In this document: positions 1 through 19,731 of the stretch, in pieces
Layout of the letters: each line of letters begins with the position of its first letter
Position numbering within the stretch: the first letter of the stretch is position 1
Virus record (IMG/VR): IMGVR_UViG_2802429241_000007
Span: 1 to 19,731 of that record
Length of the DNA: 19,731 nt
Reading direction: 5' to 3' (one strand)
DNA from: a virus
Lineage: Duplodnaviria; Heunggongvirae; Uroviricota; Caudoviricetes
The notes under the pieces: model-generated
What the model was told of the DNA's origin: nothing
Seen by the model: the letters and a program-made list of their open reading frames with translations, nothing else
The model's database searches: none
Program-made: the position numbers and the translations under genes

Positions 1-1266
1 ATGAAGCTCAGCGCCAGACAGGTCGAGACCGCAAAACCAAAAGATAAAACCTACAAAATGGCCGATGGCGGCGGTTTGTACCTTGAGGTTTCGGCCAAAG
101 GATCAAAATATTGGCGTATGAAATACAGACGCCCCTCTGACAAAAAAGAGGATCGCCTCGCTTTTGGTGTTTGGCCTACTGTGACGCTTGCTCAGGCAAG
201 AGCAAAGCGCGATGAAGCCAAAAAGCTATTAGTGCAGGGCATTGATCCAAAAGCCGAACAGAAAGAGGCTCAGGCCGAGAACTCGGGGGCATATACTTTC
301 GAAACCATTGCTCGTGAATGGCATGCCAGCAACAAGCGCTGGAGTGAAGACCATCGATCTCGCGTTCTTCGATATCTTGAGCTTTATATCTTCCCTCATA
401 TTGGTTCGTCCGATATTCGTCTACTCAAAACCAGCCACCTGTTAGCCCCAATTAAAAAAGTTGACGCTAGTGGAAAACACGACGTCGCTCAGCGCCTGCA
501 ACAGCGTGTAACGGCCATTATGCGTTATGCTGTACAGAACGATTACATTGACTCGAATCCGGCCAGTGATATGGCTGGTGCGCTATCTACAACCAAAGTG
601 CGACATTACCCTGCGTTACCTTCCTGCCGGTTACCTGAGTTTCTTGCACGTCTCGCTGCATATCGTGGTCGTGTAATGACACGGATCGCAGTCGAGCTTT
701 CCTTACTGACTTTTGTGCGTTCCAGTGAGTTACGTTTCGCGCGTTGGAATGAGTTCGACTTCGATAAAGCCCTTTGGCGCGTACCTGCAAAGCGGGAGGA
801 AATTAAGGGGGTGCGTTACTCGTATCGTGGTATGAAGATGAAAGAGGAGCATATTGTTCCGCTTAGTCGTCAGGCGATGAATTTGTTAGGCCAGTTGAAG
901 CAGATTAGTGGTGATAAGAAACTGCTTTTCCCGGGCGATCATGACGCAACTAAGGTTATGAGTGAAAACACAGTAAACAACGCATTACGGGCGATGGGAT
1001 ATGACACTAAAACCGAAGTTTGTGGGCATGGATTTAGAACGATGGCGCGTGGTGCACTGGGGGAGTCGGGGCTATGGAGCGATGATGCGATAGAGCGTCA
1101 GTTAAGCCATACAGAACGAAATAATGTACGCGCGGCTTATATCCATACTTCTGAGCATTTGGACGAACGTCGATTGATGGTACAGTGGTGGGCTGATTAT
1201 TTGGACGAGAATAAACTAAGAATGATAACACCATTTGATTACGGGAAAATATCTAATATAAAGTGA
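1..1266 (+). CDS. int: P4-family tyrosine integrase
   Basis: 421-aa ORF with ATG at 1. N-terminus MKLSARQVETAKPKDKTYKMADGGGLYLEV is typical of P4-type integrases. C-terminal region has HGFRTMARGAL (His-x-x-Arg box) and a Tyr in RAAYIHT. Sits at the element edge. Confidence 0.9.
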   Translation: MKLSARQVETAKPKDKTYKMADGGGLYLEVSAKGSKYWRMKYRRPSDKKEDRLAFGVWPTVTLAQARAKRDEAKKLLVQGIDPKAEQKEAQAENSGAYTFETIAREWHASNKRWSEDHRSRVLRYLELYIFPHIGSSDIRLLKTSHLLAPIKKVDASGKHDVAQRLQQRVTAIMRYAVQNDYIDSNPASDMAGALSTTKVRHYPALPSCRLPEFLARLAAYRGRVMTRIAVELSLLTFVRSSELRFARWNEFDFDKALWRVPAKREEIKGVRYSYRGMKMKEEHIVPLSRQAMNLLGQLKQISGDKKLLFPGDHDATKVMSENTVNNALRAMGYDTKTEVCGHGFRTMARGALGESGLWSDDAIERQLSHTERNNVRAAYIHTSEHLDERRLMVQWWADYLDENKLRMITPFDYGKISNIK

Positions 1267-1291
1267 GTTTATAAAAATCAACTTTTGAAGC

Positions 1292-1308
1292 GGGGGGATT
1301 CCCCCCCC
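1292..1308. terminator. GC hairpin between convergent int and cargo genes (possible bidirectional terminator)
   Basis: GGGGGG-ATT-CCCCCCCC dyad at 1292..1308, flanked by A/T-rich sequence on both sides, between the int stop (1266) and the minus-strand cargo gene stop (1323). Confidence 0.5.
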
Positions 1309-1322
1309 AACTTTTATAAAAA

Positions 1323-2216
1323 TTAAACATCTTCTCGACGTTTAGAGTTTGCGCGATATAGCGTTCTGGTTATATGGGATGTGAAATAGTCCTCATCTAA
1401 AAAATGCAATAATCTTTTTACATCTTTTCTTATTTGCGGCATTTTTATTTTTTCTAATTCACCGATTTTTTCAGTTTCTAGAACAACACCAATTTCAGCC
1501 GCTGATATTCTTAACTCAGTCACAGAGTAGTCCTCAAGTATTCTTGATTTATTAATCAAGGAAACTTTCTTTCTAATAACAGAGTCAGCAATTGTTGTTA
1601 AATCAAAACCCGGAGCTACTGAAAATTTTTCATGAGAAGAAAAACTTGTTAATTCTTCATTAGTGGCTTCTCTGAAATAAGCATCTACATCAAATATCCT
1701 GCGGAGCATATGGAAGCTTTTAAACTTTAATTCTGTACCTGCAAGAATAGCTGTTAGCTTATTGTCGATGACTATACCATGCTCAGTAGACTGGCAAAAG
1801 GTATTGCTTGCCTGAAATGGTTTTTGGAAAATTGTTCTTCTGTTATCAATAACTTGCCTTTTATCGAAGCTTTGGATTAAGGCAGTTGCAGGTTTTCCAT
1901 CCTCTTCAGGATAGCCTGAAAACAGAGCGATTATATTGAAGACTGATATTTCTTCCGGCTCCCATGGAGGGATAGTTGTGGGATTATTAATAGCATCTAA
2001 TACAGCGATAACATCATCAAAGTCAGGAATGACAAAAAACTCATCTCCACTAGTGATGTAGCCACCTGAAAATTCTACGCCTTCTGTATAGCGTTCTTCA
2101 AAAAAAGTTTTTTGTTCATTGAATAGCTGTGTGATTACATTTTGAGTCGGCCTGTCAGTAACAATTTTTACAATGCGTGTGCCAACTGTATTATCTGTTA
2201 TTGCAAACAATTCCAT
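1323..2216 (-). CDS. Hypothetical 297-aa soluble protein, second gene of cargo operon (candidate defence effector; KwaB-like by architecture only)
   Basis: ATG at 2216..2214 with AGGA Shine-Dalgarno 6 nt upstream. Start lies 8 nt after the stop of the upstream membrane-protein gene. AT-rich relative to the satellite backbone. No catalytic motif recognised by eye. Confidence 0.6.
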   Translation of the reverse strand: MELFAITDNTVGTRIVKIVTDRPTQNVITQLFNEQKTFFEERYTEGVEFSGGYITSGDEFFVIPDFDDVIAVLDAINNPTTIPPWEPEEISVFNIIALFSGYPEEDGKPATALIQSFDKRQVIDNRRTIFQKPFQASNTFCQSTEHGIVIDNKLTAILAGTELKFKSFHMLRRIFDVDAYFREATNEELTSFSSHEKFSVAPGFDLTTIADSVIRKKVSLINKSRILEDYSVTELRISAAEIGVVLETEKIGELEKIKMPQIRKDVKRLLHFLDEDYFTSHITRTLYRANSKRREDV

Positions 2217-2224
2217 ATTTATTC

Positions 2225-2740
2225 CTATATTGCTATATATGTGTAATCAGTAAGCTTAATCAAATTAACACGATTGCCTGATGCTTTTAATAGTGGCTTT
2301 TTCGATAATATAACAAAGCTTACGCCTGTATCGTCTTCGGCTTCATAATATTTATATCCCCAAAATGATAATAATGGGTTGAAACTGTAGGAACCTGAAA
2401 AACTGATGTAAAAAAATAAACTCACAGCAAAGAAAGAAGCAATCCTAATATCCATAAATGCATCTGGACCACTGATTAAGGGAAATAAATAGGTTAAGAA
2501 ATAATTTGTTATCTCCTTATCTGCTGGAGAAGCGGTGGTTAATTTTTTACTGGTTACAGAATTATATTTAATTGCGTATTTAACAATCAAAACACACAGT
2601 AAAAGTATAATTGCACACAATGATAAGTAAGCAATCATAAATTTATAGTGTTTTGATATACATGAAAGAAAAGCTAAGGTAAAAAATACCGGAGCAACTG
2701 AGCTGGCAGTAAGAAGATATTTGGCAAGCTTATTTAACAT
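2225..2740 (-). CDS. Hypothetical small integral membrane protein, about 4 predicted TM helices (KwaA-like by architecture only)
   Basis: ATG at 2740..2738 preceded by a strong AAGGAGG Shine-Dalgarno. Hydrophobic stretches YLLTASSVAPVFFTLAFLSCI, MIAYLSLCAIILLLCVLIV, NYFLTYLFPLI and IRIASFFAVSLFFYISF, then a roughly 60-aa soluble C-terminal tail. AT-rich. Confidence 0.65.
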   Translation of the reverse strand: MLNKLAKYLLTASSVAPVFFTLAFLSCISKHYKFMIAYLSLCAIILLLCVLIVKYAIKYNSVTSKKLTTASPADKEITNYFLTYLFPLISGPDAFMDIRIASFFAVSLFFYISFSGSYSFNPLLSFWGYKYYEAEDDTGVSFVILSKKPLLKASGNRVNLIKLTDYTYIAI

Positions 2741-2937
2741 ATTATCCTCCTTATCTGCCCTGGTATCTGTATATAAAAACAGTATAACATCAATTTAAGC
2801 ATCAAAGAAGATAATAAAAATCAATTAAATCATAATGATGCCTGCGTTTTTAAAGTGTGGGCTTTTGGAGGCGGGTAATGTACGCGCGTATTCCCTGGAG
2901 ATTCCATTTAAAAGGCTACGTATGTAGCCTCATGTAT

Positions 2938-3249
2938 TTAAGAGTACTGGCCCCAATCTCTGGCAATAAACCAGTTTGGCGTCCAGCTAACAAACTCTTG
3001 CGGATGAAAGTTTTGAGGGATTACAACTAGAGATACAATCGCTTCAGGTTGCAAACTGAGAACATGACTTTTTTTATCGCTTTCGTAATCCCAAAAATGG
3101 AATCTGTCACTTTTATCATGAGCTCTACGACTAGGACCGAAGTCCATAGGCGCAGTTAATCTTGTGATTGTCGCGTTATCTTCTTTTGAATAAAAAGTTA
3201 GCTGAATTTTTAAACAACTATGAATGGCATCAATGAATTTATCGCGCAT
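2938..3249 (-). CDS. Hypothetical 103-aa protein, orphan gene at the cos-proximal side of the cargo
   Basis: ATG at 3249..3247 with AAGGAG Shine-Dalgarno 6 nt upstream. Followed on the minus strand by a short GGCTAC-N4-GTAGCC hairpin and a 197-bp AT-rich gap before the next gene. No recognisable motif. Confidence 0.5.
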   Translation of the reverse strand: MRDKFIDAIHSCLKIQLTFYSKEDNATITRLTAPMDFGPSRRAHDKSDRFHFWDYESDKKSHVLSLQPEAIVSLVVIPQNFHPQEFVSWTPNWFIARDWGQYS

Positions 3250-3375
3250 ACGTTCTCCTTTGTAGTTACTAAATTAATATCCTCTATTGATAGATTATTG
3301 TGTGTGATCATTGCGGCATTTAATAAAACGTAATGAGTTCATTGTATTTTATTTATGTTATCAGCCTTGCGCGCA

Positions 3376-3394
3376 GTGCTTTCCCCGCCTCGCC
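3376..3394 (-). other. cos-like cohesive-end site (P2/P4 type)
   Basis: gtgctttccccgcctcgcc is the reverse complement of GGCGAGGCGGGGAAAGCAC, which I recall as the 19-nt P2/P4 cohesive end. It is followed by the GC-rich dyad ccgcccgctttgcggggcgg. Position between psu and the cargo genes matches the P4 map. Confidence 0.6.
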
Positions 3395-3495
3395 CGCCCG
3401 CTTTGCGGGGCGGTTTTAATGCAGTTGCACTGACACGCTCAGACCGCGCCGGGAATGGTGCGGTCTGCAGAAAATGAGGCAGGAAAACGCATGCA

Positions 3496-3528
3496 AAGCC
3501 ATGCACCTTATCGATGCATGGCTTTTTT
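3496..3528 (+). terminator. Rho-independent terminator-like hairpin between cos and psu
   Basis: Perfect 10-bp stem AAGCCATGCA / TGCATGGCTT with a 9-nt loop, followed by a T-run on the plus strand. It may also act on read-through in the other direction. Confidence 0.45.
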
Positions 3529-3558
3529 CAGTAAAAACGGGAGGATTTTCGGGGAATT

Positions 3559-4131
3559 TTACACAGACTGACGTGATGCCAGTTGCGCACTTTTACGCGA
3601 AAAAATCATGTTCTGCGCAGGGGTGAATTTTTCACGGCTGTCATCCACCGAAGCCGCGTCAGGCCTGAATCCGATGGTCGTTAAAATGTCGCTATCCTGT
3701 GCGGAATAATTAATTTTTTCACCCTTCGCAAGCCAGGACAGGAGGGCTTCACGCAGGGCATCTGTGGCACGCTGTATGGCACAGTTTCGGGCAATGGCCG
3801 TCAGCTCACTGTAGCCCATCAGCTCCGGTGCCAGTGCCGCCGCCAGTGCTGTGCCGTGCTGCTGCATAAAATCATTCAGCCGGTCGCGGATGCTGATGTG
3901 CTGAACGGCTTCATGCGAACGAATATAACGACCGGCGGCCTGATTCACCTGCCATTTTCTGACTTCGATAATATTGCGTAATTCGTCCAGGCGGCTGACG
4001 TTTCTGCCTTCTCCTGACAGAAGCCGCAGATATTCCTGTTCGGCCGCTGCCAGCTCATTTTTGCGTTGCAGCCATGCTGCTTTGTTATTCTGACAGGTGT
4101 CAAAGGCCTGCTGTAAGGCTGTGCTTTCCAT
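3559..4131 (-). CDS. psu: Psu-like polarity suppression / capsid decoration protein
   Basis: 190-aa ORF starting MESTALQQAF, last gene of the sid-delta-psu block next to cos. Length and position match P4 Psu as I recall it. Confidence 0.8.
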   Translation of the reverse strand: MESTALQQAFDTCQNNKAAWLQRKNELAAAEQEYLRLLSGEGRNVSRLDELRNIIEVRKWQVNQAAGRYIRSHEAVQHISIRDRLNDFMQQHGTALAAALAPELMGYSELTAIARNCAIQRATDALREALLSWLAKGEKINYSAQDSDILTTIGFRPDAASVDDSREKFTPAQNMIFSRKSAQLASRQSV

Positions 4132-4204
4132 CGTTATCTCTTTCTCATCATGCTGAAGAATAAAAATACGGTGTGCGGCGACGGCCGGGGTTAACCGGCA
4201 GCCC

Positions 4205-4705
4205 TCATTCCAGACGCAGCGAATATGATTGTGTTTTTAACCGTACTGGCGGCAGTTCCTGTTTTTCATGCAGGCGTTCTGCCAGTTCGTCCGGCGTGAC
4301 CGGGCGGACAATGAAGCGGGTGATGGTCTGAAGCGTTTTAAACACCAGACCACAGCCCGGATCCGTGCACACATAAAAACGCTCGGTGACTTCCTGAGAC
4401 AGACGCCGCGATGTTCTTGACAGCGCAAGGCCTTTACATCTCCGACAACAATATCCGGTAACAAGCATTCTTTTCGGGCGTTTCATACTGCCGGAGGCCG
4501 ACGTCAGTGAATCGCGGTATCTCTGTTTGCCTGAAATGTATTCCATTCCTGAATCTTTACTGTCAGAGAAAAAGCTTTCACTCGCTTCAAATGTCGCAGA
4601 GCAATAAATATTCCGGCACTGTGCAATCATTATCTTGGTGCCATCGTCCATGAAATGTGCGCGACGGGTGTGAGCAACATGTCCACACGACGGGCAGTAA
4701 ATCAT
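4205..4705 (-). CDS. delta: Delta-like late transcription activator (tandem Ogr-type zinc-finger domains)
   Basis: 166-aa ORF with two Cys-rich modules (CPSCG...C...C near the N-terminus, CCRRCKG and CTDPGCG further on). Start ATG overlaps the sid stop (ATGA). Confidence 0.8.
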   Translation of the reverse strand: MIYCPSCGHVAHTRRAHFMDDGTKIMIAQCRNIYCSATFEASESFFSDSKDSGMEYISGKQRYRDSLTSASGSMKRPKRMLVTGYCCRRCKGLALSRTSRRLSQEVTERFYVCTDPGCGLVFKTLQTITRFIVRPVTPDELAERLHEKQELPPVRLKTQSYSLRLE

Positions 4706-5436
4706 GACAGCAGTCCTCTGGCCTTAAGCTCTGCTCCCTGCTGGTCTATTTTGTCCTGCCACACCTTGCGCTGTGCCGGTGTGCCTGCCACCTCATAATC
4801 CATGTGCGGGAGTGTTGCCGCTGACAGTCCGGCCAGCCGGAGAACCGGCTCGCCGGTGAGGCTGATTTGCATCTGTTTAATTTTCTGTTCCAGCGATGAT
4901 TTCACCTGCTGCATGACAGCCTTATCGGGTGCGACGTAGCCCTGATGGCCGGTGGTGTTGGCGAGCGGATTTTCCTGTACCAGGATACTCAGATGCATTG
5001 CCCGGACAAGCGCCTCACAGGTTTCATTCAGGGCGTGTTCCAGCTCATGCTCTGCATACAGACTCAGAAGGTGATGATGTGCCTTCCGGTAGGCGGTGGC
5101 CGTGCTGTCACACGCCCCTTTCAGGCGTTCACGTTCGAAATTCAGCACCACGGCCAGATTGTCATATTCCTGTACCAGCTCCCGGCGTGCCACGCGCTCA
5201 ATGTGGCGCTGTTTCAGCTCGTCGCTCAGGACACCACCGGCTGCACGAAAGGCCGTGCGCCAGTCGTCAGCGTCGTTTCCGTCGGCCTGCGCCAGCGCAT
5301 TTTTTTCCTGCTCTGCCCGTTCAATGGCCGTGACGGTCTCATCCATCAGGCGGGCGTTCTCAAGATGGGCGGCTCTGGCCTTTTCCAGTTGTGCCAGCGC
5401 GGGTTGCAGATATTCAGGGATGGTGTTGTCAGACAT
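4702..5436 (-). CDS. sid: Sid-like capsid size-determination (external scaffold) protein
   Basis: The track ORF starts at GTG 5454. I place the start at ATG 5436..5434 (MSDNTIPEY...), which has a GAGGAG Shine-Dalgarno and gives 244 aa, the size I recall for P4 Sid. Ala/Glu/Leu-rich helical composition. Confidence 0.8.
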   Translation of the reverse strand: MSDNTIPEYLQPALAQLEKARAAHLENARLMDETVTAIERAEQEKNALAQADGNDADDWRTAFRAAGGVLSDELKQRHIERVARRELVQEYDNLAVVLNFERERLKGACDSTATAYRKAHHHLLSLYAEHELEHALNETCEALVRAMHLSILVQENPLANTTGHQGYVAPDKAVMQQVKSSLEQKIKQMQISLTGEPVLRLAGLSAATLPHMDYEVAGTPAQRKVWQDKIDQQGAELKARGLLS

Positions 5437-5470
5437 TTTCCGGCTCCTCGTCACTTCAGGTTAAGAAAAT

Positions 5471-5526
5471 TGTGACGTACACCGGACAACAACACGACGC
5501 ATTGCAGATGTGCCAGCCCTGACACA
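5471..5526 (-). promoter_or_regulatory. Candidate Psid late promoter with two TGT-N12-ACA activator dyads
   Basis: TGT-N12-ACA at 5471..5488 and 5509..5526, centred about 38 bp apart. This fits the -18 and -55 arrangement I recall for Delta/Ogr-dependent P4 late promoters if transcription starts near 5462, just upstream of sid. Confidence 0.45.
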
Positions 5527-5605
5527 GGAGACTCATCCTCAGACCGGCAAGCCAGGAAAAGGTCGCAGGAAAAACCTGCTTACTGTTTGTTTTTTTATGT
5601 TTTAC

Positions 5606-5709
5606 TGTTCACCTCTGTTCACCATAAGAAAAAAGATAAGTAATACAGTAAGTTAAAGGGTGAACAATCGCAGTAATGACTGTTCACCGTCTGTTCACCA
5701 CTGTTCACC
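5606..5709. repeat. Iteron cluster (TGTTCACC octamers), ori-like alpha-binding region
   Basis: TGTTCACC at 5606, 5616, 5681, 5692 and 5702, plus an inverted copy GGTGAACA at 5659. The same octamer recurs in the crr-like repeats after alpha. I recall this as the P4 type I iteron. Confidence 0.6.
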
Positions 5710-5867
5710 CGTTGATGAGCTTTTTGTGCTGTTTATTACTGTTTATTTTTATTAATTCACTGAAATAAATAAGAAAAAACAATTTGTATTTCACTATAAT
5801 TTTTTCCAGCTCCTTCCAGAGCGTTTTAAAGCTATCTGGCGCTGATGTGCAAAAAACACACAGCCAT

Positions 5868-5885
5868 TGTAAGGCTGCCGGAACA
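5868..5885 (+). promoter_or_regulatory. Candidate late-left promoter activator site upstream of vis
   Basis: TGT-N12-ACA dyad (tgtaaggctgccggaaca) about 100 bp upstream of the vis-like ATG. No clean second dyad at -18. Confidence 0.3.
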
Positions 5886-5987
5886 AATCCCCCCTGTTGC
5901 GTCTGCCAAAAATATTCACAAAATAAAGCGCTACCCGAAGCCGGACGGACTTATCCGGTGCTGTATGGACATTAACGAGGTAGCCCG

Positions 5988-6254
5988 ATGCAAGCTGTTT
6001 TTTCTTCCCCGTCTCCCGCCCCTGTGACGCCACTGATGCCGCTGCCGGACATCACGCAGGAGCGTTTTTTACGTCTGCCGGAAGTGATGCACCTGTGCGG
6101 CCTGTCACGCTCGACCATCTACGAACTCATCCGTAAGGGGGAATTTCCGCCGCAGGTGAGTCTTGGCGGTAAAAATGTGGCCTGGCTGCACTCTGAAATC
6201 ACCGCATGGATGGCCGGGCGCATTGCCGGACGCAAACGGGGGTACGACGCATGA
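5988..6254 (+). CDS. vis: Vis/AlpA-family small DNA-binding regulator (excisionase-like HTH)
   Basis: 88-aa ORF with the HTH core [30 protein letters not shown] typical of AlpA/Vis regulators. ATG preceded by GAGG. The 88-aa length matches P4 orf88 (vis) as I recall it. Confidence 0.7.
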
Positions 6255-6289
6255 TGATGCCCGCTCTGCAAAAAGTCCCTTTTTCTGGC

Positions 6290-6319
6290 TTGCCTTTTTC
6301 CGGCATTTGCGGATATAGT
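6290..6319 (+). promoter_or_regulatory. Candidate sigma70 early promoter (PLE-like)
   Basis: TTGCCT (6290..6295), 18-bp spacer, TATAGT (6314..6319), oriented toward the early operon and upstream of the repeated leader elements. Confidence 0.3.
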
Positions 6320-6346
6320 TTTTCCGCTGTCGCAAAATCGGCAGCC

Positions 6347-6625
6347 GGGCGTAGGAACCCGTGTAACTCGAAGGCGACATATGACGCGCCATGCGTCTTT
6401 TTTTGTGTCGCAATCAACGCCACAGAGCGCCAGATTATGGTTTGCCGTGCAGGTATGATCCTGTTCGCAATCGCATGTTATGCCACTGAGTCAATGGTAG
6501 CTCAGGCGGGGCAGCCTCCGGGCTGGCCGGTATTCTTCGAGGCCGGTATTCCTACCCCCGTCTGGGCTATCGCCATCGAGCGTAGGAACTCCGGCGATAG
6601 CAGTTATTTGCTACTCGAAGGAGAC
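6347..6625 (+). ncRNA. Candidate RNA-immunity leader (seqA / seqB / seqC-like elements, CI-RNA-like region)
   Basis: GTAGGAAC...CTCGAAGG occurs twice (6349..6374 and 6580..6623). Between them, CTTCGAGGCCGGTATTCCTAC (about 6538..6556) is complementary to both arms. The second copy overlaps the Shine-Dalgarno of the first early ORF. Confidence 0.35.
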
Positions 6626-6631
6626 TGCCTT

Positions 6632-6829
6632 ATGGCTACAACCCTTACCCCCTCACACCCTGAATTTGTCTTTGTGTTTGCGGCTGTCCGTCGCGCAGAC
6701 CGTCATCCCCGTATCTGCATGCTTCGCACCGTCGCCGGTGATGAACGCAGTGCCCGCCGTTCCCTTGTCCGTGACTATGTGCTCTCCCTTGCTGCCCGTC
6801 TGCCGGTGGTGGAGGTGTCCCGTGCGTAA
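6632..6829 (+). CDS. Small hypothetical protein (65 aa), first ORF of the early operon (kil-like position)
   Basis: ATG at 6632 with AAGGAG Shine-Dalgarno 8 nt upstream. The long track ORF 6206..6829 is otherwise implausible because it runs through the RNA-leader region. Confidence 0.35.
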
Positions 6830-7109
6830 TAAAAAAGCCCCTCAGACCGTCTCAGCGCGTCATGACGCCCGTGAACACCTCAGCATTGAGGCTTACCATA
6901 AGCTCAACCGCGCCAGCGCCGTATCCCAGTTTGTTGGGGGTGATTTGATTCACCGTGAACTCTCCGGCCTGCATCAGCTCTACATTCCGCATATTTTCAG
7001 CTACCTGAATGAAGATATTGATTTTGTGCTGAATGAGCTGAAAACCAAAGGCCTGTGCCGCGATTTTCTCGCCCAGCAGAAAGACCGGGGAGACAGGACG
7101 CATGTTTGA
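6822..7109 (+). CDS. Hypothetical 95-aa protein (epsilon-like by position and size)
   Basis: GTG start at 6822 with GGAGG 6 nt upstream. The start overlaps the preceding stop and the stop overlaps the next start (translational coupling). Confidence 0.45.
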
Positions 7110-7557
7110 TTTTCCCCAGCCCGGTGAGATTTACCGTTCTGCCGGTTTTCCCGATGTGGCCGTGGTCGGCATTCTGGAAGACGGTATTCCGTGGGAAATG
7201 CCGTACCGCTGCCCGGACATTGTCTGGAACCCGTACCGCCGTAAATTCAGTATCCTTGTGCGTATCCTCGCTGACGGGCGCACCACAGACATCCCGCTGG
7301 GGCGTTTTCTGCGGGAATTTACCTGTGACCGTCCTGACCTGTTCAAACGCAGCCCCGTAAACCGGCATGCGGTACTGAAAGAAATGGCCGGAGACCCGGA
7401 ATTACAGAAATGGCGGGAGAAATATCTGGATATTTACCCGCAGGACCCTGTTCCGGTCAGCCGGGCGGCACCGGTGGCGCGGGAATGGCGGGAAATTCCC
7501 CGCACGGAGCCTGACCCGGAAATCACCCCGGATAACAGTTACCGCAATTATCTGTAA
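7102..7557 (+). CDS. Hypothetical 151-aa protein (same size and position as P4 orf151)
   Basis: ATG at 7102 overlapping the upstream stop, GGAG upstream. No motif recognised. Confidence 0.6.
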   Translation: MFDFPQPGEIYRSAGFPDVAVVGILEDGIPWEMPYRCPDIVWNPYRRKFSILVRILADGRTTDIPLGRFLREFTCDRPDLFKRSPVNRHAVLKEMAGDPELQKWREKYLDIYPQDPVPVSRAAPVAREWREIPRTEPDPEITPDNSYRNYL

Positions 7558-7692
7558 TTAAAAAACGACACCCGAAAAATTAAATGTGCGTATTCGCGCA
7601 GGGATACGCACGTCTTCAGGAGACGCAGATATGCCTTATCAGTTAATGCAACCGGCACGGAATGCAGTCATCTGTCACAGGGAGGAAAGCAA

Positions 7693-8013
7693 ATGAAAAC
7701 ACCCTTACCGCCCGTCTTACGCGCAGCCCTTTACCGTCGCGCTGTCGCCTGTGCCTGGCTGACCGTGTGCGAACGTCAGCACCGCTACCCGCATCTCACC
7801 CTTGAATCACTGGAGGCGGCCATCGCCGCTGAGCTGGAAGGCTTTTATCTGCGCCAGCACGGTGAGGAAAAAGGGCGTCAGATAGCCTGTGCCCTGCTGG
7901 AAGATTTAATGGAATCCGGCCCCCTGAAGGCCGCGCCGTCGCTGTCCTTTCTCGGGCTGGTTGTGATGGATGAACTCTGTGCCCGTCACATAAAAGCGCC
8001 GGTACTGCACTGA
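7693..8013 (+). CDS. Hypothetical 106-aa protein (same size and position as P4 orf106)
   Basis: ATG at 7693 with GGGAGG Shine-Dalgarno. Immediately upstream of alpha. Confidence 0.6.
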
Positions 8014-8027
8014 AGGAGAACAACACC

Positions 8028-10361
8028 ATGAAAATGAACGTAACCGCCACCGTCAGCCATGCGCTCGGCCACTGGCCGCGTATTCTCCCGGCACTGGGGA
8101 TTCAGGTGCTGAAAAACCGTCATCAGCCCTGTCCGGTCTGTGGCGGGAGTGACCGCTTCCGTTTTGATGACAGGGAGGGGCGCGGCACCTGGTACTGCAA
8201 TCAGTGTGGTGCCGGTGACGGCCTGAAACTGGTTGAAAAGGTGTTTGGTGTCTCCCCGTCCGACGCGGCCGCAAAGGTGGCTGCCGTGACAGGCAGCCTG
8301 CCCCCGGCTGACCCGGCAGTGACGGCTGCCGCCGTTGCTGAAACAGAAGCTGCCCGGAAGAACGCTGCCGCACTGGCACAAACCCTGATGGCAAAAACCC
8401 GTCCCGGAACCGGTAACGCCTACCTGACCCGCAAGGGCTTTCCCGACCGGGAATGCCGGATGCTGACCGGCACACACAGAGCCGGTGGCGTGAGCTGGCG
8501 CGCCGGTGACCTTGTGGTGCCACTGTATGACGACAGCGGCGAACTGGTTAACCTTCAGTTAATCAGTGCTGACGGCCGTAAGCGCACCCTGAAAGGCGGA
8601 CAGGTCAGGGGCACCTGTCACACCCTTGAAGGACAGAATCAGGCCGGAAAACGTCTGTGGATAGCGGAGGGATACGCGACCGCACTTACCGTGCATCACC
8701 TGACCGGTGAAACGGTGATGGTGGCGCTTTCTTCCGTGAACCTCCTTTCTCTGGCCAGCCTTGCCCGGCAGAAGCATCCGGCCTGTCAGATTGTCCTTGC
8801 CGCAGACCGTGACCTCAGCGGTGACGGCCAGAAAAAAGCCGCCGCAGCCGCAGATGCGTGTGAGGGCGTTGTTGCCCTGCCGCCGGTCTTCGGTGACTGG
8901 AATGATGCCTTCACGCAGTACGGCGGGGAAGCCACCCGTAAGGCCATTTACGATGCCATCCGGCCACCGGCTGAAAGCCCGTTCGACACCATGAGCGAAG
9001 CGGAGTTTTCCGCCATGAGTACCAGCGAAAAGGCCATGCGTATCTATGAGCATTACGGCGAGGCGCTCGCGGTCGATGCCAACGGCCAGCTTCTGTCCCG
9101 CTATGAAAATGGTGTCTGGAAGGTGCTGCCGCCACAGGACTTTGCCCGGGATGTGGCCGGGCTGTTTCAGCGGCTGCGTGCGCCGTTCTCCTCCGGGAAG
9201 GTGGCCTCCGTGGTGGACACCCTGAAGCTGATTATTCCGCAGCAGGAAGCCCCCTCCCGCCGCCTGATTGGCTTTCGTAACGGTGTGCTCGACACACAGA
9301 ACGGCACGTTCCACCCGCACAGTCCGTCACACTGGATGCGTACCCTGTGCGATGTGGATTTCACCCCGCCGGTGGAAGGGGAAACGCTGGAAACCCACGC
9401 TCCCGCGTTCTGGCGCTGGCTTGACCGTGCTGCCGGTGGTCGTGCGGAAAAACGCGACGTGATTCTGGCCGCACTGTTTATGGTGCTGGCAAACCGCTAC
9501 GACTGGCAGCTCTTTCTGGAGGTGACCGGTCCCGGCGGCAGCGGCAAAAGTATCATGGCCGAAATAGCCACCCTGCTGGCCGGGGAGGATAACGCCACGT
9601 CGGCCACCATCGAGACGCTGGAATCCCCGCGTGAACGTGCCGCGTTAACTGGCTTCTCACTGATACGCCTGCCGGACCAGGAAAAATGGAGCGGCGACGG
9701 TGCCGGACTCAAGGCCATCACCGGCGGCGATGCGGTGTCCGTTGACCCGAAATACCGGGATGCGTACTCCACGCACATCCCGGCGGTGATTCTGGCCGTG
9801 AACAATAACCCGATGCGCTTCACCGACCGCAGCGGCGGCGTGTCACGCCGGCGGGTGATTATTCACTTCCCGGAACAGATAGCCCCGCAGGAGCGCGACC
9901 CGCAGCTTAAGGACAAAATCACCCGCGAGCTGGCGGTCATCGTGCGTCACCTGATGCAGAAGTTCAGCGACCCGATGCTCGCCCGGTCACTGCTTCAGTC
10001 CCAGCAGAACTCAGACGAGGCACTGAACATCAAACGGGATGCCGACCCGACGTTTGATTTTATCGGCTATCTGGAAACCCTGCCGCAGACCAGCGGCATG
10101 TATATGGGGAACGCCAGTATCATCCCGCGTAATTACCGTAAATACCTCTATCACGCCTATCTGGCCTACATGGAGGCAAACGGCTACCGGAATGTACTCA
10201 GTCTGAAAATGTTCGGGCTGGGGCTGCCGGTGATGCTGAAGGAATACGGACTGAATTACGAGAAGCGCCATACCAAACAGGGGATACAGACCAACCTGAC
10301 GCTGAAAGAGGAAAGCTACGGCGACTGGCTGCCAAAATGTGACGACCCTGCAACAACCTGA
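8028..10361 (+). CDS. alpha: Alpha-like replication protein (zinc-binding primase, TOPRIM, helicase with Walker A)
   Basis: 777-aa ORF with AGGAG Shine-Dalgarno. N-terminal CPVCGG...CNQCG zinc motif and Walker A GPGGSGKS. Length matches P4 alpha as I recall it. Iterons on both sides. Confidence 0.9.
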   Translation: MKMNVTATVSHALGHWPRILPALGIQVLKNRHQPCPVCGGSDRFRFDDREGRGTWYCNQCGAGDGLKLVEKVFGVSPSDAAAKVAAVTGSLPPADPAVTAAAVAETEAARKNAAALAQTLMAKTRPGTGNAYLTRKGFPDRECRMLTGTHRAGGVSWRAGDLVVPLYDDSGELVNLQLISADGRKRTLKGGQVRGTCHTLEGQNQAGKRLWIAEGYATALTVHHLTGETVMVALSSVNLLSLASLARQKHPACQIVLAADRDLSGDGQKKAAAAADACEGVVALPPVFGDWNDAFTQYGGEATRKAIYDAIRPPAESPFDTMSEAEFSAMSTSEKAMRIYEHYGEALAVDANGQLLSRYENGVWKVLPPQDFARDVAGLFQRLRAPFSSGKVASVVDTLKLIIPQQEAPSRRLIGFRNGVLDTQNGTFHPHSPSHWMRTLCDVDFTPPVEGETLETHAPAFWRWLDRAAGGRAEKRDVILAALFMVLANRYDWQLFLEVTGPGGSGKSIMAEIATLLAGEDNATSATIETLESPRERAALTGFSLIRLPDQEKWSGDGAGLKAITGGDAVSVDPKYRDAYSTHIPAVILAVNNNPMRFTDRSGGVSRRRVIIHFPEQIAPQERDPQLKDKITRELAVIVRHLMQKFSDPMLARSLLQSQQNSDEALNIKRDADPTFDFIGYLETLPQTSGMYMGNASIIPRNYRKYLYHAYLAYMEANGYRNVLSLKMFGLGLPVMLKEYGLNYEKRHTKQGIQTNLTLKEESYGDWLPKCDDPATT

Positions 10362-10377
10362 CCCTCATGACCCACCT

Positions 10378-10402
10378 GACCGGCATCTGCCGGTCTTTTT
10401 TT
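10378..10402 (+). terminator. Rho-independent terminator after alpha
   Basis: GACCGGC-ATCT-GCCGGTC stem-loop followed by TTTTTTT, 17 nt after the alpha stop. Confidence 0.65.
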
Positions 10403-10418
10403 ATCCCTGAATTCCCCG

Positions 10419-10512
10419 CAGGTGAACAATCCACTGTTCACCCTTCACCGTATATTCACCCGTTATCACACTGAAATTAAAAGAGAAAAACGAAAGGTGA
10501 ACAGTGTGAACA
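10419..10512. repeat. crr-like direct repeat, copy 1 (iteron-containing)
   Basis: 94-bp unit beginning caggtgaacaatccactgttcaccc and ending gaaaggtgaacagtgtgaaca. Contains TGTTCACC/GGTGAACA octamers. Confidence 0.65.
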
Positions 10513-10598
10513 ATCAAATCAAAAAAAACTTTTTTCTTCCTGAGTGATTTCAGTACGGGGGATTAATCACCGGTATGAGTCACACCGGCAGAATGCCG

Positions 10599-10692
10599 GA
10601 GGTGAAGAATCGAATGTTCACCCTTCACCCATTATTCACCACCTATCACTATGAAATAAAAGGAGAAAAAAGAAAGGTGAACAGTGTGAACA
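10599..10692. repeat. crr-like direct repeat, copy 2
   Basis: 94-bp unit closely matching copy 1 (gaggtgaagaatcgaatgttcaccc...gaaaggtgaacagtgtgaaca). Confidence 0.65.
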
Positions 10693-10906
10693 GTTCTTCC
10701 GAAAAAAAATTTTTTATGTGGATAAAAGATGCACTGGTTTGGATCCGAACTACGGATCCAAACTTACTGATTAAAAATTATTTAACTTTCCGATTTGTTG
10801 ATGGGCTGAAAATAGATTGGTCAGAAAAACAGTGGGGGCACAAAAGGGGGCATATTTCATTGTTGTGTTTTATTATTTGTTTTTTATCATTGACTTATTT
10901 TGATGT

Positions 10907-10927
10907 TTGAGTCCGGCCTTCGCACCA
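10907..10927 (+). other. att-like partial repeat of the tRNA-Leu 3' end (distal boundary of the satellite)
   Basis: GTTTGAGTCCGGCCTTCGCACCA closely resembles the 3' end of E. coli tRNA-Leu leuX (GGTTCGAGTCCGGCCTTCGGCACCA, from memory), the P4 integration target. Two differences, so either a degenerate copy or imperfect recall. Confidence 0.5.
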
Positions 10928-11560
10928 TACCGTATGCAAATCGAGTCGCTCAAGGGCGGCTTTTTTTGTATATAAAATCTAGTATCCGTAAGGCTTTCCT
11001 CGCTTTTTCACGTAACCTAAGTCAGCCAACTTTAATCTACATTAACTTATTGATGGCGAGTGCCTCTGCTGGTATTTCCCGGTTAGATAATATTTGTTCT
11101 CACACGAACCCTCTGAAAGGATATTCATTGTGGCTCTGAGTGATGTGAAAGTTCGTTCGGCAAGGTCTGAGTAAAAGCTTATAAACTACCGGATAGTGAA
11201 CTATTAATAAAAGCGATACGGGGCTATCTGGAATACCCCGGCAACATGCCGCTGCCTGAACAGATTACAAATGTCGCTGTATTCGAAGATGTGTATCGTT
11301 TCCTGTTGAATGGTTCCGGTGGCTGGAGCTGCGCCGTACTGATGTGGCAGCAGTCCGTGTCTTCCTTTAGAATTATCGATATCGCCATTGTGATGCAATA
11401 GGTAAACCGCAGCGCCTCATTTCTGCCGTGTGCCGGATCATTGCTATCGAACCAGGCACCAACGTGCTGTAGTACATCGTTCTGCTAATGATGCGGAGAG
11501 GGGATATGTATCGTAAGAATTATTTTGTAATAAATCTAATGAATCCAACATAGGGTAAGA

Positions 11561-11588
11561 ATAAAAGGGTAGGCCACGAAACCTACCC
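11561..11588 (-). terminator. Rho-independent terminator after the methyltransferase gene
   Basis: On the minus strand: GGGTAGG-N8-CCTACCC followed by a T-rich run, 8 nt after the methyltransferase stop. Confidence 0.5.
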
Positions 11589-11595
11589 TGTATGG

Positions 11596-12849
11596 TTATC
11601 TTTTATTTATCTTATCTAAAAGATGTACCACAGATTTGCCAACAGCAAATGACAGATTAACAGGAACAGCATTTCCTATTTGCTTATATTTCGCTGACAT
11701 TGGGCCTTCAAATACCCAGTCATCGGGGAAGGTCTGTATTCTTGCATACTCACGCACAGTTAATGGTCTTGTTTCTTCTGGGTGGCAACGCTCTGTTTGT
11801 TTCTGTGCTGGGGCGCATGTTAATGTTAGGCTTGGTTCATCCCATGACAAGCGACGAGCCATACCAGTTTTGCCCCCTCCTAAGTAAAAACTCTTGAGCA
11901 TGTATTCTTTTTGAATATCTTCTGGAAGATCTCTCCAATAGCCACCGGGAGGAACCATACTTAGGATCTCTGCTTTTCTTTTGGGATATTTTTGTCCCTC
12001 AGATTCTGGCACGTCGCTATCGTACAAGTCTCCCTTTTTTAATGCATCTTTAAGGGTTAATATTTTATTGTAAGAAGAAGGCCACTCATAATCGATGCCA
12101 TCAGCAAGATCATTTCTTACAGCTACAATGATCAAACGCTCTCGTTTTTGCGGCACTTTGTAGAAAATAGCCTTAAGTACTCTTGGCTCAAATAAAGTGT
12201 AGCCCAAGTCTGTGATAATATTTTTTATTGTTTCTAAAGTTCGCCCATCATCATGATTTAGCAACCCTCGAACATTCTCTGCTAAAAGAACTTTCGGATT
12301 GACTTCTTTAGCTGCTCGGGCGAATTCAAAGAAAAGGGTGCCCCGTGTGTCTTCAAAACCAAGTTTTTTGCCTGCATAAGAGAATGCCTGGCAAGGAAAG
12401 CCACCAGCCAGCACATCAACGGTATTCCTATAAGGAGTGAAGTCTACTTGGCTCACATCGCCTTCAACCACATTCCATTCAGGCCTATTTTTTCGTAACG
12501 TCTTACAAGCATGGGAGTCAATTTCATTTAGTAAAACAGATTTTAAACCTGCTTTTTCCAAACCTAAAGCCATCCCCCCTGCGCCAGCAAATAACTCTAA
12601 TACAGTATAAACATTATTGCTAATTTTAGTCTCATCAGACCACTGGCTTTTAAATAAAAACTGAGCTTGTTCAAAATTTTTAAGTTGCTCTTTTTTATAA
12701 AATCGATAGTTGTTTTCGTCATTTCTTTGAGAAACTAATTTTCCAGCAGTATCCCAACGCCTTAAAGTTTCTTTTGAAACACCCAAAATGTCTGCAACTT
12801 CTGAAAGTGAAAATTCTTCCTTTAACATATTTAGTAACCATGCCAACAT
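11596..12849 (-). CDS. DNA (cytosine-5)-methyltransferase with N-terminal HTH domain
   Basis: Canonical C5-MTase motifs: I LFAGAGGMALG, IV GFPCQAFS, VI ENVRGLL, VIII QKRERLIIV, X GNAVPV. N-terminal roughly 50 aa looks like a MerR-type HTH (SLSEVADILGVSKETLRRWDTAGKL). Start may be ATG 12849 or the ATG 21 nt downstream (MLKEEF). Confidence 0.85.
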   Translation of the reverse strand: MLAWLLNMLKEEFSLSEVADILGVSKETLRRWDTAGKLVSQRNDENNYRFYKKEQLKNFEQAQFLFKSQWSDETKISNNVYTVLELFAGAGGMALGLEKAGLKSVLLNEIDSHACKTLRKNRPEWNVVEGDVSQVDFTPYRNTVDVLAGGFPCQAFSYAGKKLGFEDTRGTLFFEFARAAKEVNPKVLLAENVRGLLNHDDGRTLETIKNIITDLGYTLFEPRVLKAIFYKVPQKRERLIIVAVRNDLADGIDYEWPSSYNKILTLKDALKKGDLYDSDVPESEGQKYPKRKAEILSMVPPGGYWRDLPEDIQKEYMLKSFYLGGGKTGMARRLSWDEPSLTLTCAPAQKQTERCHPEETRPLTVREYARIQTFPDDWVFEGPMSAKYKQIGNAVPVNLSFAVGKSVVHLLDKINKR

Positions 12850-12908
12850 TAGTCATGGTTACTACTGTATGAGTTTACATGTACTTTGTCAAACGTTGAT
12901 CATGGTTA
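12833..12908. promoter_or_regulatory. Candidate operator: CATGGTTA boxes around the methyltransferase start
   Basis: AGTAACCATG (12833..12842) and CATGGTTACT (12854..12863) form a 10-bp inverted repeat with an 11-bp spacer that contains the ATG at 12849. A third CATGGTTA box lies at 12901..12908. Confidence 0.35.
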
Positions 12909-13628
12909 TCAGCCGTAAGCGAGCCCAAAATACTTAATAAAACTATCTTTATCAGGGATGGAAAAGCCTTGCTGCCCAAGACGCTCGCTCAAAATATACT
13001 CAATTGCGTGAGGAAGAGCACTATGGAGTTCTTGTAGAGCATCTGGTCTGCCTGTGACAAGTTCATAGAAGCTCGCACCATCAATGATTCGAATTTTAGG
13101 GTTCGAAGGACACAGAGTACCGCTACCTTTATTGGAAGGGGTAAAAGGGATGTCATATCTGATAGGTTTACGAGGGATTATATTAACAAAGTACGCGCAG
13201 TAATCCTTAAATCGGCTATGTTTCGGTGATACTAACTCATCTAAACCTTTATACTTATCTGCTAAATCCCCGCCAGTAACCGTTGAGTATTTATTTTTCA
13301 CCTCAGCGATGATTCTTCTCTCTTCATTGAGAAGATCAACGATGCCACCAATCCCCATATCCCGCCATCCTTCAACATGGCCGAGGATTTTTTGGTGAAA
13401 AGTACCAACATGATTTTGAATGGTTTTCTGTCGTTGTCGTGCGAGTTCGGAGTTTCGCCACTCTTCATGGGATGAGAACCCTGGAGCTTCAAAAAGTGCG
13501 CCAAAAGGGTCAATCACATTGCTGGTAAAAGTCTTCTCAGCGGCGTCTTTTTTCTTTTTAGCTTTCGTTAATAAGGTTTCAACTTCGTTAAAAAGATCTT
13601 CATCACTGATATATTCAAGTAATGACAT
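12909..13628 (-). CDS. Putative type II restriction endonuclease (PD-(D/E)xK-like), upstream partner of the methyltransferase
   Basis: 239-aa ORF with ATG at 13628 and GGAG upstream, co-directional with and 59 bp upstream of the C5-MTase. Candidate catalytic core IVD...(12 aa)...AEVK is consistent with PD-(D/E)xK. AT-rich. Confidence 0.5.
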   Translation of the reverse strand: MSLLEYISDEDLFNEVETLLTKAKKKKDAAEKTFTSNVIDPFGALFEAPGFSSHEEWRNSELARQRQKTIQNHVGTFHQKILGHVEGWRDMGIGGIVDLLNEERRIIAEVKNKYSTVTGGDLADKYKGLDELVSPKHSRFKDYCAYFVNIIPRKPIRYDIPFTPSNKGSGTLCPSNPKIRIIDGASFYELVTGRPDALQELHSALPHAIEYILSERLGQQGFSIPDKDSFIKYFGLAYG

Positions 13629-14662
13629 AGTTGTATCTCCATCATTCTTTATAATTCAATAAATTTTTCGCGTAATAACCTTTGGGAGCTATTGTGGTTA
13701 CGGCTAATTACACGACAGCTCTCAAAAACGACACTGGAGCAAGTTTTCTAATCATAACGATTACAGACATAGATTAAAACGATCAATGAGCACTTAAAGA
13801 GAGGGGGGGTTGTGGTGTGATCTGAATGGCTTGTGCTGAGGATTCGAGCAATATGTTACGGGGATAGGGGATTGAAGTGGCACACTGAATTTGGCTACCT
13901 GAACAGAGGTGATATGCTCACCTCTGAATCTGCTCGTTGATTTTGTTCAGCAAACTATTGAGCAGGAAATACAACGTTACGGCAACCAGTACCGCAGTTT
14001 TGCGTGTCACCAGTTGATGAGTTAAAAATGGGAGAGGATGAGTTGGCGAATAATCCTCTCTACCAGATACGCTATCAGCAGTTTGTTTCTCCAATGGTGT
14101 ATGGAGAACGAAAGATCACATGGGATGAGGCTTACTCCAGGTTTAGGAGCTTAGCGTTAGCCATCCTGAATGCTTGATATGCAGCATTTGTCTTTATTTG
14201 AAATTCCGATAAACATCGTGAAGCGTTAAAGTACCGACTGATTATTCAGTTTGTTGATTTTTCAGAGAATCGCGCTGAGTATACATGTGAATATACAAAG
14301 TGATTTTGGCTATGAAATCACATTTATTTCAATGAGTTATCTTTTAAAGAGCAGCCCAGTCTTCACATCAATAGACGTCAACTGAGGTCTTTTTTTATGC
14401 CTGAAATCCGCGCCACACAAATCTTTTCCGCTGTTTTTTCCAACTAACGTCAACCTGGTTCAATCCATATTAAATCCCTGAAGAATACCGAACCAAGTAT
14501 GTTTGCGCTTATCTATTAAGGATTCGGCTCTTTCAGAAAATCTAATCCATCCTCCAGGCACAATATTTATTGCGATCGTGCTCGCATCGTGGACAATGTT
14601 TAATCATAAGTAATATTTACATCAATGAAATCAATGATTTCTATTATGTCACGGAATGGAAA

Positions 14663-17600
14663 ATGGACAGCAATACATTGGGATTCACTTCATACTGGCG
14701 CAACTCCTTAGCTGACGCCGAATCTGGTAAAGGAACGTTTTCACGTAAAGATACAGATTCATTCATTCGATGGATAAATATCACCACAGGGAAGTTGGAT
14801 GACGAGACTATTCGGGCATTTTTTGACGGTGAAGGGGAGTCGGTAAAAACCGTTGAAGTCGTGTTACGGCCCCAAGTGTGGAACCGCATAGTAAAGCATG
14901 GCAAAGAGCAAATGGCAGATGTACCCGCAATTATCACGCCACTGGTTACCTCCGCTCTTCTGAATAGGGAAGGTTTTTTGTTTCCTGCCGCTTCAGCCAC
15001 TATTCCCCGCGATCTGCTTGAACCTCTCCCTTCCGGTCATTTTTCTATTGGTGAGTTGGCGCAATATGACAAATACAAAACCACGCATAACACAGCCACC
15101 ATTAATGAAGATGACCCAGAACATTACGAAGAAACTGACGAAGAGAAAGCGGAACGCCATGCCAGGTATCGTCAGCATTGGCAAAATTATCTTCAACAGT
15201 CAGATAACCTTTTAAGAAACGTCACTGGAAATTGGGTCGCTACATCTGAGCCATACGAACGGGCTGGATACGGTTATATTGTTAAAGCTAGCCAGCATGT
15301 AGGGGCCAGCGTTCATATCCTGCCTATGTATGACCATCTTCTGATGAGCCAGGTTAAGGTTCCGCTATTAACGCGTTTTGCCTCAAACGAAATGGCTCCA
15401 GTGGAGCCACTTCTCGCTAAGAATGCGATGTTCTGCGAACGTTTGGGGCATTCCGGCGATAAGTTTCCGCTGGCAGTGGCGCAGCGCGATGCCCTGAGCC
15501 ATTATCTGACTCAACAGCAGGGTGATATGCTCGCTGTCAACGGTCCTCCGGGAACGGGTAAAACTACGCTGGTGCTTTCTATTATTGCCACCGAATGGAC
15601 AAGAGCCGCACTTAATCAAACTGAACCTCCTGTAATCATTGCCACATCGACTAACAATCAGGCCGTCACCAATATTATTGAAGCCTTTGGAAAAGATTTC
15701 TCTACTGGTTTTGGCGTAATGTCTGGGCGTTGGTTGCCGGAGGTAATAAGCTATGGCGCTTATTTTCCGTCTAAAAGCCGTCTGGTTGAGGCAGCGAAGA
15801 AATACCAGACTGGAGATTTTTTTAACCGCGTTGAATCCCAGGAATATCTGGAAAAAGCCCGGGCCTTTTACCTTGAAAAAGCGGAGGCGGCGTTTGGAGC
15901 TGGAGAGTACAATTCGCCAGAGCATGTAGTGACGCTTTTGCATGAACGTTTAACTTCACAGTTTATGCAACTTCAGCAAATCGAACCCGCATGGCGCAGA
16001 CTCAATGATATCCGCCATGAACAGCGAGTCATCAGTGAGAATCTCGACCAGTATCTTCAGGACAAAAACACACTTCTTCTCAATATTGGCAATGAAATTT
16101 CACTTTTAGTCAGAGGTAAAAAGCAGTGGCAGCAATACCGTGCCAATGAGTCGCTTATGTATGCATTTTTGTCATGGCTCCCTGCTGTTCGTGCTAAACG
16201 CCATTACCAGATTAACCTCTTCCTGGACTCTACGTTCGGCGCAAGAATGACAGCGTTCCAGGGAAATTGTCCCGAAGATATTGATAAATTTATCGATAGT
16301 TTGATCGCTAAAGCGCAACAAGAGCAGGCGGTGTGCCAACAGAATATCAACTTTGCGCAGGACATAGCCCGACGTGAAGTGGAAGCAGCAAAACAATGGC
16401 ACGAGTTGACTTATGCGCTGGGCTACAGGGGATGCGATGAGCTGAACCTCGCCGGCGCGGACGAGCTTGCCGATACTCAGATTCGTTTTCCTGCGTTCTT
16501 GCTAGCGACTCATTATTGGGAAGGTCGCTGGCTGATGGATATGGCGACAATCGATAATCTGCAAAAAGAAAAAGGACTCACTGGGGCGATTAGTGTCAAG
16601 GCCCGATGGCGAAGAAGAATGAAACTTACCCCCTGTGTGGTGATGACCTGCTACATGTTGCCTTCTCAAATGATAACGGGGAAATTTGTCGGAGGTGCCA
16701 GGCAATTTGATAATGATTATTTATATAACTTTGCTGATTTACTGATCGTCGATGAAGCAGGGCAGGTGCTCCCGGAGGTTGCTGCGGCTTCCTTTGCATT
16801 AGCTAAGAAAGCGCTGGTAATAGGCGATACAGAACAAATAGCACCAATCTGGAATTGTCTGCCTGTCACCGATATAGGCAATATGCTGGAGGAGAACATT
16901 CTTTCTGGCGACACTCAGGAAGAGCTAATGAATGCATATTCCCATGTGTGTGAGTCTGGAAAAAGTGCGGCATCCGGCAGCGTGATGAAAGTTGCTCAGT
17001 ACAATTCTCGCTACCAATATGATCCCAAGTTCGAGCGCGGAATGTATCTGTATGAGCATCGTCGCTGTTTCAATAACATCATCGGCTACTGTAACTCACT
17101 TTGCTATCACGGTAAGTTGCAGCCCAAAAGAGGAATGGAAAAAGAGACGATTTTCCCGGCAATGGGGTTTTTGCATATTGACGGCAGGGGCATGAAGCCA
17201 AATGGAGGTAGCCGTTATAACCCTCTTGAAGCGGAAACAATTGCAGCATGGCTGGTGGCGCATAAGGATGGTATAGAGCGCCATTACGGGGAACCGCTGT
17301 ATAAAGTCGTTGGTATTGTGACGCCATTTTCGGCACAGGTTAATGCCATCAAGACGTCATTGCGTAAGCTGGAGATTAATTGCAATGACGAAGAGGGTTC
17401 GCTGACCGTGGGGACTGTGCACTCCTTGCAGGGTGCGGAAAGGGCGATTGTTCTCTTTTCTACGGTCTATTCAAAACATGAAGATGGTCAGTTTATTGAC
17501 AGCAATAGCAGTATCCTGAATGTCGCAGTCTCACGCGCTAAAGATAGTTTTCTGGTCTTCGGTGATATGGACCTTATAGAGATGCAGCCAGCATTTTCGC

Positions 17601-18178
17601 CGCGAGGGTTATTGGCAAAATTTCTGTTTGCTTCAGATAATAATGCGTTGCAATTTGAGTTTCAGAAACGGCAGGATTTAAGTTCCGCACAGACACAAAT
17701 TTCAACGTTGCATGGTGTGGAGCAGCATGATGAATTTTTGAATAATGCTCTGGCCGCAGCTCAACAGAAGATCACGATTATTTCCCCTTGGTTATCCTGG
17801 CAAAAAGTGGAGCAAACGGGTTTTCTTGCGTCGATGGCTCTGGCCCGTTCCCGGGGTATTGATATTACCGTGGTAACGGATAAAAACTGCAATATTGCGC
17901 ATGTCGATGATGATAAGCGCCAGGAGAAACTGCATCTTCTAAATGATGCAGTCGAAAAGCTCAATAATATGGGCATTGCTACAAAATTGGTGAATCGCGT
18001 TCACAGCAAAATTGTGATTAGAGATGAGGAGTTGCTGTGCGTTGGATCTTTTAACTGGTTCAGTGCTGCGCGAGAAGATAAATATCAACGATACGATACG
18101 TCTTTGGTGTACCGTGGCGAAGGCGTAAAAAATGAAATAAAGGCGATATATAGCAGTCTGGATCAACGTCAGCTATAA
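14663..18178 (+). CDS. Upf1-like SF1 helicase fused to a C-terminal PLD-family (HKD) nuclease domain; candidate single-gene defence protein (Mokosh type II-like)
   Basis: Walker A GPPGTGKT (15542..15565), Walker B DEAGQ (16751..16765), helicase motifs [28 protein letters not shown] and [18 protein letters not shown]-terminal HSKIVIRD-x6-GSFN is a textbook HxK-x4-D-x6-GSxN PLD signature (18002..18055). The track ORF starts at TTG 14570; the first in-frame ATG is 14663. About 290 aa N-terminal to Walker A (from ATG 14663) has no motif I recognise. Confidence 0.8.
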
Positions 18179-18684
18179 GTGTGATGAACAGTTCACAACA
18201 CAGGAGTGGTAAGGGATATATTTTAACAATGTGAAGGCGACTTTCAGATTTATTGCGAGTCGCTTTTCCTGATTTTCAATCTTATTGTTTACCTAATCAT
18301 TCTCCTTTGCATAATGCGCCTGGCATTAACGACAGGGGCTTTTAGGAATGAAAGCAGATACAACAATGGCCTAATGTCTTCGGCCCGTATTAAGCATATC
18401 ATCATTGTCTAATTGCCAGAATCCATCGCCTTGTAATCGCCAGAACGGCATATCAGGCCGATACTGCGAATGCTGTGATCCAAAACGTTCCAGTAAACTG
18501 TGCAGAGGTTCGTAGATTTCCGAGCCATAATCGAAAAGGCGTGGATGTCCATGCTGGTAGCCAGCCAATACGTATAGCAGTAACAGAGGTTTATGTGGCG
18601 CGCGCTGTTCACCCTTGTGCCAGATTTTTATGTTGGCAATTGCCTGCTGTTCAAACCCGCAAGCGAAGATATATTACCTTGATC

Positions 18685-19731
18685 TCATTTGTTTTTTTGT
18701 TGCCTGTTCTGAGAACGTATAAGAGTATCTCCCATGAATAAACTCCCCGACCACCTTTCGCACCAATACCGCAAAATAGCTTCAACAAATTTGTCAGAAA
18801 TAATCCCCCGACGGGCTGCTGAGCTGAAATGACTGCTGCGTAGCACCGTCGTCCAGTTTTCTGGTGTTCGGTACGCTGAACCGTAATATCCCGTGCTAAA
18901 ATCGTCCGGATCTTCATCTGGCTCGTTCGTCAGCCCTCTTTCACCTTGTTGCTGGAAGCCGACGAAAATAATATTGGCTAAGGCATTATTTTTATAATTG
19001 CCATAAATCGTTTCATACGCATGAGAGTAATTTTCTTTCCAGTACCAGGTGGTATCGCCGCAAAACCACGGAGCGGCAGCAATATTATTAAGCTGAGAAC
19101 GATACTGTTTCAAATCCTCACGAAAGGCTTCAACCATATGATTAAAGTATTGAGGATGTAACGCGTAGTCACTGGTCATTAAGTCAAATTCGCCCTGCAT
19201 CCAGCATATGCCGAGGAATTTATTCTGCGGATTCTTTGACAGTGCCGTTCGTGTTCTGTTGACTAAATCCTGATACAGCGGAGTATCCGCTCCCCAACGA
19301 CATGAATCATGGCTGGCTCCGTGCTGTTCTGAATATGTCCCTTCGCTGCCCGTGGTAAAAGCCGATCCACCACGGCAACAGGGAACGATAAGAACGCCTG
19401 CATTATCAGGAATGAAGGGCAGTAATTTCCGCGCAATATGTAGTGCCTGGCCAACGGTGCCGTACTGTGTTTGATGATTCGTTGCCAGAGGATGGTGATA
19501 ACCCTGCATATCCTGGACATCGTGTGGGCAGTGAGTCAGTGGAATAATGTCATTAAATTGACATAACGGGCCACCGGGATGCGTCTGAGTGAATCTCGCC
19601 AGTTGTTTTATTCTGGGATGAGGCGCATCTTCACTGTCTGGTAACGGGAGTCCTTCGCCATACGCCATAGCATTAGACTGACCGGCAACGGTAAGAACAT
19701 AGTAATAATCGGGCGATATTATTGCGTTCAT
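18685..19731 (-). CDS. nanS: NanS/YjhS-like sialate O-acetylesterase (SASA/SGNH-type)
   Basis: 348-aa ORF with ATG at the window edge. N-terminus MNAIISPDYYYVLTVAGQSNAMAYG carries the GQSN esterase motif and matches E. coli YjhS/NanS as I recall it. Chromosomal backbone gene. Confidence 0.75.
   Translation of the reverse strand: MNAIISPDYYYVLTVAGQSNAMAYGEGLPLPDSEDAPHPRIKQLARFTQTHPGGPLCQFNDIIPLTHCPHDVQDMQGYHHPLATNHQTQYGTVGQALHIARKLLPFIPDNAGVLIVPCCRGGSAFTTGSEGTYSEQHGASHDSCRWGADTPLYQDLVNRTRTALSKNPQNKFLGICWMQGEFDLMTSDYALHPQYFNHMVEAFREDLKQYRSQLNNIAAAPWFCGDTTWYWKENYSHAYETIYGNYKNNALANIIFVGFQQQGERGLTNEPDEDPDDFSTGYYGSAYRTPENWTTVLRSSHFSSAARRGIISDKFVEAILRYWCERWSGSLFMGDTLIRSQNRQQKNK

Follow-up and report, generated by a model that had tools for sequence, protein, structure and literature searches.

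A stand-alone WYL-like protein gene next to cos in the cargo hotspot of a P4-like satellite

The DNA analysed here, called the window, is a 19,731-nt stretch of the virus record IMGVR_UViG_2802429241_000007 (positions 1 to 19,731). The element that it contains is a P4-like satellite. Its genes and signals, among them the gene for a 103-aa protein that is the subject of this study, are the following.

1..1266, plus strand: P4-type integrase gene, which bounds the hotspot on the far side; in matching E. coli genomes its annotation is tyrosine recombinase, and it lies beside tRNA-Leu
1323..2216, minus strand: KwaB (DUF4868), the Kiwa effector (PADLOC KwaB, E = 6.5e-117; Pfam KwaB)
2225..2740, minus strand: KwaA, the Kiwa membrane component (PADLOC KwaA, E = 1.6e-76), lying outside the WYL-like gene's own unit
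2741..2937, minus strand: 197-bp spacer from the WYL-like gene to kwaA
2912..2931, minus strand: terminator-like hairpin with an 8-bp stem and a UUUUAAAU tail, 7 nt past the stop codon of the WYL-like gene
2938..3249, minus strand: gene for the 103-aa stand-alone WYL-like protein (coordinates include the stop codon)
3255..3260, minus strand: Shine-Dalgarno AAGGAG, read from the sequence, with a 5-nt spacer to the ATG at 3249..3247
3376..3394, minus strand: P4/P2 cos 19-mer GGCGAGGCGGGGAAAGCAC, identical to bases 1-19 of phage P4 (NC_001609)
3559..4131, minus strand: psu, which bounds the hotspot on the near side; its annotation is phage polarity suppression protein, and it has the length and position of P4 psu
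4205..4705, minus strand: delta, a P4 backbone gene
4702..5454, minus strand: sid, a P4 backbone gene
6326..6403, plus strand: isrK (Rfam, 69 bits), in the P4 immunity region
6490..6577, plus strand: C4 antisense RNA (C4/CI RNA; Rfam, 74 bits), in the P4 immunity region
8028..10361: alpha primase-helicase (777 aa), a P4 backbone gene

The matches to isrK and C4 RNA confirmed that the element is P4-like. They were also the only RNA families, at 6326-6577, detected when Rfam was run on the window and on positions 2600-3600, and no RNA family was found in or beside the WYL-like gene. The cos 19-mer was matched by no shuffle of the window. Since cos lies at 3376..3394, the WYL-like gene, which is located 127 bp inside it and is the first gene inside it, is the cos-proximal gene of the hotspot, as the preliminary description of this DNA had placed it. 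That description had also pointed to a well-formed Shine-Dalgarno, to a hairpin and a 197-bp gap before the downstream operon, and to a strand and an AT-rich composition shared with that operon. Each of these points was borne out: AAGGAG occupies 3260..3255, 5 nt before the ATG; the hairpin and the gap map to 2912..2931 and 2741..2937; and all three cargo genes are on the minus strand, with a GC content of 0.39 for the WYL-like ORF, 0.31 for KwaA and 0.36 for KwaB, against 0.50-0.61 for the P4 backbone genes.

On the psu side of cos, a GC-rich inverted repeat (CCGCCC...GGGCGG then TTTT) was found at 3394-3413, beginning at the last base of the cos 19-mer. A second hairpin, recognised by eye after the psu stop codon at about 3500-3530 (GCCATGCA...TGCATGGC then TTTT), probably terminates the sid-delta-psu operon. 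On the right-hand side, beyond alpha, positions 10400-19731 matched complete E. coli genomes at only about 94% identity with a coverage of at most 62%. The annotated matches in this part comprise a phosphorothioated-DNA-binding restriction endonuclease, an HNH endonuclease, the helicase YjhR and a sialate O-acetylesterase, and it looks like a second variable defence-type island adjoining the satellite. In E. coli RM8082 (L101), a gene for a canonical 297-aa wHTH-WYL-WCX regulator (27667-28560) lies about 2 kb past the satellite's alpha gene, next to IS100 and several large hypothetical genes; no 297-aa ORF was present at the corresponding place of the window.

The ORF at 2938..3249 (minus strand) starts with ATG, encodes 103 aa and ends with TAA. 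A word-indexed protein search recovered 91 homologues with identities down to 43%, nearly all of them 103-110 aa long, and 18 residues were invariant in an alignment of 35 homologues. Comparison with the Pantoea, Serratia, Psychromonas and Methylophilus orthologues (the four comparisons with estimable dS) gave dN/dS values of 0.07-0.11, which indicate that the gene is under strong purifying selection. Taken together, the number of homologues of the same length, the invariant residues and the low dN/dS show that this is more than a chance reading frame. Conservation, on which the preliminary description had made its case depend, was therefore found. That the ORF might be a non-functional leftover, or else the toxin or antitoxin of a classical pair, is suggested by its small size and its mobile-element context. 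A leftover is excluded by the strong purifying selection and by the cross-phylum conservation described below. As for a toxin or antitoxin, which had been among the roles first proposed, no small partner gene is adjacent in the window, the next gene is separated by the 197-bp gap and the hairpin, and no TA-family model matched, so that this explanation as a whole is barely plausible.

The hairpin at 2912..2931 has a predicted energy of -13.8 kcal/mol and a weak U-tail, and its z score of -1.58 has no significance alone. Comparison with Pantoea, Serratia, Yersinia, solo P4-like loci and small plasmids revealed a terminator-like hairpin past the stop codon in all of these related lineages, each of a different sequence. 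Because equivalent hairpins recur in this manner, the hairpin of the window is likely to be a terminator. A simple scan of the gene's strand for a sigma-70 consensus promoter detected none, either upstream of the WYL-like gene or in the 197-bp spacer; the spacer presumably holds the Kiwa promoter. As read from its ribosome binding site and the terminator-like hairpin, the WYL-like gene appears to form a small transcription unit of its own at this locus.

Scanning the 103-aa ORF against Pfam, PADLOC, NCBIfam and PHROGs gave no match at E <= 1, and against PDB sequences a profile search produced nothing better than a chance match (E = 1.4). A profile search of 1.84 billion representative proteins delineated a family of 404 clusters at E <= 0.001. 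The best 150 of the 404 clusters consist of stand-alone proteins of about 100-115 aa, and no domain fusion was seen among these 150. The few longer family members match only at their C-terminal end, as would be expected from miscalled starts. Identities of 42-65% are retained from Enterobacterales to Saccharibacteria.

The AF2 model of the protein (pLDDT 93.8, pTM 0.85) predicts one N-terminal helix, a five-stranded Sm/SH3-type barrel with WYL topology and a Trp-rich tail. In the fold comparison generic Sm/Hfq barrels came next, at about 6.7, and the Foldseek ranking was the same. Alignment by hhalign with canonical wHTH-WYL-WCX proteins was weak (probability 27.7%, E = 6e-4) and fell on the WYL core. 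In this profile-profile register, the paired positions are F19/Y140, S21/S142, R30/R151, P34/P155, R49/R164, H51/H166 and Y55/Y170. S21, R30, P34, R49 and H51 are invariant in the family and Y55 is near-invariant, and their aligned partners are invariant in canonical WYL proteins. The family consensus has a Cys at position 32, two residues past R30, which most members carry. Makarova et al. (2014) describe a WYL core in which basic residues, together with a position that is often Cys, line the ligand groove, and the conserved basic residues and the position-32 Cys agree with that pattern. The preliminary description had recognised no motif in this protein; in fact two motifs, R-x-[TC]-A-P-M-D and R-F-H-F-W-D-Y, constitute a divergent WYL core. 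The Trp-rich C-terminal tail (W89, W93, R97, W99) is invariant and family-specific. Neither a helix-turn-helix nor a WCX domain was found in the 103-aa protein, which is all barrel and tail. The profile and structure homology searches that had been proposed for this gene thus led to a WYL-like fold. That the protein is a divergent minimal WYL-like domain with no DNA-binding domain is well supported by the predicted structure together with the conserved residues, and its WYL membership at the level of sequence is weak.

The gene has already been catalogued. System 14 ('WYL/DUF4868') of the P4-like hotspot catalogue of Rousset et al. (2022, PMC9122126) contains, in Tables S1B and S2, the identical 103-aa sequence; it is given 93 occurrences in that data set and was cloned as pFR79, 'WYL-Kiwa', from E. 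coli TA280. In a direct comparison, the three catalogue proteins of system 14 matched the window translations: the same 103-aa protein, KwaA and KwaB occupy the same place between psu/cos and int, and we found no difference between the loci. The catalogue, independently of our analysis, annotates the 103-aa protein as WYL with a PF13280 match, and Table S1B offers the guess that it regulates Kiwa (PMC9122126). According to the main text of the same article, seven of the 19 cloned systems were protective, and WYL-Kiwa is not one of the seven named there. The Domainator paper gives the same hotspot type as a three-CDS 'Kiwa' cluster. The gene is hence known, with the same tentative regulator role. 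What the present analysis adds to the catalogue is structural support for the fold, a stand-alone family, ATPase/OLD partners and evidence against Kiwa specificity.

Among the roles listed in the preliminary description, that of a regulator fits best, given the WYL-like fold and the guess of Rousset et al. (2022), whereas that of a component of the Kiwa operon does not hold, for reasons given below. In its most specific form, the protein would be a dedicated transcription regulator of Kiwa resembling BrxR or CapW, that is, a ligand-released repressor acting on the kwaA promoter. The WYL fold, the position directly upstream of a defence operon and the entry in Table S1B all speak for it. However, BrxR, CapW, DriD and PafBC each possess a wHTH and a WCX domain (in canonical relatives, PF13280 occurs together with PF26109 and PF26107), while the 103-aa protein has neither of these nor any other DNA-binding domain, is 10-15% identical to them and has a Trp-rich tail of its own. 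On the modelled architecture, it cannot work as an operator-binding repressor or activator. Moreover, as detailed below, related Kiwa loci lack the gene, and the gene also occurs beside unrelated, oppositely oriented cargo. A dedicated Kiwa regulator of this kind is therefore decidedly improbable.

Other small or accessory WYL proteins were also compared. WYL1, the Cas13d accessory protein of type VI-D CRISPR, has about 390 aa with an added ribbon-helix-helix domain; its likeness to the 103-aa protein is weaker than that of BrxR or PafBC, and there is no CRISPR context at the window gene. The YolD-like and DUF2693 proteins are likewise single-domain members of the WYL superfamily of about 100 aa, some of them on mobile elements (Makarova et al. 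2014). However, the 103-aa protein matched neither of them in Pfam at E <= 1, and YolD accompanies Y-family polymerases, a different context.

Every copy of the gene in Enterobacterales lies directly inside the cos site of a P4-like element, or of what is left of one, and is oriented away from cos. The cargo behind it differs from host to host.

E. coli and Serratia: Kiwa, with gene, spacer and kwaA collinear
Yersinia enterocolitica (L088-L092): a convergent DUF2971 gene at 6379-7194 (PADLOC PDC-S31, E = 4e-47)
L099/L100: a convergent DUF6119 gene
Pantoea: a 302-aa gene and a T5orf172 gene; homology to the window spans cos to the hairpin and ends there
L095-L098: no cargo, the hotspot consisting of cos, the gene, the terminator and int

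A neighbour-joining tree, built without bootstrap, grouped all the P4-context copies in a single clade. Collinearity of L095 with the window extends over psu, cos and the gene, at 67% throughout. From these comparisons, the gene appears to be long established next to cos in a single lineage of satellites, with the cargo beyond its terminator being exchanged.

Insertions and decay were also observed at these loci. IS1 is inserted between the gene and cos in E. coli FORC_042 (L001, 6355-7052), and an IS421 element lies inside the hotspot of 64EVA (H31). In about ten E. coli genomes, nothing but the final 73 nt of the gene is left (for example L002, 6001-6073). The neighbours of this remnant in L094 (5001-6715) are an integrase pseudogene, a KwaA of 92% identity and a KwaB that has been shortened, in an ICE-like island with ArdC, DUF1281 and a methylase; the locus represents the same cargo in a state of decay. 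Such remnants were set aside as a clue to function, since only these 73 nt are left and KwaB is cut.

The association with Kiwa was considered from both sides. The whole cargo block was present in 35 of 5426 complete E. coli genomes, and at least 46 other E. coli genomes carry a related Kiwa (about 67% nucleotide identity). Two of these related loci were inspected, one in an island of strain MS 115-1 and the other between Q and the holin gene of a lambdoid prophage, with KwaB of 294-297 aa and KwaA of 172-173 aa. The WYL-like gene was absent from both, and a profile search agreed. In the paper on the mechanism of Kiwa, the system consists of two proteins, joined in a KwaA-KwaB supercomplex, and includes no accessory gene. 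On the side of the gene, most family members have no Kiwa neighbour, and the linkage occurs only in the E. coli and Serratia P4-like lineage, the Serratia block of gene, spacer and kwaA being 74.5% identical to that of the window at the nucleotide level (spacer about 74%). Co-occurrence with the two downstream genes thus fails both from the Kiwa side and from the gene side, which argues against a Kiwa-specific role. The WYL-like gene is not Kiwa-specific, and the earlier suggestion that it could be a third component of the downstream operon is not supported: the two inspected related loci do without it, and elsewhere it is found with other cargo or alone.

Contexts outside P4 were surveyed by scanning one genome per species. 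Of the 80 loci obtained in this way, 71 could be used. The loci come from Gammaproteobacteria, Bacteroidota, Cyanobacteria, Actinobacteria, Firmicutes, Acidobacteria, Armatimonadota, Chloroflexota, Saccharibacteria and an archaeal bin; neighbouring ORFs were called crudely, so that the counts are approximate. An ATPase adjoined the gene in 29 of the 71 loci (about 40%), in at least seven phyla. The commonest operon partner was an OLD-family ATPase-TOPRIM nuclease, adjacent in 19 loci (Pfam AAA_15 and OLD-like_TOPRIM; PADLOC Old, E = 5e-56); in 14 of these 19 cases the OLD gene came next downstream in the same orientation, at a distance of -55 to +51 nt. An AAA_13 ABC ATPase was adjacent in 8/71 loci, with a match to PADLOC PDC-S06 at E = 7e-268 among them, and an SMC-like ATPase in 2/71. 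On an Arcobacter plasmid, the gene overlaps by 4 nt with a PDC-S06-type gene, within an island that contains SbcCD, DUF2779 and dGTPase genes. OLD genes are rare in genomes, and adjacency in 19 of 71 independent loci for this reason cannot be due to chance. The ATPase-linked members are dispersed over all parts of the family tree, and some adjoin the P4 clade. The other neighbours are of the types found in defence islands: restriction-modification, AbiE, PIN, nSTAND, SLATT and dCTP-deaminase-like. PADLOC searches with 16 further neighbour proteins that had no ATPase match gave uninformative or weak results, with the exception of the Yersinia DUF2971 protein (PDC-S31).

P2 Old, Gabija (GajA/GajB) and PARIS (AriA/AriB) are defence systems with a nuclease of the OLD family, to which this commonest partner also belongs. 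We know of no OLD system type with a small WYL-type partner, and our literature search found no report of a stand-alone WYL protein or of a WYL-OLD pairing. No OLD gene was seen among the large ORFs of the window, part of which were scanned. An OLD nuclease 43% identical to a WYL-linked one is encoded by the inovirus Vibrio phage vB_Vipa71 (L124, 1368-3161), where its gene adjoins a 'DNA repair protein' gene and the WYL-like gene is absent from the locus. The occurrence of OLD without the gene, and of the gene without OLD, implies that the partnership is facultative on both sides.

One way of relating the copies that lack an ATPase to those that have one is that the ancestral protein restrains or gates an OLD/ABC-ATPase nuclease, and that partner-less copies are orphaned antidotes neutralising nucleases of the host or helper, such as the Old protein of P2-type helpers. 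The old gene of P2 helpers is indeed carried in their own hotspot. In addition, ATPase-linked members span the tree and flank the ATPase-less P4 clade, the gene is usually upstream of the nuclease, as antitoxin genes are, and for the partner nucleases the top-scoring PADLOC model is 'Old', and searches with them find P2 Old. However, the partner nucleases are just 23.5% identical to P2 Old. A tblastn search of 50,697 sequenced phage genomes gave no match to the WYL-like gene, which would be unusual for a counter-defence gene. The same absence weighs on the anti-defence role that had been among those first proposed, conceivable though that role is. We regard the antidote explanation as rather improbable.

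Variable slots of other mobile elements were found to hold the gene as well. In some Acinetobacter Vieuvirus-type prophages, it is apparently alone in a variable slot after the repressor gene and a 71-aa gene (L113, 5983-6321); in phage A2490.3 (L123, 1978-4245) the same slot holds a gene for a methyltransferase of 755 aa, whose annotation reads type I subunit M. E. coli plasmids of 2.8-4.3 kb carry a homologue of 45-50% identity (L102, 2779 bp; L104, 2885 bp; L103, 4263 bp), together with a second gene on the same strand, which encodes 237 aa, coiled-coil-rich by eye, in L102 and L104, and 172 aa in L103. The L102 plasmid also has a gene for a VbhA-family antitoxin.

These contexts raise the possibility that the gene is an autonomous single-gene module, which acts alone or with host factors in trans, for instance by binding or sequestering nucleic acid, and for which the adjacency to Kiwa is mere stacking of cargo. 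Its job could then be defence, exclusion or counter-defence for the carrier element. Such autonomy is in keeping with the sole gene between cos and int in L095-L098, with the apparently solitary gene of the repressor-adjacent Acinetobacter slot, where A2490.3 has its methyltransferase, with the presence of the gene on the 2.8-4.3 kb plasmids, and with its own ribosome binding site and terminator in all enterobacterial and plasmid lineages examined. It also agrees with the changing cargo (Kiwa, PDC-S31/DUF2971, DUF6119, 302-aa plus T5orf172, or none) within the one P4-context clade. However, the tight operon coupling to OLD/ABC ATPases in about 40% of the loci, across phyla, is hard to explain without a partnership. 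The small plasmids, moreover, always have a second variable gene after the homologue, and a 103-aa ligand-binding barrel has no evident effector activity. A purely autonomous function is thus possible, if somewhat doubtful.

The reading that we favour, tentatively, is that the gene encodes a separately transcribed, portable WYL-like sensor/adaptor module rather than a dedicated Kiwa subunit. The conserved groove (S21, R30, P34, R49, H51, Y55 and the R41/R42 loop) may bind a nucleic-acid-type ligand such as ssDNA, by analogy with the solved DriD and CapW structures, in which ssDNA is bound. Having no HTH, the protein would pass the signal on by protein-protein contact or by its own binding to nucleic acid, and effectors would be acted on directly rather than through operator-binding repression. 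Across bacteria, the recurrent operon partner is the OLD-family ATPase-TOPRIM nuclease or another ABC-type ATPase. Several observations do not fit such an adaptor easily. The cargo is on the opposite strand in Yersinia and L099, and the gene is the sole hotspot gene in L095-L098 and alone in the Acinetobacter slot; with opposite-strand or absent cargo, a purely autonomous function explains these cases equally well. Furthermore, the 43%-identical OLD homologue occurs without the gene.

A more specific proposal, which we consider unlikely, is that a WYL-like sensor and an OLD/ABC-ATPase nuclease make up an undescribed two-gene defence architecture, in which the barrel would gate the effector directly upon sensing an ssDNA-type ligand. 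The partner-less copies on satellites, prophages and plasmids would then act in trans, plug into other systems, for example Kiwa, or counter OLD-type nucleases of the host or of P2 helpers.

The picture of the locus itself is little altered: 'WYL-Kiwa' had been catalogued before with this gene in it, and Kiwa is a two-protein system elsewhere. The pattern at the level of the family is that of a WYL-only protein coupled to OLD/ABC-ATPase nucleases and carried alone by satellites, prophages and small plasmids, and we did not find this pattern (WYL-only with OLD/ABC-ATPase, solo on mobile elements) described in the literature. No predicted sensor is attached to defence systems more often than the WYL domain, and to our knowledge all well-studied defence WYL proteins act via a fused DNA-binding domain. 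The family described here offers a simple system in which to ask which ligand the WYL barrel senses, and by what route other than transcription its signal arrives at an effector. The control of class-1-like OLD nucleases is a further matter on which it could shed light.

Follow-up and report, generated by a model that had tools for sequence, protein, structure and literature searches.

A probable P4-type antisense RNA immunity leader with its own recognition sequences in a satellite prophage of Escherichia coli

The stretch of DNA analysed in this study (hereafter the window; 19,731 nt, positions 1 to 19,731 of the IMG/VR virus record IMGVR_UViG_2802429241_000007, Caudoviricetes) carries ahead of its early genes a leader in which one composite sequence appears twice, with a complementary segment between the two copies. 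The initial annotation, made from the letters alone, placed this arrangement at 6347–6625 and read it as the logic of P4 CI RNA immunity, in which a small RNA pairs with sites in the nascent early transcript. The locus therefore raises the question of whether it is an immunity leader of the P4 kind and, if it is, whether it shares the specificity of P4. The elements that carry the complementarity are the following.

6351–6374, + strand: arm 1, the upstream target, composed of a1 (GUAGGAA, 6351–6357) and b1 (CUCGAAGG, 6367–6374); pattern search, pairing and covariation.
6534–6541, + strand: recognition element b' (UCUUCGAG), located in the second inner hairpin of the small RNA, within its 12-nt loop; pairing and covariation.
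6549–6555, + strand: recognition element a' (UUCCUAC), in the single-stranded 3' junction of the small RNA; pairing and covariation.
6582–6621, + strand: arm 2, the downstream target (seqC in P4, a2/b2 in P1), composed of a2 (GUAGGAA, 6582–6588) and b2 (CUCGAAGG, 6614–6621); pattern search and covariation.

The composite pattern GTAGGAAC-N(4-30)-CTCGAAGG had exactly two matches in the 19.7-kb window (6351–6374 and 6582–6621, both on the + strand), with 0.01 expected by chance and two matches in 0 of 200 shuffled sequences. Its reverse complement, CTTCGAG-N(4-12)-TTCCTAC, had a sole + strand match at 6535–6555, between the arms (0.00 expected). These expectations and the shuffles rule out a chance repeat. 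Base-by-base pairing gave the same picture: the a block (GUAGGAA in a1 and a2) forms 7 bp with UUCCUAC of a', and the b block (CUCGAAGG in b1 and b2) pairs with UCUUCGAG of b' through seven Watson–Crick pairs and one G-U pair, so that the complement to both arms spans 6534–6555. The two direct-repeat arms and the complementary middle segment that had been described were thus recovered by both approaches, and 6347–6625 encloses all of them; the sole refinement is that the final C of GTAGGAAC lies outside the pairing. Within the window CTCGAAGG is limited to the two arms, which rules out additional target sites elsewhere in it. An extra copy of GTAGGAAC is present at 2387–2394, within the Kiwa gene region, and is compatible with chance.

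Related loci were collected from species-representative genomes and IMG/VR viral contigs using a pattern in which only the two GCCGGTAT stem segments were fixed and the loops could vary. Of the 43 genome hits, eight fell in unrelated bacteria by chance and were left out (L006, L019, L021, L023, L025, L028, L043 and L045). The alignment comprised 37 sequences; the pooled set comprised 151 full-flank regions (102 distinct sequences), 149 of them with a recognisable downstream target.

Folding and an Rfam covariance-model search, which the initial annotation had named as a check, identified the RNA families involved. Positions 6150–6900 matched C4 (RF01695), IsrK (RF01394) and c4-a1b1 (RF03163), all on the + strand, and no other Rfam family at E ≤ 1, which rules out a riboswitch or another type of leader. 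A tRNA/tmRNA search of the window found none; the attachment-site tRNA lies outside it. The complementary segment between the arms lies within a small RNA gene.

6490–6577, + strand: gene for the C4 antisense RNA (CI RNA in P4); RF01695, 74.4 bits against a gathering threshold of 45, E = 3.6e-13.

The C4 model was matched over its full length (1–87 of 87). A 17-bp closing stem (6495–6511/6556–6572) encloses two hairpins, 6512–6525 and 6526–6547, and the minimum-free-energy structure (−48 kcal/mol) reproduces the fold of the Rfam model. All 17 pairs of the closing stem were paired in 100% of alignment cells, with five of them changed on both sides; in the first inner hairpin, two of five pairs were changed on both sides, while the second, prescribed by the search pattern, gives no information on covariation. 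The R-C-C motif that follows the stem (GCC, 6572–6574) is conserved in the alignment. The two exposed elements, the b' loop and the a' junction, are complementary to a2 and b2, which precede an Icd-like ORF and overlap its ribosome-binding site. A small RNA of roughly 70 nt had been anticipated; the RNA itself is supported and its size needs revision, since homology to the annotated 77-nt P1 C4 RNA, from which the ends are taken, predicts a mature RNA of ~77–79 nt (about 6496–6574). The P4 CI RNA is 69 nt long. Both the P4 CI and the P1 C4 RNAs are processed by RNase P (PMC5499578), and by analogy the RNA described here would be excised from the leader in the same way.

Upstream of the small RNA gene, arm 1 is embedded in a second RNA module with its own putative promoter and a terminator.

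6290–6319, + strand: sigma-70 promoter-like site (TTGCCT, 18-nt spacer, TATAGT), a consensus match and counterpart of the P4 constitutive early promoter PLE.
6326–6403, + strand: leader module of the IsrK/P4 seqA type; RF01394, 69.4 bits against a gathering threshold of 50.
6383–6404, + strand: intrinsic terminator GACGCG-CCA-UGCGUC followed by U7, directly past arm 1; terminator prediction and conservation.
6405–6489, + strand: variable spacer between the terminator and the small RNA gene, poorly conserved and of varying length in alignments.

The promoter-like site is the single match within 5900–7200, with a predicted start near 6326. Its sequence is the same in P4, and across related loci the TATAGT box is kept, as is the TTGC within the −35 box; as a consensus match it is a putative promoter. 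The IsrK model begins 7 nt past its −10 box. The module consists of a hairpin (6326–6345), a second hairpin (6346–6361) with a1 in its loop, the single-stranded b1 and the intrinsic terminator. Its assignment to IsrK rests on the score above gathering, the two 5' hairpins and the terminator, which was detected independently. The hairpins covary (36 distinct sequences), hairpin 1 being changed on both sides in six of seven pairs; the T-run of the terminator is invariant, and its closing stem pair switches from G-C to C-G in 13 of the 36 sequences. The family c4-a1b1, defined as the a1 and b1 targets of C4 antisense RNA, matched at 6313–6365 with 44.6 bits, just below its gathering threshold of 46.7; P4 itself, at 44.1 bits, likewise falls short of this threshold. 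Despite this score, complementarity and covariation identify arm 1 as the upstream a1/b1 target copy. Spacer lengths differ between loci mostly by multiples of 3, which fits an overlapping reading frame.

This frame, eta, and the gene nested at its end follow arm 2 or run across it.

5988–6254, + strand: alpA/vis-like excisionase-regulator gene (P4 orf88), directly upstream; PHROG 2790, E = 3e-17, and the position of P4 ORF88.
6251–6829, + strand: eta-type long ORF, 192 aa, in frame with kil; translation and an equivalent RefSeq CDS.
6632–6829, + strand: kil/Icd-like ORF, 65 aa, first translated gene of the early operon; NCBIfam NF033153 (phage_ICD_like), E = 1.6e-21.

The initial annotation had noted that arm 2 lies over the Shine-Dalgarno sequence of the first early ORF, and the coordinates bear this out: b2 (6614–6621) overlaps AAGGAG (6618–6623), followed by the ATG of kil at 6632. 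Kil has 100% identity to its P4 counterpart, and in almost every related locus arm 2 is followed by a homologue of 63–67 aa. The eta frame begins in an ATGA overlap with the alpA/vis stop codon (6251–6254), spans the putative promoter, both RNA modules and arm 2, and ends together with Kil. The same nested eta/kil arrangement is found in P4 and in E. coli 042, and the frame upstream of kil is open for more than 100 codons in most related loci. In RefSeq, the equivalent of eta is a 196-aa CDS named 'Icd-like protein'. We considered the long ORF at 6206–6829 as an over-called gene and dropped this interpretation; its frame is conserved and corresponds to P4 eta.

The wider neighbourhood identifies the element that carries the leader.

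1–1266: integrase.
3559–4131: Psu.
4205–4705: Delta.
4702–5454: Sid.
6822–7109: epsilon.
7102–7557: orf151.
7693–8013: orf106.
8028–10361: alpha primase-helicase.

P4 gene order is kept around the locus (int, psu, delta, sid, alpA, kil/eta, epsilon, orf151, orf106, alpha), and positions 6200–6900 align with P4 8097–8818 at 91% identity and 100% coverage (blastn). Every part occurs in P4 in the same order: promoter, seqA/IsrK-like module with its terminator, CI/C4 RNA, seqC over the kil Shine-Dalgarno sequence, nested eta/kil, epsilon, orf151, orf106 and alpha. The P4 immunity region itself scored 74.9 bits with C4, 60.8 with IsrK and 44.1 with c4-a1b1, and the published equivalences are the same, C4 being the P4 CI RNA and the IsrK-like RNA being P4 seqA (PMC3632133, PMC4825925). 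The element differs from P4 in a spacer that is 21 nt shorter and in the cargo of the int-psu hotspot, which is a Kiwa system in the window and gop/beta/cII in P4. The element lies in an E. coli chromosome, next to yjhR and a nanS-like gene. The P4 comparison made in the initial annotation is therefore supported by the identity to the P4 immunity region, the C4 and IsrK matches and the gene order. We consider it very probable that a P4-like satellite prophage of an E. coli chromosome has its immunity leader at 6290–6631, a region orthologous to P4 PLE-seqA-cI-seqC, and that this leader acts by repression and termination. The system, the P4 CI/C4 antisense RNA immunity module, is already known; the locus is ordinary except for its recognition sequences and implies no new mechanism.

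The specificity of P4, in contrast, is not shared, and the window carries a different immunity type within the family. Its recognition elements are UUCCUAC (a') and UCUUCGAG (b'), those of P4 UUCUCAC and CCUGUGAA. Across the 88-nt RNA there are six differences (6534, 6537, 6538, 6541, 6552 and 6553), all in the loops, four in b' and two in a'; by simple arithmetic, the chance that six changes all fall within 15 of 88 positions is ~9e-6. Each of the six is matched in both arms by a complementary or wobble-compatible change. Predicted duplexes of the window RNA reach −24.6 and −30.6 kcal/mol with its own arms versus −9.3 and −15.4 kcal/mol with the P4 arms, absolute values being inflated by the inclusion of stem bases; cross-duplexes with P4 are predicted to be 12–16 kcal/mol weaker than cognate ones. 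Because the recognition sequences differ and both arms compensate each change, the element is probably heteroimmune to P4.

Compensation of this kind was also observed across related loci. In the 37-sequence alignment, the 15 pairs between arm 1 and the loops were paired in 98.9% of cells, nine of them with double changes (slid controls, 40–55%), and the 15 pairs between arm 2 and the loops in 99.3%, ten of them with double changes (slid controls, 33–49%). The internal helices of both RNA modules (44 pairs) behaved alike, with 98.9% of cells paired and 14 pairs with double changes against 29–43% in slid controls. In the pooled set, perfect complementarity to the loops (G-U allowed) was found for arm 2 in 149 of 149 loci and for arm 1 in 145 of 149. 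The loci display 26 (a', b') combinations drawn from 4 a' and 16 b' sequences, and the b' of the window occurs with three different a' types. Another loop type among the loci is CCGUUAGA/UUUCCAC. Both genomes that could be tested for co-resident elements carry elements of different types (L017/L027 and L029/L041). The modules of 6290–6631, their homology, their complementarity and their co-evolution are thus directly observed.

These data also decide whether the repeats might be a feature of a protein, with a repeated peptide (...RRN...) in Eta and only fortuitous pairing potential with the middle segment. In favour of this explanation, the eta frame is open throughout, is conserved in frame across loci and has a RefSeq CDS. 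In every one of the 26 types, however, arms and loops have changed in step as reverse complements, a pattern that selection on the protein cannot explain. The Eta residues encoded by the arms vary freely (RRN/NSK in the window versus REN/NSQ in P4), and the covariance-model matches and stem covariation indicate RNA structure. We rejected the protein explanation on this covariation and regard it as scarcely credible. It is also very improbable, although somewhat less so, that the module is a decayed relic in a cryptic prophage, no longer in use. Many P4-like genomic elements are degraded, and two related loci (L103 and L120) have a damaged b2 site; in the window, by contrast, all parts are intact with mutually perfect matches, the P4 core genes are full length, and the same loop sequence is kept elsewhere, its exact 30-nt segment being present in 145 of 5,426 complete E. 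coli genomes.

The mode of action of an RNA immunity leader of this type can be drawn from P4. There, the small RNA pairs with seqA and seqC, which leads to premature termination (PMC4825925); immunity controls the translation of Kil, and termination ensues (Forti et al. 1999, as summarised in PMC10111431), a Rho-dependent terminator downstream being used when kil is not translated (PMC10111431). Transcripts from the late promoter escape, as eta, translationally coupled to alpA, is translated across the region (Forti et al. 1999, in the summary of PMC10111431). From the work on P4, P1 and N15, one would expect processing, translational block, Rho-dependent termination and an immunity phenotype here as well.

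In such a scheme, the constitutive promoter at 6290–6319 would start a transcript near 6326, of which the first 78 nt would form the IsrK/seqA-type module, with a1 in a hairpin loop, b1 single-stranded and the intrinsic terminator at the end. Since a transcript meets this terminator before it reaches the RNA gene, the small RNA must come from read-through transcripts, and the C4/CI RNA (~6496–6574) would be cut out of them, as is done in P4 and P1 by RNase P and 3' trimming. Through its b' loop and a' junction, the stable small RNA would then pair with a2/b2 (6582–6621) on later transcripts and hide the kil Shine-Dalgarno sequence, leaving kil untranslated. The naked RNA would be terminated ahead of epsilon (helper derepression) and alpha (primase-helicase), and the replication genes would be kept off. 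The proposal of the initial annotation that pairing at arm 2 could block translation as well as transcription agrees with this published P4 model, and the P1 record annotates a2/b2 likewise. The outcome would be maintenance of the prophage and immunity against superinfecting satellites with the same a/b sequences, whereas transcripts from the late promoter upstream of alpA would escape because the eta frame (6251–6829) is translated through the region.

Pairing with a1/b1 would provide a second, upstream contact, and of all steps of the mechanism this one, the role of arm 1, is the least secure. The full leader folds with z = −4.1, and in its predicted minimum-free-energy structure arm 1 is paired in cis to the loops. 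In three natural chimeras (L044, L053 and L106), arm 1 is non-cognate to the RNA and arm 2 of the same locus; their existence means that pairing of arm 1 is not strictly required for persistence.

A different role for this module is described in Salmonella prophage Gifsy-1, where the IsrK-STnc1160-orf45-anrP locus likewise yields a short RNA that ends at a terminator and a longer transcript that reads through, together with a downstream RNA that is processed and has complementarity to IsrK (PMC4825925). The short RNA activates translation of orf45/anrP there, and prophage induction follows (PMC4825925); the output is activation in Gifsy-1 and repression and immunity in the P4 type, and the downstream genes differ too. 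By this mechanism, the short RNA 6326–6403 would mainly be a trans decoy for the C4 loops, on the long transcript or in free C4, freeing the kil Shine-Dalgarno sequence and turning the operon on. The 69.4-bit IsrK match of the module containing arm 1 and the conserved intrinsic terminator fit this description, as does the fold with arm 1 in cis, and arms 1 and 2, being direct repeats, would compete for the same loops. P4 genetics, however, name the CI RNA as the immunity factor and require seqA for the establishment of lysogeny (PMC3632133, PMC4825925), the window is 91% identical to P4 and not to Gifsy-1, and natural arm-1 chimeras persist. Activation as the main function is therefore unlikely. 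The two roles can coexist, and activation would more likely be an extra layer than a replacement for repression and immunity.

A C4-type RNA is also found in phages in which it controls other genes. P1 and P7 have the RNA family in common with the window (RF01695, RF03163), with a score of 68.8 bits for P1 C4, although P1 and the window are too dissimilar for blastn detection. The layout in the P1 GenBank record is exactly that of the window (a1 of 7 nt, b1 of 8 nt, C4 RNA of 77 nt, a2 of 7 nt, b2 of 8 nt), and in both b2 overlaps the Shine-Dalgarno sequence and ends 10 nt before the Icd-like start codon. P1 differs in that its promoters are under C1 control, its IsrK-type terminator module scores only 35 bits, and the controlled genes are the antirepressor genes ant1/ant2 rather than epsilon and alpha, which serve helper derepression and replication. 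The anti-immunity locus of the linear plasmid-prophages N15, phiKO2 and PY54, with a processed small RNA, icd and antirepressor genes, has blastn-level similarity to the IsrK-like and C4 segments of the window, and its Icd-like ORF is 44–50% identical to Kil. N15 scored 78.8 bits with C4 and 62.4 bits with IsrK, and its record annotates a rho-independent terminator at the matching position. The locus in these phages controls an antirepressor and no satellite replication operon. In the window, no antirepressor gene (ant) of the P1/P7/N15 kind lies downstream, where epsilon, orf151, orf106 and alpha are found instead. This sets the locus in the P4 subtype, apart from the P1/N15 subtype, and leaves its membership in the RNA family unaffected.

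One further structure is conserved.

6566–6601, + strand: conserved alternative helix between 6566–6574 (3' end of the C4 closing stem) and 6593–6601 (spacer past a2); a 9-bp perfect inverted repeat.

The helix was paired in 99.1% of cells, with five of nine pairs changed on both sides (slid controls, 20–69%). It places a2 in an 18-nt loop and is mutually exclusive with the base of the C4 stem. In a joint reading, P4-like satellites would hold a large natural repertoire of RNA immunity specificities (at least 4 a' and 16 b' types), orthogonal to one another and maybe arising by concerted change at three sites, with the locus as one allele among them; the alternative helix (6566–6574/6593–6601) would be a switch, so far undescribed, that couples small RNA excision to exposure of the downstream target. 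We offer this reading tentatively, as one that is possible and falls short of likely. The searchable literature yielded no systematic description of the combinatorial specificity set or of an alternative-helix switch. The heteroimmune pairs P4/phiR73 and P1/P7 are old precedents for specificity variants; the variant specificity of the P4-like retronphage phiR73 was reportedly treated by Sabbattini and co-workers in 1996 (cited in PMC7567579).

For annotation, the finding matters because RefSeq has no RNA feature here; the 196-aa 'Icd-like protein' CDS covers the region in its place, so that the element governing whether a P4-like satellite is silent goes unlabelled in thousands of genomes. For the family, the locus is a clean natural case of three-site co-evolution, in which the loops of one RNA change together with two copies of their target. 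The 26 loop/target combinations could predict which satellites exclude one another, and a catalogue of these combinations could yield orthogonal riboregulator parts.

The 3' strand of the closing stem of the C4 RNA gene (the P4 CI-type antisense RNA, 6490-6577) can also pair with the spacer that follows the a2 site of arm 2, the target site lying over the kil Shine-Dalgarno. The two pairings located here are as follows.

6566-6574 with 6593-6601: alternative helix, perfect over 9 bp
6598-6602 with 6609-6613: small hairpin, overlapping the 3' strand of the alternative helix

The alternative helix and the base of the C4 stem are mutually exclusive. The helix is conserved: 99.1% of the sequence-by-pair entries were paired, and five of the nine pairs were changed on both sides. 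A similar pairing was recognized by eye in phage P1, between CCUGCCACC and GGUAGCAGG.

Natural mismatch variants occur among the related loci. In three of them (L044, L053 and L106), the specificity type of arm 1, the upstream target site, was unlike the type shared by arm 2 and the RNA of that locus. This mismatch suggests that recombination has occurred between the RNA gene and arm 1. The b2 site was degenerate in two others, L103 and L120. On the minus strand of one IMG/VR contig (L099), two C4 genes of a single type lay 2.6 kb apart (matches at 3154-3188 and 5771-5805); the pair may reflect partial duplication in tandem or an artefact of assembly.

The RefSeq annotation of the region that holds the immunity leader (6251-6829 in the window; 7052-7642 in the related locus L046) contains no RNA feature. 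The promoter, the IsrK-like module that carries arm 1 and the C4 RNA all lie under a single CDS of L046 (7052-7642), 196 aa long and annotated as "host cell division inhibitor Icd-like protein". This long frame over the leader (6251-6829 in the window) corresponds to P4 eta. Upstream of kil, the frame is open for more than 100 codons in most loci, and spacer lengths between loci mostly differ by multiples of three.

The window also encodes defense and restriction genes, together with two genes at its end.

1323-2740, minus strand: Kiwa defense system occupying the satellite's int-psu hotspot, comprising KwaB (297 aa; E = 6.5e-117 in PADLOC) and KwaA (171 aa; E = 1.6e-76)
11596-13628, minus strand: type II restriction-modification pair downstream of alpha and outside the P4 core, comprising a C5-cytosine methyltransferase (417 aa, MerR-type HTH at the N terminus) and an Eco47II-family endonuclease (239 aa)
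14570-18178, plus strand: full-length YjhR (1,202 aa), an SF1 helicase that also carries a PLD nuclease domain (PADLOC MkoC, 1466 bits)
18685-19731, minus strand: sialate-esterase-like gene with a SASA domain, adjoining the YjhR gene

The int-psu locus is the known defense hotspot of P4-like elements (PMC9122126). Two ORFs flanking the P4 core had no match in Pfam, PHROGs or PADLOC: 2938-3249 (minus strand, 103 aa) and 10575-10910 (plus strand, 111 aa), the latter also having none in NCBIfam.

Only two genomes in the sample contained two P4-like elements, namely Citrobacter youngae (L017 and L027) and Enterobacter intestinihominis (L029 and L041). Within each co-resident pair, both recognition loops of the C4 RNA, a' and b', differed. 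In these two genomes, the loop sequences are thus as heteroimmunity would predict.

What the first reader, a model, noticed from the sequence alone, without database searches (positions are those of the whole stretch)
11561..13628. Type II R-M-like pair with an HTH-bearing C5-methyltransferase and repeated CATGGTTA boxes at its start
The methyltransferase has all canonical C5 motifs plus an N-terminal HTH. Its start codon sits inside a 10-bp inverted repeat, with a third box nearby, which suggests autoregulation by the methyltransferase's own HTH. The upstream 239-aa partner has a plausible PD-(D/E)xK core but no recognisable family, so the specificity is unknown.
Basis: partly seen in the sequence, partly recalled or inferred. 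Interest (0 to 1): 0.5.

Follow-up and report, generated by a model that had tools for sequence, protein, structure and literature searches.

The report
Eco47II restriction system, self-regulating methylase
This is a near-exact copy of the long-known Eco47II restriction-modification system (target GGNCC), and the repeated boxes in front of its methylase gene are very probably operators through which the methylase's own DNA-binding head shuts off its own promoter, a conserved control circuit that I could not find described.

Summary
The sequence features are real. On the minus strand, a 239-aa gene (12909..13628) is followed by a 417/410-aa C5-methyltransferase (11596..12849 or ..12828) with an N-terminal MerR-type HTH. 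CATGGTTA occurs three times in the window, all within 12835..12908.

The claim of no recognisable family is wrong. The 239-aa protein is Pfam RE_Eco47II (E=4e-49). The methylase is 412/417 identical to Swiss-Prot M.Eco47II. Both exact proteins are already annotated in Escherichia marmotae. This is the Eco47II system, specificity GGNCC.

The autoregulation idea is strongly supported by comparison. In 80 related loci from several phyla and four gene orders, a 17-bp quasi-palindrome, TAACCATGWNYAAKGTT, sits 2 nt after the methylase promoter's -10 element. In R->M loci a second copy overlaps the -35. Loci that lost the box also lost the canonical MerR wing motif (62/4 versus 0/7). One orthologue has swapped the MerR head for a Cro/C1 HTH and has a different palindrome.

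The most likely mechanism is SsoII/EcoRII-style autorepression of a near-consensus methylase promoter, built from a non-homologous HTH. Binding and repression are inferred, not shown. The genes are already known. The circuit is a new variant of a known kind. Interest is modest.

The parts
12909..13628 (-). eco47IIR-type restriction endonuclease gene, 239 aa, PD-(D/E)xK with D98, E109, K111
11596..12849 (-). eco47IIM-type C5 methyltransferase gene. It is 417 aa from ATG 12849, but the more probable start is ATG 12828 (410 aa). It has an N-terminal MerR-type winged HTH (residues 13-67 of the 417-aa form; wing motif N46-N47-Y48-R49-F50-Y51), then a linker, then the catalytic domain from residue 81.
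   Evidence: PF00145 full length plus MerR_1/MerR. 412/417 identical to MTE8_ECOLX, M.Eco47II. The N-domain hits MerR-family structures (3qao E=6e-7). Relatives start at the M8 equivalent, with Shine-Dalgarno-like motifs.
12892..12908 (-). Distal operator (box A), TAACCATGATCAACGTT. It starts directly after the R stop codon, and its 3' end runs into the -35 hexamer.
   Evidence: Exact match to the 17-bp consensus. Conserved in 24 distinct R->M loci as TAACCATGAyyAAkGTTTGAC. All 3 exact matches of this pattern in IMG/VR lie between an Eco47II-type R and an HTH-M.
12864..12892 (-). Predicted sigma-70 promoter of the methylase gene: -35 TTGACA (12887..12892), 17-bp spacer, -10 TACAGT (12864..12869)
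   Evidence: Best promoter-like site in 11400..14000, 10 of 12 matches. TTGAC and TACAGT are conserved in gammaproteobacterial relatives. They are replaced by TATAAT in Methylococcales and by TAnnTTTG in Bacteroidota, at the same position relative to the box.
12845..12861 (-). Proximal operator (box B), TAACCATGACTAATGTT. It begins 2 nt after the -10 and covers the expected transcription start. It contains the first ATG (12847..12849).
   Evidence: Exact consensus match. Present in 60 of 73 loci at this position. The positions not used for selection (AA.GTT) are conserved in 58/59, 58/59, 50/59, 58/59 and 57/59 sequences.
12832..12842 (-). Third, inverted half-site CATGGTTA(CTA). It is the right arm of the 11-bp inverted repeat and ends 3 nt before ATG 12828.
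   Evidence: An inverted (n)TGGTTA directly before the start codon is common in Bacteroidota relatives and absent in most gammaproteobacterial ones.
11566..11589 (-). Intrinsic-terminator-like hairpin plus T-run just after the methylase stop codon
   Evidence: 10-bp stem, 5 GC pairs.
11597..13873 (-). Extent of the conserved Eco47II cassette, 96.75% identical to contigs carrying the exact prototype M.Eco47II and to Escherichia ruysiae
   Evidence: blastn; loci.

Best explanation
The locus is an allele of the classical Type IIP system Eco47II. R (239 aa, PD-(D/E)xK) cuts unmethylated GGNCC, and M (C5-methyltransferase) protects it.

M carries an N-terminal MerR-type winged HTH that lacks the MerR dimerisation helix. 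The three CATGGTTA boxes belong to two 17-bp quasi-palindromic operators, TAACCATGWNYAAKGTT (dyad AACCaTG-NN-CAtGGTT), plus one extra inverted half-site. These bracket a near-consensus M promoter. Box A abuts or overlaps the -35. Box B starts 2 nt after the -10 and covers the transcription start.

Proposed mechanism (inferred). In a naive cell the unrepressed strong promoter gives an early burst of M. R has no recognisable strong promoter of its own, so it lags behind. When M accumulates, its HTH heads, probably two per box as for M.SsoII, occupy the operators. This excludes RNA polymerase and may also block read-through from R, holding M at a low steady level.

Shown here: gene identities, box positions, the promoter match, deep conservation, and HTH/box co-variation. 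Inferred: binding, the sign of regulation, stoichiometry, and the transcription start.
For: Identity of the system:
- PF09553 and PF00145+MerR.
- M is 412/417 identical to MTE8_ECOLX.
- The exact proteins are annotated in E. marmotae.
- The R model is closest to EcoO109I, RGGNCCY.
- GGNCC is the most depleted of 16 ABNB'A' palindromes in the window: 17 observed against 63 expected.

Operators:
- Of 101 exact TAACCATG in 592 kb of 76 loci chosen only by R homology, 78 lie within -120..+20 of the M start. That is about 185-fold the density elsewhere.
- The box follows M in all four gene orders (R>M, M>R, convergent, divergent) across Gammaproteobacteria, Bacteroidota, Chloroflexota, Spirochaetota and others. 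It always lies 2 nt downstream of the lineage's own -10 or -7 element.
- Positions not used for selection are 85-98% conserved.
- The best promoter in the region is TTGACA-17-TACAGT, flanked by the boxes.
- HTH/operator coupling: 62 of 66 loci with the canonical YRxY wing have a box with at most 2 mismatches, against 0 of 7 with a degenerate wing (Fisher p=2e-7, not corrected for phylogeny).
- L043 has swapped the MerR head for a Cro/C1 HTH_26. It lacks the box and has a different near-palindrome.
- 3 of 3 IMG/VR matches to the distal pattern sit between R and HTH-M.

Precedent: regulatory MTases SsoII, Ecl18kI and EcoRII (PMC3978073, PMC2760811, PMC12707154).
Against: - There are no binding, footprint, reporter or transcription-start data.
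- The HTH lacks the coiled coil that dimerises MerR proteins, so the binding mode is unknown.
- Canonical MerR proteins are activators that act inside 19-20-bp spacers.
- The Fisher test ignores relatedness. The degenerate-wing loci represent perhaps four independent events.
- The full-length M model was unusable (pLDDT 38.5).
- The window copy has no clear Shine-Dalgarno sequence before either ATG.
- How R expression is timed is not explained. Upstream regions of R are unconserved and box-free.
- At least the Mycoplasma Eco47II-type methylase has no HTH (PMC10305163), so the circuit is not obligatory for the family.
Confidence: 0.75

Rival explanations
1. The inverted repeat acts at the RNA level. 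A hairpin in the leader sequesters the start region of M and controls translation, for example on read-through R-M transcripts. The DNA boxes are incidental.
For: The 56-nt leader folds into an 11-bp-stem hairpin of -16.5 kcal/mol, z=-4.27, with 0 of 200 shuffles as stable. The first AUG lies in the loop region and the second lies 3 nt after the stem.
Against: The left arm is invariant in sequence across phyla, and right-arm variation is not compensated (TGTGGTTA, ATATGGTTA and others). Most gammaproteobacterial relatives have no right arm but keep both direct boxes. The predicted start, about 7 nt after the -10, lies inside the left arm, so promoter-derived mRNA could not form the stem. This model does not explain box A or the HTH co-variation. 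It may still be a secondary layer on read-through transcripts.
Confidence: 0.1
2. The HTH binds the boxes but works as a MerR-like activator, or as a switch that favours R, rather than as an autorepressor.
For: The domain is MerR family, and that family consists typically of activators. In SsoII/Ecl18kI, M binding indirectly raises R transcription (PMC2760811, PMC6100179).
Against: The promoter has an optimal 17-bp spacer and a consensus -35, so it needs no DNA-distortion activation. The boxes flank the -35/-10 spacer rather than lying inside it, and they cover the start site. There is no effector or dimerisation domain. R lies upstream and co-directional, with no competing promoter at the boxes.
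Confidence: 0.1
3. The HTH is not a regulator. It is an accessory DNA-tethering or target-search module, and the boxes are bound by some other host or element factor, or are recombination or mobility sites of the cassette.
For: No direct binding data exist. The cassette has sharp homology borders (11597..13873) and sits among mobile and defence genes.
Against: The boxes track the M start and its promoter, not the cassette ends, in four gene orders and several phyla, where no shared host factor is expected. Loss or replacement of the HTH coincides with loss or replacement of the box.
Confidence: 0.04
4. The boxes are a chance cluster of a short word.
For: 8 of 200 shuffles of the window reach 3 copies of the 8-mer somewhere.
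Against: All three copies fall within 74 bp. Both 17-mers match an independently derived consensus exactly. The same element recurs in 60 or more independent loci.
Confidence: 0.01

Closest known systems
Eco47II R-M system of E. coli RFL47 (Swiss-Prot MTE8_ECOLX for M; Pfam RE_Eco47II for R). From my own knowledge, it was cloned by Stankevicius et al., Gene 1995, as part of a unit with two endonucleases and one methylase.
   Same: M is 412/417 identical. The lengths (239/417 aa), the R->M order and the intergenic boxes are the same. The cassette is 96.75% identical in DNA to contigs carrying the exact prototype M.
   Different: Those contigs and E. ruysiae carry an IS256-type transposase and a SinI-family endonuclease (R.Eco47I-like, GGWCC) after M. 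The window has neither. The genomic setting also differs: here the cassette lies next to a P4-like satellite and a Mokosh gene.
Regulatory C5-methyltransferases M.SsoII / M.Ecl18kI (PMC3978073, PMC2760811, PMC6100179)
   Same: An N-terminal HTH of about 70 aa is joined by a linker to a C5-MTase. A short palindromic operator lies in the M promoter. The expected result is autorepression of a strong M promoter.
   Different: The SsoII head is Xre/434-repressor-like, whereas this one is MerR-type, which is not homologous. SsoII has one 15-bp operator between divergent, competing R and M promoters. Here there are two 17-bp operators plus an extra half-site around a single promoter in a tandem R->M unit, so no promoter-competition route to R is apparent.
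M.EcoRII (and, from my own knowledge, M.MspI and M.ScrFIA) autorepressing methylases
   Same: M represses its own gene, and the endonuclease gene is not directly affected (PMC12707154).
   Different: The HTH and operator are different. EcoRII repression depends on the methylation status of substrate sites. There is no GGNCC site in the 12830..12910 control region.
MerR-family regulators and truncated MerR-like wHTH proteins (BldC, RacA N-domain)
   Same: The HTH-wing has the G/N-Y-R-x-Y motif. The best solved-structure matches are MerR-like regulators, with weak matches to BldC (6ama) and RacA (5i41).
   Different: There is no dimerisation coiled coil and no effector domain. The operator is not inside a long -35/-10 spacer. 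The domain is fused to an enzyme.
EcoO109I (RG/GNCCY) and AvaII (G/GWCC) endonucleases
   Different: Sequence identity is only 11-12%, and they belong to different Pfam families.
C-protein-controlled R-M systems (PvuII, AhdI, Esp1396I)
   Same: An HTH protein binds operators at R-M promoters to time expression.
   Different: There is no separate C gene here. The HTH is part of M, and it sits at the M promoter rather than at a C/R promoter.

Membership tests
Eco47II Type IIP R-M system (GGNCC) | Endonuclease belongs to Pfam RE_Eco47II (PF09553) | tested here: met
   E=4e-49, profile 1-201/202. Public annotation reads 'Eco47II family restriction endonuclease'.
Eco47II Type IIP R-M system (GGNCC) | Cognate C5-methyltransferase orthologous to M.Eco47II | tested here: met
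   412/417 identical to MTE8_ECOLX.
Eco47II Type IIP R-M system (GGNCC) | Intact PD-(D/E)xK catalytic core | tested here: met
   D98, E109 and K111 are invariant. The model has pLDDT 86 with a restriction-endonuclease fold. The fold assignment for the family is in PMC3424549.
Eco47II Type IIP R-M system (GGNCC) | Cleaves G/GNCC and methylates GGNCC | not testable with these tools
   Indirect evidence only: near-identity to the prototype, the closest structure being EcoO109I (RGGNCCY), and GGNCC depleted to 0.27 of expectation. The literature gives the specificity of homologues (PMC10305163, PMC3265524).
Regulatory HTH-fused C5-methyltransferases (SsoII/Ecl18kI/EcoRII kind) | N-terminal DNA-binding HTH domain fused to the MTase | tested here: met
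   MerR_1 E=1.9e-11, residues 13-67. Conserved in nearly all of 73 relatives.
Regulatory HTH-fused C5-methyltransferases (SsoII/Ecl18kI/EcoRII kind) | Palindromic operator in the methylase promoter | tested here: met
   17-bp quasi-palindromes overlap the -35 and the start site. This is sequence evidence only.
Regulatory HTH-fused C5-methyltransferases (SsoII/Ecl18kI/EcoRII kind) | HTH homologous to the SsoII Xre/434-like regulatory domain | tested here: not met
   The domain is MerR family, with no HTH_3/Xre hit. It is therefore an analogue, not a member of the SsoII-like family. One orthologue (L043) does carry a Cro/C1 HTH.
Regulatory HTH-fused C5-methyltransferases (SsoII/Ecl18kI/EcoRII kind) | Divergent R and M genes with competing promoters | tested here: not met
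   R and M are co-directional and 59 bp apart.
Regulatory HTH-fused C5-methyltransferases (SsoII/Ecl18kI/EcoRII kind) | Demonstrated operator binding and repression by M | not testable with these tools
   Supported only by HTH/box co-variation and the module swap.
MerR-family transcription factors | Winged HTH with the YRxY wing motif | tested here: met
MerR-family transcription factors | C-terminal coiled-coil dimerisation helix and effector domain | tested here: not met
   The MerR_1 match stops at profile position 54/69, and the MTase domain begins at residue 81.
MerR-family transcription factors | Operator within an over-long (19-20 bp) -35/-10 spacer | tested here: not met
   The spacer is 17 bp and the boxes flank it.
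C-protein-controlled R-M systems | Separate small C gene upstream of R | tested here: not met
   There is no such ORF in 11400..14000. The regions upstream of R are unconserved.

The most novel reading that the evidence does not exclude
The MerR-type head of M.Eco47II and its 17-bp operator form an ancient, portable and so far undescribed R-M control module. It is conserved from Enterobacteria to Bacteroidota. It works without the MerR dimerisation helix. In R->M systems it uses two operators 47 bp apart to clamp the promoter and to block read-through from R, thereby setting the R:M ratio. It is interchangeable with Xre-type heads, as in L043. The GATC at the dyad of about half of the gammaproteobacterial boxes might add Dam or replication coupling.
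Probability: 0.35. Interest if true: 0.45.

Novelty: new variant of a known kind. Interest (0 to 1): 0.33.

Why it matters
As an R-M system, this finding adds nothing new. It is Eco47II, cloned in the 1990s and already correctly annotated in Escherichia marmotae.

The value lies in the control region. It gives a precise, testable operator and promoter map for a widely used methylase. M.Eco47II is on cyanobacterial helper plasmids such as pRL623. It also shows that regulatory methyltransferases have arisen with at least two unrelated HTH classes on the same catalytic scaffold.

If confirmed, this would extend the SsoII/EcoRII paradigm to a MerR-type head with a phylum-spanning operator. It would also supply a compact autoregulated promoter/repressor pair.

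Tried and rejected
- Megablast of 11400..13800 against complete E. coli genomes, PLSDB plasmids and INPHARED phages found no match. The system is in E. marmotae/ruysiae and other Enterobacterales, found through the protein and GTDB searches instead.
- A protein search with the 66-aa N-domain alone returned only fragments.
- The exhaustive HMMER search with the N-domain returned generic or multi-copy MerR HTH proteins and said nothing on architecture.
- The AlphaFold model of M from a shallow alignment was unusable (pLDDT 38.5).
- Rfam found nothing in 10300..14600.
- Literature searches for Eco47II regulation or MerR-type HTH methylases found nothing relevant. The 1995 cloning paper is not in the library, so prior description cannot be excluded.
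- The extra TAACCATG at about -356 in Bacteroidota loci is not a second operator. It encodes the conserved WHGY of a divergent vsr gene.
- Methylation-dependent control, as in CfrBI or EcoRII, is rejected because there is no GGNCC in the control region.
- Control of R by the boxes is rejected because there is no box or conservation upstream of R.
Full report
**What is in the sequence**

Both genes lie on the minus strand. A 239-aa ORF (12909..13628) is followed, after 59 bp, by a 417-aa ORF (11596..12849). The downstream protein matches the C5-methylase profile end to end (PF00145, 1-323/324, E=1.4e-84). It also has a MerR-type HTH at residues 13-67 (MerR_1 E=1.9e-11; MerR E=3.1e-11).

CATGGTTA or its complement occurs three times in the 19.7-kb window, all within 12835..12908, against 0.63 expected. 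By my own Poisson estimate, about 2e-6 such triple clusters within 74 bp are expected by chance. The inverted repeat is 11+11 bp (TAGTAACCATG-N11-CATGGTTACTA), and the first ATG lies in its spacer.

**Identity of the pair**

- It hits Pfam RE_Eco47II at E=4e-49 and PADLOC REase_II at E=1.9e-130.
- It has 384 homologues at E<=0.001; those that carry a source name are called Eco47II family restriction endonuclease.
- The exact R and M protein sequences exist in public records of Escherichia marmotae, named 'Eco47II family restriction endonuclease' and 'modification methylase Eco47II'.
- M is 412/417 identical to Swiss-Prot MTE8_ECOLX, the prototype M.Eco47II.
- D98, E109 and K111 are invariant in a 21-sequence alignment.
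- The literature assigns the family to the PD-(D/E)XK fold (PMC3424549), gives G/GNCC for Eco47II homologues (PMC10305163), and notes that M.Eco47II protects AvaII sites (PMC3265524).

The specificity is therefore known with high confidence: GGNCC.

Contigs carrying the exact prototype M show the order R, M, IS256-type transposase, SinI-family endonuclease. This fits my recollection of the original Eco47I/Eco47II unit, which had two endonucleases and one methylase. The window shares only the 2.28-kb R-M cassette, 11597..13873, at 96.75% identity.

**The boxes are part of a longer, deeply conserved element**

A scan of one genome per species with an R-protein alignment returned 80 loci. They come from Gammaproteobacteria, Bacteroidota, Chloroflexota, Spirochaetota, Bacillota and others. 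Nearly all encode an M whose alignment to the window protein begins at residues 1-13, meaning it includes the HTH.

Of 101 exact TAACCATG words in 592 kb of these loci, 78 fall within -120..+20 of the M start. This is about 185 times the density elsewhere. The loci were selected by R homology, so this result is not circular.

Aligning on the word reveals a 17-bp unit, TAACCATGWNYAAKGTT. The AA.GTT positions were not used for selection, yet they are conserved in 58/59, 58/59, 50/59, 58/59 and 57/59 distinct sequences. The unit is a quasi-palindrome (AACCaTG-NN-CAtGGTT), as expected for two HTH heads on one site.

In the window both 17-mers match this consensus exactly: box A at 12892..12908 and box B at 12845..12861. 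No other site in the window has fewer than 3 mismatches. Two other matches are explained. The 3-mismatch hit at 12835..12851 is the extra inverted half-site. The extra copies at about -356 in Bacteroidota encode the WHGY motif of a divergent vsr gene and are not operators.

**Relation to the promoter**

The best sigma-70-like site in 11400..14000 is the minus-strand TTGACA (12887..12892), a 17-bp spacer, then TACAGT (12864..12869), matching 10 of 12 positions. Box A ends in the first base of the -35, and the conserved string continues as GTTTGAC. Box B begins 2 nt after the -10 and covers the expected start site.

This geometry is conserved while the promoter type changes. Enterobacteria and Vibrio-like loci have TACAGT, Methylococcales have TATAAT, and Bacteroidota have the -7 element TAnnTTTG. 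In each case the element directly abuts TAACCATG.

Box A is present in 24 distinct R->M loci, always immediately after the R stop codon and usually 47 bp upstream of box B. The 21-nt distal pattern has three exact matches in the whole IMG/VR collection. All three lie between an Eco47II-type R and an HTH-M.

**Start codon**

The first ATG (12849) is the 'AATG' that the operator consensus produces in about half of all boxes. Relatives start at the equivalent of M8, often behind a Shine-Dalgarno-like motif. NCBI's 410-aa records use that start.

The true start is therefore probably ATG 12828, which places the whole inverted repeat in the leader.

**Coupling of the HTH and the box**

The N-domain is a genuine MerR-family winged HTH. 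Its best solved-structure match is 3qao (E=6e-7), with weak matches to the truncated MerR-like proteins BldC and RacA. It has the family's Y-R-x-Y wing motif (N46-N47-Y48-R49-F50-Y51) but no dimerisation coiled coil.

Among 73 loci, 62 of 66 with the canonical wing have a box with at most 2 mismatches. The other four have indel or relocated variants. All 7 loci with a degenerate wing (GCH, NHG, NTG, NRS, DKT, NHR) lack it. Fisher's exact test gives p=2e-7, but this is uncorrected for relatedness, and the 7 loci represent perhaps four independent events.

In L043 (a Bacillota MAG) the orthologous methylase is 60% identical from residue 76 onward. It carries a Cro/C1 HTH_26 head instead of the MerR head. 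It has no TAACCATG box, and it has a different near-palindrome (CGAACATATATTCG) before its start. Swapping the head together with the operator is what a cis-regulatory pair predicts.

**Mechanism**

The best-supported reading is autorepression of a strong methylase promoter by the methylase's own head. It is analogous to M.SsoII/M.Ecl18kI and M.EcoRII (PMC3978073, PMC2760811, PMC12707154) but uses a non-homologous HTH.

R has no promoter at the scan's threshold. Its upstream regions are unconserved and box-free, and in several loci R follows a housekeeping gene after only about a dozen bases. A plausible sequence on entering a new cell is an early burst of M from the free promoter, slower R expression, and then shut-down of M. 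Bound M may also block read-through from R. All of this is inference.

MerR-style activation is unlikely. The spacer is an optimal 17 bp, and the boxes flank it rather than sit within it.

An RNA hairpin formed by the inverted repeat is stable (-16.5 kcal/mol, z=-4.3). Three observations argue against it as the main function. The arms are conserved in sequence without compensatory change. The right arm is missing in most gammaproteobacterial relatives. The predicted start lies inside the left arm. It can be at most a secondary layer on read-through transcripts.

There is no GGNCC site in the control region, so methylation-dependent control is not indicated.

**Novelty and limits**

The R-M pair is already known and already correctly annotated. 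The principle of an HTH-fused regulatory methylase is also known.

What I could not find in eight literature searches is any description of the MerR-type head of M.Eco47II as a regulator, or of this operator. The 1995 cloning paper is not in the library, so prior mention cannot be excluded.

I therefore rate the circuit as a new variant of a known kind, of modest interest. The full-length M model was unusable, and the two N-domain homology searches were uninformative.

**Context**

The pair sits in a defence-rich stretch.
- A P4-like satellite at 1..10361 carries integrase, Psu, Delta, Ash and alpha primase, with Kiwa (KwaA/KwaB) in its hotspot.
- A full-length Mokosh MkoC lies at 14570..18178.
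- GGNCC is the most depleted of all 16 ABNB'A' palindromes in the window (ratio 0.27). The ratio is 0.16 in the satellite part and 0.51 in a K-12 control region. CCNGG is not depleted.

Noticed in passing
window 1..10361: P4-like phage satellite: integrase (1..1266 +), Psu (3559..4131 -), Ogr/Delta (4205..4705 -), Ash (6206..6829 +) and alpha primase-helicase (8028..10361 +). A complete Kiwa pair, KwaB (1323..2216 -) and KwaA (2225..2740 -), sits in the integrase-psu hotspot (PADLOC E=6.5e-117 and 1.6e-76).
   Followed up: partly
window 14570..18178 (+): A 1202-aa SF1 helicase (AAA_11/AAA_12) with a C-terminal PLD nuclease domain. It matches PADLOC MkoC (Mokosh type II) over the full length (E=0, profile 1-1135/1136). 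The Eco47II pair therefore lies between two other defence systems.
   Followed up: partly
whole window; strongest in 1..10400: GGNCC is the most depleted of all 16 ABNB'A' palindromes: 17 observed against 63 expected (ratio 0.27, z about -6). The P4-like part has 7 against 43 (0.16). A 50-kb E. coli K-12 control region gives 0.51. CCNGG is not depleted. This is consistent with long-term avoidance of GGNCC-type restriction, stronger in the mobile element.
   Followed up: partly
window 10392..10419 and 14386..14413: A 28-nt direct repeat (GGTCTTTTTTTATCCCTGAATTCCCCGC and GGTCTTTTTTTATGCCTGAAATCCGCGC, 89% identical), 3994 bp apart, brackets the segment that holds the Eco47II cassette. These may be att-like or terminator-type module borders.
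   Followed up: no
window 10416..10535 and 10596..10715: A 120-nt direct repeat (81% identical), each copy with 15-nt inverted repeats (CACTGTTCACCCTTC / GAAAGGTGAACAGTG), lies in an ORF-poor stretch after the satellite's alpha gene. There is no Rfam match. Its nature is unknown.
   Followed up: no
L081 6289..8366, L082, L001 (relatives of the window cassette): Contigs with the exact prototype M.Eco47II, and E. ruysiae, carry an IS256-type transposase and a 230-aa SinI-family endonuclease (R.Eco47I-like, GGWCC) downstream of M. The window keeps only 84 bp of that downstream region (11509..11592) and lacks both genes. A 52-bp stretch next to the cassette's R-side border in the window (13873..13924) reappears in inverted orientation beyond the SinI-like gene in L081.
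   Followed up: partly
L043 2591..3877 (Bacillota MAG): An orthologous Eco47II-type methylase whose MerR head is replaced by a Cro/C1 HTH_26 domain. It has a different upstream near-palindrome (CGAACATATATTCG) and a divergent vsr gene. This is a natural swap of the regulatory module.
   Followed up: partly
L029, L030, L035, L037, L038, L040, L065 (Bacteroidota), about 60-530 bp upstream of M: A divergently transcribed vsr (very-short-patch repair endonuclease) gene shares the control region with M. The M operator therefore lies between vsr and M and might also affect vsr expression.
   Followed up: no
window box A 12897..12900; distal boxes of L001, L002, L004-L008, L021, L027, L062: About half of the gammaproteobacterial operators have a Dam site (GATC) exactly at the dyad (ATGATCAA). 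Bacteroidota have TGTATA or TGTGTA there instead. Possible Dam or replication coupling is untested.
   Followed up: no

Follow-up and report, generated by a model that had tools for sequence, protein, structure and literature searches.

We put at roughly 0.85 the probability that the open reading frame at positions 14663-18178 of the analyzed window, a stretch of 19,731 nucleotides, is the mkoC (yjhR) gene, encoding a single-protein Mokosh type II system whose motor engages single strands of the invader and whose PLD domain cuts. In the proposed mechanism, an ATP-driven motor of the Upf1-like SF1B type would engage single-stranded nucleic acid of the invader, for which candidate targets include the genome of an ssDNA phage and a replication or transcription intermediate. 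The C-terminal PLD (HKD) phosphodiesterase would then cut the engaged strand, and the infection would be stopped.

The gene corresponds to a single intact frame on the plus strand, with 1171 codons followed by a stop codon at 18176-18178 and a product of 132.14 kDa (calculated mass). The longest frame (14570..18178) begins with a TTG; we placed the start at the ATG at 14663, which yields 1171 aa, because M1 and the next residues align with the starts of homologous proteins. By our own arithmetic, the chance of a stop-free frame of 1171 codons is about (61/64)^1171, or about 4e-25. The earlier note had claimed that one protein of about 1170 aa combines an Upf1-like SF1 helicase with a C-terminal HKD motif, and the length of the frame, the Pfam matches and the motifs all agree with this description. 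The features of the gene and its flanks are as follows.

14370..14662, plus strand: 5' non-coding stretch, conserved in the intact allele of E. coli N1420 (blastn), probably promoter-bearing
14663..18178, plus strand: mkoC / yjhR coding sequence (ORF and translation; full-length PADLOC MkoC match; identical NCBI protein)
14663..15466, plus strand: N-terminal domain, residues 1-268, kept across the family
15542..15565, plus strand: Walker A / helicase motif I, GPPGTGKT, residues 294-301
15713..16702, plus strand: long helical insertion in RecA1, residues ~351-680 (~330 aa), at the position of Upf1-type accessory domains (DSSP on the model)
16703..17632, plus strand: remaining RecA1 and RecA2, residues ~681-990, Pfam AAA_12
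16751..16765, plus strand: Walker B / helicase motif II, DEAGQ, residues 697-701
16951, plus strand: start of DNA homology to K-12 (blastn); everything 5' of this point is absent in K-12
17648..18175, plus strand: C-terminal PLD-family nuclease domain, residues 996-1171 (PLDc_2, PLDc, PADLOC MkoB and DrmC)
18002..18055, plus strand: HKD catalytic motif, residues 1114-1131, the sole conserved HKD in the protein
18233..18267, plus strand: hairpin with a trailing T-rich run, 55 nt past the stop codon (RNA fold)

The family assignment is based on the PADLOC MkoC profile PDLC03924, which matched residues 1-1169 with profile positions 1-1135 of 1136 (E=0, 1466.4 bits). This full-length call, together with the presence of helicase and PLD nuclease in one gene, bears out the Mokosh type II architecture that had been proposed. 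The type I profiles matched only RecA2 and the PLD part (MkoA at residues 692-986, MkoB at 1001-1139), the related parts that MkoC has in common with Mokosh type I, whereas neither the N-terminal domain nor the first helicase half was matched by the type I MkoA profiles. Type I consists of two genes, of which MkoA bears a serine-threonine kinase domain (bioRxiv 10.1101/2022.05.11.491447); in contrast, MkoC of the window is a single gene, and its protein had no Pfam match to a kinase family. At E<=1e-30 the family includes 1098 clusters of 50% identity, with collinearity to the window protein extending down to about 30% identity. Some relatives, 970-1005 aa long, are without the PLD domain. An identical protein is present in NCBI under the name "helicase YjhR [Escherichia marmotae / Escherichia]"; in the assembly collection, 113 indexed blocks contain it, of which we read 24 contigs. 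The Mokosh type II system and name, the profile HMM, this protein sequence and the connection to K-12 yjhR were public already, so that the discovery value is low: the finding is correct but ordinary, since the exact protein is catalogued and close E. coli relatives have been assayed.

Both the ATP-binding motifs and the HKD site of the PLD domain are intact in the window protein. Its helicase part was recognized by the Pfam families AAA_11 (6.4e-14), AAA_12 (6.3e-22, residues 795-969) and AAA_30; AAA_11 and AAA_12 span residues 273-969, on the N-terminal side of the nuclease match in the same frame. We counted residue conservation in 73 family members, which have 28-95% identity with the window protein. 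In Walker A, K300 is kept in 72 and G297 and G299 in all 73 relatives; in Walker B, D697 and E698 are kept in 72; and in RecA2, Q923 and G924 are invariant while R958 is found in 72. Walker A and DEAGQ are separated by the insertion of about 330 aa, which in the model contains helices at residues 393-411, 419-457, 461-494, 507-529, 537-585 and 596-629 (DSSP). No Pfam family was found for residues 351-680 beyond a chance-level match to MraZ (E=0.043, below its cutoff), and we dropped the MraZ identity.

The full-length AF2 model (pLDDT 89.4, pTM 0.83) was compared with the PDB by Foldseek, and the top matches, with probability 1.00, were Senataxin (6.5e-18), Aquarius, IGHMBP2, UPF1, DNA2 and ZNFX1. 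A phmmer search gave weak matches to the same Upf1-like helicases and found no solved structure close in sequence. In the model, the helicase part is thus an Upf1-like SF1B fold, and from family membership it would be expected to translocate 5' to 3' on single-stranded nucleic acid. This helicase fold is common to MkoC and the eukaryotic Upf1-like SF1B proteins (SETX/Sen1, UPF1, IGHMBP2, Aquarius, ZNFX1 and MOV10L1; Foldseek E from 1e-13 to 6.5e-18), but sequence identity is only 10-14% and the accessory domains differ. The pairing of a helicase with a PLD nuclease (PLD6/Zucchini) recalls the piRNA pathway, although in eukaryotes these are separate proteins. DNA2 (Foldseek 4e-14), like MkoC, combines an SF1B helicase and an ssDNA nuclease in one polypeptide. 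However, the nuclease of DNA2 lies at the N-terminus and is of the PD-(D/E)XK type, with an iron-sulfur cluster, rather than a C-terminal PLD domain, and DNA2 is an enzyme of repair and replication rather than a defense system.

Domain searches assigned the C-terminus to the PLD nucleases (PLDc_2, 1.6e-10, residues 1028-1141; PLDc, 3e-5, residues 1110-1134) and identified a textbook HKD motif, as had been anticipated. The PADLOC profiles MkoB and DrmC also matched this part, and the Nuc endonuclease (1byr) aligned weakly to the HKD region. The motif reads H1114-x-K1116-x4-D1121-x6-G1128-S1129-x-N1131 and is kept in 70-73 of the 73 relatives. We also considered a second HKD, HGKEQMAD at residue 79, which would have made the protein an internal PLD pseudo-dimer, and rejected it: K81 is present in only 24 of 73 relatives and position 86 is mostly G. 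A structure search with the N-terminal model found no PLD structure, which likewise argues against an internal pseudo-dimer. The number of conserved HKD motifs per chain is therefore one, as in Nuc, BfiI and Zucchini, each of which has a single HxK(x)4D(x)6GSxN motif. These three enzymes are homodimers, in which one active site is built from two HKD motifs.

The attR of the P4-like satellite, a copy of the leuX 3' end, lies at 10907-10928, and mkoC is located 3.7 kb beyond it. The earlier note had placed the gene next to the satellite; the proximity is incidental, as the gene lies past attR and the same block also occurs satellite-free. The arrangement of RM system, MkoC and nanS is found without a satellite in other genomes encoding the identical protein, and in each of five loci inspected this protein is located between the leuX-proximal flank and nanS. 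We therefore rejected MkoC as cargo of the P4-like satellite: it is not enclosed by attL and attR, and the block exists elsewhere without the satellite. The gene is part of a chromosomal defense islet at the leuX flank: it directly follows a type II RM system, what is left of a type IV (phosphorothioate-dependent) restriction enzyme lies downstream, and the adjacent satellite carries Kiwa. Mokosh II was reported to co-localize with RM IV in E. coli (bioRxiv 10.1101/2022.08.21.504612); in the window this usual type IV restriction partner has decayed, and deletion has already removed the neighboring genes for type IV restriction and HNH.

DNA homology to E. coli N1420 begins at window position 14370, about 293 bp 5' of the ATG. 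A promoter scan gave one weak match (9/12) at 14590-14617, with a total number of matches no higher than in shuffled sequence. Downstream of the gene, folding of the RNA at 18170-18330 gave an 11-bp outer stem for the hairpin (z = -2.0 for the whole stretch), and a simple terminator scan made no call there; the hairpin is a possible intrinsic terminator.

Strain K-12 carries only a truncated yjhR at the equivalent locus, between the leuX island and nanS-fim, as the earlier note had stated; it is an annotated pseudogene, frameshifted and missing its N-terminus. The alignment of the window protein to the K-12 gene (tblastn) covered residues 759-832 in one frame and 827-1171 in another, and nothing else, with the frameshift near residue 830. 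Since only residues 759-1171 are retained, K-12 has lost both Walker motifs along with the N-terminal domain. At the DNA level, window positions 16951-19731 matched the K-12 locus at 89.3% identity (blastn). Both genes occupy the same place upstream of nanS-nanM-nanC-fim (the KpLE2/leuX island region in K-12), and the same decayed restriction gene is found downstream. The K-12 remnant diverges by about 10% in DNA from both the window allele and the intact N1420 allele, while the nanS-fim flank of K-12 and N1420 is 97.6% identical, so that K-12 descends from a different allele lineage. The proposal that the window holds the intact ancestral gene therefore holds only in part: the window copy is intact and orthologous and occupies the same locus, but the K-12 remnant comes from another allele lineage, at about 10% DNA divergence.

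The window allele is of the Escherichia marmotae type. The intact E. coli alleles that we compared share 94.5-95% protein identity with it, and the difference of about 5% is located mostly in residues 351-990. Comparison with the E. coli alleles gave a dN/dS of 0.17, which shows that mkoC is under purifying selection. The values were 0.32 for the insertion, 0.09 for the remaining RecA1 with RecA2 and 0.09 for the PLD domain, while the N-terminal and first RecA1 segments, with only 8 and 1 substitutions, do not allow a judgment. Among 5426 complete E. coli genomes, 1730 contain any match to mkoC and only 13 contain at least 80% of the gene.

Type II Mokosh was defined in a study in which mutants of the ATP-binding and PLD sites lost defense (bioRxiv 10.1101/2022.05.11.491447). 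In a later preprint, the purified E. coli protein (EcMokosh II) was a 132-kDa monomer that cut only ssDNA and nicked plasmid, its Walker A and Walker B mutants still cleaved in vitro, and protection was observed only against the ssDNA phage SECphi17 (bioRxiv 10.1101/2025.07.10.664194). The substrate panel of that preprint held no RNA, its dsDNA targets, including E. coli chromosomal DNA, remained uncut, and its text and legend conflict on cleavage ('all concentrations' vs 'only at 1 uM'). Our literature search found no paper devoted to Mokosh mechanism or structure. E. coli Mokosh type II, as assayed by Millman et al. 2022 and purified as EcMokosh II, has the same single-gene layout of N-terminal region, Upf1-like helicase and PLD domain. 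The published constructs comprise M1-A995 and L996-end (bioRxiv 10.1101/2025.07.10.664194), and the window protein, at 132.14 kDa and with A995 and L996 present, fits this domain border. These two residues are invariant or nearly so across the 1171-aa enterobacterial group, and the agreement in mass and at 995/996 points to collinearity with this group, not to identity with EcMokosh II.

Our own observations comprise the intact architecture, the conserved catalytic residues, the family, the fold, the purifying selection and the location in a defense island. In vivo defense, dependence on the Walker and HKD motifs, the monomeric state and ssDNA-only cleavage come from the papers on closely related or identical E. 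coli MkoC. The window allele is probably active as well.

About 290 aa precede Walker A, and this N-terminal region had been described as unassigned. Indeed, it had no Pfam match even at E<=10. The domain is conserved across the MkoC family from 95% down to about 30% identity, it was modelled with high confidence, and neither Pfam nor the PDB contains a relative. Its invariant residues include Y11, D18, R116 and P121. The domain is a candidate sensor or regulator. Nuc, BfiI and Zucchini are homodimeric, whereas EcMokosh II was measured as a monomer. For a complete active site, the single HKD of MkoC would presumably have to pair with a second one, by transient dimerization on the substrate. 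ATP hydrolysis would probably be used to find the target or to relieve autoinhibition, and not for the chemistry itself, and the N-terminal domain may take part in this ATP-linked control. We tentatively suggest, as a reading with a minor share of our confidence, that the N-terminal 268 residues form a new fold that acts as a sensor or autoinhibitory module, gating a half-site nuclease with one HKD per monomer, which would need dimerization or a rearrangement by the ATP motor on single strands of the invader. If true, this reading would account for an ATPase that is dispensable for cleavage in vitro and yet required in vivo.

Given the lack of RNA among the published substrates, ssDNA may not be the physiological target. 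RNA could instead be the true one: in the manner of UPF1/MOV10L1 plus Zucchini (PLD6), the motor would track phage transcripts or RNA-DNA hybrids and the PLD domain would cut RNA, ssDNA cleavage being a side activity. Most of the closest solved folds belong to RNA helicases (Senataxin with ssRNA, IGHMBP2 with RNA, UPF1 with RNA, and Aquarius), yet the DNA enzyme DNA2 is also among the matches, and several Upf1-like helicases act on DNA and RNA alike. [quoted passage not shown] However, purified EcMokosh II does cut ssDNA, and the only in vivo target reported with it is an ssDNA phage. We consider an RNA target rather unlikely, although it carries more weight than the other alternatives.

Abortive infection, in which the triggered nuclease attacks the DNA or RNA of the host, for instance through nicks in the chromosome or in plasmids, and the cell dies or arrests before phage release, is in our estimate improbable. 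Plasmid nicking by EcMokosh II would fit it, as would the promiscuity in vitro of many nuclease-NTPase systems, but no dsDNA target was cleaved, E. coli chromosomal DNA included (bioRxiv 10.1101/2025.07.10.664194). Least probable is that mkoC has become inactive or is decaying like the K-12 copy, or that it encodes a housekeeping repair helicase-nuclease without a role in defense. The predominance of remnants in E. coli and the deletion of the adjoining type IV restriction and HNH genes agree with decay. In contrast, the intact frame, the complete set of catalytic residues, the low dN/dS and the retention of the identical protein in many Escherichia assemblies (the 113 indexed blocks) all argue against it, as does the experimental validation of the family in defense (bioRxiv 10.1101/2022.05.11.491447, 10.1101/2025.07.10.664194).

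As a Mokosh type II system, the protein marks two gaps in the description of this family, namely an N-terminal domain of orphan fold and the presence of just one HKD motif per chain when the measured state is monomeric. An intact Mokosh II has been retained here at the leuX flank of what is probably an Escherichia marmotae genome, whereas nearly all of the complete E. coli genomes that carry any copy are down to a remnant, and at least 80% of the gene persists in 13 of 1730. The intact and remnant copies constitute a natural pair for comparing phage sensitivity.

The PADLOC MkoC profile matches the protein encoded by mkoC (yjhR; 14663-18178, + strand) along its whole length (1466 bits, E=0; residues 1-1169, positions 1-1135 of 1136 in the profile), which upholds the assignment to Mokosh type II proposed in the earlier note. 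The profiles of Mokosh type I gave only partial matches (MkoA, residues 692-986; MkoB, residues 1001-1139), and no NCBIfam equivalog was found for the protein. An identical sequence is present in NCBI, UniRef and ENA under the names "helicase YjhR [Escherichia marmotae]" and "MULTISPECIES: helicase YjhR [Escherichia]", and the identical protein occurs on 65 contigs and in 113 blocks of the assembly index. Based on these names, the window is probably E. marmotae DNA, with which its 90-98% identity to E. coli DNA agrees. Thus the earlier observation is confirmed and its interpretation supported, while the system is already known and this exact protein already catalogued and named.

In the ORF scan of the window, the longest open frame is on the + strand (14570..18178); by an arithmetic estimate, the chance of a stop-free frame of this length is about 4e-25. 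Translation from the ATG at 14663 gives 1171 residues with a calculated mass of 132.14 kDa. Since the N-termini of homologues line up with the first residues (MDxNTQGF...YWRNSLAD), we place the start codon at 14663, exactly where it had been put from the sequence alone. Domain searches matched the expected AAA_11, AAA_12 and PLD families, and the protein combines a helicase with a C-terminal HKD nuclease, as previously described, in the following features:

Pfam AAA_11, 6.4e-14
Pfam AAA_30
Pfam AAA_12, 6.3e-22
Pfam PLDc_2, 1.6e-10
Pfam PLDc, 3e-5
Residues 294-301, Walker A, GPPGTGKT
Residues 697-701, Walker B, DEAGQ
Residues 1114-1131 (window 18002-18055), HKD motif, HSKIVIRD-x6-GSFN

We aligned 73 sequences, with relatives 28-95% identical to the window protein, and the residues of both Walker motifs and of the HKD motif are kept in 70-73 of the 73.

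The yjhR gene of E. coli K-12 is annotated as a frameshifted pseudogene with a missing N-terminus. Its DNA homology to the window starts at 16951, and the only parts that tblastn recovered are residues 759-832 in one frame and 827-1171 in another; K-12 has therefore kept neither the Walker motifs nor the N-terminal domain, in line with the truncated remnant described in the earlier note. Of 5426 complete E. coli genomes, 1730 gave a match, with 80% or more of the gene present in only 13. Strain N1420 has the best E. coli copy, which is annotated "helicase YjhR" and is 95% identical. In its DNA, the remnant of K-12 differs by about 10% from each of the intact alleles (window and N1420), while the adjacent nanS-fim DNA of K-12 and N1420 is 97.6% identical. 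Of the suggestion that this is the intact ancestral gene, the first half holds: by this comparison the window gene is orthologous and intact, but the remnant in K-12 does not descend directly from it.

Positions 1-10928 are a P4-like satellite inserted at leuX, which is followed by a pair of RM genes:

1-1266, satellite integrase
1323-2216, - strand, KwaB of Kiwa (6.5e-117)
2225-2740, - strand, KwaA of Kiwa (1.6e-76)
3559-4131, psu
4205-4705, delta
4702-5454, sid-like gene
6326-6403, isrK RNA
6490-6577, C4 antisense RNA
8028-10361, alpha primase-helicase
10907-10928, attR, a degenerate copy of the leuX 3' end that closes the satellite
11596-12849, - strand, C5 cytosine methylase with an N-terminal MerR-type HTH
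12909-13628, - strand, Eco47II-family endonuclease

The complete Kiwa pair (1323-2740, - strand) occupies the variable slot between integrase and psu, which in E. coli 2017.09.02CC holds gop/beta instead. Two small satellite ORFs (2938-3249, - strand, 103 aa; 10575-10910, + strand, 111 aa) had no PADLOC match. Past attR, the sequence corresponds to the DNA beyond leuX in N1420, and the gene order is the RM pair, a gap of about 1 kb, mkoC, a restriction remnant and nanS. Other genomes that encode the identical MkoC also have the RM pair (11596-13628, - strand) next to mkoC, but it is absent at the N1420 and 2017.09.02CC loci. No convincing gene was found in the 1-kb gap, including the stretch of about 740 bp at 13629-14369 that separates the RM pair from the conserved region upstream of mkoC. 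Within it, 56 bp (13873-13928) match, in reverse orientation, a site in N1420 where fragments of a transposase gene and a restriction gene meet, probably as debris of former island rearrangements.

At the intact E. coli loci (N1420 and 2017.09.02CC), the genes after yjhR are a type IV restriction gene and an HNH gene, both intact, consistent with a published report that Mokosh II and RM IV occur together in E. coli (bioRxiv 10.1101/2022.08.21.504612). In the window this type IV partner is lost: a phosphorothioate-dependent (type IV) restriction remnant of about 250 bp (within 18403-18761) precedes nanS, and the adjoining HNH endonuclease gene is deleted, a pattern of decay shared by K-12. Four of the five identical-protein loci displayed have the RM-MkoC-nanS block immediately next to the leuX flank without a satellite; in the fifth, on a metagenome scaffold, the RM pair is missing too and only MkoC-nanS is present there. 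In E. coli 2017.09.02CC, a different P4-like satellite is followed directly by yjhR. The reported adjacency to the satellite stands; since the block exists without it and mkoC lies beyond attR, however, the satellite, judged from these loci, is a neighbour through insertion and not the carrier of mkoC.

The type II Mokosh system consists of one gene, in which a COG1112 helicase is joined to a PLD nuclease; E. coli is protected by Mokosh systems, and the protection disappears when either the ATP-binding site or the PLD site is mutated (bioRxiv 10.1101/2022.05.11.491447). The purified E. coli protein, EcMokosh II (EcMkoC), cuts only single-stranded DNA substrates and nicks plasmid, its Walker A/B mutants still cleave, and in the phage panel used, the ssDNA phage SECphi17 is the only one against which it gives protection (bioRxiv 10.1101/2025.07.10.664194). 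Its constructs, M1-A995 and L996-end (same preprint), and its mass of 132 kDa agree with the A995/L996 and 132.14 kDa of the window protein, so the two are collinear; A995 and L996 are conserved across the enterobacterial group, and this match is therefore no proof of identity. The motor would find, or be loaded onto, single-stranded nucleic acid of the invader, which the PLD domain would then cut. Since cleavage in vitro proceeds without the ATP hydrolysis that defence in vivo requires, ATP would most likely serve to select the target or to free the protein from an inhibited state. RNA, the target in the original proposal, may yet be the substrate: it is missing from the EcMokosh II substrate panel, and the folds nearest to the window protein in Foldseek are mostly RNA helicases.

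The full-length AlphaFold2 model, built from the 73-sequence alignment, is confident (pLDDT 89.4, pTM 0.83). Given its Foldseek matches in the PDB (Senataxin, 6.5e-18; Aquarius, IGHMBP2, UPF1, DNA2, Sen1, ZNFX1 and nidovirus nsp13), the modelled protein belongs to the Upf1-like SF1B group; no solved structure close in sequence was found. In the model, about 330 residues of long helices split the RecA1 domain, and Pfam found nothing real in this insertion (a lone MraZ match was at chance level).

The MkoC family has one conserved HKD per chain in the alignment. An apparent second HKD at residue 79 (HGKEQMAD, window 14897-14920) fits the regex by chance. In known nucleases with a single HKD (Nuc, BfiI and Zucchini, for example), two chains together form one active site. 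EcMokosh II is nevertheless a monomer (bioRxiv 10.1101/2025.07.10.664194). A tentative reading of this puzzle and of the orphan N-terminal domain (residues 1-268), to which we give a probability of roughly 0.3, is that the domain is a sensor or autoinhibitory module of new fold that gates the nuclease, which would have to dimerise, or be rearranged by the motor, on single-stranded nucleic acid of the invader.

The overall dN/dS against the E. coli alleles is 0.17, and the window gene is therefore under purifying selection. Divergence is mosaic, with residues 1-350 nearly identical to the E. coli alleles (dS of 0.011 for residues 1-270 and 0.017 for 271-350) and a dS of 0.42 for residues 681-990, which suggests that allele lineages recombined inside the gene (14663-18175). 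The family comprises 10,495 clusters at 50% identity (E<=0.001), or 1098 at E<=1e-30, and has members on 65 plasmids. Some relatives (967-1005 aa) stop where the PLD domain would start and have no PLD match; five of these (P0163, P0172, P0174, P0181, P0232) keep the N-terminal domain and helicase. Such proteins may represent a variant of Mokosh II that is split or has no nuclease.
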